This document shows, one piece after another, positions 1 through 64,000 of a DNA stretch of 64,000 nucleotides. Within the stretch, counting starts at the first letter, position 1; every line of letters begins with the position of its first letter. Location: positions 6,286-70,285 of the forward strand of contig CANCPA010000001.1 of NCBI GenBank assembly GCA_947379895.1, in the 5' to 3' direction. The DNA comes from Chitinophagaceae bacterium (GTDB taxonomy: Bacteria; Bacteroidota; Bacteroidia; Chitinophagales; Chitinophagaceae). A model generated the notes under the pieces. That model was not told the origin of the DNA. It did no database searches and saw nothing but the letters and a program-made list of their open reading frames with translations. The translations under genes were made by a program, and so were the position numbers.

Positions 1-2
1 GC

Positions 3-422
3 ACCATTGGATTTATTGATGGAAATAACAATGGAATACAAAACAATAGTTACACTTACATCGACAAAAACGTTGTTTCTGCAATTTATTATTATCGATT
101 AAAACAAGTGGATATTGACGGAAACGCTTCATATAGCAATGTAATTAGTGTTAGCCTTCAATCGGACGATTTACAGTTGTCTGTGTATCCAAATCCATTT
201 GGCATCTCTTCTAAGATCAGCTATACTTTAACACGAAATGAAAAAATCAGTATTAATTTATATAACTCTGTTGGAGAATTAGTCGAAACTATTGCTAATG
301 AAAAACAACAGGCAGGTACATATCATCAATTAGTTTCAAGCAAACCTCTACCCAAAGGAACCTATTATTTAAGCTTAATAGTGGGTGATAAAAAATCAAA
401 CTTATTATTGATAAAGAAATAA
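3..422 (+). CDS. T9SS type A sorting domain-containing secreted protein, C-terminal fragment (gene starts before the window)
   Basis: Frame is open from position 3 (TIGFIDGNNNG...YYYRLKQVDIDGNASYSNVISV), followed by 'VYPNPF...ISINLYNSVG...GTYYLSL', the typical T9SS CTD signature. Confidence 0.9.
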   Translation, partial: TIGFIDGNNNGIQNNSYTYIDKNVVSAIYYYRLKQVDIDGNASYSNVISVSLQSDDLQLSVYPNPFGISSKISYTLTRNEKISINLYNSVGELVETIANEKQQAGTYHQLVSSKPLPKGTYYLSLIVGDKKSNLLLIKK

Positions 423-424
423 AG

Positions 425-454
425 AAAAGGCCTCGTTTTAAACGGGGCCTTTTT
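425..454. terminator. Bidirectional intrinsic terminator between convergent genes
   Basis: AAAAGGCCTCGTT-TTA-AACGGGGCCTTTT hairpin with A/T tracts on both sides. Confidence 0.85.
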
Positions 455-579
455 GCAATAAAAATGTTCTTAAACAATGCAAACCCCTCTAAGTATTATT
501 ATCAAGTAGACTCAAAAAAATATTTAAATTTAAAATCAATCAAATAACTTGTACCCTGAAAACTTGTAATATTCCCTTT

Positions 580-1671
580 TCACCTAATACCAATTGCCTT
601 GTCTACTATCCATTTTAATTGAGTATATCTTTCATTTCTTCCTTTAAAATGAAGGTTTGTAGAAAATAGAATCGCAGCATAGCCTAGTTTGTTGTCAATC
701 CATGGAAATGTCCCAAACAAACCCGGACTTGAGATGGCATTTGCCCGTTCTTTACCCTCCTCAATTACCCACTCTCCAAATCCATACCCCCAATTACTTG
801 CTTCATCGGGTGTATATGCCACCGCCACATCCTTAGCATAATTCTGCTGCATTGAATTAATAGATGTTTGAGAAAGCACTTGTTTACCGTTGTAATTCCC
901 TCCATTTAATAACATACTCAGAAATTGTAAATAATCTGTTGCACTTCCTACTGCACCACCTGCAGGAGACGCAACTCTACGATCACCAAATGTTGTATTG
1001 TTCATACCACATGGAATTGCAATTCTTTGTTGAAAGAGAGATTCAAACGATTGCCCCGCTATTTTTTCGATAATTGCCCCTGCAATTTGTAACCCCACAT
1101 TACTATAATGAAATGATTTTCCATGTTTACTTTCAGTAGGCATCTTTGCAATACTTTCAATTGCCTCATCCATAGAAGTATATTCTTGCTGTTGTGAAAT
1201 AGATTCCTTTAACGAAGGTGACTTAATGCCGGTAAGATGACTAAGGCAATCTTTTATTTGAATCTGTCCCTTTTTATGAACTGACATTATGGGCAAATAC
1301 TTACCAATAGTATCTTCAAGACTCAACTTCCCTTCTTGAATAAATGTCATAATTAGTGCTGCTGACAACCATTTACTACAACTTGCAATTGGCTTTTGAG
1401 TATTCAAATTGAAGTCCTGCATTTCATCATTTATTTCTTTTCCTTGCTTCTTCGAATACCATTTAACTCCCATTCTCTCACGAACATTCAAATTATTTTC
1501 AGTATGACTATATAACACTTTTCCATCCTTCCAAATCATCACAACGGCCCTCCCTCCTATTTCATGAATATTATCCTGCAGCCATTTATCTATCAAAGAA
1601 AATGAATTTTGAGCCCCACATTCTAACATAAATAAGGCAAATAGAAAAGAAGAAAAAATTTGCTTAAACAT
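580..1671 (-). CDS. Secreted serine hydrolase, beta-lactamase class C/AmpC-like family
   Basis: Signal peptide; SxxK motif (SCSK); YSN motif (FHYSNVG); SPGLFG in the C-terminal strand. Confidence 0.85.
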   Translation of the reverse strand: MFKQIFSSFLFALFMLECGAQNSFSLIDKWLQDNIHEIGGRAVVMIWKDGKVLYSHTENNLNVRERMGVKWYSKKQGKEINDEMQDFNLNTQKPIASCSKWLSAALIMTFIQEGKLSLEDTIGKYLPIMSVHKKGQIQIKDCLSHLTGIKSPSLKESISQQQEYTSMDEAIESIAKMPTESKHGKSFHYSNVGLQIAGAIIEKIAGQSFESLFQQRIAIPCGMNNTTFGDRRVASPAGGAVGSATDYLQFLSMLLNGGNYNGKQVLSQTSINSMQQNYAKDVAVAYTPDEASNWGYGFGEWVIEEGKERANAISSPGLFGTFPWIDNKLGYAAILFSTNLHFKGRNERYTQLKWIVDKAIGIR

Positions 1672-1895
1672 AAAAAACTATTATTGGTAACAAATTAAAT
1701 TATTTATCAGTCAGAGAAGATTTAAATAGTTAAACGAGTGATCGAAATTTCAATTCTTTAAGAAACTGTAAGTAATGGGATTTACGCTTTGAAAGTATAA
1801 AATTTAAAATAGATTCCTCAATTTAATTTTTTCAACTCCACTTACCTAAAACTTAGAACCTATATCTAAAACCCTTTCTCCTTAAATTTTATCCC

Positions 1896-2384
1896 TTAGA
1901 TTATCAATTGCATAAAAACAAGATCTAGCCATCTATCAAATTTATAACCCACCTCTTTAATACGTCCTGCTTCCACAAAGCCAAACTGATGATGAAAGGC
2001 ACAACTCTTTTCATTAGATGCATCAATGCCTGCAATCATTGTATGGAATCCACTATGCTTTGCAGCAGCTATTAACGATGTCAACAATTGTTTACCAATT
2101 CCCATTCCCTGAAAATCTACATGTACATATATTGAATGTTCTATACTGTACTTATAAGCAGTCCAAGCCCTAAAAGGGCCAAAAGTACCATAAGCGACTG
2201 CCTGATTATTCATTTCACAAACTAATACAGGAAAGCCATCTGCAATTTTTTTTTCAAACCAAGTTTCAACAAATTCAATATTTCGAGGATAATAATCATA
2301 GATAGCGGTAGTATTTTCTATTGCTTCATTCATTATTTCAAGAATAACAGGCAAATCCTTTATTACTGCGTTTCTTATTATCAT
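1896..2384 (-). CDS. GNAT N-acetyltransferase, phosphinothricin acetyltransferase (Pat/YncA)-like
   Basis: EHSIYV...QGMGIG...N..S..FH...GF...VGYKFDRWLD motifs. Start placed at ATG 2384 because a TATATTTG -7 box lies at 2390-2397 on the minus strand. Confidence 0.9.
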   Translation of the reverse strand: MIIRNAVIKDLPVILEIMNEAIENTTAIYDYYPRNIEFVETWFEKKIADGFPVLVCEMNNQAVAYGTFGPFRAWTAYKYSIEHSIYVHVDFQGMGIGKQLLTSLIAAAKHSGFHTMIAGIDASNEKSCAFHHQFGFVEAGRIKEVGYKFDRWLDLVFMQLII

Positions 2385-2586
2385 AGTGCCAAATATAGAA
2401 AAATGTGTTAGTAATTGTTTCAAGACTTCAAATTCAACTTAACTTAAACATTCATTGCTTCATAAAGAAACCTGAATATTCATCCTGACATTTTTGGAAT
2501 AAAAAAATCTATTCTCCATTTTCGTATCTAATTTAAGGTAAAATTCGTACGGCAATTTCAATTCCGTGTCAAAGTGTCAAAATAAA

Positions 2587-2838
2587 CTCATGAGTTAAGC
2601 GACGCAACTTATAAGTTAAGCGACGCAACTTATAAGTTAAGCGACGCAACTTATAAGTTAAGCGACGCAACCTATGAGTTTAGCGAAAAAACCTATCGGT
2701 TAAGCTATAAAACCTATGAGTTAAATCACACAGCTTATGAGTTAAACTACAAAACCTAATGGTTTAGCGACATAACTTAAGGGTAAAACCACAAGACCTA
2801 TCAGTTAAACGGCAAAACCCATAAGTAAAACGAGAAAG
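2587..2838. repeat. Tandem array of 12 x 21-bp units
   Basis: Units 2-4 are identical (CTTATAAGTTAAGCGACGCAA); units 5-12 are progressively more degenerate. Unit positions 1 (C), 4 (A), 8 (G), 9 (T) and 12 (A) are invariant. Confidence 0.95.
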
Positions 2839-2886
2839 GGTATAATATTAACTTGTGAAAGTATAACTAAGTAGAACCCTCCTCCT

Positions 2887-2894
2887 TATATTTG
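2887..2894 (+). promoter_or_regulatory. Bacteroidota housekeeping -7 promoter element for asnS
   Basis: TATATTTG matches TAnnTTTG and ends 21 nt before ATG 2916. Confidence 0.65.
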
Positions 2895-2915
2895 CCGACG
2901 TTTAAAATAAAAAGA

Positions 2916-4364
2916 ATGTTTAACAATAGAGTTAAGATTAAGCAATTGCTTGGAAGCGAGCAAACAGGACATGAGGTTGTTGTAATGGGATGGGTACGTA
3001 CTTTCCGAAACAATCAGTTTATAGCATTAAATGATGGCAGTACTAACAATAACCTTCAAGTAGTGGTTGAATTGGGTTTGCTTGACGACAATACACTAAA
3101 AAGATTAACAACAGGTGCTTCTATCAAGGTAACAGGAGAAGTGGTTGCTAGTCTTGGAAAAGGACAAAAGGTAGAAGTTAAAGCTAAGACCCTTGAGATT
3201 TTAGGTGACAGTGATGCAGAGAAATATCCCTTGCAACCTAAGAAACATAGTTTAGAATTTTTGAGAGAAAAAGCACATTTGCGTTTTCGTACGAACACTT
3301 TTGGGTCTGTATTTCGTTTACGTCATGCATTAGCATTTGCGGTACATCAGTTTTTTAATGAAAAAGGGTTTGTTTACCTTAATACACCGATCATTACCTC
3401 GAGCGATGCAGAAGGTGCAGGCGAAATGTTTAGAGTTACAACACTTCCACTTGAAAATCCTCCTTTAAACCAAGATGGTAGCATCAACTATACCGAAGAT
3501 TTTTTTGGGAAGAGTACAAATCTAACTGTAAGCGGTCAGTTAGAAGGTGAACTTGGAGCGATGGCATTTAGCGAAATCTATACTTTTGGTCCTACATTCA
3601 GGGCAGAGAATTCAAATACTACCCGTCACCTTGCAGAGTTTTGGATGATTGAACCAGAAGTTGCCTTCAACGACCTTGAGGATAATATGAATCTTGCTGA
3701 AGAGTTTATTCAATATTTGATTCGATATGCCATGAAGCATAATTTGGAAGATCTTGAATTTTTAGACCAACGTTTAGCAGAAGAAGAAAAACAAAAACCT
3801 GTAAACGAAAGAAGCGAATTAGGTTTATTGGACAAGCTTCGTTTTGTTGTTGACAATCAATTTGAAAGAATTACTTATACTGAAGCCATACAGATTCTTT
3901 TAGATAGTCCTGCTTACAAGAAAAAGAAATTTAAGTATGAAGTAGGATGGGGAATTGATATGCAGAGCGAACATGAACGCTATTTGGTAGAAAAGCATTT
4001 CAAGAAACCTGTAATTGTTACAGGATACCCTGCTGCAATCAAGGCGTTTTATATGCGTTTGAATGATAATTGTGAAGAAGGAAGACAAACAGTGGCTGCT
4101 ATGGACATTTTAGCACCTGGTATTGGTGAAATAGTGGGTGGAAGTCAGCGGGAAGAAAGAATTGACAAATTAGAAAAGCGGATGCAAGAAATGCATATTC
4201 CACTTGAAGAAATGAGCTGGTATTTGGATACACGCCGTTTTGGTTCAGTACCACATGCAGGTTTTGGATTAGGTTTCGAGCGCATGGTACAATTTGTTAC
4301 AGGCATGACAAATATCCGTGACGTAATTGCCTTTGCAAGAACTCCGAATAATTGTGAATATTAA
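2916..4364 (+). CDS. asnS: Asparagine--tRNA ligase
   Basis: OB fold (GWVRTFR...FIALNDGS), class II motif [21 protein letters not shown], and [11 protein letters not shown]. Confidence 0.97.
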
Positions 4365-4478
4365 GCTAGTTACTAGTTGCAAGTTGCAAGTTACTAGATG
4401 CAAGTTCTAGATACAGGTAATTGATTTAGGAAGTCTAAATTCGCTTACTAATAACTTGTAACTTATAACCTGCAACCA
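4365..4478. repeat. Inverted heptamer-array element between asnS and ctaA
   Basis: GCTAGTT ACTAGTT GCAAGTT GCAAGTT ACTAGAT GCAAGTT starts right after the stop codon; the complementary arm is AACTTGT AACTTAT AACCTGC AAC. Confidence 0.85.
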
Positions 4479-4495
4479 ATTAAACACTTTCAATC

Positions 4496-5515
4496 ATGTT
4501 AGTTTCTAAAGCTTTTATTCGTTATATATGGATCGTACTGATTGCTATCTTCATGTTAATAGTAGTTGGTAGCATTGTGAGAACTACACAAAGTGGTATG
4601 GGATGTCCTGACTGGCCTACTTGTTTTGGAAAGATTGTTCCTCCAACTGATTCTATTCAGGTGGTTTTTCAACCAAATCATGTCTACAAAAAAGGGCAGT
4701 TCATCATTCATAATGACAGCTTAATATATTCAATTCAATCATTTAAGAGTAGTGTAGTTTATGATCCCGAGAACTGGAAACATTATGAAAAACATAACTA
4801 CGCCAAGTTTTCGGTCATTCATACTTGGATTGAATATATTAATCGATTATTAGGAGCTTTATTGGGCCTGTTAATATTATTTCAAGTCATTTGGAGTCTG
4901 TTTTATTTCAGAAAAAAAAGCAGTATATTTTGGTTAAGTCTATTATTGGTATTAATTACTGCTTTTCAGGCATGGCTTGGCAAAACTGTAGTAGATAGCA
5001 ACTTAGCATTGTTAAAGATAACAGCACACCTATTTGGCGCATTAGCAATGGTCTTTGTAAGCCAATATATATTATTTATTGTAAAAGGCAAGCAAACAGA
5101 GTATACTAAGAGAAGTTTCATCTTGTTAAATATGGCTTTGGGACTTCTAGTTATTATTCAGATAATATTTGGCACTCAAGTAAGGGGTGAAATTGATAAT
5201 ATTAACGAGCATTTCAGTTATATCAATCGAAGTGGATGGTTAGCATTATTAGATACCTGGTTTTATATTCATCGTAGCTTTTCCTTATTTATTGCCACAA
5301 TAGTTATTTATTTAACAATTAACTCGGCAGGATTTCCTAATTTGAATAGACTATTTAAGAGAGTTTTGATTGTTACAATACTAGAAATTGTTGCAGGAGG
5401 AGTATTCATGTTCGCCGACTTCCCCAAATTAATTCAACCTATACATTTATTATTATCTTCTATTTTAATAGCATTTATTTTTGACAATGCTTTAAAACTA
5501 AAATCAAAACAGTAG
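4496..5515 (+). CDS. ctaA: Heme A synthase, COX15/CtaA family
   Basis: GSIVRTTQSGMGCPDWPTC, EYINRLLG and conserved His residues (ITAHL, YIHR, PIHLL); multi-TM. Confidence 0.9.
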   Translation: MLVSKAFIRYIWIVLIAIFMLIVVGSIVRTTQSGMGCPDWPTCFGKIVPPTDSIQVVFQPNHVYKKGQFIIHNDSLIYSIQSFKSSVVYDPENWKHYEKHNYAKFSVIHTWIEYINRLLGALLGLLILFQVIWSLFYFRKKSSIFWLSLLLVLITAFQAWLGKTVVDSNLALLKITAHLFGALAMVFVSQYILFIVKGKQTEYTKRSFILLNMALGLLVIIQIIFGTQVRGEIDNINEHFSYINRSGWLALLDTWFYIHRSFSLFIATIVIYLTINSAGFPNLNRLFKRVLIVTILEIVAGGVFMFADFPKLIQPIHLLLSSILIAFIFDNALKLKSKQ

Positions 5516-5643
5516 ATTAAAAAAGCATCTTTCTCTTAGCATGATTATACTCATTTTAGTTTCTTTGATGTATTATATTCATTAGTTAAAAATTGAGATC
5601 TATTTGATTTGTAAAAATAATTTTTTTATTTAAAAAATGTTTT

Positions 5644-5680
5644 TATGTTTGCATTCGAACAATCGTTCTAAACAAGTGTA
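5644..5680 (+). promoter_or_regulatory. -7 promoter box and putative TetR operator
   Basis: TATGTTTG (5644-5651) is followed by the imperfect palindrome GAACAATCGTTC just before the tetR start. Confidence 0.4.
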
Positions 5681-5683
5681 CGA

Positions 5684-6295
5684 ATGGAGAATACAGGCAT
5701 AAATACGGAAGAAAATATTAAGAATGCAGCACATAAAATCTTTACCCAAAAAGGATTTGAAGGTACATCAGTTCAGGATATTGCAACAGAGGCAGGCACC
5801 ACAAAATCGATGGTTAATTACTATTTTCGAACAAAAGAGAAACTATTTACAGAAATATTTCACGAGGAGTTTAGGAAATTATTTTCAGGAATTGGCGTTC
5901 ATTTAGCGTCTGATTTGCCTCTTAAACAAAAGATAGAAAGGGTGGTGGCATTCGATATTGAAAAGCTAAAAGAAATCCCCGATTTGCCTATATTCATATT
6001 GACAGAATTGCATCACAATCCTGAGATTGTTTTTAAAAATATTTTATCGGAACCTATTCAAATGCTGTTTCTACAATTGAATAAACAAATTGCTGAAGAA
6101 GTGTCAAAGGGTATAATTAAAACTTTAGAGGCAAGAGATTTATTCATCAATATACAGAGTTTAACAATATTTCCTTTCATTGCAAAGCCGATGATGATGC
6201 GACTTTTTGGATTAAATGAACAAGGCTTTTTGGATATGTTAGAGCAACGAAAAAAAGAGATACCAGAAATAATCTGGAACTCAATTAAGTTGTAA
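5684..6295 (+). CDS. TetR/AcrR family transcriptional regulator
   Basis: N-terminal HTH (IFTQKGFEGTSVQDIATEAGTTKSMVNYYFRTKEKLF). Confidence 0.95.
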   Translation: MENTGINTEENIKNAAHKIFTQKGFEGTSVQDIATEAGTTKSMVNYYFRTKEKLFTEIFHEEFRKLFSGIGVHLASDLPLKQKIERVVAFDIEKLKEIPDLPIFILTELHHNPEIVFKNILSEPIQMLFLQLNKQIAEEVSKGIIKTLEARDLFINIQSLTIFPFIAKPMMMRLFGLNEQGFLDMLEQRKKEIPEIIWNSIKL

Positions 6296-6339
6296 GTAGT
6301 AGGTTATACGTTTTCAGTATTGAGATTATTTGAATTGAA

Positions 6340-6504
6340 GTTACTACTCAGGTATTTTTGCCACTAGGGTCACAAGGTTTTGAACAAAGAAACACAAGGA
6401 AAAGTGTACTGTTTATTCATTTGCCTGTCAATTATTTTAAAAGAAGTCCTAGTGTTCCTTGTTTTTCTTCGTTGCCCTTGTGGTAGAACCTCCTGAGTAG
6501 TAAC
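6340..6504. mobile_element. MITE-like element, complete copy with target-site duplication
   Basis: Perfect 13-bp terminal inverted repeats GTTACTACTCAGG / CCTGAGTAGTAAC. Flanked by the direct repeat GAATTGAA at 6332-6339 and 6505-6512. Confidence 0.8.
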
Positions 6505-6542
6505 GAATTGAATTTAGAATTGTTTAAAAATATAAAAGAAGT

Positions 6543-6617
6543 ATGAACGTTATTATTAGTATTGTATTGAGCTTATCCGTATTTAATTATGGACCTATTA
6601 AAATGGAATCGCTATGA
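6543..6617 (+). CDS. Putative 24-aa small hydrophobic protein
   Basis: MNVIISIVLSLSVFNYGPIKMESL; A-rich upstream region; TGA overlaps the tolC ATG (ATGA). Confidence 0.3.
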   Translation: MNVIISIVLSLSVFNYGPIKMESL

Positions 6618-7942
6618 ATAAAATATTATTCTATTTTTTGTTTTACCTGACTGCATTGGGGACTTTGAATGCACAAAATAATGAGGTAATCAAGATTGAC
6701 AACTTGACTTCCCTTTGGAAACTTGCAATTGAGAATAATCCAACTCAAAAGGTATATGCATTAAAGAAACAGCAGACAATTGATGATCGCAAAACAGCTG
6801 AAAGTTATAAATACCCTCAAGCAACTATCGGCATAAATGGTCAAGATAATTTAATACAATCGGTTACACCTGTTCCTGGAATCATCTTTAATAAGCCTGG
6901 AACTGTTTATCTTCAATTCGGAAAGCATTATACTTACAATTCTGGACTTACTATTACAAAGGATTTATTTACTTGGCAGTCGAAGTGGCAAGAAAAGATT
7001 GCTAAGGAAAATATTGCTTTGAATACAGTGCAACAAGAAGCCTTTATTCAAACCCTTAAAACACAAATTGGACAATATTATTATGTGCTATTAGTAGCAA
7101 AATCTTCTATCAAGATTGCTGAAAGAGATATTTTAGTAGCAGACAGTGCCTTTCAAACAGCAAAACAGAAGTTTAAAGAAGGGTTGACTGATGCAAGTTT
7201 TGTGAATCAAGCAAACATAAACAAGAATAATGTATCCCAAAATCTAGAAACAAGTCAACTATTATATAATCAGGCAATGGCAAACCTGAAAATATTGAGT
7301 GGCGTTTCTGCAAATACAATTTTTGCATTTAAAGAAAATTCTATTGACAATGAATCGAATCAAATAAACGAAGAATATAGTGGCTTAGGAACAGATAAAA
7401 CGTTAATTCCCTATTCACTCAATATTACAATTGCAGAAATGCAATGTAAAGCACAAATAGCGGCTACCTATCCAAAGTTTGTAGCTACAGGATACTTTGG
7501 TTTTCAACAATTTCAAGATAATTTCAAGTTGGGTTTCGAAAAGAATTCTTGGACTGATTATCAATATATTGGCTTGGGATTAAATTGGCCAATCTTCACT
7601 GGATTTGCCAATTCTAATAAATTGAAGAGTATTACTACTCAAAAGCAAATCGCAGAAACAAATTTAAAGGCAGCAACGTTTCAAAGTGCAGTCAACGACT
7701 CCTTATTGATTCAGAACTATCAGACCTATCAGAGAATGACAATCACTTCTAAAAATTCATTTGAACTGTATGGTAAGAACCTTGGATTATCGATGCTGAA
7801 ATTTAAAGAAGGATTAGTGTCGATAGATAATTATTTAAAAATATTTCAAGATTACTTGACTGCAGAAAACACATATTTGAATAACTTAACTAATTATTTA
7901 AGTACAAAGGTTGCGATTGAGGCAAGAGCATCAACCCCCTAA
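6614..7942 (+). CDS. TolC family outer-membrane efflux protein
   Basis: Signal peptide, helical repeats, 'GLGLNWPIFTGF' beta-strand, operon context. Confidence 0.9.
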   Translation: MNKILFYFLFYLTALGTLNAQNNEVIKIDNLTSLWKLAIENNPTQKVYALKKQQTIDDRKTAESYKYPQATIGINGQDNLIQSVTPVPGIIFNKPGTVYLQFGKHYTYNSGLTITKDLFTWQSKWQEKIAKENIALNTVQQEAFIQTLKTQIGQYYYVLLVAKSSIKIAERDILVADSAFQTAKQKFKEGLTDASFVNQANINKNNVSQNLETSQLLYNQAMANLKILSGVSANTIFAFKENSIDNESNQINEEYSGLGTDKTLIPYSLNITIAEMQCKAQIAATYPKFVATGYFGFQQFQDNFKLGFEKNSWTDYQYIGLGLNWPIFTGFANSNKLKSITTQKQIAETNLKAATFQSAVNDSLLIQNYQTYQRMTITSKNSFELYGKNLGLSMLKFKEGLVSIDNYLKIFQDYLTAENTYLNNLTNYLSTKVAIEARASTP

Positions 7943-7992
7943 ATGGAATAAGACGAATTATATTTCAATCATATAAATTATTAATACTAGTC

Positions 7993-9087
7993 ATGAAAAA
8001 TTATTTATTATCAATTACAAGTATTGTATTTCTGCTAAGTTCCTGTAGCAATAAGCAAGGAGAAAAGCCTCAGCATAAGGACATTATTGACGCAGTATTT
8101 GCGAGTGGGAAGGCAATAACAATCAATCAATATAAAATAACCGCTTATACAGAGGGATATCTGACTGCATCATTGGTGTCGGAGGGGGATTCTGTTTCGA
8201 CAGGCCAAGCATTATTTCGTATTCAAAATGATGTTCAACAAACTCAGGTGAGCAACGCCGCAGATAACCTAAAGTTTGCTGAACAAAAGGTGTCAGCAAC
8301 TGCCCCACAATTGCTGCAATTACAAGAACAAATTAATGAGGCATTACTAAAGAAACATACAGATTCTGTCAACTTTATTCGATATCAGAAACTTATCAAG
8401 ACAAATGCAGTTGCTAAAGTGGATTACGACAATGTGTCTCTGACATATAACAACACCCTTTCTTCGATAAAAGTATTAGAAAAACAGTTGGCTGATTTAA
8501 AACAAACACTTACTAATAATGTGACGAATGCAAGGGCACAATATGAAATCCAACAACAGAATAATGGCTTTTACACCTTAAAAAGTGGAACGAATGGTTT
8601 GATATTGAATGTATTTAAAAAGAACGGCGATTTGGTCAAAAAAGGAGAAACAGTTGCTGATATGGGTTCAGGGAAAATTATTGCCAAATTATTTGTTGCT
8701 GAGGATGACATACAAAGAGTTGTATTAAAACAACCCGTTTTCATTTCTTTAAATACAGATAAATCTAAAACTTACAAAGCCACTATTTCTAAAATATATC
8801 CTTCTTTCGATGGAACAAGCCAATCATTTTTGGTAGAGGCTAGTTTCATAGATAAACCGGCAGTCTTGAAAGAAGGAACACAATTACAGGCGAACATTGT
8901 TGTAGCAGAAAAAAAGAATGTAATGGTCATACCTGCTCAGTATTTACTAGAAGGCGACTCTGTAGTATTGGTAGGAACGCATCAAAGAAAAGCCATTAAT
9001 TGTGGTATCAAGACCTTGGAGTGGGCAGAAGTAACAGGTGGATTGCGGGATAATGAAGAATTGGAATTACCCAAAAATAACCACTGA
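7993..9087 (+). CDS. Efflux periplasmic adaptor subunit (lipoprotein)
   Basis: Lipobox LSSC; lipoyl-like VSEGDSVSTGQALF and KKNGDLVKKGETV motifs flank a coiled coil. Confidence 0.9.
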   Translation: MKNYLLSITSIVFLLSSCSNKQGEKPQHKDIIDAVFASGKAITINQYKITAYTEGYLTASLVSEGDSVSTGQALFRIQNDVQQTQVSNAADNLKFAEQKVSATAPQLLQLQEQINEALLKKHTDSVNFIRYQKLIKTNAVAKVDYDNVSLTYNNTLSSIKVLEKQLADLKQTLTNNVTNARAQYEIQQQNNGFYTLKSGTNGLILNVFKKNGDLVKKGETVADMGSGKIIAKLFVAEDDIQRVVLKQPVFISLNTDKSKTYKATISKIYPSFDGTSQSFLVEASFIDKPAVLKEGTQLQANIVVAEKKNVMVIPAQYLLEGDSVVLVGTHQRKAINCGIKTLEWAEVTGGLRDNEELELPKNNH

Positions 9088-9189
9088 TTAAATGATTAGA
9101 GTGAATAAATGATGGATTTCATTGATTTTAAAGAATTTTATGTATTTGCTTTTCTCCAACCATTTTATTTAGAGAATAAATAAGAAAAC

Positions 9190-10431
9190 ATGTTTTCATC
9201 AATAAATAATAGAATTTCTAAGGTCCACCTTACCTCTAGTGTCAAGCAAACGGTGGTAGCGATGCTAGGAGTTACGTTTGGCATTAGTGTATATGTATTC
9301 ATGACGGGGTTCATGGCAGGGGTCAATAACTTACAGAGTGACCTTGCCTTTAGCGCTTTAGCACATGTTCGGATATACAATGACGGACCGTCAGATAACA
9401 GTAACCTTGCGAAAAAAGAATATCCAAATAGTGTAGTCAATGTCAGGAATGCGAAGGTGATAAAATACACCGACGGGATAAAGAATTCTACTGCCATTCT
9501 AGCGGCACTAAAATACCAAAAGGACATTAAAAGCATTACAGCACAAGTTAATATCAATGTTTTTTTTAAAAATGCTGGCAATAAGGTAAATGGGTTGGTG
9601 TCAGGTGTAGAGGTAACGTCGGAAAATAATGTTTATGGAAGTGCAAAACACATGTTGAAAGGCAATTGGAATGAATTGAAATATCGTTCAGATGGGATAT
9701 TTGTTGGTGTAGAACTAGCAAAAACTTTAGGCTTGAAGATGGATGACAATGTGAATATTCTTACGTCTGATGGCATCACAAAGAATTATAAAGTCATTGG
9801 GATTTTTAAAACAGATGTATATAATGTAGATAAAACGAAGGCTTATGTGGCAATCAATGCTGCAAGGCAGCTACTCGGTGTAAATCAGGATTATGTAACT
9901 GATATACAGATTGATGTATTTGACTACAATAATACGCAACCCCTGATTGACAACCTAAAGAGTATTATTCCCTATAAGGCTGAATCATGGCAGATGGGAA
10001 ATCAACAATTAGTAGCGGGTTCGAGTGTTCGGGATATGATTGCAAGGGCAGTATCCTTAGCAATTCTCATCGTTGCGGGGTTTGGAATTTATAATATTAT
10101 GAACATGACAATCAATCAAAAGATACGGGAGATTGCCATTTTGAAAGCAATGGGTTTCTCGGGAAGGGATGTCACACAGATTTTTCTGACCGAGGCCATC
10201 TTTATTGGTATCCTTGGAGGAGGATTGGGATTGGTATTAGGATATATTATTTCGAGGATGGTGAATAGGGTAAAATTTGAAGTGGCGGGAATGCATTACT
10301 TGCCAATGACTTATTTCCCACAAAACTATATCCTTGCCTTTACATTTGGTGTCATCACCACATTGATAGCAGGTTATTTACCTGCACATAAAGCCTCAAA
10401 GATTGACCCGGTAAGTATTCTGAGAGGATAA
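9190..10431 (+). CDS. ABC transporter permease, FtsX/MacB/LolE-like
   Basis: 4-TM layout; REIAILKAMGFS and AGYLPAHKASKIDPVSILRG motifs. Confidence 0.9.
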   Translation: MFSSINNRISKVHLTSSVKQTVVAMLGVTFGISVYVFMTGFMAGVNNLQSDLAFSALAHVRIYNDGPSDNSNLAKKEYPNSVVNVRNAKVIKYTDGIKNSTAILAALKYQKDIKSITAQVNINVFFKNAGNKVNGLVSGVEVTSENNVYGSAKHMLKGNWNELKYRSDGIFVGVELAKTLGLKMDDNVNILTSDGITKNYKVIGIFKTDVYNVDKTKAYVAINAARQLLGVNQDYVTDIQIDVFDYNNTQPLIDNLKSIIPYKAESWQMGNQQLVAGSSVRDMIARAVSLAILIVAGFGIYNIMNMTINQKIREIAILKAMGFSGRDVTQIFLTEAIFIGILGGGLGLVLGYIISRMVNRVKFEVAGMHYLPMTYFPQNYILAFTFGVITTLIAGYLPAHKASKIDPVSILRG

Positions 10432-10511
10432 TTTTAGTGGTTAGTTATTAGTTGTTATTTCTTTTCAATTAGTATCTGCCACTAACCACTAATCATTAAC
10501 AACTAACCACT
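10432..10511. repeat. Inverted heptamer-array element
   Basis: AGTGGTT AGTTATT AGTTGTT after the stop codon; CCACTAA CCACTAA TCATTAA CAACTAA CCACT before the next ATG. Confidence 0.8.
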
Positions 10512-11195
10512 ATGACTGACATTATTTTAAAAGCAGACAACATCGTTAAGTATTTCTACGAACCAGAAAAGTTTCAGGTTTTAAAGAATATTAGTTTCGA
10601 AGTGAAGAAAGGGGAATTCTTGGCATTAGTAGGCAAATCAGGTTGTGGAAAATCTACATTAATGTACATATTATCAACGATGGATACTGATTATTCTGGA
10701 ACCCTTAATATTAATGATACCCCTCTAAATAATAGGACTCAAAACGAATTGGCAGCCTTTCGAAATGAGAATATTGGCTTTGTATTCCAGTTTCATTATC
10801 TGTTGCCCGAGTTCTCTGCCATAGAAAATGTGATGATACCTGCCCTCAAACTAAAAAAGAAGAGTAAGGAAGAAATAAAAGAAAAAGCTTATCAAACCCT
10901 CGAATTATTAGGTTTGAGAGATCAGGCATTGAAGCACGTAAATAAACTGTCGGGAGGACAGCAGCAGCGGGTAGCGATTGCAAGGGCATTAATCAATGAT
11001 CCTACTATCATTATGGGTGATGAGCCTACGGGGAATTTAGATACGGCTAACACGCAAATTGTATTTGATATTTTCAGAGACTTAGCAAAGGAACGGAAAC
11101 AAACCATTATAGCTGTTACTCATGATGATGACTTTGCGGATAACTGTGACAGGATAATTGAGATGAAAGATGGGAGGATAGTTAATGGTCGGTAA
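10512..11195 (+). CDS. ABC transporter ATP-binding protein, LolD/MacB-like
   Basis: Walker A GKSGCGKS, signature LSGGQQQR, Walker B IMGDEPTGNLD, H-loop VTHD. Confidence 0.95.
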   Translation: MTDIILKADNIVKYFYEPEKFQVLKNISFEVKKGEFLALVGKSGCGKSTLMYILSTMDTDYSGTLNINDTPLNNRTQNELAAFRNENIGFVFQFHYLLPEFSAIENVMIPALKLKKKSKEEIKEKAYQTLELLGLRDQALKHVNKLSGGQQQRVAIARALINDPTIIMGDEPTGNLDTANTQIVFDIFRDLAKERKQTIIAVTHDDDFADNCDRIIEMKDGRIVNGR

Positions 11196-11196
11196 G

Positions 11197-11280
11197 TCAA
11201 GTTGCAGGTTACAGACAGGTTGCAGGTTTCAAGTTGCAGGTTTCTAGTACTTGAATCCTGCAACTTGAAACTTGAAACTA
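11197..11280. repeat. Inverted heptamer-array element between convergent genes
   Basis: TCAAGTT GCAGGTT ... GCAGGTT TCAAGTT GCAGGTT versus CCTGC AACTTGA AACTTGA AACT. Confidence 0.85.
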
Positions 11281-11586
11281 AGAAGGAAACTTCTCCTGCC
11301 AAGCTAATACTCCACCTACTATATTTACGGTGTTTGTAAAACCAAACTGTTCAAGTATCAAACAAGCTGTTTGACTTCTCTTTCCACTTCTACAGTGAAT
11401 AATTACTTCTTTATCACGCAAATCTTCAATTTCATCAATTGCATTCGCTTGAATGTTTCCCAATGGGATCAAGTGGGCTCCGATATTAAATTCTGCATAT
11501 TCTGATGGTTCACGTACATCAAGCAGATTTATTTTTTCACCTGCATCTAATCTAGCTTTTAATTGCTCTACAGTAATCTCTGTCAT
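11278..11586 (-). CDS. Rhodanese-like domain protein
   Basis: LLDVREPSEY and active-site loop HCRSGKRS. Confidence 0.92.
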   Translation of the reverse strand: MTEITVEQLKARLDAGEKINLLDVREPSEYAEFNIGAHLIPLGNIQANAIDEIEDLRDKEVIIHCRSGKRSQTACLILEQFGFTNTVNIVGGVLAWQEKFPS

Positions 11587-11598
11587 GTTTTATCTATT

Positions 11599-12426
11599 TT
11601 ATTGTTGTGGGTATGAATTTGTTGAATCCTTCACAGGAGCAGTAGTACTTATATAAAGATCCAAAGTAGTTCCTTGTTTGATTGTATTAATAAGTCTTTG
11701 ACCGGCAATTGCAGGAGTTGCGCCACTAAATATCGGTGGATTTTGTTTAATCACAAATGCATTCAGACTATCTGTAACAGTTCCTTCTGCAATAATAGAT
11801 CCTACACCTAAACTCATCAAAGCAAGTTTACTCTTTGCTTGTTGCAGCGTAAGACCCACCACATCAGGAACGTTTATAGCACTATCACTTAAACCTGCGC
11901 CCAATACAAAGCTTATCGAGCTACCTACAGGCACCTGAGTTCCAGGTTTAATTGGTTCTTTATTAAAGAGCTGTTCAAGTACCGAGTTTCTAGCAAAATC
12001 GGGCTTGTAAGTAGTATCTCCCATCTTCAATCCCATACTCTCTAAATACATCTTTGCACTCTTATAAGAGAAACCAATAAGACTTGGCATCTCTATTTTT
12101 GGAGGAACAGACCTATTTACCGTTAAATAAATCGTTCTGCCATGTTTTACCATTGCTGAGCCTTCTGGTATCTGCTTAGATATCACTAATGCGGGCAAAG
12201 AGGTAGTAAATATGGAATCTGAAACCTCTACTCTGAACCCCTTAGATTCTAGTGTATTGATTGCCGCATAAACATTTTGCCCCGTAATGTCCGGAACTTT
12301 GTCATACTGTCCATGTCCTGTAATAAAACCTAAAGAGATAAAAAATAAAACTATCAATATTCCCAAAGAGCCAATTGCCACTGTAATATTAACCCACAAA
12401 GGCTTAGAAGTGATAAATTTAAACAT
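11599..12426 (-). CDS. PASTA domain-containing membrane protein
   Basis: N-terminal TM followed by three PASTA repeats (VPDITG, MPSLIG, VPDVVG). Confidence 0.92.
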   Translation of the reverse strand: MFKFITSKPLWVNITVAIGSLGILIVLFFISLGFITGHGQYDKVPDITGQNVYAAINTLESKGFRVEVSDSIFTTSLPALVISKQIPEGSAMVKHGRTIYLTVNRSVPPKIEMPSLIGFSYKSAKMYLESMGLKMGDTTYKPDFARNSVLEQLFNKEPIKPGTQVPVGSSISFVLGAGLSDSAINVPDVVGLTLQQAKSKLALMSLGVGSIIAEGTVTDSLNAFVIKQNPPIFSGATPAIAGQRLINTIKQGTTLDLYISTTAPVKDSTNSYPQQ

Positions 12427-12444
12427 GAGTCATAATTTAATTTT

Positions 12445-12518
12445 TAGTGGTTAATGATTAATGGTTAGTCTCTGTGATATAAGATACAAGTTCTAACTGT
12501 TAACCACTGTTTACTAAC
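12445..12518. repeat. Inverted heptamer-array element
   Basis: AGTGGTT AATGATT AATGGTT AG versus CTAACTGTTAACCACT. Confidence 0.7.
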
Positions 12519-12520
12519 AT

Positions 12521-13501
12521 CTACAAAAGTGCTTCTTCAATTATTGATGTATAAAAATCTTTTAGTTGCCATCCCATTGCCTTTACTTGTTGAGGAATAA
12601 TACTAGCGGCACTTTGACCAGGCACTGTATTTATTTCTAACATATAAGGTCGACCATTTGATTCATTCAAGATAAAATCTATTCTTACTACGCCTCTACA
12701 ATTCAGTACTTGATAAGCTTTTGTAGCGGCCATTCTAATTGCATTTGCAAAATCGCTCTCTAATAAAGCAGGGGTAATTTCTTCACTAAGCCCTTGATAC
12801 TTTGCTTCATAATCAAAGAAATCTTTTTTTGTGATAATCTCTGTAATTGGAAGGGTTGTTATCTCGCCTTTAGATTTAAAGACGCCAATTGTAAACTCCC
12901 GTCCCTTTATATATTCTTCAACTAATACTTGATTATCCTCCTTGAAAGCCTTTTGAATGGCTGTTTCTAGTTCAGAGAGTTCATTTACCTTACTCATTCC
13001 GATACTACTCCCTCCATTATTTGGCTTTACAAAAACAGGCATTTTTAATTGCTCACCAATTACATCAACTGAAACAGGAGTATGTTTGAAAAGGTGAACA
13101 CTCTTAGCAACATCAATACCACTAAATGATGCAACAGCTACCGTATATCTTTTATTGAATGTAATTGCCGAAGTAGCTGCATCGCAACTTGTGTAAGGAA
13201 TATTTAACATGTCAAAATAGCCTTGTAGCTTACCGTCTTCACCAGGCGTACCATGAATGCAAAGCAAAATTGCATCGAAACAGATTTTTATCCCTTTATC
13301 GATTATCGAAAAGTCTTGTCTATTTACCTCAGAACGCTCATTATTTTCATTAATAAAAGCCCATTCAGTGGGAGTGATATCAATCTTATAGAAATCAAAT
13401 CTTGAAGTGTCAATATTGTTACCAACTGTAATTGCACTTTTATAACTTATAACTGCTTCACCGCTATAACCACCCGTAACTAATGCTATCTTCTTCTTCA
13501 T
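12521..13501 (-). CDS. ddl: D-alanine--D-alanine ligase
   Basis: GGYSGEAVIS, IHGTPGEDGKLQG, KPNNGGSSIG and EINTVPG motifs. Confidence 0.97.
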   Translation of the reverse strand: MKKKIALVTGGYSGEAVISYKSAITVGNNIDTSRFDFYKIDITPTEWAFINENNERSEVNRQDFSIIDKGIKICFDAILLCIHGTPGEDGKLQGYFDMLNIPYTSCDAATSAITFNKRYTVAVASFSGIDVAKSVHLFKHTPVSVDVIGEQLKMPVFVKPNNGGSSIGMSKVNELSELETAIQKAFKEDNQVLVEEYIKGREFTIGVFKSKGEITTLPITEIITKKDFFDYEAKYQGLSEEITPALLESDFANAIRMAATKAYQVLNCRGVVRIDFILNESNGRPYMLEINTVPGQSAASIIPQQVKAMGWQLKDFYTSIIEEALL

Positions 13502-13591
13502 TCTTTAAACTAATGAGTGTCAAATATAATATCCTTTTCCATTACAGATTAGAATGATTTGAGTGAACCACCATTCCTAAAGGTAGAGTCT

Positions 13592-13650
13592 GTTACTACT
13601 CAGGGAGTTTTACCACAACGAACACTGAGTTTTTCACAAAGAATCACACT
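13592..13650. mobile_element. Solo arm of the GTTACTAC MITE-like family
   Basis: GTTACTACTCAGGGAGTTTTACCACAACGAACACTGAG...CACAAAGAATCACAC aligns with the left arms at 6340 and 59591. No second arm was found. Confidence 0.65.
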
Positions 13651-13728
13651 AATTTATAGTTTATTTTATACAGTTATTCCCTTTTAAATAAAACATAAAA
13701 ATCATAATTCATATCTCATCACTAACAA

Positions 13729-15690
13729 CTACCCTTCCATTTCCATTATCTGTTCAAACAATGTTTCATATTGCGATTCTGCTTGCTTAATTTTATTGTT
13801 AATGTCTTTGTAAGACTTTTCTGTTTCAGCAAATTTAGTCACATTCTTATAGCTCTCAGGGTCTGCTAATGCCAATTCAATCTCCGTTCTTTCTTTTTTT
13901 AGCTGTTCTAATTCCTGTTCCACTTTCGAGAATCGGTTCTGCAATTTCTTCAATTCAGTATTATCAATTCTAGGCTTTACTACATTTTTAGGAGCGGTAT
14001 CTTGTTGTTTAGACTTCTGCTCTTCCTGCTTTTTAGACTCCTCTTTCGTTACCTGAGTTGCTTTACGACTTTCTTCTTTCGCTTTTTTTGCCATCCTTTC
14101 CTTCCATTCTACATATTCGGTATACGAACCCTTAAACTCCTTGATTTCATGGTCAACTATTTCCCAAATCTTGTTAGCAGTCTTAGAAACAAAGAAACGG
14201 TCATGACTCACTAAGATGATACTTCCTTCATATTTAGTCAGTGCATCAGCTAATAATTCCACACTATGCATATCGAGGTGATTGGTAGGTTCATCAAGCA
14301 TCAGAAAGTTACTCTTGCTTACTATTACTTTCGCTAATGCAACACGAGCCTTTTCACCACCGCTCAATATCTTAATTTTCTTATCACTATCATCTCCACT
14401 AAATAAGAAACAACCCAATAAATTTCTTAATTCAGGTTCTGTTTTACCACTCCTCGTTTCCATCATCTCATCAAGAATCGAATTATTTAGGTTTAGTGCC
14501 TCTAATTGATGTTGCGCATAGAAACTACTGTCTACATTATGCCCCCAAATACGTTCACCACCAAAATTATCTTCTGTACCTGCAATAATCCTTAGTAGCG
14601 TACTCTTTCCCTTTCCATTTGCCCCAATCAGTGCAATCTTATCCCCTCTATCAATCTCTGCTATTCCTTTATCAATAATTAAATTATCTCCATATTTTTT
14701 ATGAATATCTTTAAGAGAAACAAGTACACGTCCGGGTTGATTATTCATTTGAAAATTGATCTTCAGGTTAGGTCTTTCAAGTCCTGCACTTTCTAATCTT
14801 TCAATCTTATCTAATTTCTTCATCAGACTCTGTGCAGCAGCAGCTTTTGATGCTTTAGCGCGGAAACGCTCTATAAAACGTTCTTGTTGATTGATATACT
14901 CTTGTTGATTTTCGAATGCCCTTTGTTGCATTTCAATCCTCAACTCCTTTTCAGTTTCATAATATTCGTAATTACCAGAATAGATATGCAGTTTCTGTTG
15001 ATAGATTTCCACAATCTTAGTCACCATTCTATTCAAAAAGAATTTATCGTGACTTACGATCACCACACTGCCTTGATAATGAAGCAAATACTTTTCCAAC
15101 CATTCAATTGAAGGTAAATCCAAGTGATTCGTAGGTTCATCTAAAAGCAATACATCGGGTGCCTGCAATATCATTTTAGTCAATAGCACTCGCATTCTCC
15201 AACCCCCACTAAACTCCTTGTAGGGTTTGTTCATTTGTTCGGTACTAAAGCCTAGGCCATGTAAGACTTCTTCAGTTTTGTGTTGAATATTATAACCGTC
15301 CAATACATCCATTTCATGGAGTTTGTCGGTATAGTCTGTTAGTAGTTTTTCATTTTCATTAGTCTCCAATTCAATACCCAATTCATAAATTTCCTTTTCT
15401 AATTCACGAACTCTTTCAAACGCTCCCATTGCCACTTCTAAGATACTCTCGCTAGTATCAAAGCTCAATAAATCCTGATGCAAGTATCCGATAGTGGTAT
15501 CCCTACCTTTTTCAACAGTTCCTTTTGAAGGAAGGTATTGTCCAACCAAAACCTTTAGTAAAGTTGATTTTCCAGTACCATTATATCCAATCAAACCAAT
15601 TCTTTCACCGGGTGTAATATGCCAAGTAGCTTCCTCTACAATTACCCTTGCACCAAATTCGAACGTTAAGTTTTGAAAACCTATCAACAT
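13729..15690 (-). CDS. ABC-F family ATP-binding protein
   Basis: Two ABC domains (GYNGTGKS/FSGGWRMR and GANGKGKS/LSGGEKAR), no TM segments, C-terminal coiled coil. A TACATTTG -7 box lies at 15712-15719. Confidence 0.95.
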   Translation of the reverse strand: MLIGFQNLTFEFGARVIVEEATWHITPGERIGLIGYNGTGKSTLLKVLVGQYLPSKGTVEKGRDTTIGYLHQDLLSFDTSESILEVAMGAFERVRELEKEIYELGIELETNENEKLLTDYTDKLHEMDVLDGYNIQHKTEEVLHGLGFSTEQMNKPYKEFSGGWRMRVLLTKMILQAPDVLLLDEPTNHLDLPSIEWLEKYLLHYQGSVVIVSHDKFFLNRMVTKIVEIYQQKLHIYSGNYEYYETEKELRIEMQQRAFENQQEYINQQERFIERFRAKASKAAAAQSLMKKLDKIERLESAGLERPNLKINFQMNNQPGRVLVSLKDIHKKYGDNLIIDKGIAEIDRGDKIALIGANGKGKSTLLRIIAGTEDNFGGERIWGHNVDSSFYAQHQLEALNLNNSILDEMMETRSGKTEPELRNLLGCFLFSGDDSDKKIKILSGGEKARVALAKVIVSKSNFLMLDEPTNHLDMHSVELLADALTKYEGSIILVSHDRFFVSKTANKIWEIVDHEIKEFKGSYTEYVEWKERMAKKAKEESRKATQVTKEESKKQEEQKSKQQDTAPKNVVKPRIDNTELKKLQNRFSKVEQELEQLKKERTEIELALADPESYKNVTKFAETEKSYKDINNKIKQAESQYETLFEQIMEMEG

Positions 15691-15965
15691 GTAATCCTAA
15701 TTTTTGAGCCGCAAATGTAGTTGATGCATGGTAATAAAAGGTTAACGGTATTGACATTCTATCTATTAGGGAGGAATTAACGGTTAATTTTCTATAAATA
15801 TACATTTATTGCAACACTACTCGTATGCACTGATTGAGTGGACGAAGTAAATGATTGATAATTTGCATTGATTAAAACACCATTTTCATGGAATGAATTG
15901 GTGCCGATGCCCAATGATTAACTTCCGAATTAACATTGATTGATTGTAGAAGACGGGTTTAAATT

Positions 15966-16004
15966 AAAAAGCCCTTGACATCAAGAAGATATCAAGGGCT
16001 TTTT
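15966..16004. terminator. Intrinsic terminator-like hairpin
   Basis: AAAAAGCCCTTGACATC-AAGAA-GATATCAAGGGCTTTTT, with one mismatch. Confidence 0.75.
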
Positions 16005-16029
16005 GAGTATTATATTATAAACTTATTTT

Positions 16030-16072
16030 TATATAATGAAGGTTTCGCATACTGCAAAACCTTCATTATATA
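16030..16072 (-). terminator. Hairpin just downstream of the giant T9SS gene
   Basis: 20-bp stem with one mismatch: TATATAATGAAGGTTTCGCA-TAC-TGCAAAACCTTCATTATATA. Confidence 0.6.
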
Positions 16073-16105
16073 ACTGAATCAACTTAACTTAAAGATCTTG
16101 AACTA

Positions 16106-19100
16106 TTACTCCTTTATAAATTTCTTCACCTGACTATTACCATTCTCATCCGTTAAATCTAGCATATAAACACCACTTGCTAAATGTGCAGCAGGTATAC
16201 CTAGCTTATTATTAACTGATGAAATTGAAGCAAATTCAGCAACTACCTTTCCTGCCAAGCTTAAGACTTTTACATGATAGCTATTAGAGTTAATCATACT
16301 CTTAGCAATAGATACATTTATTTTGTCTTTTACCGGATTAGGGTAAATATTAATAGTTGAAATTGACGAGTTATCTGTTGACAGTTTTACAATATTGCTG
16401 TAAATAACAGTACCATTTTTTTCTACTGCTTTAATACGATAGTAAAGTGAAGTTGCATCTTCAGGTAACTGATTATCGTCTGATTGGTAGCTACTTGAGT
16501 TTGATGCTTTAACAGTATTAATCGAAACAAAGCTCTTAGCATCAGTACTTCTTTCTACTTGATAAGAAACTATGTTTATTTCACTTGTTACATGCCAATT
16601 CACAGCCACACTATTACCATTTTTAGTAGCACCTATATTAGTAAAGTTTACAGGTAATGGATTAGCAGCAGCATTAGTGAATATCAAAGCAAAACGGTTG
16701 TTACCCTTACTTGCTGTATCTGATGTAATGTTAAATCCGTAAGAAGGATTTGCCCTCACATCATTTTTAACAGACAAATACTTATCAAACAATATGATTG
16801 ATTGCGTAGTATCTAGTGCTGCGAAGTCGCTAAATGCTAATTTAAAACTTCCAGCAGTTGTACTGCTAATACCTAAGGTAACAGTATCTATTGCTAATGT
16901 GTCAGGGTAATAAGAAACAGCCAACCTATCAGAGCCCTTCAATGCGACGATCTGTTGAGATCCACCTCCAAAAGAAACTGCATCATTTACATTATAGTCT
17001 TTTGTACCTGAAGGTGTAAACTTAACCACAATCTCATCTAAACGAGTATCCGCAAGATTAGTAAATCCAACTCTGATTTGTTTCACAGGATTCGTTCCAA
17101 AGAATTTAATACGATTTGGTGTCGTACCAATCTTATGAGCCTCCTTGAAAGTAACCGTCTGTGAAGAACCACTTGCAGATTGAACGAAGAAAGCCTGCCC
17201 ACTCTCCAAATTATTTACATAACCATCATCGCCTGTAGGCACATTCAAGGCAGTACCACCCGAATAAGTAGTATAGTTACCATTTGAGCTATTAGGACTG
17301 TATAACCACATGTTACCCGTTATTCCTGTTGATGCGTTTGCATTATCCGTACGGAATGCATCGAAATCAATCGGAGATGGATATGGATTTGCTAATAAAG
17401 TATATAGATTAGCAGGAACTGATTTTGTTGTCAAATCAACAACTACATCACCCGCACCAACTGTACCCTTTGCAGAAAGTGTTACTGCAACAGGAGCTGT
17501 CGGAGTACCACTAGCCAACTGATCTGTACAAGTACCTTGAGTACGATCCCCACGTATATTGATTCTATACCCCTTTCCAAGTACTAAATTATCAGTGGTA
17601 GTTGGAATTGGAGTCCAATGACTTCCTCCATTCATTGCAGAACCGTAATAATACATACTAGCACTAGCAGCTTGCGAAACATCGAAACCATTTGTATTAT
17701 ACTTGTCTGTAGAAATTAAACCATTTCCTGTTGTAGTACCACAAATTGTACCACCACTTCCTGAGCCAGTAATGTAGAAATTCTTCTGCCATGAATTTTG
17801 AATAGATACGCCACCCACTGCACTTCCGATGAAGCTATATTTACGAGCTGCCTTTGAAGGAATATATCTCTCAACAGTCACATCGCCCACAATTGAACCT
17901 GCAGATTGTGCAATACGTGCGGAGCCGCTCAAATCTGATTTAAGTGATAAGTTTCCTCCTGTAGTTAAGGTAGCACCACTTCCAATCGTTACTATACCCG
18001 CACTAGCGCCTGCAGTAATATTAACCGCATTACCAAGCGTAACTGACGAACTACTATTCAATGTTAAGTTTTTGATAGTATTGCTAGCAGGAGTTAGATA
18101 TAAAGTTCCCGCTGAACCACCAATTGTTAAGCTAGATGATGCGCTTCCCGAAATAGTACCTGTTCCAGAAACAGTTCCGTTAATAGTCAATTTATTTCCG
18201 CCTAATCCAAGTGTTGTTCCACTAGCAATACTCAAATTGTTGACTGTTGTATCAGCTGCAAGAACAGGCAAATAGGTGGTTCCTGTAGGAATGGTAATAT
18301 TATCGGCACCTGTAGGTACTGAATAGCTTTGCCAGTTCGCAACATTAGTGTAACTAGTACTCACCACTCCAAGCCATTGTCCTACTGTACCCGCAGTGAT
18401 GTTACGAGCAGTCAAAGAGGGTTGCGATAAGGTATAAGCCGCCGCATTTGTACCAGAAAGCGTACTCGTACTTGTGATTGCAAGACCTGTTCCAGGTGTA
18501 TTTTGACTATAATTATAAACAGGAACTAGGGTAACATTATCGCCACTTACCAAACCACTAAGCGTTGCACCAGAAACAGAGGCAGTAGCATTGCCATCGT
18601 ATACCTTATTCGCTGTTGTTGCTCCTGTGATTGTAAGAGGAATTGCAGTTTCTACAATTGCAACATCGTTAGACAAATTTGTAGAAGCGGTGTAACTACT
18701 TGAAGTAGGATAGTATGTAGAAGCGACTAATGAACCTACAGAATTATAATTAGTGGTTACACTTGCACCATCTCTTCTAATAATTGATACAGTTCCTGTT
18801 GGTGTAGCCCCACTATTATTTAAACTAATAGTATAAGCTAAGCTAGAAGTATTTTGAAGTATGTTATAATATCTATTACCGAAACGATTAAAACTTACAT
18901 CATTTGGTATTGTACCTGGGAAGTTCCCTTCAAACTGTTCAATAATTACTATAGAAGTTGGAGAAGGAGCCGAAGAATAAGTAAATAAAATAGGACGATA
19001 TACACCGCTTTTACCTATAGGAAAGGAATAAGTTGTCGCAATTGGTGTGCTTAGTCCAAGAGGCCCATTCACATAACTGTTAGCAGAACCACCAGAAACT

Positions 19101-22100
19101 GCCCCTGCTGCTAAAATATCTGCTCCAGTAGCTGTTTTTACAATACCCTTAGTCAACGTCAATGTTCCATATAATGCGACTGTTGATAAACTTGACTTAA
19201 GTGTTATGCTATCGGTAGCATTCTGCGTATTAATTGTGAGGTTACCCATATAACCTGCCCCAAGCGTAGAATTTGTTAATACTACATTATGCGAACCAGG
19301 GAATGAAATACTTCCCCCACTTAAAACGATAGTACTACTCGTTGCTAAAGTCCCTGCACTAAATCCACTATAGGCGTTAACAGTACCTGCAGTAACATTA
19401 TAAGTGCCATTGAAAGTGACAGTAGTTGACGCATCAACTGTCAATCCACCAGAATTCATTGAGAAAGCATTGATTGTTTGAGCAGAACCCACTTCAAATA
19501 CACCTCCAGAGACTGATACACTACAAGTTGCAGGCAATGTATTTGTTCCTGACACTTTAAGTGTACCTCCCGAAACTGTAGTTAAACCTGTATAAGTGTT
19601 TGTACCAGTTAGAGTTTGTGTGGCAGCACCCGATTTGGTAATTGCTCCTGTACCACTAATTACACCTGCATAGGAAGTATTTGTAGAACCAGCTAATGTT
19701 AGGGTAGCAGCACCTAAAGTTACATTGCCACCAGTAGAACCACCTGTAGCCAAAGAGGCGATGCTAGTATTATAACCAGTAATGTCTAAAGAAACACCAG
19801 TCGTATTAGCCAAAGAAACTGCAGAATTTGTACCAAAAGCGGCTGTACTTCCTGCCTTTAAGATACCTCCACTTACTGTAGTGGCACCTGTATAAGTATT
19901 TGTACCTGAAAGAGTGATAGTTCCTGAACCAGATTTAGTAATAGCTACAGTACCAGAACCATTTTGAATGGTTCCACCAAACGAATACGTACCATTTCCT
20001 GCACCAAGAGTTAAGGTTGGTGTACCAGAAGCAGACTGGATTGTCCCTGTACCTGTTAGTGTATAAGCACTTGTGCTATTACCTCCTAAATCAAGGGTAA
20101 AGGTGCTTAATGCAACTGTACCTGTGGCAGTGATAGCAGCGTTAAGTGTAACATTTGCTCCCAATGTAACATTTGCAGGATTACCTAAACCACTAGTAGG
20201 AAATGGTGTAGTAGTTGCACCATTTAATATGTAATTAGCCCCTGCAGTAAAAGTTCTAGTTGCAACTTGAATACTACCTGTAGAAGTACCAACAAGTCCG
20301 TTTGTATTTGAAGAAATAATGGTCGAACCACTACTTGCTATGAATGCAGGAGTTACAGAAGAAGCAAACCCTGATGCGGTTGTATTCGTTCCTTTGACAA
20401 TAGAAAATGTTGAGAAATCTAATGTTGCATTATTTGCTACTGTAACAGTTGCAACATTACTTGCATTGAATGAATAATTATTCAAATTTAGATTGGATGC
20501 CAATGTAAGTGTACCTGCATTAACATTTATATCAATAGGCCCATTCGTATTATTGAATGTACCAGCATTATTAAATTGCTTAGAACCATTCCCATTGAAG
20601 TTAATGATTGCCTTATATGCTGTAGAACTTTGAGTTAATAAACCACCTGAGGCTATGCTAAGATTACCTGATAGATTAAGAGTTCCTAATCCTCCAGTAG
20701 TGGCACCATAGTTTAGATTTAATCCACCTGTTGCTCCAATTGTCAAATTTCCTCCAACAGTGAGTGTACTATTTCCATCCGATGTATTGTTTAATCTTAC
20801 AAATACTCCCCCTGAACTTGTTAGATTGAAATTTCCCCGAATATCAGTTAATGTATTATTCAAATTTAATCCAGTAGTCATACCAGTACAATTCCAAGTA
20901 TAATTTCCAAAAGATTGACTAAACCCTGCTGGCAACACGGGCGATCCACCTGTAACGCCTGTTATGTTACAAGTTGAATTTATATCCCAAGAAGCTGTAG
21001 GTACTGTCCCTCCATTTACATTGTGTGTATATAAAGTGGTTGCACCAAAGATTAAAGAAGTGGCAGTTGCACCTGTAATGGTAGCCCCATTATTAGTTAG
21101 TACTGCACTAGCACCCGAAAAAGTTAAAACTGCATTTGTTGTGATAGTTAATGTAGAAGCAGAACTTAATTGTAGTGTTCCAGAAATGGTATATGCACCA
21201 GTACCAGTTGTCAAAGTACCTCCAACTATAGTAGTTCCTGTACCTATTGTTCTTGCTCCATTTCCAGAATTTGTAATGTTGTTGTAGGTTAGCGGAGTTA
21301 TAACCTGCGTACTAGCAGATGCATAATCTACAGTAGAAGCAGCTCCCAAAGTTAAACTCGTATTTGAAGTAGTAATTGTTGTATTAGCTGCACCACTTAA
21401 CCCATTCAAGTTTGTAGTAGAAATTGTACCAGCAACACTAATAGAAGCAGTTCCAGTACCAGTTTGACTGATTGTGTAATTTCCAGCAGCTAATGTAGAA
21501 TTTACAGTTAAGGTATTCCCTCCATTTATTAAGACATTACCTAATAAAGTAGCCGTATTTCCTGTTGTGCTGATTGTCAAATTACCATACGTGCCTACCG
21601 AAACATCTTGTGCACCTGTAGTCCTATTGTAAATTACTGTAGAGCCTAAAGCAAAAGTTACTGAAGGACTATTTGTACTACTAAAAGAAGATGTAGCTGC
21701 ACCACTAATTCCATTACTTGCCTTTTGTGTGTAAATAGTACCATTGATAGTTGCTGATGCACCTGTACCGAACGACATGGAAGTCGTAGCGATGTCTGCA
21801 AAACAACTAGAATTGAGTATGAACGAACCATTAGCTGCAATTGCAGGACTTGCATTGAAAGTCTTTACACCTGTTATTCCTGAAACCAACAAATTATAAT
21901 AAGGATTCGCTGTGGTAATAGTCTGAGCCGAAGTACTGTTATACTCAACTGTAGAACCTGTGCCCAAAGTAATGGTTGGTGTATTTGTACTTACAATTGA
22001 TGTAGAAGCTGTTCCAGAAAAACCATTGGTATTAGCCGTTTGGAATTTCCCATTGATAGTAGCAGTTCCACTTGTACCAAAAGTTAGGGTATAAGTACTT

Positions 22101-25100
22101 GCCGTAAGCGTAGTTCCTGTAGCAAGTGTAAATGTGTTACTATTACCTAAAACAATATTTCCTCCCAACGATTTTGTAGCGGCAATATTTTGTATAGTAA
22201 GATTACCATAAGTACCTGCGGTGACAGTTTGTGCGGTTCCTCCATCATAAATTACGGTACTAGTCGCATTCAAGGTACCAAATGTTGGAATTGTTGAATT
22301 CTGTAGAGTCAAAGTAGAACCTGCAGTTACATCAACTGTTCCAGTGTAAGCATACGCTGATGGGATAGTAAAGTTGATGGCAGTACCACCATTTCCTATT
22401 ACGACTTTCGAACCACTTCCTGAAACTGTCCAAGTTGCTGCAATAGTAGGTGTCGTATTATTCACCATGTTATAAGTAGCATTTGCTGCTGTAAAATTAC
22501 TTGGCGCAGAACCTGTACCATCCGAATTAGTTCCCCATGTACCTAACACATCTAAAGATCCTGATGATTTGCTATAATAGACGGGGTTAGAAGTAGTAGC
22601 AGTAATAACATTCGAACTTGCACTTGTGTTACTTGCAGTAACAGCCCTAACTACATAATTATAGGCAGTAGAACTTGAAAGGCCTGTAACATTGTAAGTG
22701 GTTACATTGCCAACATTTTGATTATTGAAGCCTGAAACGTAACTAGTGCTTGAAGAACCATAGTTTATCGCAACATCATCAAAAGCAAGATTTCCACTTG
22801 ATTTTGTATAGGTAAACTTAAACTGAGTATAATTGCTAGCAGCCAAAAGAGTAGGTGTACTACTTGCATTATAAGTATAAGTCGTACCAGAAATAGGTAT
22901 AGAGTTTGTAATACTATCAATCCGAACCCAAGATGATCCATTCCAACCTTGTATAAGTAATGCACTTGTAGCATTTGTTGAATTCCCTTTAATCCAAAAG
23001 CTTAACTGAGTAGCACTTGCAGCAAGAGTAGGGCTAGTTAAATATTCCCCATTGTTTGCAAAACCAGTTGAAGGAGATGCTGCGCCATAATTACCCGCCG
23101 ATGTGTATCCACCAGATGCTGTACCAGACCAACCATTTGGAACATTAGTAGCAAATGGTTCACTTAAACTACTTGCATTATTAGTAATTTTATAAACATC
23201 TAATGCATAGCTAGTTGCACCAGTAACAGCCCCCCAATTGGCAGTAAATCCGCTTTGTGTAATTGAACTTGCGTCTGTTGCTACAGGCGTACCTAAGGTG
23301 ACAACGGTTAATAAACCTGGACTTGTAGTTAAATAATTCGCATTATCTGCACCACCACCATTTACACCATTATAGCTATAGATGGCAAAATTATAGGCCA
23401 CACCTGCTGTCAATCCTGTTACTGTAACAGAAGTTGTGGCAGTACTAGCCATTAACACAATGTAATTACTACTTCCTAAGTTAGTACCTGCCCCATAAAC
23501 ATTTGAACCTGCACTATAACCACTAGCACCATCTACCGGATTCTGTGAAACAGCAGCAGTTGGACTAACCACTATTAGGTTGTTACCTCCATTACCATTT
23601 GTAATGGCTAATGTGGCACTCGTAGTTGTATAGGAAGTAAGTGCTAGACTGCTCTGCGTAGTTGGTTTCGTAGCCAAAGTATAAAATTGACCTTGTAGTG
23701 GAGATGTCGTATTATAAGCAATACTACTTCCGGAACCATTATAACTATAGACGCCGTAACTGTACTGTAATGCATTTGTTAAAGTAGAATTTACAGCAGC
23801 ACTTATGCTAGAACCAACATATTCAACAGTTGCATTACCAAGAGTAACACCTACTGTATAGGTAGTTCCTGTTACAGGATTAGTATTTGGATAAGTAGTA
23901 CCCGAAGCTGTGGTTCTTAATACAATATATCCTGCAGCACCACCACTAGCAGCCGACCATCCAAGTGTCATTCCTGTTGTTGTGACAGCTGTTCTACTCA
24001 AGCTTGTAGGTTGTGTAGAAGGTGCAGTAGCTAAAGTTGTAAAAGTAGTAGCTGTACCGTAAGTATAAGAAGTTCCATCAAATAGATATGACTTAAAGGT
24101 ATATCCTGAATTTGAAGAAAGACTACTGATATCCAATGTGTAGGCTCCGGTAGCAATACCTGCAACTGCAGTTTTAGTTACTCCTGTACCATTCACCAAA
24201 GGATCGCTATTTGTAGCAGTTAATGAATAAACAAAACCTTTTTCTGTTGTAGCAGGACAAACACCCAAAGTAGTCACATTTCCATTAAGTGTTGCTGTCA
24301 CATCTGCAATAGCTGTTGCAGCATTTGTTGATACAACAGAAGTTACAGGTGTAATTCCTGTACCTGTTAGTGAACTTGTGGTGGTATTGCTGCCACTAGT
24401 AGTACTACTTACCGTTATAGTAGCAGACTTAGACCCTGCACTTGTTGGAGTAAATGTCACTAAATAAGTAGCAGTACCTCCATTTGCTGTAATTGAGGTA
24501 GAAGATAAACCACTAACAACAAATTGTGCATTATCTGAAATTACTGAAACACCTGCAGCATCAGTACTGCCAGAATTTGTAATAGTATATTGAATTGAAG
24601 TAGCTGGACTATTAGGACATGTATTTCCATTATCGGTAGGTATGCCACTAATTGTTAAATTAGGATAAGATGGAATAGTACTTACTACACTATTAGATAT
24701 AACTGCATTTTGTGTAGTAGCGTTGTCTGAAGTACAAGCTATATTTCCAGAATAAGTTCCCGCTATAGTTGATGAAGCTATGCGAACATATATTGTTGTT
24801 GTATTGACCGTTCCACTTGAAGGAGTAAAAGTTAAAGAAGAGGCAAAACCAGAATTAGTTGAAGTAGAAACCTCAAATCCTGAAGGAGGAGTAACCACCA
24901 AATTAGCAGTCAATCCTGTACCACTAACTGTAAAACTCATATTACTAGAGGCAGTACCTGAATAGGTGGTAACAGAAGTAGGGGATAAAGTACCCACAGT
25001 AATTACAGGTGCTTGAGCTAATACAAAAATCCTAGCTGTGCTTGTAGTTGAGGACGAAGTAACAGAATAAGTAGATGCTGTGCCTGCAAGACTAGTATAA

Positions 25101-28100
25101 GTACCACCTACCGTAGCACTACTAGCAACAACATTATTCGATGAAATAGCAGAAGGGCGAGTAATAGAAACACTCGTATTTGTAAAATTGCCACTTGTAG
25201 TCATTTGCCAGTATTCCGTAGTACTCTTCGAATAAATAGTTGCATCAATACTTCCTCCAGGATTAGCAGCAAAAGCTTGTACTTGAGCAGTAACGCTACC
25301 TGCACCTGTAGTAGGATTCACTAAGCTAAAAGGATAATATCCACCACTAGTACCTATTGGATAGTTGTAAGTAGAACCCGATGCTAAACTAGCAGGTAAT
25401 GTCCAAAGTATTGGACCACTTACATAAGTTGTACTACTTCCACCTGTGATAGCACTTGTTGATGTATTGTTAATTGTAATAGCACTAGCGGTTGTTAGTT
25501 TACCTGCTGTCAGTGTTAATACACCACTAGAAGACAAGGCTAATGCCCCACCTAGAGACACTCCACTTGCCCTATTGATAGAAAGATTTAATAAATCACT
25601 GATAGAAGGTAGCGTTAATGCAGCAGCACTACCAATATCTCCAATATAAAGGCTAGAACCTGTACCGCCCGTAATAGCCGAAGTACCACTTATTGAACCG
25701 TTAATAGCGAACCCATACCCATTGATAGCAAGGCTACTACTATTTGAGAAGGTAAGTGTTCCATTAACCGCCAAGTATTGTGTTTGTGAAACTGCAGCAC
25801 TAGTTCTGTTTATAGTTAGATTATTTACTTGATAATAATTAGATCCACCAATTGAAGTAGAAGTTGATGTTATGAAGTTTCCTGTAGAAGCACCTTGAAA
25901 TTCAAAGTTTGCGCCACTACTAAATCCTCTTGTAGCCGTTTGAATAGCACCTGTAGAACCAGTTGCGTTGATACCTGCGGCATTTGCAGTAATTATTGTA
26001 GAACCAGCATAAGCTTGAAAATTAGTAAAGCCACCTGCATCCAAAATACTATAAGTGCTCGTGTTTAGTGTGGCACCACTATTTACAAAGAAGCCATTCA
26101 ATCTTGAAGCACTTGTTGATGACAAGGTGATGTTATTGCCTAGAGTAACCGTAGCACCATTCAATGCATAGAAATCTATAAAAGCATTACTAGTTGATGA
26201 TACAACAGTGTGACTACCACTTGTAAAGTTGATAGCACCATACCAATACCAATAACCGGTATTGCCTGTAACAGTACCACCTGTAATATTTAGATTGCCT
26301 CCAAGATTCAAGATACCCGAATAAACATAATTATTAGCTGTACTTGTATAGCCGTTCAATGTATTACCACTATTGTTATTATCGTAACCAAACGATAATA
26401 AACCACTGCTTACCGTTAAAGCATTTGTAACCCCTACCGTGGCAATACCCGCAGTACCACTACTAGGGAAAGTCATATATAAATATCCCCCATTAATCGT
26501 CAAGGCATTAAAAGAGTAGGTCCTGTTTGTTGCATCATTTATTAAGTACAATCCGTTTGCACCATTTCCTGTATTTGTAACTGTAAATGTACCAGCAGTA
26601 GTAAAGGATGCATTATTGAAGGCAAGGAATGCAGATTGACTAGCACAATTCCAAGTGAATTTTCCAAAAGTTTGACCTAAGCCTGTAGGCATAGTAGCTG
26701 TAACCCCTTGTACGGTAACTGTTGAAGCGGCATCCCACAAAGCGGTAGGGATTGCAGGACTTGTACTGTAGTTAGATACATAACCTGCACTCGCAGCAAA
26801 TTTGAAAAATGAAGTAGAGTTACCTAAATAACTACCTCCATTATCGGTTAAAGTACCTGTGATATTTAATATACCCGTGTTTATAGTAAGTCTTTTCCCA
26901 CTATTGAGGGTTACTGCACCTGGTAAATTAAAGGTGTTGCCTGAACTAACATTTACATATAAAGCACTAGATGTACCTGTACCCGTACCATTTAGAATGA
27001 TTGTACCATTATTAGTAATTGTACTAGAGAGACTAGAAATAGTAAATGGTCCAGAGATGGTTAAAGTTACACCTGCATCAACAGTTAAATTACCACCGCT
27101 AAGCGTAAGACTGCTTAAAGTTTGGTTACTACTCACCTGTAAAGTACCACCACTAACTGATGTAGCGGTTGATGATGAAAGAGTGGCACCCCCCGATTTA
27201 TTTAGTTGCAATGTACCGCCACTAACTGTTGTAGCACCAGTATAGGTATTTGTTCCACTAAATGTAATAGTGCCTGTACCCACTTTAGTAAGAGTATAGC
27301 CACTTCCACCATCGCTTAATACTCCAGATAATGTGATATTGCCACTACTTGTACCAACACTACTATTGCTACCCAACGATATAGCCCCACTATAGGTAGC
27401 ACCTGTTGCACTGCTATTGGTAATAGCACCAGCACTTGAGATACCTGTACCATTAATGGTAAGCCCTACTGCTTTAGCTAGTGTATATCCATTTAAGTCT
27501 AATACTGCACCACTTGTTACACTCGTACTACCTGTACCCAAGGGCGTATTAGTAGCATCACCAGTATTGCCTAATTTTAAAGTACCCGCACTAATGGTAG
27601 TACTGCCTGAATAGGTATTAGCTCTAGTAAGAGTCAATGTTCCAGCCGAAGTTTTAACCAATGAGCCAGAACCAGCAATAATACCTCCGTATGATACAGA
27701 AGTAGATGCCGCAACATCTAGCGTATTACTTGTTCCAGTAGATAATGTCATTCCACGGTTTGCATTTACAGAAACACCATTAAATCCACTGCCAAAGCTC
27801 AATGTACCGCCACCCAAGGTAATATAGCTCGAGTTAACTGAACCGGGAACAGCTCCCAAGTCGGTTTCTTTGTTCACTATTACAGTACCACCTGTAATAT
27901 TCAAGCCATTATAGGTATGATTTGTGGTATTCGATGCACTAAAAAGAAAAGTGCCAGCACCCGTTTTGTTGAATGGCCCAGAACCACTAACCAAGCATTG
28001 CCCACCATTTGCAATATTGGTTCCACCTGTATTGTAATTCGTCCATGTAACGCCATTGGGCAAATCGATCGTACTAGTCGTACCAGCAAAGTCAATACTT

Positions 28101-29584
28101 CTATCACTTACAAAGCTTGCTGTAGAGTTCATTGTACCATTATTCAAGTAGATAGTATTTACTTGTCCGCCTAATTTACCTACTCCAAGATTTGTAAGTG
28201 TACCACCGTTTACAGTTGTCGTTCCTGTGTAAGCATTAGAACCATTTGTAATTGCCAATACCCCTGTCCCGTTTTTTACAATATTGTATGCCCCACTAAT
28301 CAATCCCCCAAGTGTCAGTGTATCAGTAGATGCCCCATTTACAGTAATCGTTGGACTCGTTCCCAGAGTAATGGCACCTGTTCCTTGAGATAGACTTTTC
28401 GAATTGCCAAAAGTAAAGCTGGAATTTATATTAAGGGCATTGGTTATGGCTTCGTAGCTGCCACTCGTATTGTCTATCGTTGCTGTACCCGAAATAGTTA
28501 AAGCTCCCGTACCAAGTGCTGTAGCGTTGTTTACATTTAATTGCCCCGAACTTAGAATAGTGCCCCCAGAATAAGTATTGGTACCAGAAAGCGTAGTTGT
28601 ACCAGCACCAGCAAAGGTTAAGTTTCCTGCATTTGTGTTGCTTATTACTCCACTTAACGTTAATGGTGCTGCTGCAATAGGTGCAAAAGTAGTCGTTTGA
28701 CTTGTGCCTCCACCAATATCTACACTACCACCAAGAGTAATTGCACTACTACCACTTGTAGCAAATGAATAACCACTAGCACCTATTATTGTTCTACTTG
28801 GAGCAACACTAATAGTTGCAGGAATTGTCACAGATTTTGCCGCAGTTACTGTACTAGAGAAATTGGCATTATAAGCACCTGATGAAGGCCATACTACGCC
28901 AGGTGCTGTATTAGCAGTAAAAGTTGCCCCCGAACTAATACCCCAATTTTTTGTGGTATTGTTATCCCAAATATTATTGGTATTGTTTGCTGCGTTTCCT
29001 CCATTCCAAAAGTAATTCGTAGCTGGAGGCATTTGATATAATGTAATATTTTGTTGAGTACCAGTATAGCAAGCAAACCGTGGTGAACTAGTATTATATT
29101 GTAACAAACGAGTATTAGAACCAACATTGGTTAAAGTAAATGTTGTAGATGGATAAGCAAATGTCCACTGTTCAGTAGTTCCAGCAACAGAAGCTGCTGT
29201 GTTTGCTACATTACCACCTCCACTTGGGAATGAAACGTAAACTGAAGCAGCCTCATTATAAATAGTCTTTATGTTTCCACTAACCGTAGTTATTTTCCAA
29301 ACAATTGAAGTTGGAGGATTGGTAATTACTCCTGATGAAGGGGTAATAGCAGTATTACCAAAATATGTATTCCCTCCACTATTTGTATTATTCATTGCGA
29401 AGGTCGTTCCATAAGCAATTACATAATACCCATCTGAAAGTGACGCCAAAGAACTAATTTGCGTAAATGTTCCTGTACCTGAATATTGCCCCTTCACCCC
29501 ACCAACAAAAAAAGCCATACCCATCATCAATAGGGCAAGGCTTTTCATCATCAACTGTGCAATAGACTTTGTTGCAGTCTTCAT
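16106..29584 (-). CDS. Giant (~4,490 aa) T9SS-secreted beta-solenoid/adhesin-like protein with autotransporter-associated repeats, FN3 and YDG domains
   Basis: Signal peptide MKTATK...GVKGQ (ORF is open to 29650). About seven GxGTxTLSGxNTYTGxTTVxxGTL repeats, FN3-like units, YDG motif (KVYDGNATA), 'LPVNF' Ig domain and T9SS CTD (IYPNPVKD...GVYMLDL...KKFIKE). Confidence 0.9.
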   Translation of the reverse strand: MKTATKSIAQLMMKSLALLMMGMAFFVGGVKGQYSGTGTFTQISSLASLSDGYYVIAYGTTFAMNNTNSGGNTYFGNTAITPSSGVITNPPTSIVWKITTVSGNIKTIYNEAASVYVSFPSGGGNVANTAASVAGTTEQWTFAYPSTTFTLTNVGSNTRLLQYNTSSPRFACYTGTQQNITLYQMPPATNYFWNGGNAANNTNNIWDNNTTKNWGISSGATFTANTAPGVVWPSSGAYNANFSSTVTAAKSVTIPATISVAPSRTIIGASGYSFATSGSSAITLGGSVDIGGGTSQTTTFAPIAAAPLTLSGVISNTNAGNLTFAGAGTTTLSGTNTYSGGTILSSGQLNVNNATALGTGALTISGTATIDNTSGSYEAITNALNINSSFTFGNSKSLSQGTGAITLGTSPTITVNGASTDTLTLGGLISGAYNIVKNGTGVLAITNGSNAYTGTTTVNGGTLTNLGVGKLGGQVNTIYLNNGTMNSTASFVSDRSIDFAGTTSTIDLPNGVTWTNYNTGGTNIANGGQCLVSGSGPFNKTGAGTFLFSASNTTNHTYNGLNITGGTVIVNKETDLGAVPGSVNSSYITLGGGTLSFGSGFNGVSVNANRGMTLSTGTSNTLDVAASTSVSYGGIIAGSGSLVKTSAGTLTLTRANTYSGSTTISAGTLKLGNTGDATNTPLGTGSTSVTSGAVLDLNGYTLAKAVGLTINGTGISSAGAITNSSATGATYSGAISLGSNSSVGTSSGNITLSGVLSDGGSGYTLTKVGTGTITFSGTNTYTGATTVSGGTLQLNKSGGATLSSSTATSVSGGTLQVSSNQTLSSLTLSGGNLTVDAGVTLTISGPFTISSLSSTITNNGTIILNGTGTGTSSALYVNVSSGNTFNLPGAVTLNSGKRLTINTGILNITGTLTDNGGSYLGNSTSFFKFAASAGYVSNYSTSPAIPTALWDAASTVTVQGVTATMPTGLGQTFGKFTWNCASQSAFLAFNNASFTTAGTFTVTNTGNGANGLYLINDATNRTYSFNALTINGGYLYMTFPSSGTAGIATVGVTNALTVSSGLLSFGYDNNNSGNTLNGYTSTANNYVYSGILNLGGNLNITGGTVTGNTGYWYWYGAINFTSGSHTVVSSTSNAFIDFYALNGATVTLGNNITLSSTSASRLNGFFVNSGATLNTSTYSILDAGGFTNFQAYAGSTIITANAAGINATGSTGAIQTATRGFSSGANFEFQGASTGNFITSTSTSIGGSNYYQVNNLTINRTSAAVSQTQYLAVNGTLTFSNSSSLAINGYGFAINGSISGTSAITGGTGSSLYIGDIGSAAALTLPSISDLLNLSINRASGVSLGGALALSSSGVLTLTAGKLTTASAITINNTSTSAITGGSSTTYVSGPILWTLPASLASGSTYNYPIGTSGGYYPFSLVNPTTGAGSVTAQVQAFAANPGGSIDATIYSKSTTEYWQMTTSGNFTNTSVSITRPSAISSNNVVASSATVGGTYTSLAGTASTYSVTSSSTTSTARIFVLAQAPVITVGTLSPTSVTTYSGTASSNMSFTVSGTGLTANLVVTPPSGFEVSTSTNSGFASSLTFTPSSGTVNTTTIYVRIASSTIAGTYSGNIACTSDNATTQNAVISNSVVSTIPSYPNLTISGIPTDNGNTCPNSPATSIQYTITNSGSTDAAGVSVISDNAQFVVSGLSSTSITANGGTATYLVTFTPTSAGSKSATITVSSTTSGSNTTTSSLTGTGITPVTSVVSTNAATAIADVTATLNGNVTTLGVCPATTEKGFVYSLTATNSDPLVNGTGVTKTAVAGIATGAYTLDISSLSSNSGYTFKSYLFDGTSYTYGTATTFTTLATAPSTQPTSLSRTAVTTTGMTLGWSAASGGAAGYIVLRTTASGTTYPNTNPVTGTTYTVGVTLGNATVEYVGSSISAAVNSTLTNALQYSYGVYSYNGSGSSIAYNTTSPLQGQFYTLATKPTTQSSLALTSYTTTSATLAITNGNGGNNLIVVSPTAAVSQNPVDGASGYSAGSNVYGAGTNLGSSNYIVLMASTATTSVTVTGLTAGVAYNFAIYSYNGVNGGGADNANYLTTSPGLLTVVTLGTPVATDASSITQSGFTANWGAVTGATSYALDVYKITNNASSLSEPFATNVPNGWSGTASGGYTSAGNYGAASPSTGFANNGEYLTSPTLAASATQLSFWIKGNSTNATSALLIQGWNGSSWVRIDSITNSIPISGTTYTYNASSTPTLLAASNYTQFKFTYTKSSGNLAFDDVAINYGSSSTSYVSGFNNQNVGNVTTYNVTGLSSSTAYNYVVRAVTASNTSASSNVITATTSNPVYYSKSSGSLDVLGTWGTNSDGTGSAPSNFTAANATYNMVNNTTPTIAATWTVSGSGSKVVIGNGGTAINFTIPSAYAYTGTVDVTAGSTLTLQNSTIPTFGTLNATSTVIYDGGTAQTVTAGTYGNLTIQNIAATKSLGGNIVLGNSNTFTLATGTTLTASTYTLTFGTSGTATINGKFQTANTNGFSGTASTSIVSTNTPTITLGTGSTVEYNSTSAQTITTANPYYNLLVSGITGVKTFNASPAIAANGSFILNSSCFADIATTSMSFGTGASATINGTIYTQKASNGISGAATSSFSSTNSPSVTFALGSTVIYNRTTGAQDVSVGTYGNLTISTTGNTATLLGNVLINGGNTLTVNSTLAAGNYTISQTGTGTASISVAGTISTTNLNGLSGAANTTITTSNTSLTLGAASTVDYASASTQVITPLTYNNITNSGNGARTIGTGTTIVGGTLTTGTGAYTISGTLQLSSASTLTITTNAVLTFSGASAVLTNNGATITGATATSLIFGATTLYTHNVNGGTVPTASWDINSTCNITGVTGGSPVLPAGFSQSFGNYTWNCTGMTTGLNLNNTLTDIRGNFNLTSSGGVFVRLNNTSDGNSTLTVGGNLTIGATGGLNLNYGATTGGLGTLNLSGNLSIASGGLLTQSSTAYKAIINFNGNGSKQFNNAGTFNNTNGPIDINVNAGTLTLASNLNLNNYSFNASNVATVTVANNATLDFSTFSIVKGTNTTASGFASSVTPAFIASSGSTIISSNTNGLVGTSTGSIQVATRTFTAGANYILNGATTTPFPTSGLGNPANVTLGANVTLNAAITATGTVALSTFTLDLGGNSTSAYTLTGTGTIQSASGTPTLTLGAGNGTYSFGGTIQNGSGTVAITKSGSGTITLSGTNTYTGATTVSGGILKAGSTAAFGTNSAVSLANTTGVSLDITGYNTSIASLATGGSTGGNVTLGAATLTLAGSTNTSYAGVISGTGAITKSGAATQTLTGTNTYTGLTTVSGGTLKVSGTNTLPATCSVSVSGGVFEVGSAQTINAFSMNSGGLTVDASTTVTFNGTYNVTAGTVNAYSGFSAGTLATSSTIVLSGGSISFPGSHNVVLTNSTLGAGYMGNLTINTQNATDSITLKSSLSTVALYGTLTLTKGIVKTATGADILAAGAVSGGSANSYVNGPLGLSTPIATTYSFPIGKSGVYRPILFTYSSAPSPTSIVIIEQFEGNFPGTIPNDVSFNRFGNRYYNILQNTSSLAYTISLNNSGATPTGTVSIIRRDGASVTTNYNSVGSLVASTYYPTSSSYTASTNLSNDVAIVETAIPLTITGATTANKVYDGNATASVSGATLSGLVSGDNVTLVPVYNYSQNTPGTGLAITSTSTLSGTNAAAYTLSQPSLTARNITAGTVGQWLGVVSTSYTNVANWQSYSVPTGADNITIPTGTTYLPVLAADTTVNNLSIASGTTLGLGGNKLTINGTVSGTGTISGSASSSLTIGGSAGTLYLTPASNTIKNLTLNSSSSVTLGNAVNITAGASAGIVTIGSGATLTTGGNLSLKSDLSGSARIAQSAGSIVGDVTVERYIPSKAARKYSFIGSAVGGVSIQNSWQKNFYITGSGSGGTICGTTTGNGLISTDKYNTNGFDVSQAASASMYYYGSAMNGGSHWTPIPTTTDNLVLGKGYRINIRGDRTQGTCTDQLASGTPTAPVAVTLSAKGTVGAGDVVVDLTTKSVPANLYTLLANPYPSPIDFDAFRTDNANASTGITGNMWLYSPNSSNGNYTTYSGGTALNVPTGDDGYVNNLESGQAFFVQSASGSSQTVTFKEAHKIGTTPNRIKFFGTNPVKQIRVGFTNLADTRLDEIVVKFTPSGTKDYNVNDAVSFGGGSQQIVALKGSDRLAVSYYPDTLAIDTVTLGISSTTAGSFKLAFSDFAALDTTQSIILFDKYLSVKNDVRANPSYGFNITSDTASKGNNRFALIFTNAAANPLPVNFTNIGATKNGNSVAVNWHVTSEINIVSYQVERSTDAKSFVSINTVKASNSSSYQSDDNQLPEDATSLYYRIKAVEKNGTVIYSNIVKLSTDNSSISTINIYPNPVKDKINVSIAKSMINSNSYHVKVLSLAGKVVAEFASISSVNNKLGIPAAHLASGVYMLDLTDENGNSQVKKFIKE

Positions 29585-30045
29585 CGTTCGTACATTGTTT
29601 GTTGTTTGTACCATTTGTAACATTGTATTTGTATTGTTAGCTGTAAACATGTTTATTATTATTATCCTATTAACTCAAATTGTATAACGCCACAAAAAAG
29701 AACACTCTTGCAAAAGCAACAGCTCCCATTTTTGTTCACAAATTTTTTTCAATTTACAGCAATCGATAGACGATTTTCATCAATAGATATTAAAAAATAC
29801 AGACTCAAGTTGCAAAGTTACTGTCTGAATGCCGTAAAAATAGGGGAATTGGATTAATAAATTATTACCTTTTGAATGGATTAAGCAAATATTTTATAGT
29901 TAAAGCTGCAAAAATGTTAGCAAACGCTTAATTATTCACATATTATCACCAATTATATATAGAGATGATATTCTTTTCTTCAAAAGAGATAAAGGCGGAA
30001 AATTGAATCAGTTGTCTCTTTATTATCTTCAATTTAGCATACAAC

Positions 30046-30083
30046 AAAAAGCGGAATGTCTGCCTTTGCAAACACCCCGCTTT
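30046..30083 (-). terminator. Probable terminator of the 221-aa minus-strand gene
   Basis: AAAGCGG...CCGCTTT stem followed by a T-run on the minus strand. Confidence 0.55.
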
Positions 30084-30161
30084 AATAAAACACCTTTCAA
30101 ATTTTAAGATTTTTCCCTTCTAGAATCTAGCCTTAAATTTAATTATGACCTTAGCAATAAC

Positions 30162-30827
30162 TTAAGGTATCATCACACTCGTAATTAAACCTACAGGCCC
30201 CCGTTCGGCTCTTCTGTTTTCATAGCAACCTCTCACATAAAGGGTTTTTCCTGAATCTCCGTCTTTAAATGTCATGGTATAAAATGCAGAAGGAATATTT
30301 ACGCCACTACCAAACACGATGTCTTTGTCTGCCAGAGTAGGTAGCCCAATATAACTTTCAAAAAACACTTTATTTCCTTTTGGCATCTTTCTGCTATTAG
30401 GTGTATCAGAATTAATGAGTTTGAATTTAATTAAGAGGTGAGAAATGAACATCACAATAATAACCGGGCACCATGTTGCAACAGGAATTGGACTTCCTGA
30501 ATTGCGAAGAAATAACCTGAGTGCATACCTATCTGCAGTGGTCAATTTTTCTGGATTGATTTTACAAAGAACTGCAGGGAAATCCACCTTAATTTTTGCC
30601 TTTAATCTTTTTTGTTCATTAATAATAGCAGTTGTACACTGATTAGGGTCAATTGCCTTAGCCCTATTTATAGACCACGCGTCTACATCATCAACTAATA
30701 ATGTTTCATCTACAGGTAATATTGCCAATCTTGTTTTATTGGCAAGAATTAAAATATAGATGATTAAAGCAACTACATAACTACTAAAATCAATGTCTTT
30801 TACTGGAAAACGTACTGAAACTGTCAT
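30162..30827 (-). CDS. Uncharacterised 221-aa protein, helical N-terminus plus Ig/FN3-like C-terminus (gene A)
   Basis: Clean ORF with an A-rich start context and its own terminator; no signal peptide. Ends in GKTLYVRGCYENRRAERGPVGLITSVMIP, which resembles a FN3 terminal strand pair. Confidence 0.7.
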   Translation of the reverse strand: MTVSVRFPVKDIDFSSYVVALIIYILILANKTRLAILPVDETLLVDDVDAWSINRAKAIDPNQCTTAIINEQKRLKAKIKVDFPAVLCKINPEKLTTADRYALRLFLRNSGSPIPVATWCPVIIVMFISHLLIKFKLINSDTPNSRKMPKGNKVFFESYIGLPTLADKDIVFGSGVNIPSAFYTMTFKDGDSGKTLYVRGCYENRRAERGPVGLITSVMIP

Positions 30828-30947
30828 AATAAATATTTTTATTTGTTAATAGAAGACTGTTTGAATAAACAGACATCTTATCTGTTTACATAAGCAGGTG
30901 ATAGTAAAAATTGTTTCTTTTGAGAAAAACGAATTCTTTTCAGTCCT

Positions 30948-31157
30948 TTAAGAGACGTCTTTAAGGAATTAAGAGAACGCTTTAAGATAGTAAGAGAACT
31001 CGTAAGCATATTAAGAGACGACCTAATTAAGCGAAGAGAACTCGTAACTGAGTTAATAGACGATGTAATAGTATTAAGCGATTTCGTAATAAACTAAAGA
31101 GACTACGTAGATGAGTTTGCTGAACTCGTTAGTGAATAAAAAGACGTCTTAATACAA
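30948..31157. repeat. Degenerate tandem array of 10 x 21-bp units
   Basis: Units such as TTAAGAGACGTCTTTAAGGAA, TTAAGAGAACGCTTTAAGATA and TTAAGAGACGACCTAATTAAG. GA is invariant at unit positions 7-8 in all ten units. Confidence 0.9.
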
Positions 31158-31702
31158 CCACAATGCATCTTAAACTAGTAAACAAATGAATCATCCTGCC
31201 CTTAAGCATCCTTTACAATGGTGAACAGTTGCGATTTGAGAGAAGAAGGAAAGGTAAGCTGGTTTTAGGATTGGGTAAAAGAAAAAATCTGCATTCTGCA
31301 CCAAAACGGTGGCAGTATTTAAATGGGCAATTTTTTTCACTTTTTTCATGTTGTAAATATCCCACTTAATAAGGAGTGGCAAATCTAAATTTCAATACAA
31401 CCCAAATAATAGGGCAATAAACACAATATGATTCCGCATTCCGACAAATAAATCAAGGTTTTCGGTAAATTATTTAAATAATCTACAATATTTGACAAAA
31501 TAAATATAAACAACAATACAAAATAACGGTTGATTAATAAGGTTTTGTAAAATAACATAGTATCAAATACTAGATTCCTTTGGCAATTTAAACTGTCTAG
31601 TTGTGTCGCAATTTCGAATATCTCATCTAGCGTACTACTAATAAATGAGAATGACCTGCTTTTCATTTCAGGTATATTCTGCATAAAAAAGAAAGAAGAC
31701 AT

Positions 31703-31756
31703 TTGTCGGAATTGAGTTAGGAGAAGGCAAGCCTTCTCCTAACTCAATTCCGACAA
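31703..31756. repeat. Perfect 26-bp inverted repeat with a 2-nt loop; may double as the GH106 terminator
   Basis: TTGTCGGAATTGAGTTAGGAGAAGGC-AA-GCCTTCTCCTAACTCAATTCCGACAA. Confidence 0.95.
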
Positions 31757-31768
31757 TCACTTTACCTC

Positions 31769-34700
31769 TTACAACTCCTTTGCCTCACCAAACTGTAGTC
31801 TTACAGGTCCTACTAACCCTGCAGGCTGTAATTGACTATCCTTTTTATAATAATACCAATTTGTAAATGCTTTCCTTCCTTTAGATGGTCGTGCTTGATT
31901 TTTGATAAACCAATCAGGATAAGCCTTTAATGGCCGTCCCACAATTTCGTTTTTAAACATACGTTCTTTTCCAAACTCTAAATCTGCTGCCTCTTGTTCA
32001 TCTCCTATCAGTCGATTAGCCCAATTATTTGTTACAGCAATATCAATCGTATTTATACCCACCTTCAATGCATCTGTTATCTCTGTTTTATAAGGAGGAT
32101 ACCACAATACACCGATGTTATTATTATTAATCGATAATTGAACGATGTCATTCACGGTACCCAAATCGAGCATAATCCTCTTACCTTTTGCCAATTCTTC
32201 GGCAGTGAGTTGTATCTGTTTAGTGTAATGTGCAGTGCCAGCAAAATAGTTTACTTCCTTGTTTTGATGTTTACTAAAATCAATCAATTCGGAAATGTCT
32301 AATTCAAACTTATCATTCATTTTTGGTTCAAATGCAACATGCCAACTTCCTGTTATTTCCTTTGCCGTCATTGGTTTAAAATCCAAAACCATTTCTTTTC
32401 CATCAGACATAGTTACTTTGGTAGAACTTTCTTTGTACGCGACAATCGAAGGCTTATTTTCCTTATTTGTCAAACTAATATCTGTATCTAATCCATTTGT
32501 GGCAACGAAAGTCGCATGAGTTGTTTTATTTGCTTGCTTTCTAAATACAACAAAGGCTGACTGTCTTCCTTTCAAAAACATTTGTACAAAAGTTCTTTCA
32601 CCCTCTTCTTTCCAAACACTTGCCACTGATTGACTGCCATTTTCGGCCTGCCAAATTTCGGGTTGTAATTTATTTACCCTGAATGACAAATACACTTGCT
32701 GTGGCTTGCTATCTGTATTCGCAACAAAGTAAACGTGGGTATTGCCCTTTTGACGATGAACATATTTAATTTCCTTACTATTATCTGCTTTTTCAATAAT
32801 AAAATCGGGCAAAAGCTTACATTTCTCAATGGCATTCTTTACAGAATTGGTCACCCATCCTTTTCCATAGCTATTCTCCGTTTTATTATTCCAAACATCA
32901 ACTCCAATACTTTTTATTTTCATATCAGCACTTGGAAAATCTTGTAAACTAGGAGAGGCTTTTGGCTGAGGCGATACTACATAAGCACCCGCAACGACCA
33001 ATTCCTTTATTTTTTCTGCAACAGCAGGAAGAATGGTATCTCCCTTTGGAAATACAATGAAGGCATATTTACGTCCTGATGGCAACACAACCTGATGATT
33101 TTCTACCTTTATATCCCTAACAAGAAAGTCATTGGTAGCCATTAAATCACTAAAACCATCTTGCTTATCTACACATAGATAATCGGCCACCTGTTCGCCA
33201 AATTGCAACAAAACCTGTGAACGACCAAGATAACTAAAAAATGCTTTTCCAGGTTCTGCCCATGTCTGATGCCTACTAAAGTGAGTACCCCACCATCCCA
33301 TGCCCATGCCAGGTTGGTATTTATCGTCAAAAGGCTGATGTACCCAATGATGCAATACCAATCTATTTACCCCCGAAGAAAAAGTGCCATCAGCAGAGAG
33401 TTTCAAAAACTCAGGGTCCTCGGTAAACTTGGAATTATTCGGCAAACTCGTAAAAGATTCTGCACCAACTACCGTTTTGCCGGCAGCACGGGCAGCAGCA
33501 GGAATTGCACCATTGATACCTCCTTTGCCTCCTGTCCAAAATTCGCCCATAGGCAAATCGGGCAGACCGGCACCTTCTACCATATCAAATGGTCCTGAAT
33601 AAGGTTCCCATTGAAGTTTAAGGTTATTGTCGTTACAAATCTTCTTCCCTAATTGCCAACCATTTTCATTGAAAAGTCGGTTAATCACATCTGTATAGTC
33701 CCATTCAAAACGCTTGGTTTCCTCTGCCGAATTAATGATTCTTCTTTGCTTACTATCTTTACTATTAGTTATAGGTTTACCAAACGAAACTAACCAAGGA
33801 ATTGGATCATATCCTTTACGCTTGATAAATTCTTCTCTAAAATTAGCTGTCCAATTCTGATAACCCGATTCGTAACTGTCTATCAATAAATGCTTAAAAC
33901 TCTTGCCAATATAATTTCCTAGGTTTTTCTTTAAAGGGTCAATCACCGTATTCCAATGATACTTACTAAGACTTGCATCCATCTTATCTACCTCTAATGC
34001 TTTGCCCAATACATCGTCGGGAACAGGATGTGGAGAAATCATTGTAGGACTATTACCAATCCTCACAATTTTCCATTTGCCAACAGGGGCATTCCAATTC
34101 ACATTTCCATTGCCATCACAGTATGTTGTGATATTCACTACTTCCTTCAATCCAATACTATCGGCAATCGGTAGGGCAAGCATTACAATGTCCTTATAAT
34201 AGTTAGCCTTTTTAGAATTTCCTCCCCAACCAGACTCGGTAGGTTTTTGAGGAGTAGGGACATTGACAGAAACATTGCTACCGCCTTCCACATCTATGCT
34301 CGACCAAACCAGTTTTTGCATCCCTTGCTCTTCCTTAATCCATGGACCACCCGTAGTTGAGTATCCAACCGAATTATGCAACCCAATTTCTAATCCTAAT
34401 CGATCTGCTTCTTGTGCTGCAAAACGAATAGCCTCCCAATAGGCAGGACTGCGATAAGTTTGATTTGGCCAAGGTAAATTTTCTGTAGACGCATTTGATT
34501 CTTGTACGGCAGATGTTAGATTGAAGATTGTCGCCCCACCAATCCCTGCCGCTTTCATGGCTTCGAGGTCTTTGGTAATACCATATTTCGAGAAGTTACT
34601 ACCCATCCAATGCCACCAAACATACGGCTTTGAATTGGTAGGAGGATTAAAAAAATCCCTTTCTAAATCATCAATTTGAACTTTACCCTTTTGGGCTTTT

Positions 34701-34771
34701 AAACAAACAGGAAAAAGGGCAATAAATAATATTGTTATGCTTAAATAGGCTTGCAATGTTTTATTAGTCAT
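31769..34771 (-). CDS. Glycoside hydrolase family 106 (alpha-L-rhamnosidase-like), secreted
   Basis: PYVWWHWMG...GITKDLEAMKAAGIGG, IDSYE, GAESFT and GVNRLVLHHWVHQP motifs; C-terminal GH2-type sugar-binding domain. Confidence 0.85.
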   Translation of the reverse strand: MTNKTLQAYLSITILFIALFPVCLKAQKGKVQIDDLERDFFNPPTNSKPYVWWHWMGSNFSKYGITKDLEAMKAAGIGGATIFNLTSAVQESNASTENLPWPNQTYRSPAYWEAIRFAAQEADRLGLEIGLHNSVGYSTTGGPWIKEEQGMQKLVWSSIDVEGGSNVSVNVPTPQKPTESGWGGNSKKANYYKDIVMLALPIADSIGLKEVVNITTYCDGNGNVNWNAPVGKWKIVRIGNSPTMISPHPVPDDVLGKALEVDKMDASLSKYHWNTVIDPLKKNLGNYIGKSFKHLLIDSYESGYQNWTANFREEFIKRKGYDPIPWLVSFGKPITNSKDSKQRRIINSAEETKRFEWDYTDVINRLFNENGWQLGKKICNDNNLKLQWEPYSGPFDMVEGAGLPDLPMGEFWTGGKGGINGAIPAAARAAGKTVVGAESFTSLPNNSKFTEDPEFLKLSADGTFSSGVNRLVLHHWVHQPFDDKYQPGMGMGWWGTHFSRHQTWAEPGKAFFSYLGRSQVLLQFGEQVADYLCVDKQDGFSDLMATNDFLVRDIKVENHQVVLPSGRKYAFIVFPKGDTILPAVAEKIKELVVAGAYVVSPQPKASPSLQDFPSADMKIKSIGVDVWNNKTENSYGKGWVTNSVKNAIEKCKLLPDFIIEKADNSKEIKYVHRQKGNTHVYFVANTDSKPQQVYLSFRVNKLQPEIWQAENGSQSVASVWKEEGERTFVQMFLKGRQSAFVVFRKQANKTTHATFVATNGLDTDISLTNKENKPSIVAYKESSTKVTMSDGKEMVLDFKPMTAKEITGSWHVAFEPKMNDKFELDISELIDFSKHQNKEVNYFAGTAHYTKQIQLTAEELAKGKRIMLDLGTVNDIVQLSINNNNIGVLWYPPYKTEITDALKVGINTIDIAVTNNWANRLIGDEQEAADLEFGKERMFKNEIVGRPLKAYPDWFIKNQARPSKGRKAFTNWYYYKKDSQLQPAGLVGPVRLQFGEAKEL

Positions 34772-35428
34772 GTATAAACAGTTTTATGATTTGTTGTTGA
34801 CCACAAAACTATTTGTAAAGTTTAATCGACTGTTATGACGCATCCTGATTTTATTAACTTTAAAAAGCATTTAGGGTACCTTGCTTCTTCATTGTTTCAC
34901 TTTTAGTGAAGCCTCTCTTGAGAAGAATCTATTTAACGCTTCTTGTTTATAGATCATTTTAGTAACTAACTCAGTAATAAGAATCTCAATTAGAAAAGGT
35001 GAATTTCAAAGCAGACTAATTGGCTGTATAGATGATAGAAATACGTTGAAGTCAAACATTTTAAATTAATTCTTGAGTTTAATTTAGGGTTGGAATGCAA
35101 TAGAGTCCTATTGCGAAATAATGGTTTAAAATACTTATTCATTACCTTGTAATAACATTAACTATTTTAACTTAATAAAAAATGTAAATTGCACCTGTTT
35201 GACTTTTCTGTGTTACAATTCAGGAGTCTTATAAAATAAGGTAAGAAAAGGACACGTAATTTTATTGAATTAATTAAGATGCACTTATAAGATTTATTAA
35301 TCCTAGCGTTTCTTTTATACTAACCTCGTTGTAATTGTGGAACTCCCTGATTAGTAACATTTCCCTGTTAAATTAAAAGAATTACAACACAATAATTAGT
35401 CGAAAGCATTTATCAAAAAGGTTGAGAC

Positions 35429-35701
35429 ATGATCATTTTAATGAAAAATATATTTCTTGCAGAATTGCATAACTTTTCGGATAAAAAGTTAAAAGATAAA
35501 ATGCTGCTGAGCGTAAAGCAATTCGAGTCTTTTTTTAAATCACCCAATAATTTTGATGTAAAGAAAATCCAAAGAATTCCATCAGACGAGAGTGACCATC
35601 TTTTTTCGTTTAAAATCAACTCAAAACTTCGCTTAATTTTCAGTGCTGAATTAGACAAAGAAAACGAACTAAATATCTTTTTGTTAAAAATGGCGAGGTA
35701 A
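35429..35701 (+). CDS. Small RelE/HigB-fold-like protein
   Basis: 90 aa; KKIQRIPSDESDHLFSFKINSKLRLIFS resembles the HigB/RelE 'S-I-R-I-N-x-x-x-R-I-x-F' strand pair. Confidence 0.45.
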   Translation: MIILMKNIFLAELHNFSDKKLKDKMLLSVKQFESFFKSPNNFDVKKIQRIPSDESDHLFSFKINSKLRLIFSAELDKENELNIFLLKMAR

Positions 35702-35839
35702 GTTAGATAGTGGTTACAAGTTTATGAAAACATGACTAATGAGATAAAGTATTTATCTGCAATAAAAAACTTTTTTGCACCGCGTTAATTCAATCCCCGC
35801 TTAGCAATTACATTTGCGTTCTACTAAAACGGATACTTA

Positions 35840-36184
35840 GTGATAAGACAATGTTTAATCATATTGGGATGCCTAGGCATTGGAGAATTGATCGTATTTA
35901 TTACGGGTATTAAACTCCCTTCAAGTATCATTGGCATGTTGCTATTAACACTTTTCCTCAAAATTGGATGGATAAAACTAAAATGGGTAAAGGGCATCTC
36001 TGATTTATTATTAAAGAACCTTGCCTTTTTCTTTGTACCTCCCGGAGTGGCATTGATGATTTATTTCAATTTAATAATGGCTTCATTTTGGCCAATAATC
36101 GTTTCGTCCTTTGTAAGCTCATTATTAGTACTAGTAGCTACAGGTTGGGTGCATCAGATAATGAGAAAAAAGACAAACGAATGA
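35840..36184 (+). CDS. cidA: CidA/LrgA family holin-like protein
   Basis: PSSIIGMLLL and LAFFFVPPGVALM motifs; 4 TM segments. Confidence 0.93.
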   Translation: MIRQCLIILGCLGIGELIVFITGIKLPSSIIGMLLLTLFLKIGWIKLKWVKGISDLLLKNLAFFFVPPGVALMIYFNLIMASFWPIIVSSFVSSLLVLVATGWVHQIMRKKTNE

Positions 36185-36885
36185 AACAATTTCTAGAAAG
36201 TGAAACGTTTGTAATATGTCTCACATTAATCGTATTTTTTTGCGCACAAGTACTTCAAGCTAGACTTAAATGGGTTTTATTGAATCCGATTATGGTATCG
36301 ATTGCCATAATCATTTTAATATTGACTCTCTTGAAAATAGATTATACCATTTATCATCAGGGATGTAGGCAGATTGAATTTTTCTTGAAACCTGCAGTCG
36401 TTGCGATGGGTGTTCCTTTATATGAGCATTTGGAAAGAATACGGAAGCAGGCCTTGATAATTATCGTTTCTCAACTGACAGGTTGTATTGTTGGTGTATC
36501 ATCTGTTGTACTAGTAGCCAAATTAATGGGTGCTTCAAAAGTCGTTATTTTATCACTTGCACCAAAGTCGGTGACTATTCCTATTGCAATGGAAGTATCG
36601 AAGGTCATTGGAGGACTTCCTGCTCTTTCTGCTGCCGTAGTTTCTGTTGTTGGAATATTTGGAGGCGTATTTGGTTATTTATTATTAAAATACATGAGGG
36701 TAACGAATCCGATTGCACAGAGTCTAGCAATAGGCACAGCTTTTCATGGTATTGGAACATCTAGATCGATGTCGATTAGTCAAAACTTTGGTGTTTATTC
36801 TAGTCTTGGTTTGATATTGAATGGAATATTTACTTCCATTCTAACACCCTATATGTTGAAGATTATGGAACATTGGGGATTGTAA
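36181..36885 (+). CDS. lrgB: LrgB family membrane protein
   Basis: LKPAVVAMGVPLY, SLAPKSVTIPIAM and AIGTAFHGIGT motifs; ATGA overlap with cidA. Confidence 0.93.
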   Translation: MKQFLESETFVICLTLIVFFCAQVLQARLKWVLLNPIMVSIAIIILILTLLKIDYTIYHQGCRQIEFFLKPAVVAMGVPLYEHLERIRKQALIIIVSQLTGCIVGVSSVVLVAKLMGASKVVILSLAPKSVTIPIAMEVSKVIGGLPALSAAVVSVVGIFGGVFGYLLLKYMRVTNPIAQSLAIGTAFHGIGTSRSMSISQNFGVYSSLGLILNGIFTSILTPYMLKIMEHWGL

Positions 36886-37074
36886 GTGGTGTGTATTCGA
36901 TTGTACGATATACGTTTTAAGAGGTACGTTACGACGAGCTTTTTATACATCCTACAATATGAGTATTCAATTCTTGATGAACAATGTGTAAAAAACAAAC
37001 CGAACAAGTGTCAGTGTACTGCAATTAAGAATGTACAGCTTATATCGTATTACTTATTTTTCACTTACAGCTAA
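36886..37074. repeat. Degenerate heptamer-array element between convergent genes
   Basis: GTACGAT ATACGTT TTAAGAG GTACGTT ACGACGA and a partly complementary CTTATATCGTATTACTT...CTTACAGC. Confidence 0.45.
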
Positions 37075-38223
37075 TTAATCTATCTTAATACTCCGCCTTA
37101 CAGCAAAAATTGCGGCCCTATTCTCCACTTCGATAATGGATTCAGTTCTAATTTTCAATTTATCTGAATTGTAAGCAAATACCATTACAGGAACTGCATA
37201 TTTTTCTTTTGGTGCATATTCAACAAGCATCTCTGCTAACACTTCTTCATTAATAGTTGAATGAGTTTTATGATATTTCCATAAGAGTTCAGGATTGATT
37301 TCACCAAAATAAATAGTTGTCATTGGTTGTTTGACAACAGTTGTAACCCACTGATTCAATATAGGATTATCGTCAATTGCTTTCTGAACAGTAGCAATCA
37401 AAGGCATTAATTTGTTTTTAAACCAATCAACTCCATTTCCCTCCTTGTAACACTTAATTGCCCATTCTGCTGCCTGATTCCTGAATTCATCTATTTGTTC
37501 ATTGATTTGCTCTTTTAACATCTTCATTTCTGTCAGCGTCAACATATTCAAATCAGGTATCTTTAAACATTCAATTAAAAAAGGCTCTCCCTTCTTAATT
37601 TTATCGATGCGTTTTATACATTCATTTTTGAAAAGATCTTCATGATAGAAACTTTCACCTAATAGCCAAATTGGTTTATCTATAGCCCTATCCGGCGCCT
37701 TATTGGTAAGAATATCAACTACATTTAAACATTCAGGTGTTGATTTCTCTGTTTCTTGAAAATAGTAATGCTCAAATTTACCTTTTTCACAAAGTGTCAA
37801 CAATCCTGCATATCCAACTTTTTTCATGTCTGCGTCAATGTCATTAATCCAACCATTCATGATGCCTTCCATATCTTTATCCATCTTTATTGCGAGTAAA
37901 AAAAGATTCTTTGGTAAATGCTTCATCGATTTCTTTTGTTTCTCAAACTTGAAATAGCTTTCAAAAGCTTCGGCAACTTCAGGTTCATTCCTACTAAACT
38001 GATACACTATATTAACCTTTCGATGCAACGACAACTTCCGAAATCTTTGGTCAAGGAAAGAAAGCATGACAGATACTCCCATTAAATCAAACTGATTACT
38101 CAATAAATACCCTGTCCTTATTTGAAATACATTGGAAGGATCCATAAATTCATTATCGGGAAAGTCAAATTGAAGGCAATGCATAACTTTTATTTCGTGT
38201 AATGGTAGTCTATTATTAATCAA
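37075..38223 (-). CDS. Hypothetical protein (382 aa)
   Basis: Long uninterrupted ORF in AT-rich DNA; no family recognised. Confidence 0.75.
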   Translation of the reverse strand: MINNRLPLHEIKVMHCLQFDFPDNEFMDPSNVFQIRTGYLLSNQFDLMGVSVMLSFLDQRFRKLSLHRKVNIVYQFSRNEPEVAEAFESYFKFEKQKKSMKHLPKNLFLLAIKMDKDMEGIMNGWINDIDADMKKVGYAGLLTLCEKGKFEHYYFQETEKSTPECLNVVDILTNKAPDRAIDKPIWLLGESFYHEDLFKNECIKRIDKIKKGEPFLIECLKIPDLNMLTLTEMKMLKEQINEQIDEFRNQAAEWAIKCYKEGNGVDWFKNKLMPLIATVQKAIDDNPILNQWVTTVVKQPMTTIYFGEINPELLWKYHKTHSTINEEVLAEMLVEYAPKEKYAVPVMVFAYNSDKLKIRTESIIEVENRAAIFAVRRSIKID

Positions 38224-38359
38224 ATTGGGATAAAAAAACAGTAAATCATCTTTATTCCTATTAATTCACTAATTTTTTATTGCCTACTCAACTTCAACTG
38301 TTATTTTTGCGACTCGTTTTTAAAAAGCAACTATAATTTATCTATAAAAAAAGTATTTG

Positions 38360-39637
38360 ATGCAAAGAGATACAGTGGTTTTTGACTTGATTAAACAAGA
38401 ATTGGAACGTCAACGTCATGGAATAGAATTGATTGCTAGTGAAAACTTTACTTCTCTGCAAGTAATGCAAGCAATGGGAGGAGTGATGACTAATAAATAT
38501 GCAGAAGGATATCCTGGTCGTAGATATTATGCAGGTTGTGAGATTGTGGATCAAACAGAACAATTGGCAATTGATCGATTAAAACAGATATTTAATGTAG
38601 AGTATGCAAACGTTCAGCCTCATAGTGGTGCGCAAGCAAATGCAGCTATTGCCTTAGCCGTTTTACAACCGGGAGATATAACATTGGGTTTAGACCTTAG
38701 TATGGGTGGTCATTTAACTCATGGAAGCCCTGTAAATTATAGTGGTAAACTTTATAACGCAAATTTTTATGGCGTTGTAAAGGAAACAGGATTAGTTGAT
38801 TATGAAATGCTTGAAAAACAAGCCCGCGATTTAAGACCTAAACTTATTATTTGTGGTGCAAGTGCTTATAGCCGTGATTGGGATTATAAAAGAATTCGTG
38901 CTGTTGCCGATGAAGTCGGTGCTTTGGTATGGGCAGATATCGCTCATCCTGCAGGTTTGATTGCAAAAGGTTTATTGAATAGCCCTTTCGAATACTGTCA
39001 TTTTGTAAGTTCAACCACACACAAAACATTACGTGGCCCTCGTGGTGGTGTAATCATGATGGGTAAAGACTTTGAAAACCCTTTTGGACTAAAAGATCCT
39101 AAGGGAAATGTTAGGATGATGAGTAGTTTATTAGATTTGGCTGTTTTCCCTGGAATACAAGGAGGACCTTTGCAACACGTTATTGCAGCAAAAGCAATTG
39201 CCTTTGGCGAAATATTAACTGACGAGTTTTTGGTTTATCAGCAACAAGTACAAAAGAATGCACAAGCAATGGCTAAGGCTTTTGTGGCAAAGGAATACAA
39301 CATCATCAGTGGTGGCACTGATAATCATTTAATGTTAATAGATCTTCGAAATAAGAACATCAGTGGTAAAAAGGCAGAACAAGCTTTGGTAAAAGCAGAT
39401 ATCACTGCTAATAAAAACATGGTTCCTTTCGATGACAAGAGTGCTTTCATCACTAGCGGCATTCGTTTTGGAGTTCCTGCTATAACAACAAGAGGTTTAT
39501 TGGAAGCAGACATGCAATTTGTTGTAGATGCAATTGACAAGGTACTTACTCATGCAGATGATGAAGCTGCAATCTCTTCTGTCAAAAAGCAAGTGAACGA
39601 TTTTATGACTCAATTTAAATTATACCCTGAACTTTAA
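38360..39637 (+). CDS. glyA: Serine hydroxymethyltransferase
   Basis: [23 protein letters not shown]-lysine motif [12 protein letters not shown]. -7 box TATTTTTG at 38302-38309. Confidence 0.98.
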
Positions 39638-39721
39638 TTTTATTGAATATTATAAGCGAAAGTTATAAAGAACCACTTTATAACCATTCAATTACGCCGT
39701 TCAGTTATCAATTGTTAAATT

Positions 39722-40159
39722 ATGATACAACGAATACAATCAATTTGGCTTTTATTAGCTTCTATTTGTGCATTCCTTACTATTAAAGTACATTTTTTCA
39801 TTTTAAGCAGTAGCAATACCTCCGACACAACTAAGGTTGCAAATGGATTTAATTATTTTACTGCCCAAAGTAATGTATTGATTTTTATATTAACAGTGGC
39901 AATTGCACTTGCTTCAATTGTGACAATTTTTCTATATAAGGATCGAAAGAAACAAGTTTTTATAACTAGTTGCATCGCCCTTGGGGCTATTATTAATATC
40001 ATACTTTATTTTGCCCAAATAAAAACTTTTATCGCAGGGCAATATGAATTGTCATTAACCTCATCAATCACTTTTCTTATTCCTCTGTTATTATTACTTG
40101 CCGTAAGAGGGATCTGGAAAGATGAACAATTAGTAAAAAGCGCAGATAGACTGCGGTAG
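39722..40159 (+). CDS. DUF4293 family membrane protein
   Basis: MIQRIQSIWLL N-terminus and DEQLVKSADRLR C-terminus are typical of this Bacteroidota family. Confidence 0.85.
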   Translation: MIQRIQSIWLLLASICAFLTIKVHFFILSSSNTSDTTKVANGFNYFTAQSNVLIFILTVAIALASIVTIFLYKDRKKQVFITSCIALGAIINIILYFAQIKTFIAGQYELSLTSSITFLIPLLLLLAVRGIWKDEQLVKSADRLR

Positions 40160-40260
40160 TTATGCATTATGAGTTTTAAATAGGAGTTAAAACAATAATT
40201 GTCACTCCAATTTTTAATCACGGCTCATATTTCATAACTAATAACTTATTGAAAGAAATT

Positions 40261-41454
40261 ATGCTACATATAAGTAAGAGGGGAAGGGAGATGCCTAATT
40301 CCCCTATTAGAAAATTGGTGCCATATGCTGAATCTGCTGTACAGCGTGGATTAAAGGTTTATTACCTAAACATTGGACAACCTGATATTGAAACGCCTCA
40401 ATTGATGCTAGATGCCGTACGAAATAGTGATTTTAAAATATTAGAGTACGGTCATAGCGCGGGAAACGAAACCTATCGCAAAAAATTAGTAAAGTACTAC
40501 AAAAGTGTCGGTATTGATATCGAATATAATCAGATATTAATCACAACAGGTGGAAGTGAGGCATTGTTATTTGGCTTTATGGCCTGCTTCGATCCGGGTG
40601 ATGAAGTCATCATTCCTGAGCCATTTTATGCCAATTACCATGGTTTTGCTGCGGAAGCAGGTGTAGAAGTTGTAACTGTGACCTCTGATATCTCAACTTC
40701 ATTTGCGTTACCTCCCATCGAAGAATTAGAAAAGAAAATCACGCCTCGCACTAGGGCAATTGTGATCTGTAACCCCAATAATCCTACGGGATATGTTTAC
40801 AGCAAGCAAGAAATGGAACAACTAGGGGAGATGGTTTTGAAACATGATTTGTATTTATTTTGTGACGAAGCTTATCGTGAATTTAATTACGAAGGAGAAA
40901 TACCTACCTCATCTTTAAGCCTTATCGGCGTTGACAACAATGTGATAATGGTAGATACAATTAGTAAAAGATATAGCGCTTGCGGCGGACGAATTGGTGC
41001 ATTTGTTACCCGTAATAAGGAATTGATTGATACTGTCATGAAATTTGCTCAAGCTAGATTATGCCCTCCTGGTTTTGCTCAAATGGCAGGAGAAGCAGCT
41101 CTTGATTTACCTAGCGACTATTTTGATATCACTAAAGCAGAATACAGAAGCAGAAGAGACTTGATTGTATCTAGATTAAATGCAATGGAAGGCGTCAATT
41201 GTCCTATGCCTAGTGGAGCTTTTTACTGTTTTGCAGAATTACCAATTGACGATGCCAATAAATTTTGTCAATGGCTATTAGAGTCTTTTAGTTATAAGAA
41301 TTCTACTGTTATGCTCGCACCTGGACCAGGCTTTTATGCAACACCTGGACACGGAAAAAAGGAGGTTAGGTTTGCTTATGTATTAAATAAAACAGATATT
41401 AATGCCGCAATGGATTGCTTAGAAGAAGCATTGAAAATATATTCTGGCAAATAA
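40261..41454 (+). CDS. PLP-dependent aminotransferase class I/II (aspartate aminotransferase-like)
   Basis: LNIGQPDI, NPNNPTG, DEAYRE and SKRYSACGGRIG motifs. Confidence 0.95.
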   Translation: MLHISKRGREMPNSPIRKLVPYAESAVQRGLKVYYLNIGQPDIETPQLMLDAVRNSDFKILEYGHSAGNETYRKKLVKYYKSVGIDIEYNQILITTGGSEALLFGFMACFDPGDEVIIPEPFYANYHGFAAEAGVEVVTVTSDISTSFALPPIEELEKKITPRTRAIVICNPNNPTGYVYSKQEMEQLGEMVLKHDLYLFCDEAYREFNYEGEIPTSSLSLIGVDNNVIMVDTISKRYSACGGRIGAFVTRNKELIDTVMKFAQARLCPPGFAQMAGEAALDLPSDYFDITKAEYRSRRDLIVSRLNAMEGVNCPMPSGAFYCFAELPIDDANKFCQWLLESFSYKNSTVMLAPGPGFYATPGHGKKEVRFAYVLNKTDINAAMDCLEEALKIYSGK

Positions 41455-41552
41455 ATTGCAAGATGATACTTAACTTATTTTATTTCGCTTTTCAGAAGCA
41501 ACTAAAGTAATAAAAGTATCATCTTTCTTTTTTACAATATATATTTGATTTT

Positions 41553-43037
41553 ATGAAAATGGTTAATAAATATGTCTGCTTTTCCTTTTTAATCTCCCTA
41601 TTTTCTGCTATTTTCTGCTATGAAGCAACTTCTCAAAGCTATAATGCATTTAATGGGTCGGCTTATGCTGGAGTATTAAGTAATTTTATAAACCCTGCTA
41701 GCGCTATAAACACCCCTTATCAATGGGACTTCTCCTTATTGGGTTTACAAACGAATACTTCAAATAGTGGTATCAGTATTGCCAATCTCAATAGGGCTAA
41801 TTTAACGCCCAAAAACATAAAATACATACTTTACCAACCCACAACAGGTTCAGACAATAGGAATATAGACAATTGTTCTGACCTACATTTATTCAACTTT
41901 CGATATGCGTTAGATGAACTTCAAAGTGTCAGTTTTGGGATGCGAGTAAGAACCTGTAATCACATTGGGGCATCTCCTTTTAAATATAATCCTACAATAA
42001 AAGACCTTAATTCATTTTTAAGTTATAATGCTGACAGAAGTAAAATTCCATTTAATCTAAATGTATCAAACGAAGCATGGACTGAAACCGACTTAGGCTA
42101 TTCCCGAATACTTATAGATAATGATGAAAATAGACTATCAGTGGGTGGAACATTACAAATACTGAGGGGCTTATCAGGTGTTGCAATAAACATGTACGAT
42201 ATTACTTATCAGGCAGAACCTAACAGAAACATTTTAACTAGTGGGGGAATAACTAATATTTATTCTGCGAACTATTCTGAAATGGATACCCAATATTCTA
42301 CAATTAAAAATCTACAAAGATTTAAGGCTGCAGCAAAATTTGGAATAGGTGCAAGTTTTGGCTTTGAGTATATTGTTAAGAAAAATATCTTTGACGAACC
42401 CTTTAGCCCTCAAAACTACTATTGGAAATTTGGTGCAAGTATCATGGATATTGGTAGCAACAATTTCAATACAAACAGGTTCTCATTCGATGTAAATACA
42501 CCAAAAGATGGCCTCACTGACACAGCACTAATTAACCGCTTTAATAGTCCTTATGATTCCGTTAGTAATATTACGAACACGTTGTGGCAAACATTTCAAA
42601 AGGGCAGTCACCTAAAATCTACATTTAAGATGAGTTTACCCACTCGTCTAGTCTTGACTATAGATAAGAGTTTGGGAAATGATTTATATGTAAACCTAAT
42701 GGGTAATATTAATTTTTATTCCCATGACATCACTGATATCTATCATGTTAAAGCAGTCGAATTAAATCGCCTTACATTGACTACACGTTGGGAAACTGAA
42801 CATTGGGGAATTTATCTTCCACTTGAATATACTGAAAGAAAGCAAGTACTAATTGGAGGAGCAGTAAAAATTGGACCTTTAGTGGTTGGCTTACACAACT
42901 TGAATTGGCTGAATCACCTTCGACTCGAAGAGTTTGAAGGCGGAGGCTATCTCGCCTTGCATTTTACACCTAAAATTAAAAAGAGACATCACTATCTCGA
43001 TTGTTATGATGGAGCGACAAACGATAAAAGTGAATAG
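41553..43037 (+). CDS. DUF5723-like outer-membrane beta-barrel protein
   Basis: Signal peptide, NPASA motif, alternating aromatic strands, GGAVKIGPLVVG near the C-terminus. Confidence 0.65.
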   Translation: MKMVNKYVCFSFLISLFSAIFCYEATSQSYNAFNGSAYAGVLSNFINPASAINTPYQWDFSLLGLQTNTSNSGISIANLNRANLTPKNIKYILYQPTTGSDNRNIDNCSDLHLFNFRYALDELQSVSFGMRVRTCNHIGASPFKYNPTIKDLNSFLSYNADRSKIPFNLNVSNEAWTETDLGYSRILIDNDENRLSVGGTLQILRGLSGVAINMYDITYQAEPNRNILTSGGITNIYSANYSEMDTQYSTIKNLQRFKAAAKFGIGASFGFEYIVKKNIFDEPFSPQNYYWKFGASIMDIGSNNFNTNRFSFDVNTPKDGLTDTALINRFNSPYDSVSNITNTLWQTFQKGSHLKSTFKMSLPTRLVLTIDKSLGNDLYVNLMGNINFYSHDITDIYHVKAVELNRLTLTTRWETEHWGIYLPLEYTERKQVLIGGAVKIGPLVVGLHNLNWLNHLRLEEFEGGGYLALHFTPKIKKRHHYLDCYDGATNDKSE

Positions 43038-43186
43038 TTGAATTCAATTAAAACCTTTAAGATACAGGTTTAAATAAATTGATTTATCACTCCTTCGTAA
43101 GACTAAACAAAGTAAGTTTCTTATTCTGTTATACATTATTTCACTAAAACTCATAATCAATAGTATTATTTATTTACTTTGTTTCG

Positions 43187-44176
43187 ATGAATTATCTACA
43201 ACTCTTTTATTATGCTTCAGATTATTTTATCCGCATTTATAAACAGCTTGCGTTTATAAAAAGATTTCTACTACCAATTGTTGATGAAGAATGTAATAAA
43301 TTCAATTACCATCCATCAAAGAGAGAAGCAGATAAAATTAAATTTTACTATCCCTTATTCAATCATGTAGTTAATTGTGAAAATTACCTGACCATTAAAA
43401 ATCGTGGTCTTTCGAAAATTGAAACAGAACGTTTAGGGTATATTAGTGTTTGGGCAACTCTTTATGACGACTTTATAGACGAAGAAAAATGGAGTAAAGA
43501 AAAACTAAAAAAAATATTTGAGAAAACACTTCCTCATCAGGAGAGAACGCCAAAGATGCAGGTGTTTATGGCAATGGATGATAAATTAAAAAAAATATTT
43601 ACGCCAACACAATTTTATACAAGCAGCCTGAAATTAGCAATAGATTGGCAGATAGTTTCTTCTATTCAATTAAACAGTACAATCACATTAAAAGAGGTAT
43701 TACATATTTCGGATGTTAAATGTGGTAATAGTTCTCTGTTATGGTCTAGTATTTTAGATGAAGATTGGTCGGAAAAAGATAAGAGGCTTATTTATCAAAG
43801 TGGATATGTGGGGCAACTTGTCAATGATGCATTTGATGCATTTAAAGATATTCAAGATGGAGGCTATACCTATATAAGAAAGACTAATTCGATAGCTGAG
43901 GCGATTGAAATTTTTCTTGACGCTTGTACAATACTCAATCAAACGATTATGAGTTGTGATGCTCCATTAAAGTATCGCTTAAAAACAATTAGACGAATGG
44001 CATGTATTCATGCTTTTGGATTTGTTGCCTTACAGCACCTTGAAGCAATTGATAAGAAATATCCAAAACCAATTGATTGGCATAAGGTGGAACGCCGTGA
44101 TTTAATAACAGATATGGATTTGTGGAGAAACAGGTTAAGAATCTTTAAAAATGCGGTCTTTTTATCTAGACTTTAG
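43187..44176 (+). CDS. Class I isoprenoid synthase/terpene synthase-fold protein
   Basis: Two aspartate-rich motifs, LYDDFIDE and GQLVNDAFDAFKD, about 120 aa apart in a helical protein. Confidence 0.7.
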   Translation: MNYLQLFYYASDYFIRIYKQLAFIKRFLLPIVDEECNKFNYHPSKREADKIKFYYPLFNHVVNCENYLTIKNRGLSKIETERLGYISVWATLYDDFIDEEKWSKEKLKKIFEKTLPHQERTPKMQVFMAMDDKLKKIFTPTQFYTSSLKLAIDWQIVSSIQLNSTITLKEVLHISDVKCGNSSLLWSSILDEDWSEKDKRLIYQSGYVGQLVNDAFDAFKDIQDGGYTYIRKTNSIAEAIEIFLDACTILNQTIMSCDAPLKYRLKTIRRMACIHAFGFVALQHLEAIDKKYPKPIDWHKVERRDLITDMDLWRNRLRIFKNAVFLSRL

Positions 44177-44336
44177 TTTAGTTGAATTAAACAAGAAATC
44201 AGTTTTGCCTTATAAATTCTACGAAATAAGTGTTTTGACTAAATACTAATTAAAATAAATTTAATTAGGGATATTACATATAACCTTTAACTTATAAGGT
44301 AACCCTAACATTATACACCTCAAACCAAAAACTTCT

Positions 44337-44891
44337 TTAATTGTATTGCGGATCAAGTGGATAATTAACCATTAATTTATACTCTCCGTCAAGTTCTCGC
44401 AAAGCATCTTTCCAAATATTTTCTGGTTGTGTTTTAAATAGAATTCGTTTACTTGCATTGGACAAAATCCAACTCTTATCGCTAATTTCATCTTCAAGTT
44501 GCCCTTTTCCCCAACCACTATACCCAACAAAAAAGCGTATTTGGTGTGATTCTATTTGCTCACTCTTTAAAGATTCAAATACCTCTCTAAAATCACCTCC
44601 CCAATAAACCCCATTAATAATTTCGATTCCTCCTGAAATTAATTGAGGACACTGATGAATAAAATGTAAAGTATTTGTTTGAACAGGTCCACCATAAAAA
44701 ACAGGAAAATCATTCCCATAAAGGTCATCAATCAAATCGCCTAAAACATGTTCTTGTTGTCGGTTCAATGCAAACCCAAAACTACCATCATCTTGATGGT
44801 CACAAATCAAAACAACAGTCCTTACAAAGTTGGGATCTTTCAAAAAAGGATCAGAAATAAGCAAGGTGCCGGGATTAATAATTCTTTCCAT
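44337..44891 (-). CDS. YqgE/AlgH family protein
   Basis: F.RTVVLICDH...GSFGFALN, GGPV and FFVGYSGWGKGQLEDE motifs. Confidence 0.95.
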   Translation of the reverse strand: MERIINPGTLLISDPFLKDPNFVRTVVLICDHQDDGSFGFALNRQQEHVLGDLIDDLYGNDFPVFYGGPVQTNTLHFIHQCPQLISGGIEIINGVYWGGDFREVFESLKSEQIESHQIRFFVGYSGWGKGQLEDEISDKSWILSNASKRILFKTQPENIWKDALRELDGEYKLMVNYPLDPQYN

Positions 44892-45004
44892 AGGAGAAAA
44901 GTAAGGAAATTATTTTAAATATTATAACAAATACACCGTTAATTTGTATGTAAAGCTATAATTTATATTTCAGTAGCACTATTCAGTGTTTATATTTGCC
45001 CCCG

Positions 45005-46339
45005 ATGAAGAAAACTTTACCCATCATTGTAATATTAACTTCGCTTTCATTGCTTGGTTTAATGATACTTCAGGCATCATGGCTCAACAATTTGTTGACA
45101 CTTCGTCGTGGGCAATTAAATAATAAAATAAATGAAGCAGGCGTTTCTGTGGCAGTAGAATTATACAATGCCACAGCAACAACTCCGAGCTTAAAAGTGA
45201 AACCATCTTTTGGTTTTAACAGATTTGGGCGCAATATCCCAATGCTATTAAATCCTCCAACTGTTGAGGAGAAATTCAATATTGAAGACATTCATAAGAA
45301 ACTAGAAAGAGCATTTAAAAAACAAGAACTACAAGATATCAAGTTCGAATTTGCTGTGATTAATAGCAGTGAGGACTTTGAAATGAAGACACAGAATTTC
45401 GAAGAAGCCTATTGGGACACTGTATCTAACAAGAGACTTTTTGTGGGAATTGGCCCCGAGTCTGCTGCCGATTTGGAAGGTATTAGTGCTCCTGAACATC
45501 TGATTATTATTGTACCAGATTTTACAAAACAGATTTGGGGATCGTTACGTTGGGTAATTTTGGGCGCAAGTGCATTTATGCTTGTTATAATTGCTGCTTT
45601 CTTTGTAACACTTCGTACACTATTTAATCAAAAGAAACTTGGAGAAATAAAGAGTGACTTCATAAATAACATGACGCATGAATTTAAAACGCCTATTGCA
45701 ACAATTTCGTTAGCAGTAGATGCACTTAGAAATGAAAAAGTTCAAAACGACAAAGAAAAACTAAACTACTTTACAAGTATAATTAAGGAAGAGAACAAAA
45801 GAATGAACAGGCATGTGGAGAGTATTTTACAAGCAGCCTTGCAAGAAAAACAAGAACTGCAATTAAAGCTCACTTTTATTCATATTAATGAATTGATTGC
45901 AAATATCCTCGACACTTTTGTATTGCAACTAGATGAAAAAAATGGTGAAGTTGAAATTAATTTAAATGCCAAAGACGACTTATTAAAGGTTGATTCGGTT
46001 CATTTTACTAATATGTTTTCCAATTTAATAGACAACGCTATTAAATACAGTGCTGATAATGTTCGTATTAAAGTAACGACTCAAACTACCCATAACTTTT
46101 TGACTATCATTGTACAAGACCATGGAATTGGAATGAGTAAGGAAAATAGCAAACGGATTTTCGAAAAGTTCTATCGCGTACATACCGGAAATGTTCACAA
46201 TGTAAAAGGCTTTGGATTGGGAATGAGCTATGTTAAAATGGTAGTTGATTCGCATAAAGGAAAAATAAAAGTGGATAGTACACTCGGTAAAGGAACTACT
46301 TTTACAATAGAAATACCCCGAAAAATTGAAGATAAATAG
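45005..46339 (+). CDS. Membrane sensor histidine kinase (RprX-like)
   Basis: Two TM segments, H-box NMTHEFKTPIATI, N-box NLIDNAIKY, G1/F/G2 boxes (DHGIG, IFEKFYRV, GFGLGMS). Confidence 0.95.
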   Translation: MKKTLPIIVILTSLSLLGLMILQASWLNNLLTLRRGQLNNKINEAGVSVAVELYNATATTPSLKVKPSFGFNRFGRNIPMLLNPPTVEEKFNIEDIHKKLERAFKKQELQDIKFEFAVINSSEDFEMKTQNFEEAYWDTVSNKRLFVGIGPESAADLEGISAPEHLIIIVPDFTKQIWGSLRWVILGASAFMLVIIAAFFVTLRTLFNQKKLGEIKSDFINNMTHEFKTPIATISLAVDALRNEKVQNDKEKLNYFTSIIKEENKRMNRHVESILQAALQEKQELQLKLTFIHINELIANILDTFVLQLDEKNGEVEINLNAKDDLLKVDSVHFTNMFSNLIDNAIKYSADNVRIKVTTQTTHNFLTIIVQDHGIGMSKENSKRIFEKFYRVHTGNVHNVKGFGLGMSYVKMVVDSHKGKIKVDSTLGKGTTFTIEIPRKIEDK

Positions 46340-46449
46340 TTACACCTATTTTGAATTGATACTAAAAGTTAAATCACATCTTTAGTTAAAAAATTAAATA
46401 TTTAGGGCAAAATATTTTTTTATAAATTGCCGACACGAAACACATCTAA

Positions 46450-47208
46450 ATGAAATATTTTATTGCTACATATATTTTACTTTATTCATTTTGTACACAA
46501 ATACACGCTCAAGCAAGATTGTCTGTTGGAATTAAAGCAGGTACAAATACGCCCGGATTGGGCATTAACAGTTCTGACCCTGTAATTGATGGCTTTAAAA
46601 CTATTTTAGAGCCTTACTATGGCATTGTATTAGAAACAGGCTTGAACAAAAAATGGTCGTTACTTACAGAAGTTAATTACGCAATTTTAGGCATCACAAA
46701 AAACGGAAGTCAAGTAGTGCCAAAAAGTACTTATACTGGCTATGAATTTGGTACACTTATTTTACCCGAACATGTGTATGCTAATTTTTACAGCAAAATA
46801 GAGCTTAATTATATCGAAATACCATGTATGCTGAAATATAATTTCTATCAAAATAAAAAACTAAACATCTTTTTTAATGCAGGCCCGTCAGTGAGTGTAT
46901 TGCTCAACGCCAAAGTGAATACCTCAGGTAAAGGGAAAATTTATTCGGACGAAGCTCATAAAACTACTATTACACCATTCAACTTTTCATTTATTCATGA
47001 AACAGATCTCACCGATTGGTTTAATCCACTCAATTTTGCATTTCAAGGAGGGGCTGGATTAACTTACAAAACTCATACTGGAGATTTTTTTGTAAATCTA
47101 GAGGGCAATATTGGCTTAATGAAAATACAAGCAGGTAATGGAGATGGTTCAAACAATACAAAGGCATTAAACCTTTCTGTGGGATATCTATACCATATTT
47201 GGCAATAA
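46450..47208 (+). CDS. Porin family outer-membrane beta-barrel protein (PorT-like)
   Basis: Signal peptide, GIKAG start, LNYIEIP motif, terminal LSVGYLY strand. Confidence 0.85.
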   Translation: MKYFIATYILLYSFCTQIHAQARLSVGIKAGTNTPGLGINSSDPVIDGFKTILEPYYGIVLETGLNKKWSLLTEVNYAILGITKNGSQVVPKSTYTGYEFGTLILPEHVYANFYSKIELNYIEIPCMLKYNFYQNKKLNIFFNAGPSVSVLLNAKVNTSGKGKIYSDEAHKTTITPFNFSFIHETDLTDWFNPLNFAFQGGAGLTYKTHTGDFFVNLEGNIGLMKIQAGNGDGSNNTKALNLSVGYLYHIWQ

Positions 47209-47441
47209 AAGGCTGAGTTAAAATACGAATGTATAATTGTTACATTTTGTGCTCATAAACTTAGACAAACAAATTATTTGAATTAGCTATAATTTGTTGA
47301 AAAATGATAATGCAGATAAAAGGTATGAATAATTAACTTTACTATTTAGTCTATTGTAGCCACTCATTTTCAAATTTATAATTTACTACCCCATTTTTCA
47401 TAGAACGTCTTGTGTGTAAAAGGGAAAGAGTTTCGCAGAAT

Positions 47442-47630
47442 TTCAATTATTTCATCGAGGATTTCCAATATCTGTACCGGACCTTCGAAAGTCGAAATTA
47501 GGCTTTCGAAGGTCCGGTACAGATATTGGAAAAAAAATGACTTTTCTTATATTTTCTCCATCAATAATTCTATTCCCAGAATATGACTTTCGAAGAAATC
47601 AGCGACATATTCTAAGACAATTGACTAACA
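47442..47630. repeat. Cryptic 21-bp-periodic array (9 units)
   Basis: TT(C)NAW recurs at 47442, 47463, 47484, 47505, 47526, 47547, 47568, 47589 and 47610. TT, the position-5 A and the position-6 W are present in 9/9; position-3 C in 7/9. Confidence 0.65.
47462..47532. repeat. Perfect 30-bp inverted repeat with an 11-nt loop
   Basis: TTTCCAATATCTGTACCGGACCTTCGAAAG-TCGAAATTAGG-CTTTCGAAGGTCCGGTACAGATATTGGAAA. Confidence 0.97.
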
Positions 47631-47771
47631 ATTCAATATTTTGTCACTTTTTAGCTCTTTTTATGTTAATGTTTTGCCTTTTAGAAATAATACTTGTTCT
47701 TTCAAGCAAATACTCCTTGTATTAACGTAGTTTCACTGAGTTACAATAAAAAAATGTAATAACAACGAACG

Positions 47772-48437
47772 ATGACATTACATATGTTAGTCTCCCGTGA
47801 ATATAAAAAAAAGAATACAGTTGATAAAGTTCCATTTTATCAAAACATTCATGACCTGATGAGCAAAACAGGATCTCTTTTTGCCGATCCTCTCGTAACC
47901 TATATAATAGGTAATACTCAAATTGGCAATTTCCGAAGCGCCTATGGTATTGCACAGAGTCATGCAATTGGAACTGCTTCTTTGATGCATGATGCAGAAG
48001 GCATTTGTGAAGCAACAATAGATATTTGGGCAGATTATGTAGATCGTGTTGCGAAGGGGTCAAAGTCAATCATTGAATCAGCAGGTTTCAAAGCTACGGC
48101 TGGAGAATCTACTCCGGGTAAAGTTACAGATCAACCTGTAATTGAAACTGTAAACCCAAATGTAGAAGGTGTTATGAATTTTGAAGTTGAATTGTTGGAG
48201 GGAAAAGAAAATGTATTTAATATAATTGTGGCTACCGACCTTTCGGGTGTGTCACAAGCAGGAAATGAAGTTATTTTCGCACCTATTGCAGGCGTTACCT
48301 ATTATACGGCCTCATCAATGCAAAGGAAAATAAGCATGGGTGGACTGCCAAAGACTATATTACTTTATGCACTTTGCTATTCTACAAACAGGGCCGGGAA
48401 CAGTGTATTAAGTAAAATTATTCACTTTAGTTGTTAG
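47772..48437 (+). CDS. Uncharacterised 221-aa protein, helical N-terminus plus Ig/FN3-like C-terminus (gene B)
   Basis: Clean ORF with its own terminator; no signal peptide. Contains 'VAKGSKSIIESAGF', a Pro linker and a beta-rich C-terminus ending LYALCYSTNRAGNSVLS. Confidence 0.75.
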   Translation: MTLHMLVSREYKKKNTVDKVPFYQNIHDLMSKTGSLFADPLVTYIIGNTQIGNFRSAYGIAQSHAIGTASLMHDAEGICEATIDIWADYVDRVAKGSKSIIESAGFKATAGESTPGKVTDQPVIETVNPNVEGVMNFEVELLEGKENVFNIIVATDLSGVSQAGNEVIFAPIAGVTYYTASSMQRKISMGGLPKTILLYALCYSTNRAGNSVLSKIIHFSC

Positions 48438-48489
48438 CATTAGCTGAGAAGAGTCTATTTTAAATTACAATTTTAGTTTTGATTAAATT

Positions 48490-48524
48490 AAACCGTTGAC
48501 ATGAACGAATGTCGACGGTTTTTT
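48490..48524 (+). terminator. Intrinsic terminator of gene B
   Basis: AAACCGTTGACAT-GAACGA-ATGTCGACGGTTT followed by a T-run. Confidence 0.85.
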
Positions 48525-48722
48525 CATTTTAACCCAGATTACAGCTACTATCAAATTGAGGAAATTAGCGTAAATTGAAATATATCAATTAATATGTTGA
48601 CTACTTAAACACCCTCTATTTGGTTACTCTAAGTACATACATTGTTCATTAACAGGTAGTAAATACTGTTTCACCGAAAAGTTGATTCTATAAACTAAAG
48701 TTTTCAATCAGGTAAATATCTT

Positions 48723-48737
48723 TGGCATCGGGTTTGA
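48723..48737 (+). promoter_or_regulatory. Putative sigma54 (-24/-12) promoter
   Basis: TGGCATCGGGTTTGA has the exact GG-N10-G spacing of TGGCACN5TTGC, with A in place of the final C. Confidence 0.5.
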
Positions 48738-48747
48738 GATATTAATA

Positions 48748-48830
48748 GAATAAAATCAGACATTAAAGTTATTATCATAAATAGTTAGTTTTGGTTGCGG
48801 CTCCGATTTTTATCGGGGCCAATTTTTTTT
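48748..48830 (+). ncRNA. Candidate ~80-nt small RNA
   Basis: Lies between the sigma54-like promoter and the terminator GGCTCCGAT-TTTT-ATCGGGGCC-AA-T8 (48799-48830). Contains no ATG; has TTAGTTTTGGTTG just before the stem. Confidence 0.4.
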
Positions 48831-49338
48831 AGCCCCCTATAATCGAAATTTCATAATAAAGTGGATAAGAATGATCTATTAAAAAAAAGGTTTCATTTTA
48901 AGGTGATTATACTCGATGCAAACTCAGAATTAAAAAGAAAAATAAGAGCATCTATAAATAACCAGCAGTTAAGTATCAGAAATAAGTTCTGTTCAATCTG
49001 ATTCTTAGTACAAAACCTAGTACCTGTAGAGGTAAAACCACCTTAATAGTATTGGAAATGAAAAAGTATTTCAGCTATTTTTATTGAGATAAAATAACAA
49101 ATCAAGGTAGATTCAAACTAAACAAACTAATTATTTAATTTGAAGTAGACTTAGATTGGTATAATGTACAATTAATTAAACTTGTTTTGAAGAGAAAGAA
49201 ATAGTATTCTATAAAATTAATAATGGACATACTTTATCAACTTTTCTTTATATAAATCAGTTTTTGAGAGGAATAAAACATCGTTTTGTTAATAAAACGC
49301 ACTTATTATTAGGATTTTGTCAAACTTGGAACGTTTTA

Positions 49339-49371
49339 TTTGGAATATTAGCTGTCAATCCTATACATTTG
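49339..49371 (+). promoter_or_regulatory. Housekeeping -33/-7 promoter of rimP-nusA-infB
   Basis: TTTG (49339-49342), 21-bp spacer, TACATTTG (49364-49371). Confidence 0.8.
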
Positions 49372-49386
49372 CACAAATAAGCAACT

Positions 49387-49411
49387 GAAGGGAACGATAA
49401 CCGTTCCCTTC
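49387..49411 (+). promoter_or_regulatory. rimP 5' leader hairpin
   Basis: Perfect 10-bp stem GAAGGGAACG-ATAAC-CGTTCCCTTC between the promoter and ATG 49425. Confidence 0.6.
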
Positions 49412-49424
49412 TTCTTTATACATA

Positions 49425-49892
49425 ATGGCAGTAGATATTGTAAAACAAATAGAAGATTGGTTACACGGAGTATTTACCGACAACCCTACATTGTTTTTGG
49501 TTAGCATAAAAGTGAAGCCTACAAACAACATTAAAGTATTTATTGACGGAGATGAAGGATTCCCGATAGATATGTGCGTTCGCATCAATAGAAAGCTTTA
49601 TAAATTGATTGAAGAAAACGGTTTTTATCCTGAAGGAGACTTTAGTCTTGAGGTTTCAAGTCCAGGACTCGGAGAACCTTTAAAACTTCATAGACAATAC
49701 ACAAAAAACATTGGAAGGGACATAGAAGTGGTTTTCACTGATTCAAGCATTAAAGAAGGAAAACTGATTGCAGTAGCCGAATCAGATATTATCATCGAAC
49801 AAACAGAGGGAAAAGGTAAAAAAGCAATAGTTCAACAAATAGTGATTCCTTTAAGTAACATAAAATCAACAACAGTTCAAATAAAATTTTAA
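49425..49892 (+). CDS. rimP: Ribosome maturation factor RimP
   Basis: FSLEVSSPGLGEPL...RQY.KNIGR motif; position upstream of nusA. Confidence 0.95.
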   Translation: MAVDIVKQIEDWLHGVFTDNPTLFLVSIKVKPTNNIKVFIDGDEGFPIDMCVRINRKLYKLIEENGFYPEGDFSLEVSSPGLGEPLKLHRQYTKNIGRDIEVVFTDSSIKEGKLIAVAESDIIIEQTEGKGKKAIVQQIVIPLSNIKSTTVQIKF

Positions 49893-49924
49893 AGTATCAA
49901 TTAGAAATAAAGACTTTTTAGATT

Positions 49925-51178
49925 ATGGCAAGTATTAACTTAATAGATGCGTTTCAGGATTTCAAGGATGAAGAAAAGTTAGATCGTCTCACTATGATGA
50001 AATTGGTTGAGGATGTTTTTAAAACATTACTCAGAAAGAAATATGGTAGCGACGAAAACTTTGATGTAATTGTAAATGCTGAAAAAGGGGATTTAGAAAT
50101 TATCCGTAGAAGAATGATTATGGATGATGACGATGTAAATGACCCATTAGCAGAAGTTGCATATTCGGAAGCGACTAAAATTGAGCCCGATTTTGAAGTG
50201 GGAGAAGAACTATACGAAGAAGTTGATATGCTTGACTTCGGTCGTAGGGCAATCCTAGCTGCTAAACAAACTCTTGCAGGCAGGATTAGCGAAATGAAGA
50301 AAACAGTCTTAATTAAAAAATACGAAGACAGAATAGGAGAAATTATTTCGGCTGAGATTTATCAGGTTTGGAAGAAAGAAGTTTTATTACTTGATGAAGA
50401 AGGTAATGAATTAATTCTGCCTAAATCAGAACAAATTCCTAACGACTTTTATAAAAAAGGAGATAATGCTAGGGCTGTTATTATTAGAGTTGATGTAAAA
50501 AACAACAATCCTGTTATCATACTTTCTAGAACTAGTCCTTTATTTTTAGCTAAACTATTAGAAATAGAAGTTCCTGAAATTTATGATGGCTTAATAGCTA
50601 TCAAGAAAATTGTTCGTGAACCAGGAGAAAGAGCAAAAGTTGCAGTAGAAAGCTACGATGATAGAATTGATCCTGTAGGTGCTTGTGTGGGTATGAAGGG
50701 TAGCAGAATTCACGGCATAGTTAGAGAATTAAAGAATGAGAATATCGACGTGATTAATTTTACTAACAATGTTCAATTATTAATTCAACGTTCATTAACG
50801 CCTGCGAAGATCAGTTACATGAAAATTGACGAAGAACGCAAACAAGTAGATGTTTATTTGAAAGCAGACCAAGTTTCATTAGCGATAGGAAGACGAGGCG
50901 TAAACATTAAATTGGCTTGCGAATTGACAGGTTACGAAATTGATGCATTCCGTGAAGATGAAGAACAAACTAGTGAGTTTGACATTGACTTGGATGAATT
51001 TGTAGATGAAATAGAACCTTGGGTTATCGATGAATTCAAGCGTGTAGGTTGTGATACTGCTAGAAGTGTATTGTCATTAACACCTAGTGAATTAGAAAGA
51101 AGAACTGACCTCGAAAAAGAAACAATTGCCGATGTTATTAAGGTTCTAAAGGAAGAATTTGAAAGAGAAGAGGAATAA
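49925..51178 (+). CDS. nusA: Transcription termination/antitermination factor NusA
   Basis: S1 and KH domains (REPGERAKVAV, DPVGACVGMKGSRI, AIGRRGVNIKLA). Confidence 0.98.
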   Translation: MASINLIDAFQDFKDEEKLDRLTMMKLVEDVFKTLLRKKYGSDENFDVIVNAEKGDLEIIRRRMIMDDDDVNDPLAEVAYSEATKIEPDFEVGEELYEEVDMLDFGRRAILAAKQTLAGRISEMKKTVLIKKYEDRIGEIISAEIYQVWKKEVLLLDEEGNELILPKSEQIPNDFYKKGDNARAVIIRVDVKNNNPVIILSRTSPLFLAKLLEIEVPEIYDGLIAIKKIVREPGERAKVAVESYDDRIDPVGACVGMKGSRIHGIVRELKNENIDVINFTNNVQLLIQRSLTPAKISYMKIDEERKQVDVYLKADQVSLAIGRRGVNIKLACELTGYEIDAFREDEEQTSEFDIDLDEFVDEIEPWVIDEFKRVGCDTARSVLSLTPSELERRTDLEKETIADVIKVLKEEFEREEE

Positions 51179-51327
51179 TCTTCGTTTTTTTAAGTTTAGA
51201 AGGTTACTTTGTGGTTGTTAAAGGTATAAAAAATAGATACTACCATGTAAAAGAAGAAGTTTTTTTGTAACAAAATAATATACAAACGATTATACTAAGG
51301 TATAATCTGTGGATTAAAAAGCACTGA

Positions 51328-54300
51328 ATGTCAGAATTGAAATTACCTAGATTATTGGCTGCGGCTAAAGAGTTTAATGTTGGGCAAGATACCCTAATAG
51401 ACTTTTTGGCAAAAAAAGGATTCAATAAAGAAGAATTGAAGCCTGCTGCAAAGCTTACTGAACCTATGTACTATGCTTTGCAAGGTGAGTTTCAGAACGA
51501 TAAGCAGGCAAAAAACAAGGCTGATTTGGTCGAAATACCTAAAAGCCAACAAAATGAAAGGAGAAAACGTGATGAAGAAGATCTTTCTTTTAGAAAAGAT
51601 TTCAAGAAACCTCTTTTCAAAGAAGAGCCTACGAAAGCAGACAATGATGTAGTTGTTCCTTCAGGAAAACCTGTTTCGGAAGTTGAAAATAAAGTGATCC
51701 CTCAAGCAACCTTACCTGTAGTAGAAAAGGTAGCACCGGGTGTAATTTGGGATGAAATTAATAAAGTTCAAGAAACGCCAAAAGTTGTAGTAGACAATTG
51801 GGGTTCTGTCGTTAAAATTGAAGCTCCTGAATTAGAAGGACCTAAGATTTTAAGTAAGATAGACTTATCTGCGATTGATTCATCTACAAGACCAAGAAAG
51901 GCTTCACCACGTCAAGAAGAAGAAAAGGTAGAAGCACCAAAAGAATCGGTTGTTTCTCAACCTACAACTCCGGTTTCAGTACCTTCTCCACCGGTACAAG
52001 AAGTAGTAGCGCCAATCGTCACAGTTGAGCCTGTAAAGGAAGTTGTTAAAGAAACCCCTCCTGTAGTTAAAGAAGTAGTAGCAGAAGTATTGGAACAAAA
52101 AGCACCTGCTATTGAACCAATTATTACTTCGCCAAAGCCTACTGCGGAGATACCTGCTGTAGAAACGCCTATAATTGCGGCAGCACAAGTTCATTTTGAA
52201 GAAAGTATTTCTACAATTAGTCCTGTTGCAACAGAAGAAGCACCTCTAATAGAAAATATTCAGGCTGAAAAGTTAACGGGACCAAAGATTTTAGGAAAAA
52301 TTGAGCTACCAGTTGATAGTGATACAAGACCTAAACCTTCTAGTGCCGAGGACAAGAAAAAGAGAAAAAGAATACCTGTTGATAATAGAAAAGTTGGTGG
52401 TGGACATCGTCCTCATCATCCTAGCAACCAAGGGTTTAATCAAGGGCAACATCCAAATCATGGTCAAGCCATTGGTCAAGGGCATCATCCTAATCAAGGA
52501 TTTAATCCAAATCAAGGTCAAAGTACTGGTCAAGGACATCATCCAAGTCAAGGATTCCATCCAAATCAAGGTCAGAATCAAGGACATGGTCATTTTCAAA
52601 ACAGAGGACCTTATCAAAATAATCAAGGAGGATTTAACAGAGATCGTGAAAATAGACCTGTAGGTTCTCCAAATCAACATCCAAATCATCCACCTCAAGC
52701 ACCTGGAACAGGTACAACAAGACCAATTGTTCCTGCAAACAATCGTGGTGGTGGATCAGGAGGTGGTGGATTTAATAGAGATAATCGTGGTGCAGGAGGT
52801 GGTGGCTATAACCGTGGTGCAGGAGGCGGTCGCGGTGGTAATCGTAGAGATGATAAGGAAATAGATGCAAAAGAAATTCAAGATAAGATAAAAGAAACAC
52901 AAGCAAAACTTGCTGGTGGAGGTGGACGTGGAAAAAGCTTGAAGGCAAAATACCGTAGAGCAAAGAGAGAAGAAGCCGCCGAAGCAATGGGCGACATGGA
53001 GGGAGAAGACAACAAACTACAAGTAACTGAGTTTGTTACTGTAAGTGAGTTGGCTAACTTAATGGACGTTAGTTTTGCTGATGTGATTGGCAAGTGTATG
53101 GGTCTTGGAATCATGGTTAGTATAAATCAACGTCTTGATGCAGAAGTTATCGAATTGGTAGCGAGTGAATTTGACTATGAAGTTGAATTCCTAGGCGTTG
53201 ATGATATTGAAGAAATGGACGAAGATGAGGAAGAGGAAGAAGCTGCTGAAGCTGAAACTCGTCCTCCAATTGTTACAATCATGGGTCACGTCGATCATGG
53301 TAAGACTTCCTTATTGGATCATATACGTAGTGCAAATGTTGTGGCTGGAGAAGCAGGTGGTATCACACAGCACATTGGGGCTTATGAAGTAACGCTTCCT
53401 AATGGCAAAGCGATTACATTCTTGGATACTCCTGGTCACGAAGCGTTTACTGCGATGCGTGCTAGAGGTGCTAAAGTAACGGATATTGCTGTTATTGTTG
53501 TTGCAGCAGACGATGCGGTGATGCCTCAAACAAAAGAAGCAATCAGTCACGCACAAGCTGCAGGTGTTCCAATGATATTTGCAGTAAACAAGATTGATAA
53601 GGATGGAGCTAATCCTCAAAAAATATATGAACAACTAGCCGGTATGAATATATTGGTAGAAAGTTGGGGTGGTAAATATCAAAGTCAAGAATTATCCGCT
53701 AAAAAAGCAATAAATGTTGATTTGTTATTAGAAAAGATATTGCTTGAAGCAGAATTATTAGATGTGAAAGCAAATCCAAAAAAAGATGCCACAGGTTCGA
53801 TAATTGAAGCATCATTGGACAAAGGACGTGGTTACGTTGCTACCATACTTGTTCAAAATGGTACGCTACGTCAAGGCGATTTGTTAGTTTCAGGTCAACA
53901 TTATGGTCGTGTAAAGGCAATGTTTAATGAACGTAATCAACGAGTTAATGAAGCACCACCATCAACACCTGTAGTTATATTAGGCTTGAATGGTGCGCCA
54001 CAGGCAGGAGAAAAATTCAAGGTATATCAAGATGAAGGAGAAGCTAAGGAAGTAGCAACTAAACGTGCACAGATTTCTCGTGAACAAGGTCTTCGTGCTA
54101 GAAAACACATTACTTTAGATGAAATTGGTCGTCGTTTGGCACTTGGTAACTTTAAAGAATTAAATATTATCATTAAGGGGGATGTGGATGGTTCGGTAGA
54201 AGCATTGAGTGATTCGTTACAAAAACTATCTAATCAGGAAATTGCAATTCGAGTAGTTCACAAGGCTGTAGGTCAAATTTCTGAAAGTGATATCTTGTTA

Positions 54301-54780
54301 GCAGCAGCCTCTGATGCAATTATTGTAGGATTTAATGTTCGTCCTTCTTCTCAAGCTAATAAATTAGCAGAAAATGAAGGGGTGCAAGTTAAGATGTACT
54401 CAATCATTTATACGGCTATTGATGAAATTAGAAGTGCAATGGAAGGTATGCTTGAGCCTAAGGTTGAGGAAAAAGAAGTTGCTACTGTTGAGGTTAGAGA
54501 AGTATATAAGTTTGATAAAGCAACTGTTGCAGGTTGTTATGTTCAAGAAGGTAAGATTAAGCGTGACCATAAAATTCGTGTATTTAGAGATGGTATACTT
54601 GTATATCCTCGTCAAGAAGGTGGATTTGCTGAATTAGGCAGTTTAAAACGCTTTAAAGACGACATGAAGGAAGTTAATAACGGATATGAGTGCGGATTGA
54701 CTGTTAAGGGCTTTAGCGACTTAAATATCAATGACTCAATCATTGCTTATGAAGAAGAAGAAGTTAAGAGAACACTTTAA
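51328..54780 (+). CDS. infB: Translation initiation factor IF-2
   Basis: G-domain [20 protein letters not shown] and NKID; long disordered N-terminus. Confidence 0.98.
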
Positions 54781-54811
54781 TGAAAACTGATTTATAAGTT
54801 TCAAATAATAA

Positions 54812-54858
54812 ACAAATAATAAAAGCGAACCCAGATTGAGTTCGCTTTTATTATTTGT
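54812..54858 (+). terminator. Intrinsic terminator after infB
   Basis: Perfect 19-bp stem ACAAATAATAAAAGCGAAC-9 nt-GTTCGCTTTTATTATTTGT. Confidence 0.85.
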
Positions 54859-54961
54859 CTACTTTATTTTAATGGATATAGCAGATAGTATACTTGCTAC
54901 TAACATATATTTTGAAAAATTAAACCCTATCTCACAAATAAATAAAAATAAATTTGAATTG

Positions 54962-55780
54962 ATGAATTATACTGAAATTGAAATACAGACTATTGATGTT
55001 GTTCTAATTGACTTATTGGTTGCTGAATTATCTTCTATTGGGTTTGACGGTTTTGAAGAAACAGAAATAGGTTTAAAAGCATTCTCTTCTGAAGATAACT
55101 ATGATAAAGAAGCATTTAAATCAATAATCAATAAACATCAACTTCAATTTACTCAGATAGAGATTCCTCAGCAAAACTGGAATGAATTATGGGAAAGTAA
55201 TTTTAGTCCAATAACTGTGGAAGACTTTGTAGGCATTAGGGCATCATTCCATGAAACATTAATAAATGTTGCGCATGAAATAATTATTACACCAAAAATG
55301 AGCTTCGGAACGGGTCATCATGCAACCACTTATATGATGATGTTATTAATGAGAGATATTGATTTCAACAAAAAATCGGTATTTGACTTTGGTACTGGAA
55401 CAGGTATTCTTGCCATACTTGCAGAGAAATTAGGCGCATTAGATATTGAAGCAGTTGATTATGATAATTGGTGCATTGAAAATTCAATAGAAAATATTGA
55501 GCGAAATAATTCAACTCATATAAAAATTTCAAAAGCAGACAATGCAGTAACAAATAGAAAGTTTGACATTGTATTAGCCAATATCAACAAAAATATAATA
55601 CTCGCAAATATTGAATCTCTAACTATTGATGCAGCAAAAGGTAGCCAAATTCTATTGAGTGGTTTACTTGAGGAAGATGAAAAAGATATATTAGAAGCAA
55701 CAAATGAAAAAGGGTGGCATTATACCAAAACAATTAAGAAAGACAAGTGGATTGCAATTCAATTTAAAATGCCAATTTAG
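54962..55780 (+). CDS. prmA: 50S ribosomal protein L11 methyltransferase
   Basis: PKMSFGTGHHATT, DFGTGTGIL and ANIN motifs; start placed at MNYTEIEI. Confidence 0.95.
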   Translation: MNYTEIEIQTIDVVLIDLLVAELSSIGFDGFEETEIGLKAFSSEDNYDKEAFKSIINKHQLQFTQIEIPQQNWNELWESNFSPITVEDFVGIRASFHETLINVAHEIIITPKMSFGTGHHATTYMMMLLMRDIDFNKKSVFDFGTGTGILAILAEKLGALDIEAVDYDNWCIENSIENIERNNSTHIKISKADNAVTNRKFDIVLANINKNIILANIESLTIDAAKGSQILLSGLLEEDEKDILEATNEKGWHYTKTIKKDKWIAIQFKMPI

Positions 55781-55993
55781 TCAATAAGGTGTGGCGATAT
55801 TTTAATACTAATTATTTTGTACTGAAAGATATTTTTAGCAACACTTATTAAAGAGCAATAAATTTTTTCAAGAAATGAGTTGTCAATTAAGCAGCAATAA
55901 ACAATGATGTACCCTGTAAACTCCTTCTAATTCAAAGCTGTTTTCTATATTCGTATTAGACGGAAACTTATATAATAATACTACTAGATAATA

Positions 55994-56683
55994 CTAGAAG
56001 TTATAACAAATCCTTACACCCAAAACTAGATTAGGAACCACGGTTTTTCCACCGTTTGCATCAACAATTTGTCGAATAGAAAGAATGCTAAAATCAATAG
56101 GCAAATCAATTGTATCGTAATTCTTATCAAACTCCTTATAATAGGTAGTTACGTCTCTAAATCGAATGCCTAGTCCACCATATGCATCAATAGTAAAACC
56201 CTTATACAATTTTTTCTGAAAGCCATATAACAGATTTAAAGAAAACACTTCCTTTTTCACCCCAAATCCATCTTTTCTCCCATTTGCACTATCCTTATTT
56301 GGATAATATGTAATCTGAGGATTGTGATAGTTTTGAAAGAAAGAGGCATTTATAGCAAAATAAGATCCTTCCATATTCGCACCATTCTTTTTAAAATAAT
56401 GCCTCAATTCTGATCTTAACTTATAGCCCCGGGAAGCTACAAAACACGTATCTAAGTTTTCACTCATACACTCCCTATATTTGATTCCTAATTCATTATA
56501 CCACGAGAGTCTATTAGAAAGTCTCACTTCAACACCTCCTTGTATTGTTGGAAATCCAATGTCATCTATAAGTGGTAATGGAGAAAACTTTATAGAGACC
56601 TTATCAGTTTGAGCGAAAAGTGAAGAATAAACGAATAGGAAAAGTAACAGGAATAAACAGGAAAAAGAAGGGAACTTTTTCAT
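55994..56683 (-). CDS. Outer-membrane beta-barrel protein (DUF3575-like)
   Basis: Signal peptide, alternating aromatic strands, DAYGGLGIRF, C-terminal LGVRICYNF. Confidence 0.6.
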   Translation of the reverse strand: MKKFPSFSCLFLLLFLFVYSSLFAQTDKVSIKFSPLPLIDDIGFPTIQGGVEVRLSNRLSWYNELGIKYRECMSENLDTCFVASRGYKLRSELRHYFKKNGANMEGSYFAINASFFQNYHNPQITYYPNKDSANGRKDGFGVKKEVFSLNLLYGFQKKLYKGFTIDAYGGLGIRFRDVTTYYKEFDKNYDTIDLPIDFSILSIRQIVDANGGKTVVPNLVLGVRICYNF

Positions 56684-56972
56684 CTTAAATAAATTTCGAC
56701 CAAAGTAATACTAAAATATTATCCAAGATTTATTATCTAAGACAGAAAAGGAAGAATAACCACAAATCGATGTTAAAAATAAAAAGTTAGGCAATAAAAG
56801 CATGTTATAATGGCTTATTCTGAATATACTTTAATCAATTCTCCAAAAAGATGAAGAGGACCAACAGTATATATTTAAAAGAAACTTTGAAGCATTTAAT
56901 ATAAATCAATGCCAAATTTTTAAAATAAATCTATTTGCACCAACACATATATTAATAACTATCTTAAGAAAA

Positions 56973-58436
56973 CTAGCCTTTCAGATTAGAGTTTTTAAAC
57001 CCTTCTAACAACTGCTTAGATATATTTAATAATTTAGTCTCTTCAAAATGATTAACCATAATCTGTAAGCCAAACGGCAATCCATTACTATGCTTGAACA
57101 AAGGGATAGAAATTGCAGGAACACCTACAAGATTGGCATAAACAGTATAAATATCAGCTAAATACATTTCAATTGGGTCGTCACTCTTCTCGCCTATCTT
57201 AAAAGCTGTAGTAGGTACGGTGGGTGAAATCAATGCATCATAATTCTTAAATAAGTCATCGGTAGTATTACACAATAACCTTCTTACTTGCTGAGCCTTT
57301 GTAAAGTAGGCATCAAAATAACCTGAACTCAATACAAAAGTCCCTAATAAAATACGACGTTGTACTTCCTTACCAAACCCTTCACTTCTCGACTTTTTAT
57401 AGAGAGCAGTTAAATCATCGTTCTTAGCAAGTTTGGCACGATAACCAAACTTGACTCCATCAAAACGAGAAAGATTACTACTCGCTTCGGCAGTGGTAAG
57501 GATATAATAAGTAGGAACAATATAAGGCAACAAACTAAAGTCAACCGCTTCTACAATATGACCCTGAGCTTGTAAAGAGGCAATATATTCTTTTGTCTTC
57601 TCTGCGATTTCCTTATCCAATCCATCGTGTTCGAGGACTTCTTTGAAATAGGCAAAACGATATTTTTTGTCAGAAACAACTACTTCATTAGAATATTCAG
57701 GAACAGGTTTAACGGAAACAGTACTATCAAAATCATCTGACCCAGAAATTACTTCTAGGACGATAGCCGTATCATCAATATTTTTAGAGAATATACCTAT
57801 TTGGTCGAAGGAAGATGCGTAGGCAATCAAACCATAGCGGGAAATACGTCCATAAGAAGGCTTCATACCAACAACACCACAGAAATCGGCTGGTTGACGA
57901 ACAGAACCTCCTGTATCACTTCCCAAAGAAACCATACACAAATCTGCTTGAACAGCGACTGCAGAACCTCCCGAAGAACCACCTGGAACACGGCTTTCAT
58001 CAATTGCATTCTTAACAGCCCCAAAAGCAGAATTCTCATTGCTACTACCCATTGCAAATTCATCGCAATTATTACGACCAATGATGATGGCACCTTCTGC
58101 CAATAACTTTTCTACGGCAGTAGCATTATATATAGAAGTAAATCCTTCCAAAATCTTTGAAGATGCAGACACCTGATGTCCTTTATAACAGATAACATCT
58201 TTTAAGGCGAAAACAACACCATGCAATTTCCCCAAAGGCTTTCCTGCCATTCTTTCGGCATCTAACTCTGCAGCACGTTGCAAGGCCTCCGTTTCATAAA
58301 CTTCTAAAAATGCATTTAGTTGTTTATTATTGGCAATATTGTTCAAATAATATTGTACGGTTGTACGACATCCATCGTTATTAAATGCTAAAAATTGCTG
58401 ATATTCTTTTATTGAACTATACGCTGACAAAACCAA
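56973..58436 (-). CDS. gatA: Asp-tRNA(Asn)/Glu-tRNA(Gln) amidotransferase subunit A
   Basis: Amidase signature PGGSSGGSA, GSDTGGSVRQPA, RRILLGTFVLSSGYFDAY. Confidence 0.96.
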   Translation of the reverse strand: MVLSAYSSIKEYQQFLAFNNDGCRTTVQYYLNNIANNKQLNAFLEVYETEALQRAAELDAERMAGKPLGKLHGVVFALKDVICYKGHQVSASSKILEGFTSIYNATAVEKLLAEGAIIIGRNNCDEFAMGSSNENSAFGAVKNAIDESRVPGGSSGGSAVAVQADLCMVSLGSDTGGSVRQPADFCGVVGMKPSYGRISRYGLIAYASSFDQIGIFSKNIDDTAIVLEVISGSDDFDSTVSVKPVPEYSNEVVVSDKKYRFAYFKEVLEHDGLDKEIAEKTKEYIASLQAQGHIVEAVDFSLLPYIVPTYYILTTAEASSNLSRFDGVKFGYRAKLAKNDDLTALYKKSRSEGFGKEVQRRILLGTFVLSSGYFDAYFTKAQQVRRLLCNTTDDLFKNYDALISPTVPTTAFKIGEKSDDPIEMYLADIYTVYANLVGVPAISIPLFKHSNGLPFGLQIMVNHFEETKLLNISKQLLEGFKNSNLKG

Positions 58437-58458
58437 TTATTTTATGATTACTTAATTT

Positions 58459-58619
58459 GTTACTACCCAAAGTCTTACCACAAAGTCAACAAGGCAAAAA
58501 CAAGGAACACAAAGTTTTAAAATAAAATGTTTTAAATTTCCTTTCTAAAATCCTTTTTTAAAACTTGTGTTTATTTGTGAACCTATGTGATAATTGTGGT
58601 AAACCTCCTATGTTGTAAC
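58459..58619. mobile_element. MITE-like element, degenerate complete copy
   Basis: GTTACTACCC...TTACCACAAAG left arm and TTGTGGTAAACC...GTTGTAAC right arm. Flanks CTTAATTT / CTTTATAT match at 6 of 8 positions. Confidence 0.65.
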
Positions 58620-58719
58620 CTTTATATTTTTAATAAGAGAACTATTCTAAACTCAAGTATCTTTTTGTTAATTCTATCACTTTATACCCTAAACCATATA
58701 CCCTAAACCTATTACTTTC

Positions 58720-59574
58720 TTAACTCCACTCCGCTTCCTTTTCTTCCTTTTCCACTTTTTTGCAAAGTAATATACTTATCTCATACAAAATGACTAGAGG
58801 GATGGCACAAATAATTTGACTCAACATATCAGGAGGAGTTATTGCGCCTGAAACAATCAAAATGATTAAAATAGCATATTTCCTAACTCTTCTTAGATAA
58901 GATGCACTAACAATACCAGCCTTAGCCAAGAAAAACATGACTAAAGGCAACTGAAAGGCAAGTCCTGCACCGAGTATTAGGGGAATTACTGTATTAAAAT
59001 AGCTATTAATTGTCCATAGGTTTTCAATACTATCATCCAAAGAGAAGTTAGCAAAGAAATTGACTGTGTAGGGTGCTAAAACAAAATAACCAAAGAGTAC
59101 GCCAAGAAAGAATAGAAAGGACACCCAAAAGATGACTCCTCTAGTACTTTTTAATTCAGTAGTTGTTAATCCAGGTTTGATAAAACTCCAAAACTGTAGA
59201 AAGACGTAAGGGAATGCTAGTATGAATCCTCCAATTAGAATGATGTTGAAGTAAACACCAAATTGCCCACTTACAGCATTGCTTTGCATTTTAATATGAA
59301 TAGGTTCCAAACATAGCTTTGAACCAAGGTTTAATCGTTGACTTAAATCGCAAAGAAAGCGGTAGGTAGGAAAATCAGGATGAATGGGACCCATCAATAT
59401 TTTCTTTACAATGAAATCATTGAATACTGCCATCAAGATGGCACCAATTGCAATTGCCCAAACACATTTGAATAAATGCTTTCTCAACACATCTAAATGC
59501 TGAATGAATGACATTTCTGTGTTTGACTCGTTATTAGGTCGCCTATTAAATAAATTCAATAATAACTTTATCAC
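58720..59574 (-). CDS. tatC: Twin-arginine translocase subunit TatC
   Basis: EMSFIQHLDVLR, QFWSFIKPGL and AITPPD motifs; 6 TM segments. Confidence 0.96.
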   Translation of the reverse strand: MIKLLLNLFNRRPNNESNTEMSFIQHLDVLRKHLFKCVWAIAIGAILMAVFNDFIVKKILMGPIHPDFPTYRFLCDLSQRLNLGSKLCLEPIHIKMQSNAVSGQFGVYFNIILIGGFILAFPYVFLQFWSFIKPGLTTTELKSTRGVIFWVSFLFFLGVLFGYFVLAPYTVNFFANFSLDDSIENLWTINSYFNTVIPLILGAGLAFQLPLVMFFLAKAGIVSASYLRRVRKYAILIILIVSGAITPPDMLSQIICAIPLVILYEISILLCKKVEKEEKEAEWS

Positions 59575-59590
59575 ACGCTGTAAAATTTTT

Positions 59591-59741
59591 GTTACTACTC
59601 AATAGTTTTTACCACAAGGAACACTAAGCTTTTCACAAAGAAACACAAGGATTTTAAAACACATTCTCAAATTTCATTAGAAACTTTTGTGTTCCTTTTT
59701 TCTCCATTGTTTACTTTGTGGTAAACCCTCGGAATAGTAAC
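59591..59741. mobile_element. MITE-like element, complete copy
   Basis: GTTACTACTCAATAGTTTTTACCACAAGG ... CTTTGTGGTAAACCCTCGGAATAGTAAC; flanking direct repeat AATTTTT (59584-59590 / 59742-59748). Confidence 0.75.
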
Positions 59742-59753
59742 AATTTTTTATAT

Positions 59754-59783
59754 AAAAAAACCTCGCAGTAATTAATTGCGAGG
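59754..59783 (-). terminator. Terminator downstream of tatA
   Basis: CCTCGCA...TGCGAGG stem followed by T7 on the minus strand. Confidence 0.75.
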
Positions 59784-59829
59784 CTATTCTGTTAATACAT
59801 AAATTAATTATCAAGAGATAATAATAAAA

Positions 59830-60033
59830 TTACTTTGTAGTAGTAGAGTTTTTGTTATCAACTGAATCATTTACATGATCTGTGATTTCTCTTTTTACAT
59901 TGTCTTTAGCATCTTTAAATTCTCTGATACCTTTTCCTAAACCCTGCATTAGTTCAGGAAGTTTCTTGCCTCCAAACATCAATAAGATGAAGAATGCAAT
60001 CAATATGATGTGTGGGCCACTAAATAAATCCAT
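59830..60033 (-). CDS. tatA: Twin-arginine translocase subunit TatA
   Basis: [23 protein letters not shown] motif. Confidence 0.97.
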
Positions 60034-60123
60034 AACACTTAATTTTAAACTTTGAAAAAAACAAAGCTAAGAGTAATATTCAGTTTTGTCAGTGTTAAAT
60101 TTTATAATTTCTTATAAAATTAA

Positions 60124-60477
60124 TTATTTCACACGCTTTTCCTTGATTCTAGCGCTCTTACCACTACGTTCACGTAGATAGAAAAGTTTAGCTCTACGAA
60201 CTTTACCTACCTTATTCAAAATAATTGAATCGATATTAGGAGACAACAAAGGAAATAAACGCTCTACACCTACACCGTCCGAAATCTTACGGACAGTAAA
60301 AGAAATAGTAGCTCCATCACCTTGAAGTTTGATAACATCTCCACGGAAACCCTGGATACGCTCCTTGCCACCTTCAACAATTTTATAATTAACAGTCACA
60401 TTATCACCTGCCTTAAACTTAGGGTGATTCTTCTTAACTGTAAGTTGATCGTGTATATATTGAACAGCTTCGTTCAT
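60124..60477 (-). CDS. rplS: 50S ribosomal protein L19
   Basis: FKAGDNVTV...EGGKERIQ and [11 protein letters not shown] motifs. Confidence 0.99.
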
Positions 60478-60499
60478 AACTTTAAATTTTTTCGGACTG

Positions 60500-60531
60500 C
60501 AAATGTAGGGTTCTGATTTTATTAATCCAAA
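60500..60531 (-). promoter_or_regulatory. Housekeeping -33/-7 promoter of rplS
   Basis: Minus strand: TTTG, 20-bp spacer, TACATTTG. Confidence 0.8.
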
Positions 60532-60588
60532 AAAGTTTTTTATTTTATTTGGAAAACTATTTCATCAAGCTTATTTAAGGCCTTTATT

Positions 60589-60740
60589 GCTACTATTTAA
60601 TAGGTTTTACCTCAATGAAAATAAGGAAAAAACAAAGAAAACAAGGTGTATAATTAAATAGTTGGTTGACAAGAATCACAATTATATTCTAATCCTAGTA
60701 CCCTTTGTGCAAACTCTTGTGCACCTTGATGTAAAATTTC
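60589..60740. mobile_element. Highly degenerate copy of the GTTACTAC MITE-like family
   Basis: GCTACTATTTAATAGGTTTTACCTCAATG...ACAAAGAAAACAAGG aligns with the 59591 left arm; CTTTGTG...CTTGTG...CTTGATGTAAAA resembles the right arm. Confidence 0.5.
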
Positions 60741-60744
60741 CCAA

Positions 60745-62238
60745 TTATCCTTTAGAAAGTAGCCACATATCAGGTATATAAACATGATATGTATCTCCCA
60801 ACCATTTAGTAAAAGACCATAACCACTTTGAAGAAACGATACCTTCTTTATTCTTTACTAATTCTTGAAAACCATCATTCATTGCATCCTCATATTTAAT
60901 ACAATAATAGATAGGGGTTTGAGTTTTAGTCTGTATGGCATTTAGAAAGGCAACTTTATCTTTAATAATGGTAAATTGCAACTTATTCTCACATAGAAAA
61001 TGATACTCCAAATTACTTTCTGTTGTGTAAGGGCTTTGCTTATAACAGACAATTGGATTGTTAGATGAATTAACAAAGCGATTATTTATTTCTCTAATGA
61101 ACTTTACAGGTTGCTTATAAGGTTCTACAGCTAATAATAGTACAAATAATAGGTTGATGCTTATTGAAAAAGCGACTCCTCCTTTTATCAACCATCCATA
61201 ATATTTATTTGTCCATAAATTACGTACAAGTTGTTGTGTTACCAATGTACTTCTATATCCTTCCGCAGCAAGATAAACCATGAAATACATGACAGGGAAT
61301 ACAAACCGTTCCTCCTTATGACCTACCATACTATGCCCTACAATAAAAAACAACATCGCTATTGCATAAGGGTTTTTAATATTTTTTAGACTCTTTGCAA
61401 ACAACCCAAATATTCCAAAAGAAAGTAAAGGAACTGTTAGTGCAGCAAGAATAGCGATATAATACCACCACGGGGAGGTTCCGAATGCTGCGGCTTTTCC
61501 TAAAACTATATTGGCATAATAATAATTATAGGGTGTGAAACAAAATTTGCCATAAAAACTTGTATCTAGATACATATTGATGGCACAACCTATTAGAAAC
61601 CCAATTTTGATGGCTATCATTTTTTGCCATGCCTTTGGATTTGTTATTAATACCCATAATCCAAGCCCTATAAAGCAAAACGCCACTTGAAAACGAAAGA
61701 AGAAGGAGAAACCCATGATGAGTCCTGCCAATAAAGACCAACTTAGCTTTTTTTCAATCATACTCTTTTCTAGTATTAATATGGAAAAAAGCAAGGTCAA
61801 TCCTCCTAATGCCTCTGCACTAAAACTGCATCTTAAAAAAGGGACGATGCCTAAGAAGTTGGTTAGTAATAATAAGATGAAAAGGTATTTTTCTTGATAA
61901 AACTTTTTTATAATCAGATAATTACACAAAACAAATCCTGCAATTCCTACTATTAAATGTACAAAAGAAAAGATAAAAAACCGATTTGAAATACCGATTA
62001 ATGTCATCAATTTATAGAACCAAACAAATAAATAGGGCTGTATTGATGGTCTTATTTGAGAAGAGAATTCCCAAGGAAGTGTCTTTACAGATGTAAGTCC
62101 GAGTTTATAGGAGGCGAATTCTATTATCTGAAAATATTCATCAGAATGGAAGAAGTAGGTATTCCAAGCTGTAAGCATTTGTATGATAAATGCCACTATT
62201 AATAACAGAATAATTTTTTTATCGATAAATCGAAACAT
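60745..62238 (-). CDS. GT-C fold glycosyltransferase, GT22 (Alg9/PIG-B-like mannosyltransferase)
   Basis: Multi-TM; first-loop motif HSDEYFQIIEFA and GHKEERF resemble PIG-B 'PDEYWQSLE' and 'HKEFRF'. Confidence 0.75.
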   Translation of the reverse strand: MFRFIDKKIILLLIVAFIIQMLTAWNTYFFHSDEYFQIIEFASYKLGLTSVKTLPWEFSSQIRPSIQPYLFVWFYKLMTLIGISNRFFIFSFVHLIVGIAGFVLCNYLIIKKFYQEKYLFILLLLTNFLGIVPFLRCSFSAEALGGLTLLFSILILEKSMIEKKLSWSLLAGLIMGFSFFFRFQVAFCFIGLGLWVLITNPKAWQKMIAIKIGFLIGCAINMYLDTSFYGKFCFTPYNYYYANIVLGKAAAFGTSPWWYYIAILAALTVPLLSFGIFGLFAKSLKNIKNPYAIAMLFFIVGHSMVGHKEERFVFPVMYFMVYLAAEGYRSTLVTQQLVRNLWTNKYYGWLIKGGVAFSISINLLFVLLLAVEPYKQPVKFIREINNRFVNSSNNPIVCYKQSPYTTESNLEYHFLCENKLQFTIIKDKVAFLNAIQTKTQTPIYYCIKYEDAMNDGFQELVKNKEGIVSSKWLWSFTKWLGDTYHVYIPDMWLLSKG

Positions 62239-62239
62239 C

Positions 62240-62333
62240 GTTGCTAGTTGTCGGTTTTAAGTTATACGTTTTAAGTTATACGTTTAAAATTTTAAAAACT
62301 TACAACTTAAAACGTATAACCTACAACTCATAA
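62240..62333. repeat. Inverted heptamer/14-mer array element
   Basis: TTTTAAGTTATACG x2 on the left; GTTATACGTTTTAA (62261-62274) pairs perfectly with TTAAAACGTATAAC on the right. Confidence 0.85.
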
Positions 62334-63107
62334 TTACCAAAGAAATAGTGGGAGTAACCAAAACGGAGATACATAGAACGGGTTGTAGTATGGCTCGTAA
62401 TAATTATCATAATAGGTCGTTTCTTCAACCACAGTTTCCTCTACTTGATTGTTATTATTGGCCGCATTATATTGTGCTTCTTCCGCATTTCTTTTTGCCT
62501 CTTCTTTCAATATATCTGTCAACAGATTAGCTCCCTGTTCTATGATATCTTGAATAACATCATCACCAAGTTCTGCAGGCTTAATAGCTGTATCACAAAT
62601 TTTCTCAATCTCATTCCAAATAGCACTAGATACCAAATCCATTTGCCACCCCGTAGCCTGAGTATCAAATCTATTTTCATTAATAAAAGACATAAAAACA
62701 ATCTCGGCAGGATTCAATTTCTTGAAGATAGCAACGGCAAGACGTACATCATCAAAACGATTATCATTTTTATATCTATCCCACTCTGCATCGGTATTAA
62801 AGTCAAAATATTTACTAAACGCAAACTCTCCTTTCTCCAAATCTACAAAACCATAGATATCATATATCTTAAGGTACTCGGAATATCGCTTCATGAATAA
62901 ATCAAAGGCTTCCTGTCCCTTTTGGGTGACTGAATATTTATTATTACCTACAGATAAATACCCTTTAGAAAGCAATTCTACCAATAATGGTTCTATTACT
63001 TTATCATCGGGTTGTGCAATAGCTGTAAATACCCTGCCCTTATTTATAATTTCATCTAACAGGATAATACTTGAAAAACTCTTTTTATCAATATCGCTTA
63101 CGTACAT
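62334..63107 (-). CDS. Hypothetical protein in the pspA operon (possible winged-helix N-terminus)
   Basis: 257 aa; LLSKGYLSVGNNKYSVTQKG resembles a winged-helix wing; acidic/Tyr-Pro-rich tail ending FWLLPLFLW. Confidence 0.75.
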   Translation of the reverse strand: MYVSDIDKKSFSSIILLDEIINKGRVFTAIAQPDDKVIEPLLVELLSKGYLSVGNNKYSVTQKGQEAFDLFMKRYSEYLKIYDIYGFVDLEKGEFAFSKYFDFNTDAEWDRYKNDNRFDDVRLAVAIFKKLNPAEIVFMSFINENRFDTQATGWQMDLVSSAIWNEIEKICDTAIKPAELGDDVIQDIIEQGANLLTDILKEEAKRNAEEAQYNAANNNNQVEETVVEETTYYDNYYEPYYNPFYVSPFWLLPLFLW

Positions 63108-63131
63108 AGATTTATGATTAGAATGATTATT

Positions 63132-63272
63132 TAGGTAATAAGTTGTAGGTTGTAAGTATTAGGTTTTTAAAAAAGAAAACAATTGTAAAACAAATACATT
63201 TCCAATAATTTAAGTTGCAAACCCACGCCCCTATACCTTTTACCTAATACTTATTACCTATTACTTACAACT
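63132..63272. repeat. Inverted heptamer-array element
   Basis: TAGGTAATAAG pairs with CTTATTACCTA; AAGTATTAGGT pairs with ACCTAATACTT; 7-nt periodic arms. Confidence 0.8.
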
Positions 63273-63971
63273 TTACTTGCCTTCATTTCTTTTGGCCCTT
63301 ATCGCATCTAATGCTGATGTGCCCGAAGAAGTCCCTAATATCTTATTAATTTCTTGTTCCGACGACAAAGTAGTATCCCTTACTTCAGCATAAGCCTGTG
63401 ACCTAAATTCTTGTGCAGTTACTTTTGAGTCCATTCTATCCAATGTGCCCATTAAGCCATCAGTATCAACATTTGACAATGTCTTATTTATTTTCTCACT
63501 CACATCTGCAGTCTTTGCCCTTGATTTCAATAGATTAATTCTATTTTCAGCCTCAGAAATTCGATCTTTTAATTGTTGAATAGCCGTTTCCATTACTTCT
63601 AATGCCTGTTCTTCCTTGTTTGCCATACTTGCAAATTCATCAGCATGTTTAATTGCTTGTTGTCCACTTTCAGCAGCAGTTTCTGCGAGTGAATTTCCTT
63701 TAGCAGCGTCTAATTTCCCTGCCTCAACCATATCTAGCAAGTCATTCGCCTTCTTTTCCCACTCTTCCCCTTTTGTTCTTGCTTTATTTTCTTCAGCCCT
63801 ATGTTGCAAGGCAGCTGCTTTTACTTCTGCTTCTCCGGCTATTGCTTCCTGATAATTCTCTTTTAACTCACGCAATACCTGATCTGCCATCTTAATTGGA
63901 TCTTCAAATTTATCTACTACGGCATTTGCTTCTGACTTACCTATTCTAAAAATTCTTTCAAATAGTCCCAT
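63273..63971 (-). CDS. pspA: PspA/IM30 family protein (bacterial ESCRT-III-like)
   Basis: MGLFERIFRI...DKFEDPIKM N-terminus followed by a long coiled coil. Confidence 0.93.
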   Translation of the reverse strand: MGLFERIFRIGKSEANAVVDKFEDPIKMADQVLRELKENYQEAIAGEAEVKAAALQHRAEENKARTKGEEWEKKANDLLDMVEAGKLDAAKGNSLAETAAESGQQAIKHADEFASMANKEEQALEVMETAIQQLKDRISEAENRINLLKSRAKTADVSEKINKTLSNVDTDGLMGTLDRMDSKVTAQEFRSQAYAEVRDTTLSSEQEINKILGTSSGTSALDAIRAKRNEGK

Positions 63972-64000
63972 GATTGTATTTATTTATATAATGATTAAAG

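Follow-up and report, generated by a model that had tools for sequence, protein, structure and literature searches.

The GNAT-asnS locus

The window, by which we mean the complete stretch of 64,000 nucleotides analysed here, carries a tandem array of twelve 21-bp units in the spacer between two divergently oriented genes, one for a GNAT acetyltransferase and the other, asnS, for asparaginyl-tRNA synthetase. The features needed for the description are listed below, with positions counted from the first letter of the window.

1896-2384, minus strand: GNAT acetyltransferase gene, divergent from asnS
2566-2581, plus strand: direct repeat, two copies of GTGTCAAA, abutting the array
2587-2838, plus strand: tandem array of 12 x 21 bp with master unit CTTATAAGTTAAGCGACGCAA, non-coding
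2606-2617, no strand assigned: first perfect 12-bp palindrome AACTTATAAGTT, with a unit boundary inside it; repeats at 21-bp intervals
2608-2670, plus strand: units 2-4, identical, a recent local amplification; the homologous C2 array holds this unit once
2671-2838, plus strand: units 5-12, eight older diverged units, several with colinear counterparts in G000:C2:29715-29920
2887-2894, plus strand: TATATTTG, putative -7 promoter box, 21 bp before the asnS ATG
2916-4364, plus strand: asnS, asparaginyl-tRNA synthetase, 482 aa
30948-31160, plus strand: second array of the same class, period of about 21 bp with indels, dyad AGACGTCT

To the left of the array lie the GNAT gene and a gene of the beta-lactamase family, both on the minus strand, and to the right asnS, a CtaA homologue and, at a distance of 2.8 kb, a TetR-family gene. 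No rep or par genes are found near the array (within 5 kb for par), and the contig comprises at least 70 kb of chromosomal genes. The genome measures 5.3 Mb at 34.5% GC; the best named relatives of its AsnS come from MAGs labelled Sediminibacterium and Chitinophagaceae (86-74% identity), which points to a Chitinophagales-like member of the Bacteroidota. The box TATATTTG at 2887-2894 fits TAnnTTTG, which we take to be the Bacteroidota -7 promoter consensus, and presumably acts as the asnS promoter. Since the array lies upstream of this putative box, it is probably outside the asnS mRNA.

Structure and reading frames of the array

The earlier note described twelve units of exactly 21 bp without a single indel. 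Both Tandem Repeats Finder (TRF), with 0% indels in its 21- and 63-bp rows, and the self-match of the array confirm this: the match reaches 0.76 at lag 21, falls to 0.30 and 0.32 at lags 20 and 22, and stays at the background value of 0.32 at lag 7. Each unit is laid out as the 12-bp palindrome AACTTATAAGTT followed by AAGCGACGC. Because this perfect palindrome occurs at each unit boundary, the array matches its own minus strand as well. A CRISPR array was considered and rejected, as the units abut and have no spacers between them.

Unit 1 is two positions off the master unit, and units 5-12 have 12-16 of their 21 bases in common with it; for units 1 to 12 in order, the identity to the master is 19, 21, 21, 21, 15, 14, 14, 16, 14, 12, 15 and 13 of 21. 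Three identical copies near one end of the array are thus present as claimed (units 2-4, 2608-2670), with the limit that in an assembly of 401 contigs identical units may have been collapsed, so that three is maybe a lower bound. The polarised decay that had been seen in these units is only partly borne out: identical units do lie near one end, but what follows is a step and no gradient (Spearman rho -0.58, p=0.10, units 4-12). Furthermore, the homologous C2 array described below has its identical run at the opposite end (units 7 and 8 are the same, unit 9 has the same core), and therefore polarity is no property of the array family. The window and C2 arrays have each amplified a different unit, so the apparent polarity is a matter of local history.

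One plus frame does read as T-Y-x-L-S/N-x-x heptads, as noted before; it lacks a start codon and, after 56 codons, runs into four in-phase TAA stops. A fully open frame across the array is found on neither strand. A coding heptad repeat or pseudogene was rejected, given these four stops in the best frame, the spacers of relatives (142-192 bp), which hold no heptad ORF, and the variable positions of the unit (2, 3, 6, 11, 12, 14, 15, 17 and 19 in the 57-unit logo presented below), whose spacing is not codon-like. The view that the array is not a decayed ORF consequently stands, and it is firmly shown that the array is non-coding DNA.

The spacer in related species

In the five closest species that keep both genes adjacent, the GNAT-asnS spacer is 142-192 bp long and does not contain the 21-bp array. 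Across the genus, the conserved part of the spacer is limited to the last ~45 bp before the asnS start, TATATTTG included. Within it, ...cctcctgcttatatttgccgc... is conserved in L006, L007 and L008 and more loosely in L010, and L009 and L011 have only a reduced tatttttgcg/atatttgcg form of the promoter-proximal block. As the array is missing from the spacer of the closest species, it must have arisen or been inserted after the split from the closest sampled relatives, and it cannot be regarded as a conserved element of the GNAT/asnS promoter region. That it is no conserved regulator of asnS or GNAT is firmly shown; judging from these spacers, the array is not needed for either gene.

Heptamer runs take the place of the 21-bp array in the spacers of L006, L007, L009, L010 and L011, and the heptamer word varies from species to species. 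The runs have inverted arms in the first four of these, giving a long hairpin (e.g. GATATGA x3 ... TAATATC x3), and consist of direct CACTAAT/AACTAAC-type repeats only in L011. Heptamer runs are also seen in the window itself, at 4366-4469, two bases past the asnS stop (CTAGTTA, ACTTATA and 14-bp variants); these are typical of the heptamer class treated below.

A dispersed family of homologous arrays

A BLAST search yields two further homologous arrays in the same genome (G000), at C2:29715-29920 (78% identity) and at C30:3617-3748. Together with related units in other species, they contradict the possibility, named in the earlier note, that the array would be unique to its locus. The window and C2 arrays are colinear unit by unit: their first units are identical, window units 6, 7, 8 and 11 pair with C2 units 3, 4, 5 and 10, and the two arrays differ by whole units. 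The score of this colinear path was reached by only 24 of 2000 permutations. Between the window, C2 and C30 arrays the homology is confined to the units and ends where the arrays end. At the family arrays in this genome we found no leader, tail or target-site duplication and no TIRs beyond the unit palindromes, and the repeat GTGTCAAA, considered as a shared flank motif or leader, is inconsistent in position and orientation across these arrays. The genes flanking the C2 array are convergent and those flanking the C30 array co-oriented, so that divergent, convergent and co-oriented spacers are all represented. The genes next to these two arrays are unrelated (an esterase, a sulfatase and a T9SS cargo protein), and none of the family arrays has a linked DNA-binding gene.

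In the sister species G013 we count three to four related arrays, which occupy different loci. Orthology of arrays between G000 and G013 or G009 could be resolved at few loci, the genomes being rearranged and fragmented. The spacer orthologous to that of the C2 array is short and array-free in G013. The one orthologous to that of the C30 array (contig C28 of G013) does contain a 21-bp array, in which AAGCGAC-AAA and the dyad are kept and the core differs (CCGAGGTCTCGG); G000:C30 and G013:C28 form the one array locus with resolvable orthology and arrays in both species.

A logo built from 57 distinct units, taken from seven related arrays in two species, has its information on AAC, AT, R-GTT and the A-run. 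The family palindrome follows the consensus AAC-YK-AT-NR-GTT, and the unit can be described as a core AAC-N6-GTT, then AGCGAC and an A-run. A conserved core of about 14 nt had been proposed from the window array. Within that array alone such a core is not significant (chi-square p=0.14), but at the level of the family logo information is indeed concentrated.

Related units extend to G054, a genome from another family of the order, where at least three arrays have a unit that is identical at 16-17 of 21 positions. This is the best match among all 124 unit consensuses of the present genome, and a value of 17 was reached by none of 5000 shuffles. Three G054 arrays are located at contig ends. Two arrays of a related unit CTTCTAAGTTTAACGACAAAA in G054 (L196:1400-1500 and L198:1359-1460) share ~100 bp of flank on one side, which may be a leader like that of BrickBuilt, the 23-nt minisatellite-MITE of Porphyromonas gingivalis (PMC4596501). 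A search of 400 genomes sampled from across the phylum did not recover the family unit. Scans of metagenome contigs with two adjacent master units or with a degenerate two-unit pattern gave no matches, and neither did a distant blastn against plasmid and phage collections.

It is firmly shown, then, that the window array is a member of a small dispersed family inside a larger lineage-wide satellite class. Also shown is that it changes by whole units, as exemplified by the recent three-fold copy of one unit.

The array at 30948-31160 had earlier been linked to the one at 2587. Both indeed belong to the same class; that they belong to the same family is not demonstrable, with a best circular match of 13/21 (P=0.03), another dyad (AGACGTCT) and indels in the second array. 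Its sequence rather suggests a different or very distant family. Elsewhere in the window, positions 47442-47630 hold a 30-bp inverted repeat, CCAATATCTGTACCGGACCTTCGAAAG ... CTTTCGAAGGTCCGGTACAGATATTGG.

A genome-wide 21-bp rule

The genome contains about 230 period-21 arrays and a further 90 or so with a period of 42, 63 or 84, nearly all of them intergenic and with many unrelated unit sequences. A TRF run on the whole genome gives 2012 rows, of which 308 have period 7, 348 period 14, 361 period 21, 87 period 42, 22 period 63 and 26 period 84; periods 20 and 22 account for 19 rows each. Merging leaves 1426 arrays, and for 743 of these the best period is a multiple of 7. According to a crude ORF map 625 of the 743 are intergenic, in a genome that is only ~20% intergenic. 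All arrays with a period of 7n, the heptamer classes included, cover 58.6 kb or ~1% of the genome.

The recurrence of exact 8-mers in intergenic DNA, a count that does not depend on TRF, shows the same rule: there are 2456 recurrences at distance 21, 2425 at 42, 984 at 63 and 1044 at 84, against ~100-230 at neighbouring distances (148 at 20, 227 at 22). No peaks occur at distances of 10-11 or 31-32 in this count. Of the intergenic arrays that measure 60 bp or more, 154 follow a period of 21n versus 14 with any other period from 15 to 27. Spikes at 21n are likewise present in samples of two other members of the genus and in a sample of a complete genome from another family of the order, and 21-bp-phased arrays occur in three further genomes of the order. 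The 21n arrays occupy long spacers irrespective of type, approximately in line with spacer length, and turn over fast between relatives, with some orthologous loci being array-free. These results show that the true unit in this class is always 21 bp or a multiple, and that the class is lineage-wide and intergenic. In the literature that could be searched there is no description of such a rule; heptamer repeats and BrickBuilt are described instead.

Arrays of heptamers have to be kept apart from this class. The idea that 21 bp simply represents three heptamers was rejected: there is no lag-7 signal in 110 of the 124 period-21n arrays, and the super-period of heptamer arrays is 14 bp, not 21 bp. 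The period-14 arrays are all derived from heptamers (lag-7 match 0.68). Heptamer arrays also have a placement of their own, at a median of 30 bp past stop codons and rarely in divergent spacers (17/287).

All four genes with a PF05635 domain (23S rRNA intervening-sequence protein; G000:C150:8109-8555, C282:2501-3068, C51:7968-8430 and C341:54-431) adjoin arrays of period 7 or 14. At C150 (GTGGTTA runs) and C282 (heptamer hairpins) arrays are present on both sides of the gene, at C51 and C341 on one side only, where for C341 the upstream side is cut by the contig end. The arrays beside these genes belong to the heptamer class and not to the class of the window array.

Two other types of repeat were observed. 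A 66-bp module made of three 21-bp units (AGTATTGGCAAAAACGCTCGC...) is present in four copies (G000:C100:5931-5996, C191:5318-5383, C6:47889-47954 and C83:20061-20126), with at least 60 bp of conserved flank on each side, from which we conclude that some 21-bp repeats are parts of a larger dispersed element. Additionally, G000 has a separate class with a period of 41 bp (and 82-83 bp), e.g. at C21:26911-27128, with 22 arrays of at least 60 bp; arrays of this type also occur in G013 and, in a relative, at L011:657-888.

Tests for function and selection

Dyad symmetry is enriched in the class: a score of 6 or more complementary pairs out of 7 is reached by 9 of 25 true 21-mer consensus units, versus 6.6% of shuffled units. 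The genome has many phased dyads, of which AAC/GTT is one, and a universal AAC/GTT arm was therefore rejected. A comparison of dyad cores with spacers inside 14 arrays showed no stronger conservation of the cores (p=0.53). Indels are not avoided in 21n arrays either, the ratio of indels to mismatches being 0.09 against 0.115 at other periods; as the ratio is like that of other periods, there is no detectable selection for keeping phase.

Compared with their own shuffles, likewise repeated at 21 bp, real units show no excess of curvature (median percentile 0.6, KS p=0.16). From wedge parameters, the 252-bp window array is predicted to be strongly bent, its end-to-end distance over contour length being 0.34 compared to 0.90 +/- 0.06 for shuffles. 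Any 21-bp array, including the one in the window, is however predicted to be bent because of its period alone.

No bias was seen in the orientation of arrays relative to flanking genes (33:21, p=0.13), and a bias in strand composition relative to flanking genes or local GC skew is absent or weak. The window array folds better than shuffles with z -5.8 on one strand and -5.3 on the opposite strand, and folding that is equally good on both strands is as expected from DNA palindromes. The window has no Rfam match at the gathering threshold. The genome has five PF01797 (Y1 transposase) genes, none of which adjoins a 21-bp array; the two that were inspected have IS200/IS605-like hairpin ends. A RAYT/REP link was rejected, as these transposases are of the ordinary IS200/IS605 kind and all units have the same orientation.

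Comparison with known repeat systems

Several known systems resemble the arrays in part. Iterons of the R6K/P1 type and sopC of F, which consists of 12 x 43 bp with a dyad, have in common with the window array that direct repeats of about two (or four) helical turns carry a dyad per unit and that there are about twelve units; both would work as lattices of phased dimer-binding sites. The window array differs in having no partner rep or par gene, in its chromosomal housekeeping context, in being one of hundreds and in being missing from relatives.

REP and BIME elements are, like the 21-bp arrays, dispersed families of short palindromic extragenic units. BIME units alternate in orientation and have no fixed period, and REPs flank a RAYT gene, whereas the 21-bp units are strictly direct and the Y1 transposases of this genome are IS200/IS605-like and unlinked to them.

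With BrickBuilt (PMC4596501) the arrays share their occurrence in Bacteroidota, a strictly intergenic position, head-to-tail units of about two turns with nothing between them, numerous dispersed copies and a narrow range of hosts. As in BrickBuilt, the dispersed intergenic copies are polymorphic between close genomes: we count three arrays in G000 and three to four in G013, with empty orthologous sites. BrickBuilt, on the other hand, is a single family whose members have leader and tail subunits as well as small inverted-repeat ends, whereas the present arrays comprise dozens of unrelated unit families of exactly 21 bp, with no leader, tail, TIR or TSD found in this genome. Heptamer intergenic repeats such as the TAACTGA repeats and the cyanobacterial STRR (PMC4679880) are similar in being lineage-specific, intergenic, sporadic and missing from the shorter orthologous spacers of close relatives. 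The unit of these LSSR/STRR repeats is 7 nt, and the window array has no 7-nt sub-structure.

Explanations for the 21-bp arrays

The explanation that we favour, tentatively and short of calling it probable, is a self-expanding satellite in which a dimeric DNA-binding protein docks on the dyad cores, once per two helical turns. The dyad-symmetric core would be the docking site for a dimeric DNA-binding or recombination protein, and a spacing of 21 bp, equal to two helical turns, would bring successive dimers onto one face of the DNA to form a cooperative lattice. Stalling or recombination at the lattice might then add or remove units in register. Such gain and loss would account for unrelated sequences sharing one unit length. 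An effect on the expression of asnS or GNAT, through the predicted bending of the DNA or through promoters being moved apart in two-turn steps, would be a by-product.

We prefer this lattice because of the exact double-turn period, the enriched dyads, the positions that are conserved across arrays, species and families, and the orthologous array in which period and dyad are kept. The emphasis of the earlier note on two-turn spacing as the key feature has thus proved justified. Its phased protein-binding array survives in the general sense of a lattice, as a best guess rather than a proven one, but not in the form of an iteron or centromere, given that rep and par genes are missing and that there are hundreds of arrays. 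Against the lattice stand the cores that are not better conserved, the missing indel avoidance and curvature excess, the lack of a linked DNA-binding gene and the fact that arrays are dispensable at orthologous loci. Also, many unrelated cores would require many readers, or one reader of DNA shape. Helical phase alone would moreover predict periods of 10-11 and 31-32; both are missing, which counts against the lattice too.

Nearly as likely is that the arrays are of purely mutational origin and form a neutral or selfish satellite without any protein reader: replication or repair in this lineage would favour duplications of 21 bp, palindromic units would be over-represented only through hairpins that stabilise the slipped intermediates, and units would now and then spread horizontally. 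This explanation fits the negative selection tests better (no excess of core conservation, no indel avoidance, no selection for curvature), and it agrees with the fast turnover, the arrays missing at orthologous loci, a placement that follows intergenic length and the absence of orientation bias. The higher-order units of 42, 63 and 84 bp are typical of satellites under unequal exchange, and for heptamer repeats Mrazek 2007 (as cited in PMC4679880) proposed a length preference related to the polymerase. It does lack a known mechanism, in that no 21-bp ruler is known that would exclude 14, 28, 18 and 24. A near-identical unit in another family and position-specific conservation across arrays would further require horizontal transfer or constraint, and the orthologous array keeps its period and dyad despite a changed core.

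A non-autonomous mobile element of the BrickBuilt type, i.e. a minisatellite inside a MITE that is moved by a transposase in trans, we regard as improbable. A whole array copied with colinear units to a non-homologous locus, presence and absence that differ between sister species, a patchy distribution that includes another family of the order and the ~100 bp 'leader' flanking two G054 arrays all speak for mobility, and BrickBuilt itself provides a precedent in Bacteroidota (PMC4596501). As the units are palindromic, any block of an array would have inverted-repeat-like ends. Yet the homology stops at the array ends, and a leader or tail, TIR and TSD are lacking in this genome, where the five Y1 transposase genes are ordinary IS200/IS605 copies that do not lie beside 21-bp arrays. 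Mobility would account for dispersal and not for the 21 bp common to unrelated families.

It is very unlikely that the array is a locus-specific cis-regulator of asnS and/or GNAT, either as an operator array or as bent DNA that activates from upstream. Its position would suit such a role (the putative asnS -7 box follows 49 bp downstream, and GNAT is ~200 bp away), as would the strong bend predicted above; but the array is missing in five close species that keep the promoter-proximal block, and homologous arrays lie between convergent genes and beside unrelated genes. Still less likely is a transcribed and processed repeat RNA, another proposal of the earlier note that finds no support here: the significantly better folding is matched by the same excess on the opposite strand, there is no Rfam family and no orientation bias, and the array lies upstream of the likely asnS promoter. 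Least likely of all are plasmid-type iterons, a partition centromere or a decayed heptad-repeat gene, for although the unit length is typical of iterons, twelve dyad units recall sopC and the young units have one open frame, neither rep nor par genes are found, the surroundings are chromosomal housekeeping genes, plasmids and phages give no matches, arrays number in the hundreds, the closest species lack the array, relatives have no ORF and the variable positions are not codon-like. That the window array is neither an iteron nor a centromere is firmly shown.

Implications

Tandem repeats in bacterial intergenic DNA are usually dismissed as slippage noise or regarded as contingency loci. In the present genome a single 21-bp rule, corresponding to two turns of the helix, governs hundreds of unrelated arrays, and the rule is found in every genome whose period spectrum was sampled (two of the genus and one of another family). 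Some unit sequences are even common to distant genera. What the present analysis adds is the separation from heptamer repeats, a unit family that spans taxonomic families, an orthologous array in which the period is the same but the core differs, and a set of negative tests.

For annotation this means that the window array should not be labelled as an asnS operator, an iteron or an RNA gene. For assembly it is relevant that arrays of this kind break short-read assemblies, compare the three G054 arrays at contig ends.

One length rule over unrelated arrays, combined with shared units, calls for a specific cause, which could be a protein that reads DNA in steps of 21 bp or a ruler in replication or repair. 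We consider it possible, if rather unlikely, that Chitinophagales-like Bacteroidota have an undescribed system (a DNA-binding or recombination protein, or a replication ruler) that creates and maintains 21-bp-spaced lattices on the chromosome, with unit families such as AAC-N6-GTT + AGCGAC exchanged or conserved across taxonomic families; the arrays would in that case not be junk but a new type of chromosome-organising or self-propagating element. The cause, if found, would account for a considerable part of the non-coding DNA in these abundant environmental bacteria.

Follow-up and report, generated by a model that had tools for sequence, protein, structure and literature searches.

Tandem repeats next to the gene of a small protein occur in several described systems. 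In iteron-Rep modules (R6K, pPS10, F and P1) tandem repeats of 17-22 bp, phased at about 21-22 bp or two helical turns, lie upstream of the gene, and centromere/operator modules (ParR-parC of R1, omega of pSM19035, ParG-parH of TP228 and SopB-sopC of F) show the same pairing of repeats and gene. The repeat is private to each of these systems, an inverted repeat or hairpin often lies between array and gene, and the protein docks in a cooperative manner on the array beside its gene and regulates its own expression. Type III toxin-antitoxin loci (toxIN, cptIN, tenpIN) have a promoter, an array and a gene of about 200 aa in this order on one strand, with units of 34-45 nt and repeats private to each family, and are stand-alone and patchily distributed. 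LytTR-type regulators (AgrA, ComE, PlnC/D) classically bind two or three direct repeats, spaced 21-22 bp centre to centre, upstream of a gene. Within the Bacteroidota, BrickBuilt of Porphyromonas gingivalis is a minisatellite-MITE of intergenic, spacer-less tandem arrays in many copies per genome, with promoter activity, one 23-nt unit common to all copies, a leader and tail ended by inverted repeats, and flanks that some copies share (PMC4596501).

We analysed a window of 64,000 nucleotides from a Chitinophagaceae genome, in which a 21-bp array lies upstream of a 221-aa gene (locus A). Locus A is apparently one copy of an undescribed many-copy module of the Chitinophagales, and our literature search turned up no report of a gene family of this kind accompanied by 21-bp arrays. 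In its phased repeats beside a gene, array A resembles an iteron array, and the docking and autoregulation of the iteron and centromere systems may by analogy apply here. Unlike those systems, however, the module occurs in tens of copies near housekeeping genes, most arrays have no adjacent family gene, and neither a partner ATPase nor a replication function is apparent. Where Rep systems have a winged-helix initiator and a plasmid or phage origin, searches of Pfam, NCBIfam and PDB sequences gave no such match, the protein of a second locus (B) consists of helices and a fibronectin type III (FN3)-like domain, and about 37 copies are chromosomal, locus B lying in a porin-rimP spacer. Where ParR, ParG and omega are ribbon-helix-helix or HTH proteins adjacent to a ParA, ParM or TubZ NTPase, no such domain was detected here and the neighbours are heterogeneous. 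The locus differs from type III systems in its 21-nt units, in a period locked to the DNA helical repeat, in many orphan arrays and in the want of a consistent terminator between array and gene. In contrast to BrickBuilt, which has no protein family, the period is 21 bp, nearly every unit is private and three protein families stand behind arrays; sub-families with common flanks do exist, as in BrickBuilt.

Locus A and the other arrays of the window

Gene A (Table 1) is a real gene, since it has eight relatives at 57-76% identity, of which seven are 221 aa long and one was called as 236 aa. As the first-pass annotation had proposed, it is stand-alone and has its own terminator, a hairpin with a T-run that begins about 80 nt past the stop codon. 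Profile searches found about 15 family-A paralogues in this genome and 2-30 matches per sister genome (these are not exact copy numbers) in 11/20 genomes, while Pfam, NCBIfam, PHROG, PADLOC and PDB gave no match to gene A.

The array of ten units upstream of gene A is likewise present. At lag 21 the identity of the whole array is 0.56, rising to 0.62 for its best 126 bp, and the window background is 0.30 +/- 0.055; TRF also detects it, and a core of conserved positions is visible (consensus on the gene strand, about CTTACGAGTTCTCTTAATnnn; conserved core on the plus strand, TTAAGAGA). At orthologous loci an array with a related unit occupies the equivalent place. The array was also considered as a coding sequence for heptad-repeat peptides; the plus strand does hold an open, amphipathic-looking frame, but it has no start codon, and open frames in arrays are only slightly longer than those in their flanks. 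The hairpin of the leader was scored with a T-rich tail and has an equivalent in the close paralogue C375.

Ahead of array A by 33 nt ends a small ORF of 52 aa, which recurs upstream of arrays or family-A genes in C375, C335, C59, C3, C309 and C247, and in loci L001, L004-L006 and L044. Since differences between the copies fall on third codon positions, the alignment indicates a coding sequence; no relatives of it were found in the protein database. Orthologous loci (L001 and L004) and paralogous copies keep the block upstream of this ORF, in whose alignment a TTTG element is invariant, and we infer that the block acts as a promoter. The 26-nt palindrome further upstream, which had been counted as part of the arrangement, exists but does not belong to the module: it lies 9 nt past the stop of the minus-strand gene for a 1000-aa protein (31769-34771), and the orthologous modules L001 and L004, with other upstream neighbours, lack it; it is therefore the terminator of the neighbouring gene.

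Table 1. Features of locus A, locus B and the third array (positions within the window)
Feature	Position	Strand	Remarks
Terminator-like hairpin and T-run, locus A	30048..30083	-	16-pair stem followed by TTGTTGT; predicted to end the gene A transcript
Gene A	30162..30827	-	221 aa, signal-less, family A; helical N-terminal half, beta-rich C-terminal half
Small hairpin, AAACAGA / TCTGTTT	30867..30887	-	In the 120-nt leader between array and start codon; candidate, read from the sequence
Array A	30948..31157		Non-coding; 10 degenerate 21-bp units; starts 121 bp from the gene A start codon
Small ORF	31191..31349	-	52 aa; ends in the motif SFFSQIATVHHCKG...AG
Promoter-like block	31402..31443	-	CGGAATGCGGAAT ... 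TTATTTGG; upstream of the small ORF; conserved
Palindrome	31703..31760	-	26-nt perfect arms; terminator of the 1000-aa gene; marks the module boundary, outside the module
Gene B	47772..48437	+	221 aa, family B; four helices (residues 3-102), linker, FN3-like beta sandwich (124-220)
Decayed 21-bp array, locus B	47437..47595		Lag-21 identity 0.45-0.46, about 3 sd above background
Terminator-like hairpin and T-run, locus B	48491..48525	+	After gene B; candidate from sequence reading
Orphan 21-bp array	2585..2840		About 12 units; lag-21 identity 0.74-0.84, stronger than array A

The same arrangement had been reported at 47442-48437. Here the gene is real, with 11 relatives, but the array is only a vestige, and inside it lies a palindrome with 35-nt arms (47462-47532). 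Clear arrays occupy the equivalent place in about half of the family-B paralogues of this genome and in 7/10 of those in G046, a genome from another family of the order. In relatives the porin-rimP spacer is empty, whereas here it contains an insertion of roughly 1.45 kb (about 47250-48712) that carries locus B, terminator-like hairpin included, and whose ends show no convincing terminal inverted repeats or target duplications. The third array, suggested to be an orphan site at 2587, is indeed an orphan, with no family gene or fragment within 1.8 kb, but it is not special, being one of about 58 orphans. It lies between a GNAT gene (1896-2423, minus strand) and an asnS-like gene (2892-4364, plus strand), and has the core TTAAG(A/C)GAC in common with array A.

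Three protein families and the arrays upstream of their genes

Profile searches of the genome found about 37 such genes, 216-231 aa in length, in three families A, B and C, all helical in the N-terminal and FN3-like in the C-terminal half; none of the three matched a described family in protein, RNA, defence or phage libraries. Of the best 150 matches to family B library-wide, 60 were full-length relatives of 191-241 aa, and the size of the protein is as tightly fixed as the period of the array. For family B the proposed architecture of helices plus an Ig/FN3-like domain is borne out by the structure model of gene B, which in Foldseek matches FN3 domains (E 9e-5, TM-score on target up to 0.69), by the family profile, whose C-terminal half matches FN3 repeats of giant proteins, and by the FN3 signature GLTPG...Y..QVR..N..G.S.WSDP in G046 relatives. 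The Pfam model fn3 (PF00041) reached a best E of 0.022 in one member, below the gathering score. For gene A the architecture comes from secondary structure, the model (pLDDT 43.6) being too poor for a fold search or for judging the C-terminal half.

The two proteins of the window had been thought related. No BLASTP similarity was found between them, and the comparison of their profiles aligned only the last 15-43 residues, that is, the final strands of the beta domain; A and B are separate families, and what they have in common is the C-terminal FN3-like domain and the overall architecture. No DNA-binding domain was recognisable in members of A, B or C by Pfam, NCBIfam and PDB-sequence searches, which gave a single weak PDB match, to a POU domain (E = 1.5), and the proteins of family C are acidic (median pI 6.1). 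A phage or defence origin was discarded after PHROG, PADLOC and a viral fold library returned nothing beyond FN3, as was membership in DUF6261 (PF19775), for which the whole genome gave no HMM match at E <= 1.

The genes form a dispersed family, as had been predicted, which extends from this genome to sister species and three other genera. Families A, B and C co-occur in the same 11/20 sister genomes. The roughly 37 copies lie on chromosomal contigs, with heterogeneous neighbours that include secA, pheT, nusA and adhesin genes; every module is closed by a terminator of its own. A functional tie between gene A and the giant T9SS adhesin gene downstream of it was rejected, other copies preceding secA, pheT, nusA, bamA-like, sprA-like and regulator genes.

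About 60% of the family genes have a 21-bp array of private sequence that ends 30-360 bp before the start codon. Upstream lag-21 identity of at least 0.58-0.60 was reached by 7/12 family-A and 6/12 family-B genes of this genome, compared with 4.4% of control ORFs, and no comparable lag-21 peak was seen downstream of family genes (maximum 0.30-0.59). The enrichment held when only genes with an upstream gap of at least 500 bp were counted (14/26 family genes against 82/472 others, Fisher p = 5e-5), and arrays of 4-30 units were present in 39/64 modules. Orthologues in metagenome contigs keep the array. In other species 8/15 family-A loci carry one, its peak always at -200 to -350, and 21- or 42-bp arrays, many of them perfect and of 16-30 units, precede B-like genes in G046 (7/10), in G039, also of another family of the order (3/3), and in G022, another genus of the same family (1/1). 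The first-pass annotation had named a lack of enrichment for 21-bp periodicity at homologues as grounds for abandoning the idea; the periodicity is enriched and its position conserved. About 40% of the family genes are without a clear array, for example those of L050, L051 and L055. Perfect arrays precede very divergent paralogues, only 30-40% identical, and therefore arrays must be renewed in place and not merely inherited; their turnover is rapid.

A genome-wide class of arrays with a two-turn period

The genome contains 73 strong arrays that are purely 21-bp-periodic, of which only 15 have a family gene, or a fragment of one, within 1.8 kb and 58 stand beside unrelated genes. The arrays are thus a genome-wide class that is not exclusive to the family genes. 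The idea that further families are hidden among ORFs of roughly 220 aa beside orphan arrays was dropped, as these ORFs had no profile or paralogue support, and tblastn detected remnants of family genes at only two more arrays. All intergenic types, convergent ones included, hold arrays in roughly background proportions.

The period is held far more strictly than the sequence of the unit. Genome-wide, arrays were counted at lags of 21 (112), 42 (125) and 63 (69), with multiples of 7 only, except for 19 at lag 41, and any other lag gave 0-3 arrays. In G046 the lags are likewise 21, 42 and 63 only, apart from single arrays at 15 and 36, and G001 has 11-, 22- and 33-bp arrays as well. Derivation of the 21-bp period from 7-bp arrays was rejected, G046 having many 21-bp and no 7-bp arrays. 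Per-position conservation across the 73 arrays showed no 3-periodicity, and the arrays are therefore not coding. Within units dyad symmetry is enriched (36% reach the 95th percentile of the null) and conserved positions are clustered (t = 4.3), and the arrays have no strand-composition bias. Copies differ widely in how many units they have and in how perfect these are.

Unit sequences are mostly private, with 78/2628 array pairs above the null threshold, and 11/60 orphan arrays share a unit sequence with a gene-linked array where 0.6 are expected. One dispersed element, in which both the array and its flanks are conserved, has six copies (C2, C4, C10, C31, C53 and C54), of which only one adjoins a family gene. 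Arrays also occur in relatives that have none of the three families, in samples of 200-400 kb per genome (G007, three per 300 kb; G001, five per 400 kb), and are therefore not dependent on the family proteins; G011, of the same genus, had no array in 400 kb. In G046 an estimated 150 or so arrays far exceed the family genes found there (11 of B and 3 of C).

Candidate readers of the arrays

The question posed is what reads hundreds of unrelated repeats with one two-turn period. We propose tentatively, and at rather less than even confidence, that an array such as A serves as a DNA docking platform with helical phasing, and that the protein encoded next to it is the reader. On the minus strand of locus A the order is the promoter-like block, the 52-aa ORF, ten units, the leader with its hairpin, gene A and the terminator. 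The product of gene A is predicted to be a cytoplasmic protein with a helical domain and an FN3-like beta sandwich. The array would function in the form of double-stranded DNA. Since two helical turns span exactly 21 bp, all units would lie on the same face of the helix and together offer a phased row of docking sites directly in front of the promoter of the gene. These would most likely be read by the protein encoded alongside, which might coat the array as a phased oligomer and so set its own expression; orphan arrays of similar appearance at other sites of the genome could be further targets of this protein. Action at the DNA level, binding by the neighbouring protein and autoregulation are all inferred; reading at the DNA level is favoured because 21, 42 and 63 are integer periods commensurate with 10.5 bp per turn. 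If the module is what it appears to be, genomes of Chitinophagales contain tens of copies of an unstudied unit made of a private array and a size-locked protein, and if the protein does bind, it would represent a new DNA-binding protein family with many naturally orthogonal protein-site pairs.

A bolder form of this proposal, which we consider doubtful, makes the helical and FN3 proteins a new class of bacterial sequence-specific DNA-array binders that polymerise in 21-bp steps. Each paralogue would read its own unit, giving tens of orthogonal protein-array pairs with the orphans as targets in trans. The FN3 half is an Ig-like sandwich, the type of fold that eukaryotic Rel/p53/Runx-type factors use for DNA binding. 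Pairs of this kind would provide naturally orthogonal modules for DNA addressing, and possibly a level of gene control or chromosome organisation.

Of the alternatives, the one that survives best, though we regard it as somewhat unlikely, is that the arrays are sequence-independent, helically phased elements upstream of promoters to which the family proteins do not bind. They might be curved DNA, docking sites for nucleoid-associated proteins or minisatellites that act as a copy-number 'rheostat'; in each form they would tune the following gene, the helical and FN3 genes being a class selected for strong or variable expression that for this reason mostly has an array. The 58 of 73 arrays beside unrelated genes agree with this, as do the arrays in every intergenic type and in genomes without families A, B and C, the wide variation in unit number and perfection, the periods that equal whole multiples of 10.5 bp irrespective of unit sequence (with 11, 22 and 33 bp in G001) and the failure to detect a DNA-binding domain in the family proteins. 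It leaves unexplained, however, why three families keep arrays at a fixed position over long divergence, why conserved cores are clustered and dyad-symmetric, and why orphan and gene-linked arrays share units; the array-free 400 kb of G011, from the same genus, also speak against it. If the proteins do not bind, the arrays would amount to a sequence-independent, helix-phase-dependent regulatory element widespread in the Bacteroidota.

It is improbable that the modules resemble type III toxin-antitoxin systems, with a transcribed array cut into 21-nt units that neutralise or guide the protein and with orphan arrays as free-standing antitoxin or decoy arrays. The layout does fit: a tandem array, its repeat private to the paralogue, stands directly upstream of a gene for roughly 200 aa and on its strand, and the modules are stand-alone, multi-copy and patchily distributed; array A, so close behind the stop of the small ORF, is probably transcribed, and in L052 a strong terminator-like hairpin separates the array from the gene. 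Across modules, though, a terminator-like hairpin occurs in the leader in 12/33 cases in the forward and 14/33 in the reverse orientation, and this shows no orientation bias. Nor did PADLOC or Pfam searches match ToxN, AbiQ or any other PADLOC model, the units are shorter than the 34-45 nt of known systems, the arrays have no strand-composition bias, and for an RNA a two-turn period, with only 42 and 63 besides, would be a coincidence.

We give slightly less credence again to the arrays being neutral minisatellites or MITE-like elements of long AT-rich spacers that hitch-hike through gene duplication. BrickBuilt is a precedent (PMC4596501), many arrays are decayed, 22/73 strong arrays lie at contig ends, and the six-copy element adjoins a family gene only once. 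Neutrality nevertheless fails to explain why hundreds of unrelated units, in several families of the order, have a single period; perfect arrays before paralogues of 30-40% identity require renewal at the same site, and the association is directional, being upstream only, and positionally fixed. That the arrays are sites of LytTR-type response regulators, with the helical and FN3 genes as targets, is very improbable: 21-bp direct-repeat spacing is a hallmark of AgrA/ComE/PlnC-type sites, and one LytTR gene is convergent to the B paralogue C49, but arrays here have 4-30 units and regulator counts do not track them (G046 has one match and, per 400 kb, 10 arrays that are distinct in sequence; G011 has 11 matches but lacks arrays in 400 kb; this genome has nine matches against at least 73 arrays), and no LytTR gene is adjacent to locus A or B in the window.

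The genes of the modules are at present unannotated orphans, and the modules break short-read assemblies, as the strong arrays at contig ends attest.

Association of 21-bp arrays with the gene families

The link between the 21-bp arrays and the genes of families A and B, which encode helical proteins with FN3-like ends, is real. Among the genes of the window's own genome with enough upstream sequence, 7 of 12 from family A and 6 of 12 from family B reached an upstream lag-21 identity (our array measure) of at least 0.58-0.60, a level attained by 4.4% of 1329 control ORFs, and no comparable peak was found downstream of family genes (maximum 0.30-0.59). Restricting the comparison to genes whose upstream gap is 500 bp or more gave 14/26 for family genes and 82/472 for others (p = 5e-5). 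On metagenome contigs, A orthologues retain an array in the same position, built from a related unit. Elsewhere in the genus, other species have one at 8 of 15 A loci, its peak always at -200 to -350. Arrays of 21 or 42 bp also accompany B-like genes in G046 (7/10) and G039 (3/3), which represent two further families within the order, and in G022 (1/1), from another genus of the same family; many of these arrays are perfect, with 16-30 units. Over the modules (gene plus upstream array) examined, the array is present in 39 of 64, comprises 4-30 units and in most ends 32-360 bp before the start codon. The expectation of the first-pass annotation, that homologues elsewhere would be enriched for adjacent 21-bp periodicity, was thus borne out in the same genome, in other species and in other genera.

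To assess family size, A and B profiles were run iteratively on every six-frame ORF from the 401 contigs (5.3 Mb) of the genome that contains the window, which gave about 15 full-length A and 12-16 B paralogues. A third family, C (10 members), was found through ORFs adjoining other arrays. All members are 216-231 aa long from the first Met, and none matched Pfam, NCBIfam, PHROGs, PADLOC or PDB sequences; DUF6261 membership was rejected likewise. A and B proteins displayed no BLASTP similarity, and their profile-profile alignment was limited to the last 15-43 residues. A with C gave a full-length alignment (hhalign E 1.7e-4, probability 49%); the part that B has in common with A and C is the FN3-like end only. 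The predicted structure of B (pLDDT 57) consists of four helices (residues 3-102) and a beta sandwich (124-220) resembling FN3 domains (Foldseek E 9e-5), and when its profile was searched against 1.84 billion proteins, the C-terminal half proved homologous to FN3 repeats of giant surface proteins. Full-length relatives of 191-241 aa, each standing for one 50%-identity cluster, made up 60 of the best 150 matches, and none of these 60 was fused to another domain. The model of A was poor (pLDDT 43.6), with helices then strands in the order seen in B.

Of 20 further genomes from the genus, 11 contain all three families (A with 2-30 matches per genome), one more has C, and in 8 none of the three was found. 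Since G001, a family-negative close relative, has a rimP-nusA identity to the window's genome (76%) equal to that of several positive genomes, the distribution, judged on one marker gene and not a tree, would not obviously be that of a single clade. Outside the genus, B- and C-like genes are present in G046, G039 and G022. Downstream neighbours are varied (T9SS adhesins, regulators and, from C-terminal sequences, genes resembling secA, pheT, nusA, bamA and sprA), so the modules stand alone.

Anatomy of loci A and B

Gene A is a real gene, with eight database relatives at 57-76% identity, seven of them of 221 aa and one called as 236 aa. A hairpin and T-run would end its transcript, and a gap of ~430 nt follows before a giant adhesin gene. 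The latter is repeat-rich and encodes an N-terminal signal-like segment and a C-terminal T9SS-type sorting domain; on contig C59 of the same genome (6097 aa) and on orthologous contigs L001/L004, an A-family gene likewise precedes a giant gene. Family members elsewhere have neighbours unrelated to it. Array A has a lag-21 identity of 0.56 as a whole and 0.62 where it is strongest (background over the window, 0.30 +/- 0.055). The palindrome that the first-pass annotation included in the module exists, but it is the terminator of the preceding 1000-aa gene, as it directly follows that gene's stop and is missing from orthologous modules with other upstream neighbours. The 52-aa ORF, overlooked in the earlier reading, is coding, since differences between its orthologues and paralogues sit at third codon positions.

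Features of the two loci and related elements (C-numbers, contigs of the window's own genome)
Feature	Position	Strand	Remark
7-bp tandem arrays	4366-4470, 11197-11279, 62254-62328, 63139-63273		intergenic
Giant gene, 4514 aa	16106-29650	-	directly downstream of gene A
Putative terminator, gene A	30083-30048	-	16-pair hairpin then T-run; from sequence
Gene A, 221 aa	30162-30827	-	ORF call, conserved relatives
Array A	30948-31157		ten degenerate 21-bp units, starting 121 bp upstream of start codon
Small ORF, 52 aa	31191-31349	-	between palindrome and array, behind conserved promoter-like block
Palindrome, 26-nt arms	31703-31760		9 nt past stop of 1000-aa gene
1000-aa gene	31769-34771	-	
Locus B module	~47250-48712		insertion, compared with relatives
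Gene B, 221 aa	47772-48437	+	conserved
Terminator-like hairpin, gene B	~48491-48525		
Conserved ~115-nt block	48713-48835		
Extra non-coding stretch	48836-49330		~400 bp more than in relatives
Split module, gene start	C3:3-71		first 23 codons, identical to start of C8:79-741
Split module, small ORF and array	C3:147-565		
Six-copy element	C2:46002, C4:44914, C10:25535, C31:7891, C53:8393, C54:13849		~450 bp

Of the same arrangement claimed for locus B, the conserved gene stands, but the upstream array is merely a vestige (lag-21 identity 0.45-0.46) around a palindrome with 35-nt arms. Porin and rimP are ~300-400 bp apart in relatives and 2.2 kb apart in the window, and the module here is inserted with the porin stop on one side and the conserved ~115-nt block on the other. 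This block, which contains a hairpin GGCTCCGAT...ATCGGGGCC and a T-run, separates porin gene and rimP in every relative examined and stands in G001 as three tandem copies ~200 bp apart. It is a candidate terminator, small RNA or REP-like element. The extra non-coding stretch lies between it and the rimP leader.

Arrays as a genome-wide class and their possible function

In the window's own genome, arrays were confined to multiples of 7 (75, 66, 112, 125 and 69 at lags 7, 14, 21, 42 and 63), with the exception of 19 at lag 41; every other lag had 0-3. Purely 21-periodic arrays numbered 73, of which 69 lie outside ORFs and only 15 have a family gene, or a fragment of one, no further than 1.8 kb away. 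Of the 73, 22 lie at contig ends, so the modules fragment the assembly; one module was found cut across two contig ends.

Lag-21 arrays in six genomes
Genome	Families A/B/C	Arrays per 400 kb	Remark
G000 (own)	present	8.4	whole genome
G003	present	~14	206 kb read
G046	B, C present	10	lags 21/42/63 with few exceptions
G001	not found	5	also nine of 11 bp
G007	not found	4	3 arrays in 300 kb
G011	not found	0	400 kb read

Whatever the unit sequence, the periods are 21, 42 and 63 only, integers that fit a helical repeat of 10.5 bp, and this argues for action as double-stranded DNA with the units on the same helical face. Dyad symmetry is enriched in the units (36% are at or above the null's 95th percentile), conserved positions are grouped in cores (t = 4.3) and a weak 10.5-bp sub-period is seen, all of them properties of protein-binding sites. 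Perfect arrays stand before paralogues of only 30-40% identity, and in a paralogue pair at 93% identity the arrays already differ at 5-6 of 21 positions; the arrays are therefore renewed in place. Orphan arrays, those without an adjoining family gene, have a unit sequence in common with gene-linked arrays in 11 of 60 cases (0.6 expected).

Our leading reading, a tentative one, is that the array offers phased docking sites to the adjacent protein, which would read them, autoregulate and possibly act on look-alike orphans. Its strongest rival, which we consider somewhat unlikely, makes the array a promoter element or expression rheostat that depends on helix phase and not on sequence, and that these genes merely favour; it draws strength from how far orphan arrays outnumber gene-linked ones and from the proteins' lack of a DNA-binding domain. 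Function at the RNA level is improbable: terminator-like hairpins between array and gene showed no orientation bias (12/33 forward, 14/33 reverse) and the modules contain no ToxN-like protein, so a type III toxin-antitoxin was rejected. Neutral repeats are improbable too, and coding arrays were discarded for conservation without 3-periodicity. LytTR sites are hardly credible, as G046 has one LytTR match and abundant arrays, G011 11 matches and zero arrays.

The module is described in no family library searched, nor in literature found by search, and it differs on both protein and context from all known array-plus-gene systems with which it was compared. It resembles iteron or centromere operators in design alone, and a BrickBuilt-like element in the strict sense was rejected because the array units are private.

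A dispersed non-coding element in six copies joins a 21-bp array (unit ~GCACGTGCTGCAACCACTCAA) to conserved head and tail flanks; the C53 copy alone adjoins a family gene, of family C. In the G001 sample (L151-L170), 400 kb contained nine period-11 arrays (harmonics 22, 33, 44) and five of period 21; the window's genome has hardly any arrays of period 11. The 7-bp arrays (~75 genome-wide) are absent from the G046 sample, although 21-bp arrays are many there, and so form a separate repeat class, recalling the STRR heptamers of cyanobacteria.

What the first reader, a model, noticed from the sequence alone, without database searches (positions are those of the whole stretch)
47442..47630. Hidden 21-bp phasing with a 30-bp perfect palindrome locked in register
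Seen: a quasi-palindromic hexamer (TTCAAT, TTCCAA, TTCGAA, TTCGAA, TTGGAA, TTATAT, TTCTAT, TTCGAA, TTCTAA) recurs every 21 bp for nine units. The 30-bp inverted repeat (47462-47532) is centred so that both arms keep the phase. The remaining bases per unit are divergent, so ordinary tandem-repeat finders may miss it. Inference: same-face binding sites spaced two helical turns apart, with the palindrome formed by strand switching between phased sites or serving as a hairpin or recombination substrate.
Basis: partly seen in the sequence, partly recalled or inferred. Interest (0 to 1): 0.65.

Follow-up and report, generated by a model that had tools for sequence, protein, structure and literature searches.

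The report
Decayed 21-bp array before orphan gene
The faint 21-base rhythm and the perfect hairpin are real: they are the worn-down version of a private repeat array that sits in front of every relative of the neighbouring unknown gene, part of an apparently undescribed rule in this bacterium, whose intergenic repeats of more than 14 bases nearly all come in units of 21, 42 or 63.

Summary
Both parts of the observation hold. The palindrome has perfect 30-bp arms (47462-47491 / 47503-47532). Nine hexamers keep a 21-bp register, and this register survives in-register deletion of half or all of the palindrome (z 5.0 and 3.6; 0/300 shuffles).

Context gives the meaning. The region is the 5' part of a ~1.3-kb cassette inserted between a porin gene and rimP. 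The cassette carries a 221-aa protein with no family match, made of a helical domain plus an FN3 domain.

- All 17 homologous loci examined carry their own array with period 21, 42 or 63 at the same upstream position.
- So do 10 of 12 paralogues in this genome, against 19% of control genes.
- This Chitinophagaceae genome holds about 170 such arrays with unrelated sequences.

This locus is the most decayed example.

A second assembly has the same palindrome with one mismatch. That mismatch is the only difference in 15 kb. A sister cassette shows a clustered change that makes a perfect hairpin. Both fit template-switch mutation.

The neighbouring protein does not look DNA-binding. My best guess is a same-face, multi-dimer binding platform upstream of the promoter.

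The scan has met this class before on other DNA. I found no paper describing it.

The parts
47385..48653 (+). Inserted cassette: array, leader, orphan gene and terminator
   Evidence: In four genus mates the porin gene and rimP are 360-410 bp apart. The conserved sRNA-like element that follows the porin stop there equals window 48654-48835. The left edge is taken from where homology to the G015/L024 cassettes begins.
47387..47396 (+). TACCCCATTT block at the 5' edge of the cassette
   Evidence: G015 and L024 become 97% identical to each other exactly from this motif onward. G000 shares it (16/23 identity around it).
47442..47630 (.). Nine units in a 21-bp register (TTCnAA-type hexamer at the start of each unit); a decayed array
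   Evidence: It is positionally equivalent to the clear 21/42/63-bp arrays of the homologues.
47462..47532 (.). Palindrome with perfect 30-nt arms (47462-47491 / 47503-47532) and an 11-nt loop
   Evidence: It is unique in the genome. No T-run follows it on either strand.
47477..47477 (.). Variable base in the left arm: C here (perfect palindrome), T in an independent assembly (one mismatch)
   Evidence: It is the only difference between the window and ENA contig L063 across 37784-52706. The homologous position also differs C/T between G015 and L024.
47480..47493 (.). Dyad core 1, GACCTTCGAAAGTC
   Evidence: Read from the sequence (repeats I10, I16, D5).
47501..47514 (.). Dyad core 2, GGCTTTCGAAGGTC, with its centre 21 bp from core 1
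   Evidence: D5, spacing 21.
47585..47598 (.). Dyad core 3, GACTTTCGAAGAAA, with its centre 84 bp (4 x 21) from core 2 and lying outside the palindrome
   Evidence: D4 with spacing 84; I10 with 11/11 complementarity.
47650..47674 (+). Conserved leader block (TTTAGCT..TTTATGTTAA..), shared by the eight aligned loci (only weakly in the 44%-identity L018)
   Evidence: It occurs only once in the genome.
47728..47735 (+). -7-like promoter box TAGTTTCA (TAGCTTTG in G015/L024), 44 nt before the ATG
   Evidence: A TAnnTT(T/C)(G/A) box lies at a fixed distance from the ATG in 14 of 18 loci. Reading it as the Bacteroidota TAnnTTTG element is inference from established knowledge.
47740..47760 (+). Short hairpin with an A-rich loop just before the start codon; it covaries across loci (GTTACA/TGTAAC, GTTACC/GGTAAC, GTTGCA/TGCAAC)
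47772..48437 (+). 221-aa orphan protein P0001: N-terminal helical domain plus C-terminal FN3 domain
   Evidence: No Pfam, NCBIfam, PHROG or PADLOC family. The model has pLDDT 94.5. FN3 matches come from sequence profile and fold searches.
48491..48525 (+). Hairpin followed by a T-run after the gene (likely intrinsic terminator)
   Evidence: Read from the sequence.

Best explanation
The region is the eroded and rearranged remnant of a 'private' tandem array with a 21-bp register. That array forms the 5' part of a small, self-contained cassette.

The cassette runs: array, then a conserved leader with a Bacteroidota-type promoter, then a 221-aa helical+FN3 orphan gene, then a terminator. It was inserted between the porin gene and rimP.

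Shown:
- The register is present here.
- The same architecture occurs at every homologue and at most paralogues examined.
- The cassette is an insertion.
- The array lies upstream of the promoter-like box.
- The dyad core is conserved between orthologous arrays while the spacers diverge.

Inferred:
- The dyad cores, spaced at multiples of two helical turns, are binding sites for dimers of a still unidentified DNA-binding factor. The dimers would line up on one face of the helix and set the activity of the downstream promoter.
- In this lineage most units have decayed, leaving three recognisable TTCGAA-centred cores.
- The long perfect palindrome is a secondary product. Adjacent dyad units form a quasi-palindrome, and replication template switching copied one arm onto the other. 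This automatically keeps both arms in register.
For: The register is significant with and without the palindrome.

Family-wide pattern:
- 17 of 17 other homologous or paralogous loci have their best autocorrelation lag at 21, 42 (41/43) or 63 (62), between about -130 and -430 (-600 at L014) from the ATG. Each has its own unit sequence.
- In this genome 10 of 12 paralogues have a strong array of this class, against 28 of 150 control genes.

Selection on the core: L027 and L029, whose proteins are 75% identical, share the core GTT(T/G)TAAAAC but have different spacers. The L028 core CTTTGCAAAG and the G000 core CTTTCGAAG are variations on the same T-rich/A-rich dyad.

Cassette status: the insertion is shown by synteny.

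Promoter position: a promoter-like box sits at a fixed distance downstream of the array in 14 of 18 loci.

Palindrome dynamics:
- The sole difference from an independent contig in 15 kb is in the left arm.
- A 25-bp cluster of changes creates a perfect 15-bp hairpin in L024 but not in G015.
- The left arm aligns to G015 at 63%, while the right arm aligns at the chance level of 33%.
- Template-switch homogenisation of inverted-repeat arms is an established mechanism (PMC7202029, PMC5941160, PMC8604942).
Against: - No binding factor has been identified. The only cassette gene encodes a helical+FN3 protein with no DNA-binding signature.
- Genome-wide, 21-class arrays are spread over convergent, tandem and divergent intergenic regions roughly as the background is. 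Some lie next to ordinary genes, for example between a GNAT gene and asnS at 2584-2837. They are therefore not strictly promoter elements.
- Only part of the units genome-wide have a clear palindromic core: 9 of 97 with at least 12 paired nt, against 1 expected.
- The array is badly decayed here yet the gene is intact, so a complete array may be dispensable.
- The promoter assignment is by motif only.
- The left-arm homology is only marginally significant (24/500 shuffles).
Confidence: 0.55

Rival explanations
1. Functionless minisatellite remnant. The 21/42/63-bp arrays are neutral or selfish slippage products. Their period is fixed by the mechanism that makes them, or by a filter that tolerates only whole numbers of double helical turns. 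This locus is simply one decaying copy, and the palindrome is a mutational accident.
For: - The arrays occur in all types of intergenic region at background proportions, including convergent ones.
- Their sequences are unrelated.
- This copy is decayed while its gene stays intact.
- The palindrome differs between two assemblies.
Against: - Nearly all members of one protein family carry an array at the same upstream distance: 17/17 homologous loci and 10/12 paralogues, against 19% of controls.
- The core is conserved between orthologous arrays while the spacers diverge.
- Dyad cores are enriched.
Confidence: 0.22
2. The palindrome itself is the functional element. It would be a hairpin or cruciform acting as a transcription barrier against read-through from the porin gene, or as a structure-specific recombination site used to move the cassette. 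The weak phasing would be secondary.
For: - The hairpin is very stable.
- The sister cassettes (G015, L024, L025) also carry 11-15-bp hairpins at -190 to -370, about 63 bp apart.
- The cassette is evidently mobile, since homologues sit in different genomic contexts.
Against: - No U-tract follows the hairpin on either strand, and the terminator scan found nothing.
- The palindrome is unique in the genome, and its arm sequence is absent from both collections scanned.
- It lies about 75 bp inside the cassette, not at an edge.
- More distant homologues have plain 21-bp direct arrays without long hairpins.
- No recombinase gene is nearby.
Confidence: 0.1
3. RNA-level function. The array would be transcribed and act as repeated RNA units, like the antitoxin repeats of type III toxin-antitoxin loci, or as a structured leader controlling the orphan protein.
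For: - A private repeat array directly upstream of a private protein gene is the layout of toxIN-type loci. An earlier scan note (e1-4537487) named these as the closest known.
- The unit sequence tracks the protein clade.
Against: - The conserved -7-like box lies downstream of the array.
- No terminator lies between the array and the gene.
- Periods are strictly multiples of 21, a property of DNA geometry and not of RNA.
- Core variants break hairpin pairing but keep the DNA half-sites.
- The protein is FN3-type, with no PADLOC or ToxN-like match.
- No Rfam family reaches its gathering threshold.
Confidence: 0.08
4. Chance pattern in AT-rich DNA plus one real palindrome.
For: - The raw lag-21 autocorrelation is not significant once the palindrome is masked.
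- The signal ranks only in the top 17% of this genome's intergenic regions.
- The pattern was chosen after the fact.
Against: - The column-information test gives 0/300 shuffles even without the palindrome, and 21 is the best period.
- The period and position match what all homologues show.
Confidence: 0.05

Closest known systems
Plasmid and phage iterons with an inverted-repeat operator (e.g. F oriS/repE, pPS10, R6K, lambda ori; from established knowledge)
   Same: Private 17-22-bp repeats occur at about 21-22-bp spacing on one helical face, directly upstream of a gene. They are often accompanied by an inverted-repeat version of the same motif. The repeat sequence co-varies with the element.
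   Different: - There is no initiator: the adjacent protein is helical+FN3, not a winged-helix Rep.
- The setting is chromosomal, with about 170 arrays in one genome.
- There is no evidence of replication function.
Tandem-repeat partition centromeres and operator arrays (sopC of F: 12 x 43 bp each with a 16-bp inverted repeat; parC of pSK41: 20-bp repeats; omega heptad arrays of pSM19035; ARG boxes: 18-bp dyads 3 bp apart; from established knowledge)
   Same: Dyad-symmetric cores are repeated at two or four helical turns and are bound co-operatively by dimers. The ARG-box pair has exactly the 21-bp centre-to-centre geometry of cores 1 and 2 here.
   Different: - No parA/parB or repressor gene is adjacent.
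- The binding protein is unknown.
- The array is decayed.
- The arrays are attached to an orphan-gene cassette family.
BrickBuilt minisatellite/MITE of Porphyromonas gingivalis (PMC4596501)
   Same: It is found in Bacteroidota, is intergenic, is a spacer-less tandem repeat of about 2 helical turns (23 nt), and influences transcription of its neighbours.
   Different: BrickBuilt is one sequence family present 19 times, with leader and tail parts and inverted-repeat ends. Here every array has a private sequence, the period is 21/42/63, and this copy is unique in the genome.
Quasi-palindrome template-switch mutation (PMC7202029, PMC5941160, PMC8604942)
   Same: It explains how imperfect inverted repeats become perfect through clustered multi-base changes. 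This matches the L024/G015 difference and the single arm polymorphism.
   Different: It is a mutational mechanism, not a functional class. It accounts for the palindrome but not for the array.
Type III toxin-antitoxin loci (toxIN, cptIN, tenpIN; from established knowledge)
   Same: A private tandem repeat array sits immediately upstream of a single private protein gene.
   Different: The repeats there are 34-45 nt, transcribed, and cut by an endoribonuclease toxin. Here the promoter-like box is downstream of the array, the period follows DNA helical geometry, and the protein is FN3-type.
Heptamer tandem repeats (cyanobacterial STRR; TAACTGA repeats, PMC4679880)
   Same: They are abundant intergenic tandem repeats in some Bacteroidota. 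This genome also has 131 period-7 and 101 period-14 arrays.
   Different: Those are 7-nt units. Here the 7/14-bp arrays behave differently from the 21-class: they are depleted in divergent intergenic regions.

Membership tests
Private 21-bp-register array + helical/FN3 orphan-gene cassette (a class seen by this scan on other DNA; no paper found) | Tandem array with period 21, 42 or 63 bp about 130-430 bp upstream of the gene | tested here: met
   Weak but significant at this locus. Strong at 17/17 other loci and at 10/12 paralogues in this genome.
Private 21-bp-register array + helical/FN3 orphan-gene cassette (a class seen by this scan on other DNA; no paper found) | Gene of about 206-246 aa with an N-terminal helical domain and a C-terminal FN3 domain, and no known family | tested here: met
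Private 21-bp-register array + helical/FN3 orphan-gene cassette (a class seen by this scan on other DNA; no paper found) | Unit sequence private to the locus | tested here: met
   No second copy in the genome. The arm sequence is absent from genome contigs and metagenome contigs. The units differ at every homologue.
Plasmid/phage iterons | Adjacent initiator gene (winged-helix Rep) that binds the repeats | tested here: not met
   The only cassette gene is helical+FN3. The neighbours are a porin gene and rimP.
Plasmid/phage iterons | Direct repeats of 17-22 bp at about two helical turns | tested here: met
Type III toxin-antitoxin | ToxN/AbiQ-type endoribonuclease toxin | tested here: not met
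   No PADLOC hit. The fold is FN3 plus a helical bundle.
Type III toxin-antitoxin | Repeats transcribed from an upstream promoter, with a terminator between repeats and toxin gene | tested here: inconclusive
   The -7-like box lies downstream of the array and no terminator was found between them.
BrickBuilt-type minisatellite MITE | The same repeat family dispersed at many loci, with leader/tail parts and inverted-repeat ends | tested here: not met
   Unique in the genome.
REP/BIME or MITE palindromes | Many dispersed copies of the palindrome | tested here: not met
   Only a self-match was found.
Intrinsic terminator | GC-rich hairpin followed by a U-tract | tested here: not met
   The scan found none. 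The hairpin is followed by A8 on the + strand and by mixed sequence on the - strand.
Partition centromere (sopC/parC type) | Adjacent parA/parB-type genes | tested here: not met
ARG-box-type tandem dyad operator | Two dyads with centres 21 bp apart | tested here: met
   Cores at 47480-47493 and 47501-47514.
ARG-box-type tandem dyad operator | Match to the ArgR box consensus and linkage to arginine genes | not tested
   No arginine genes are nearby. The consensus was not scored.

The most novel reading that the evidence does not exclude
The 21/42/63-bp arrays are a new class of bacterial cis-element. They would be helically phased, sequence-private binding platforms that travel with orphan helical+FN3 genes and also occur alone, read by an unknown factor or family of factors. 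One candidate is the cassette protein's own helical domain, acting as a new DNA-binding fold. On this reading the palindrome polymorphism shows such arrays being remodelled by template switching within a population.
Probability: 0.35. Interest if true: 0.8.

Novelty: new variant of a known kind. Interest (0 to 1): 0.6.

Why it matters
If the arrays are binding platforms, this Chitinophagaceae lineage uses a regulatory or architectural DNA element that no described system explains. There are about 170 arrays per genome, each with its own sequence, all locked to two, four or six helical turns.

One orphan protein family carries such an array almost without exception. That pairing gives a direct experimental handle: use the array as bait and the gene as read-out.

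This particular locus adds two things:
- It shows what the element looks like when it decays, since three dyad cores and the register outlive the repeats.
- It catches a long palindrome differing by a single base between two assemblies. This is a natural example of quasi-palindrome dynamics inside such an array.

Tried and rejected
- TRF on the locus found no array.
- Rfam gave only sub-threshold miRNA-like matches to the hairpin, which are meaningless in a bacterium.
- The terminator scan found none; promoter-like sigma-70 hits were at the chance level.
- A dispersed-repeat or MITE reading was rejected: the region is unique in its genome. The arm is absent from genome contigs and metagenome contigs.
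- Coding was rejected. The small ORFs 47410-47586 and 47537-47725 have no family, and the homologous regions are non-conserved repeats.
- The raw autocorrelation test with masking lost significance. It was superseded by the more sensitive column-information test.
- The conserved leader block is not a genome-wide motif.
- Arrays that share a core (AGTACT, CACGTG and others) are not next to homologous genes.
- Array-facing genes are not generally about 220 aa. They do include several multi-copy families without Pfam domains.
- The locus A protein (30162-30827) shows no detectable sequence relation to P0001.
- The first structure model (11 sequences) was too poor to use. The 50-sequence model was used instead.
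- The evidence that the left arm is ancestral and the right arm new is only suggestive.
- Literature searches found no description of 21-bp phased arrays in Bacteroidota.

Full report
**1. The observation**

The region lies in a 563-bp gap between an outer-membrane beta-barrel gene (46450-47208, +) and a 221-aa ORF (47772-48437, +).

Stacked in that register, positions 1, 2 and 5 are invariant (T, T, A), and position 3 is C in 7 of 9 units.
- The inverted repeat has perfect 30-nt arms at 47462-47491 and 47503-47532. As single-stranded DNA it folds at -36 kcal/mol, z = -14.8.
- Two pairs of hexamers are mirror images across the palindrome centre (47497). The nine hexamers therefore amount to seven independent sites.
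- TTCGAA is self-complementary and lies 10.5 bp from the centre. Its mirror copy therefore reads as a direct repeat 21 bp away.

**2. Is the pattern more than chance?**

- Raw lag-21 autocorrelation is the top lag (z = 4.2) but drops to z = 1.7 when the whole palindrome is masked.
- A column-information statistic at fixed period is more sensitive. It gives z = 7.8 for nine units, z = 5.0 after removing the mirror half in register, and z = 3.55 after removing the entire palindrome in register. No shuffle out of 300 reached the observed value in any of the three tests. Period 21 was the best of periods 15-27 each time.
- The register therefore exists outside the palindrome, although it is weak. 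TRF does not see it.
- Three dyad-symmetric cores stand out: GACCTTCGAAAGTC, GGCTTTCGAAGGTC and, outside the palindrome, GACTTTCGAAGAAA. Their centres are 21 and 84 bp apart.

**3. Comparative evidence**

The 221-aa protein (P0001) has no Pfam, NCBIfam, PHROG or PADLOC family. It belongs to a small family of very constant length, with 58 representative clusters among 1.8 billion proteins.

I collected 17 other loci: seven from metagenomes or a sister MAG at 44-85% identity, and ten more distant paralogues from genus mates.

- Every locus has a tandem array upstream of the gene. The best autocorrelation lag is 21, 42 (41/43) or 63 (62), between about -130 and -430 (-600 at L014) from the ATG, and each array has its own unit sequence.
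- L029 has ten units with core GTTTTAAAAC. L027 has nine units with the same core but a different spacer. L028 has seven units with core CTTTGCAAAG.
- The L027 and L029 proteins are only 75% identical. The shared core with diverged spacers therefore points to constraint on the core.
- The three cassettes closest to G000 (G015, L024, L025) have about 63-bp units, each carrying an 11-15-bp hairpin.
- Within G000 an iterative HMM finds 12 paralogues of 206-246 aa. Ten have a strong array of this class upstream, against 28 of 150 control genes with long upstream gaps. The P0001 locus itself has best lag 21, just below my threshold.

The locus under study is thus the most decayed member of the set.

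**4. Genome-wide picture**

A relative's record title places the genus in Chitinophagaceae. The genome is 34.5% GC.

- TRF finds 128 arrays of period 21, 35 of period 42, 14 of period 41 and 6 of period 63. It also finds 131 of period 7 and 101 of period 14, but none at 28, 35, 49 or 56.
- By autocorrelation, about 170 of 1260 long intergenic regions have a strong best lag at 21, 41, 42 or 63.
- Unit sequences are unrelated to one another.
- Dyad cores of at least 12 paired nt occur in 9 of 97 units, against 1.0 expected.
- The 21-class arrays are spread over divergent, tandem and convergent gaps much as the background is. The 7/14-bp arrays avoid divergent gaps.
- Two further 21-bp arrays lie in the same window. 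One is at 2584-2837, between a GNAT gene and asnS. The other is at 30948-31157, in front of another 221-aa orphan gene.

**5. The cassette**

In four genus mates the porin gene and rimP are 360-410 bp apart. That gap contains a conserved sRNA-like element equal to window 48654-48835. G000 carries about 1.45 kb extra between the porin stop and that element.

- G015 and L024 are 97% identical to each other starting exactly at a TACCCCATTT block, which G000 also has at 47387-47396. I take this block as the left edge.
- Downstream of the array there is a conserved block at 47650-47674 that is unique in the genome.
- A TAnnTT(T/C)(G/A) box lies at a fixed distance from the ATG in 14 of 18 loci (47728-47735 here). 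It resembles the Bacteroidota -7 promoter element; this reading is inference from established knowledge.
- A short hairpin that covaries across loci precedes the start codon.
- A hairpin plus T-run follows the gene.

On this reading the array lies upstream of the promoter.

**6. The protein**

With a 50-sequence alignment the model reaches pLDDT 94.5. It shows an N-terminal helical domain (residues about 9-103) and a C-terminal FN3 domain. The FN3 assignment is confirmed by profile search against PDB sequences and by Foldseek.

Some phage proteins share the two-domain layout. Nothing suggests DNA binding, and by my count the N-domain is near neutral in charge.

**7. The palindrome**

An independent ENA metagenome contig (L063) covers window 37784-58437 with 24 differences. 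Only one falls in the 15 kb from 37784 to 52706. It is at 47477 in the left arm: C here, giving a perfect palindrome, and T there, giving one mismatch.

- This confirms that the palindrome is real.
- The chance that a single random difference lands in the 60 arm bases is about 0.4% (my arithmetic).
- In the sister pair G015/L024, ten or so changes cluster in 25 bp and create a perfect 15-bp hairpin in L024 only.
- The left arm of G000 aligns with G015 at 63%, the same level as the conserved leader. The right arm aligns at 33%, which is chance level. This last point is only suggestive.

These are the hallmarks of quasi-palindrome template-switch mutation (PMC7202029, PMC5941160, PMC8604942). 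A palindrome centred midway between two phased dyad cores keeps the register automatically. 'Locked in register' is therefore a geometric consequence and not a separate signal.

**8. Mechanism**

My best reading (confidence 0.55) is as follows. The array is a multi-site platform for dimers of an unidentified factor, bound on one helical face upstream of the cassette promoter. This copy has decayed to three cores. The palindrome is a by-product.

Rivals:
- A functionless minisatellite remnant (0.22).
- The hairpin itself as a transcription barrier or recombination site (0.10).
- A transcribed, type III TA-like repeat RNA (0.08).
- Chance (0.05).

The strict 21/42/63 rule and the conserved cores argue for a DNA-level, protein-read element. 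The even spread over intergenic types and the lack of any candidate reader argue against a simple promoter-operator model.

**9. Comparison with known systems, and limits**

- Iterons, sopC/parC centromeres and ARG-box pairs share the geometry. They fail on the defining partner proteins.
- BrickBuilt (PMC4596501) fails on sequence privacy.
- Type III TA fails on the toxin fold and the promoter position.

Earlier notes of this scan describe the same class on other DNA: e1-4537487, e1-4218830, e1-3960604, e1-2229622 and e1-4602657. My analysis reached the same picture independently before I read them. I found no paper that describes it.

Noticed in passing
window 48654-48835: A conserved element lies upstream of rimP. 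It has a TGGCAT..TTTGA -24/-12-like motif, then about 60 nt, then a GC-rich hairpin plus T8. It is 71-83% identical in at least five genus mates and is present in three tandem copies in G001 (L047). It looks like a conserved small RNA gene.
   Followed up: partly
whole genome G000 (e.g. window 10479-10512, 11197-11279): There are 131 period-7 and 101 period-14 tandem arrays. They are mostly intergenic and strongly depleted in divergent gaps (4 of 94, against 23% for the background), so they tend to lie downstream of genes. They form a different class from the 21-bp arrays.
   Followed up: partly
window 2584-2837: A strong 21-bp array (unit AACTTATAAGTTAAGCGACGC, about 12 units, with 42- and 63-bp super-periods) lies between a GNAT acetyltransferase gene (-) and asnS (+). 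It has no orphan gene attached.
   Followed up: partly
window 30162-31157: A second 221-aa orphan gene (- strand) has a 21-bp array 120 bp upstream. It has no detectable sequence similarity to P0001 by BLASTP or hhalign.
   Followed up: partly
window 47477 and L021/L024 homologous position: The same C/T difference (CCGG versus TCGG) occurs at the homologous position in two independent cassette pairs. The genome encodes three C5-cytosine methyltransferase loci (PF00145). Deamination of a methylated CCGG is a possible alternative source of the polymorphism.
   Followed up: partly
G000 contigs C150, C260, C400, C42, C97 (about 303-341 aa) and C21, C29, C332 (about 318 aa): Other multi-copy protein families with no Pfam domain also have their start codons facing 21-, 41- or 42-bp arrays.
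   Followed up: partly
window 57260-57525: Eighteen of the 24 differences between the window and the independent contig L063 cluster in 266 bp of an amidase gene. This looks like a recombination tract.
   Followed up: no
L021 (G015:C560) about 700-1000: A long imperfect inverted repeat (CAAGGGTTGAAA... / ...TTTCAACCCTTG) with internal short palindromes lies upstream of the sister cassette. It may be a MITE-like element.
   Followed up: no
window 52451-52574: An 18/54-bp tandem repeat lies inside the infB coding region, presumably a repetitive N-terminal region of IF-2.
   Followed up: no
window 16106-29650: A single ORF of 4514 aa lies on the - strand.
   Followed up: no

What the first reader, a model, noticed from the sequence alone, without database searches (positions are those of the whole stretch)
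47772..48437. Second 221-aa helix-bundle + Ig-like gene (locus B) mirrors locus A
Seen: same length and same two-part layout as the gene at 30162-30827, no export signal, monocistronic with a strong terminator, and preceded by the phased array and palindrome. It is inserted between a porin gene and the rimP operon. Inference: distant paralogues that arrive as self-contained cassettes of array, palindrome, gene and terminator. This would be a small mobile or regulatory system with no transposase of its own.
Basis: partly seen in the sequence, partly recalled or inferred. Interest (0 to 1): 0.65.

Follow-up and report, generated by a model that had tools for sequence, protein, structure and literature searches.

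The report
Orphan gene with private 21-bp array
The gene is real and belongs to an undescribed type of stand-alone module in Chitinophagales bacteria: a small non-secreted protein gene that always keeps its own 21-base repeat array just upstream. The module was inserted here between a porin gene and the rimP operon, and its function is still unknown.

Summary
Gene B (47772-48437, +) is a real gene under purifying selection (dN/dS 0.11). It encodes a protein with a three-helix bundle and an FN3 domain, and I saw no export signal by eye.

The module reads: a weak but significant 21-bp phased array (47442-47630) with a 35-nt-arm palindrome in register, a conserved promoter/5'UTR block (47645-47771), the CDS, and a 13-bp-stem terminator (48490-48521). 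Two same-genus relatives have porin and rimP adjacent without it.

"Mirrors locus A" holds only for layout. A and B show no detectable homology (hhalign probability 1-5%), and the equal length looks coincidental. Each belongs to its own multicopy family (16 and 12 copies).

Five unrelated orphan families (86 genes) carry a 21-bp-period array upstream in 60% of copies, against 5.6% of other genes (p 5e-40). Family-B genes keep such arrays across the order, even in single-copy genomes, while unit sequences differ completely. In one recently duplicated pair a 10-nt core is invariant in all 37 units, and unit number is 14 versus 24.

My best reading is an iterated protein-binding control element private to each cassette; the binder is unknown. 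No transposition signature was found.

This scan noted the same array-plus-gene pattern before in three other genomes. I found no literature on it.

The parts
47442..47630 (.). Degenerate 21-bp phased array of 9 units, each starting TTCNAA. It lies about 45 nt or more upstream of the conserved promoter block.
   Evidence: Rows of 21 and autocorrelation peaks at lags 21, 42 and 63. z 4.6 against a shuffled maximum of 2.5. Not called by TRF.
47462..47532 (.). Palindrome with 35-nt arms (94% complementary, 1 nt between them), lying in register inside the array and unique in the genome.
   Evidence: Only generic hairpin (miRNA-type) Rfam matches, all below gathering score. The closest orthologue has a 15-nt-arm palindrome in each 63-nt unit.
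47645..47771 (+). Conserved promoter/5'UTR block. It contains the dyad or hairpin GTTACA (47740-47745) / TGTAAT (47755-47760), which ends 12 nt before the ATG.
   Evidence: Similarity to orthologue L015 starts at 47645 (76.5% nt over 797 nt). Four-way alignment shows invariant blocks. One of the 6 predicted pairs changes on both sides and is kept (A-U to G-C in two sequences). The promoter assignment is an inference.
47772..48437 (+). Gene B: a 221-aa protein with a three-helix bundle (residues 1-104), a linker and an FN3 domain (124-220). No signal peptide was seen by eye.
   Evidence: dN/dS is 0.11 against L015. No Pfam, NCBIfam, PHROG or PADLOC hit.
48490..48530 (+). Intrinsic terminator: 13-bp stem, 6-nt loop and T run, 53 nt after the stop codon.
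47209..48720 (.). Approximate extent of DNA present here but absent between porin and rimP in same-genus genomes G001 and G013. The exact ends are not defined.
   Evidence: In G013 about 90 nt, and in G001 about 155 nt, separate the porin gene from the conserved element that corresponds to 48721-48831.

Best explanation
Gene B is the coding part of an autonomous expression module. The module type is old and is found across the window's order (Chitinophagales).

The order of parts is:
- a 21-bp-phased array;
- a conserved promoter/5'UTR;
- the CDS of a small, probably cytoplasmic two-domain protein (three-helix bundle plus FN3; no catalytic domain recognised);
- a terminator.

The array most likely works as a row of binding sites, all on one face of the helix because 21 bp is two helical turns. 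Each unit carries a short conserved core, often dyad-symmetric, and a free spacer. A sequence-specific protein would bind cooperatively along it and set transcription from the promoter just downstream. Gain or loss of units would tune the output.

Each cassette has its own core, so the simplest source of specificity is the cassette's own product (autoregulation). This is the least secure step.

Shown:
- the anatomy of the module;
- the array-gene linkage across orthologues, paralogues and families;
- core conservation and unit-number change in one duplicated pair;
- presence or absence at this locus.

Inferred:
- that the array is untranscribed and protein-bound;
- the direction of regulation;
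- the identity of the binder;
- the cellular role of the protein.
For: Linkage:
- 52 of 86 genes in five orphan families have a true 21-type array within 700 nt upstream, against 175 of 3141 other genes (odds ratio 26, p 5e-40). For A plus B the count is 17 of 28.
- Four B orthologues at 60-76% identity all have arrays at the same distance, with unrelated units.
- 11 of 14 B-family genes in other genera and families of the order have arrays, including genomes with a single copy.

Constraint on period and presence, not on sequence:
- dS is 1.28 between the window and L015. The promoter block is still about 76% identical, while the arrays cannot be aligned yet remain periodic.

Signs of binding sites:
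- In two cassette copies that are 89% identical, the 10-nt core GTTGATAATG is invariant in all 37 units. Spacer positions vary, and unit number is 14 versus 24.
- Two A paralogues (74% aa identity) keep the core TCTCTTAA.
- Units are enriched for dyad symmetry: 26 of 104 score 14 or more, against 8.4 expected.
- Arrays at unlinked loci share units without any flank homology (94 pairs with at least 16 of 21 matches, against 17 in shuffles).

Position: the array ends at 47630, and the conserved promoter block starts at 47645.

Genome level:
- Array density and family-gene density rise together in six same-genus genomes (5 to 122 arrays per Mb, 0 to 21 family genes per Mb).
- A and B copy numbers co-vary across the 19 same-genus genomes covered by both searches.
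Against: - No binder is identified. The N-domain has no structural match to any DNA-binding fold (best Foldseek E 0.9).
- pI within each family ranges from 5.2 to 10, and gene B's product is acidic (pI 5.95). Five sequence-unrelated families would all have to bind DNA.
- Most arrays in the genome (about 270 of 323) are not next to a family gene, so the arrays are not private to these cassettes.
- The array at locus B is the weakest of those examined and may be decaying.
The array could therefore be transcribed.
- Core invariance was seen in young arrays. Part of it may simply reflect recent expansion.
Confidence: 0.45

Rival explanations
1. The module is a non-autonomous mobile cassette, moved in trans in the manner of mobile insertion cassettes or integron cassettes. 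The array and/or palindrome would be the recombination site rather than a transcriptional element.
For: - The cassette is absent from the porin-rimP spacer in G001 and G013.
- B orthologues lie in four different contexts, and another paralogue lies in five different contexts.
- Copy number within the genus is patchy, from 0 to 24.
- A 1363-nt duplication in G028 starts at the array.
- One 10-nt inverted match lies at 47381 and 48655.
Against: - No target-site duplication and no convincing terminal repeats were found; the 10-nt inverted match is a lone hit, and about 0.9 shared 9-mers are expected by chance.
- No near-identical copies exist, and the palindromes are unique.
- Orthologue similarity stops at the promoter and at the stop codon, so arrays and terminators are not carried along recognisably.
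- No recombinase is linked to the cassette.
- There are no hits in the phage or plasmid collections.
- Mobility and a regulatory array are not mutually exclusive.
Confidence: 0.2
2. The arrays are structural DNA that does not depend on sequence. Any 21-bp unit repeated in phase gives coherent curvature. That curvature either activates the promoter or recruits a nucleoid or silencing protein to recently acquired genes.
For: - Period and position are conserved while sequence is not.
- Periods are 21, 42, 63 and 84.
- Arrays also occur upstream of housekeeping genes such as asnS.
- Array density co-varies with the orphan families at genome level.
Against: - A 10-nt core is invariant while the spacers vary.
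- Paralogues share cores.
- Units show excess dyad symmetry and no 10-11-nt sub-periodicity (lag 10 gives 0.235 against 0.268 in shuffles).
- Unlinked arrays share units.
Confidence: 0.2
3. This is an iteron-type replication or partition locus: direct repeats plus an inverted-repeat operator plus an autoregulated initiator or centromere-binding protein.
For: The architecture is direct repeats at two-turn spacing with a palindrome built from the same units, directly upstream of the gene.
Against: - Eighty-six such genes are scattered on the chromosome.
- The protein has no winged-helix, RHH or HTH fold.
- No partner NTPase is present, as the gene is monocistronic.
- There are no plasmid or phage homologues.
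Confidence: 0.03
4. It is a chance ORF or a decaying pseudogene next to a chance palindrome.
For: The array here is weak, and there is no Pfam hit.
Against: - dN/dS is 0.11.
- The AF2 model has pLDDT 87.
- About 100 of the top 150 representative hits are full-length proteins of about 220 aa.
- Array phasing gives z 4.6 against shuffles.
Confidence: 0.01

Closest known systems
Iteron plasmids (Rep protein plus 17-22-bp iterons plus an inverted-repeat operator, e.g. pPS10, R6K, P1). From my own knowledge.
   Same: Direct repeats at about two helical turns, a conserved core with a variable spacer, and an inverted repeat made of the same units next to the gene's promoter. The repeat sequence is private to each element.
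   Different: Dozens of copies per chromosome. The protein is a helix bundle plus FN3, not a winged-helix Rep. There is no evidence of replication function and there are no plasmid homologues.
Type II/III partition centromeres (parC-ParR, tubC-TubR). From my own knowledge.
   Same: Arrays of iterated sites upstream of, and regulating, the genes whose product binds them. Binding is cooperative along one face of the helix.
   Different: No NTPase partner and no RHH or HTH fold. The loci are chromosomal, dispersed and multicopy.
Promoter-repeat contingency loci (e.g. the 7-bp repeats upstream of Haemophilus influenzae hmw1A).
   Same: A tandem repeat tract between an upstream region and a promoter, whose unit number changes quickly (14 versus 24 units in near-identical copies).
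   Different: Units are 21 bp with exact helical phasing and a conserved core. The tract lies outside the core promoter. No population-level switching has been shown.
Mobile insertion cassettes and integron gene cassettes (passenger genes without their own transposase). From my own knowledge.
   Same: A single passenger gene with its own cis elements, found in varying contexts with no linked recombinase.
   Different: No terminal inverted repeats, target duplications, attC-like 3' site or platform were found.
FN3 (fibronectin type III) domains
   Same: The C-terminal 100 residues match FN3 by sequence profile and by fold.
   Different: The domain is fused to an N-terminal three-helix bundle with no fold match. 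There is no signal peptide or repeat context. No Pfam model reaches E 0.01 in any of the 21 members scanned.

Membership tests
FN3 domain superfamily (C-terminal half of protein B) | Sequence-profile similarity to known FN3 domains | tested here: met
   The family-B profile hits titin FN3 at E 1e-12 and fibronectin at E 1e-6. The Pfam scan of single sequences found nothing.
FN3 domain superfamily (C-terminal half of protein B) | Seven-stranded beta-sandwich fold | tested here: met
   AF2 strands span 124-220. Foldseek top hits are FN3 domains with TM (target-normalised) up to 0.79.
Same protein family as locus A gene (30162-30827) | Detectable sequence or profile homology | tested here: not met
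   BLASTP E 23. The jackhmmer families are disjoint. hhalign probability is 1-5%.
Same protein family as locus A gene (30162-30827) | Same domain architecture (helical N-domain plus FN3) | tested here: inconclusive
   The A profile gives no FN3 hit in PDB sequences. Only the last strands align weakly with B and F230.
Iteron/Rep replication module | Tandem direct repeats of 17-22 bp at about two-turn spacing next to the gene | tested here: met
Iteron/Rep replication module | Adjacent gene encodes a winged-helix Rep initiator | tested here: not met
   No Pfam or NCBIfam hit. The N-domain has no fold match.
Iteron/Rep replication module | One or a few per replicon, located on plasmids or phages | tested here: not met
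   28 A+B copies and 86 genes across five families on chromosomal contigs. No phage hits for A or B and no plasmid hit for B.
ParR/TubR-type centromere module | Partner partition NTPase in the same operon | tested here: not met
   The gene is monocistronic, lying between the array and the terminator.
Mobile insertion cassette / MITE-like non-autonomous element | Terminal inverted repeats and target-site duplication | tested here: not met
   Only one 10-nt inverted match (47381 and 48655) and no direct repeat of 9 nt or more.
Mobile insertion cassette / MITE-like non-autonomous element | Several near-identical copies in the genome | tested here: not met
   The flanks, array and palindrome are unique. 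Paralogues are 12-30% identical.
Promoter-repeat contingency locus | Unit number differs between very close copies or strains | tested here: inconclusive
   14 versus 24 units in two 89%-identical cassettes of G028.
Promoter-repeat contingency locus | Unit number changes expression | not testable with these tools
   Needs reporter assays or transcript data.

The most novel reading that the evidence does not exclude
Chitinophagales carry a previously undescribed class of dispersed 'array-plus-gene' modules. Dozens of small two-domain proteins from several unrelated families would each recognise a private iterated 21-bp operator. They would do so at their own promoter and at matching arrays in front of ordinary genes such as asnS or trpC. 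Together they would form a large, fast-evolving, cassette-borne regulatory or silencing network that spreads between genomes without its own transposase.
Probability: 0.2. Interest if true: 0.9.

Novelty: categorically new. Interest (0 to 1): 0.7.

Why it matters
If the arrays are private operator rows for the adjacent orphan genes, this would be a new way of organising gene control in bacteria. Up to about 90 self-contained modules per genome would each have their own repeat code. Unit number would change quickly, and matching arrays would sit in front of housekeeping genes.

It would also assign a role to several large families of 'hypothetical' proteins. These account for a visible share of accessory genes in freshwater Chitinophagaceae.

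It would explain why some species of one genus carry about 75-120 such arrays per Mb and others almost none.

Even the conservative reading gives a precise, testable cis element: a fixed 21-bp period, a conserved core and a defined distance to the promoter. Some of the genomes that carry it are complete (G021, G028), so a cultured host may exist.

Tried and rejected
- Homology of A and B: BLASTP, jackhmmer and hhalign were all negative.
- Known families: Pfam, NCBIfam, PHROGs and PADLOC gave no hits for A, B or the other orphan families.
- Fold of the N-domain alone: no PDB match. The full-length model matches only through its FN3 part.
- Palindromes or arrays as dispersed repeats: both palindromes and both sets of flanks are unique in the genome.
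- Rfam: only generic hairpin matches below threshold on the palindrome, and nothing for 48721-48831.
- Terminal repeats and target duplication around the cassette: none convincing.
- Similarity between the empty-site spacers in relatives and the array unit: none.
- Small conserved ORFs upstream of B-family arrays: none. Only a subgroup of family A has one.
- Helical sub-periodicity (10-11 nt) inside units: absent.
- Array polarity relative to the gene: only a slight excess of homogeneity in the distal half (p 0.003 for non-family arrays, not significant for family arrays).
- Enrichment of family genes or arrays at contig ends: none.
- Basic pI as a hint of DNA binding: not seen.
- Phage and plasmid collections: no homologues.
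- Literature: three searches found nothing relevant.
- The search for related loci with the broad alignment failed. With the narrow alignment it returned only a Chitinophagaceae MAG and one weak hit.

Full report
**1. What is at the coordinates**

- The ORF at 47772-48437 (+) encodes 221 aa, and the ORF at 30162-30827 (-) also encodes 221 aa.
- Gene B lies between an outer-membrane beta-barrel gene (46450-47208, PF13568, E 4e-18) and rimP-nusA-infB (from 49425).
- It is a real gene. Twelve close homologues (44-77% identity, mostly exactly 221 aa) exist in metagenomes.
- A profile search of 1.8 billion representative proteins returned 3013 hits at E 1e-10 or better. About 100 of the top 150 are full-length proteins of about 220 aa, and the remainder are large FN3-repeat proteins. 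All those looked up that carry a name are called 'hypothetical protein'.
- Against the closest orthologue with DNA in hand (L015), dN/dS is 0.11 and dS is 1.28.

**2. The protein**

- AF2 with a 21-sequence alignment gives pLDDT 87. The model has helices at 16-31, 44-61, 68-94 and 98-103, a low-confidence linker, then a beta sandwich at 124-220.
- The sandwich is FN3, both by profile against PDB sequences (titin, E 1e-12) and by fold.
- The N-domain modelled alone (pLDDT 82) is a three-helix bundle clasped by two short strands. It has no significant structural neighbour (best E 0.9).
- Pfam, NCBIfam, PHROGs and PADLOC are silent, including for all 21 aligned members.
- The N-terminus has no hydrophobic signal-like stretch. 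This is my inspection only.
- The protein is acidic (pI 5.95), and pI within the family ranges from 5.8 to 9.5.

**3. The cis elements**

- The palindrome at 47462-47532 is real (35-nt arms, 94% complementary).
- The 'phased array' is real but weak. Written in rows of 21 from 47442, nine rows start with TTCNAA. Lags 21, 42 and 63 are the three top autocorrelation peaks, and z is 4.6 against a maximum of 2.5 in 100 shuffles. The palindrome sits in register inside the array.
- A 13-bp-stem terminator follows the stop codon (48490-48521).
- Between the array and the ATG there is a block conserved among four orthologues. It contains a 6-bp dyad or hairpin (47740-47745 / 47755-47760) in which one pair changes on both sides and is kept (A-U to G-C).
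- Nucleotide similarity to L015 runs from 47645 exactly to the stop codon (76.5%). The array and the terminator are not alignable.
- With dS at 1.28, sequence loss in unconstrained DNA is expected. What is not expected under neutrality is that every orthologue still has a well-formed array.

**4. A and B are not detectable paralogues, but they belong together**

- BLASTP finds nothing.
- Iterated searches of all ORFs of the genome give 16 family-A and 12 family-B members with no overlap.
- Profile-profile comparison gives 1-5% probability.
- An A profile does not hit FN3 in PDB sequences, so the 'Ig-like' half of A remains unverified.
- The identical length therefore looks like coincidence.
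- Even so, A and B copy numbers rise and fall together across the 19 same-genus genomes covered by both searches. Examples (B/A): 24/18, 18/14, 21/11 and 16/7, against 0/0 in six genomes.

**5. The array-gene linkage is the main result**

- TRF on the 900 nt upstream of all 28 paralogues found arrays of 21-, 42-, 63- or 84-nt period at most of them. Each has a different unit.
- Genome-wide there are 323 true 21-type arrays, plus 76 heptamer-based arrays.
- Three further orphan groups without any database match are array-linked: F318 (17 short copies), F305/F315 (about 30 short copies; treated as one group after the profile match, and counted as two among the 'five families' tallied) and F230 (10 copies).
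- Taken together, 52 of 86 family genes have an array within 700 nt upstream, against 175 of 3141 other genes (odds ratio 26, p 5e-40). For A plus B the count is 17 of 28 (p 1e-14).
- Other array-linked genes belong to ordinary families at background rates.

**6. The linkage is old and intrinsic**

- Four B orthologues on metagenome contigs (60-76% identity) carry arrays 180-370 nt upstream. Their units are unrelated (ATACTTTGCAAAGTTTCCTCC; CCTTTGTTGTAAAACTTTGCT; and a 63-nt unit that contains a 15-nt-arm palindrome).
- The palindromic 63-nt unit explains the palindrome at locus B as part of the array, not as a separate element.
- Orthologues of another B paralogue in four species have arrays of about 246 nt and no flank homology.
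- In other genera and families of the order, 11 of 14 B-family genes have arrays of up to 23.5 units. These include genomes with a single copy.
- The N-domain was found in the window's own order only: in 5 of about 25 genomes there, and in 0 of about 275 elsewhere in the phylum.
- A close relative is labelled as a Chitinophagaceae MAG.

**7. What the arrays look like functionally**

- Two cassettes in one complete genome are 89% identical over 1363 nt but carry 14 and 24 units.
- The 10-nt core GTTGATAATG is invariant in all 37 units, while five or six spacer positions vary. Runs of identical units show recent expansion.
- The two closest A paralogues (74% aa identity) share the core TCTCTTAA.
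- Units are enriched for dyad symmetry (26 of 104 score 14 or more, against 8.4 expected). They have no 10-11-nt sub-period.
- Arrays at unlinked loci share units far more often than shuffled units do (94 pairs against 17 with at least 16 of 21 matches). In most such groups similarity is confined to the array itself.
- For example, a family-A array matches one upstream of a trpC-like gene (identified by eye from its translation). A family-B array matches one upstream of a membrane-protein gene. The window's array at 2585-2837, upstream of asnS, matches two others.
- One group is instead a dispersed 335-725-nt repeat.

**8. Genome-level co-variation**

- In samples of 93-400 kb from same-genus genomes, array density and family-gene density rise together, apart from the last pair.
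- Arrays per Mb / family genes per Mb: 5/0, 20/5, 30/5, 75/16 (this genome), 86/21 and 122/12.5.
- These genomes are related to one another, so this is support and not a statistical test.

**9. Insertion at this locus**

- In G001 and G013, porin and rimP are neighbours. They are separated only by a conserved element of about 112 nt that corresponds to window 48721-48831.
- About 1.4 kb, holding the array, gene B and the terminator, is therefore extra here.
- I found no target duplication, no convincing terminal repeats (one 10-nt inverted match), no second copy of any flank, and no homologues in phage or plasmid collections.

**10. Interpretation**

- The evidence best fits a self-contained expression module. 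In it, the array is an iterated, same-face binding platform that controls the adjacent promoter.
- The binder is unknown. The cassette's own product is the simplest candidate because cores are private to each cassette. However, nothing in its fold or charge supports DNA binding.
- The rival readings are curvature or silencing, a recombination site, and an iteron origin. They are weighed in the report sections.
'Paralogues' is not supported, and 'mobile' is unproven.

**11. Limits**

- I used crude ORF-based gene calls (120 aa or longer).
- The assembly is fragmented (401 contigs).
- Other genomes were only sampled.
- There is no structure for protein A.

**12. Earlier notes of this scan**

- Three follow-ups on other genomes, plus first-reader notes on this window, describe the same array-plus-orphan-gene pattern.
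- My tests agree with them. They add the genome-wide statistics, the cross-genome co-variation, the core/spacer pattern and the empty-site comparison.

Noticed in passing
window 48721-48831 (+): A conserved element of about 112 nt, 83-85% identical in same-genus relatives. It has a sigma54-type -24/-12 motif (TGGCAT-N5-TTGA), a variable middle part and a 9-bp-stem terminator with a T run. It sits upstream of rimP, with one copy in G013 and three tandem copies in G001. No Rfam family matches it.
   Followed up: partly
window 31191-31349 (-): A 52-aa ORF upstream of the locus A array ends in SFFSQIATVHHCKG..AG. Between the two most divergent copies compared, the differences in this motif fall at third codon positions. 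It occurs in 5-6 copies in the genome; four are followed by a family-A gene and four by a 21-nt array. So locus A is probably a two-gene module.
   Followed up: partly
whole genome; in the window e.g. 4366-4469, 11197-11279, 62254-62328, 63230-63273: There are hundreds of 7- and 14-nt-period arrays (362 TRF rows). Some lie directly after the stop codons of family genes in relatives. They are nearly absent from array-poor genomes of the same genus (0 rows in 400 kb of G011).
   Followed up: partly
window 2585-2837: The 21-nt array upstream of asnS shares its unit with arrays at two unlinked loci (G000 C2:29715-29922 and C30:3608-3786). There is no similarity outside the arrays.
   Followed up: partly
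G000 C6:47889, C83:20061, C100:5931, C191:5318: A dispersed repeat of 335-725 nt at 91-95% identity carries a 66-nt, 3-unit array (AGTATTGGCAAAAACGCTCGC). One copy lies upstream of a family-B paralogue.
   Followed up: no
G000 contigs, e.g. C27:18007-18966, C150:8539-9459, C325:1160-1855: There are three more orphan multicopy groups without any database hit: F318 (17 short copies), F305/F315 (about 30 copies, with a weak CarboxypepD_reg-like C-terminus) and F230 (10 copies). Between 45% and 82% of their members have 21-nt arrays upstream.
   Followed up: partly
window 47740-47760: A dyad or hairpin, GTTACA-N9-TGTAAT, ends 12 nt before the ATG of gene B. It is conserved in four orthologues, and one pair changes on both sides and is kept. 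It could be a 5'UTR stem or a second operator.
   Followed up: partly
window 47381-47390 and 48655-48664: A lone 10-nt inverted match (ATTTACTACC / GGTAGTAAAT) brackets the array, the gene and the terminator. It is too short to call a terminal repeat, and there is no flanking duplication.
   Followed up: partly
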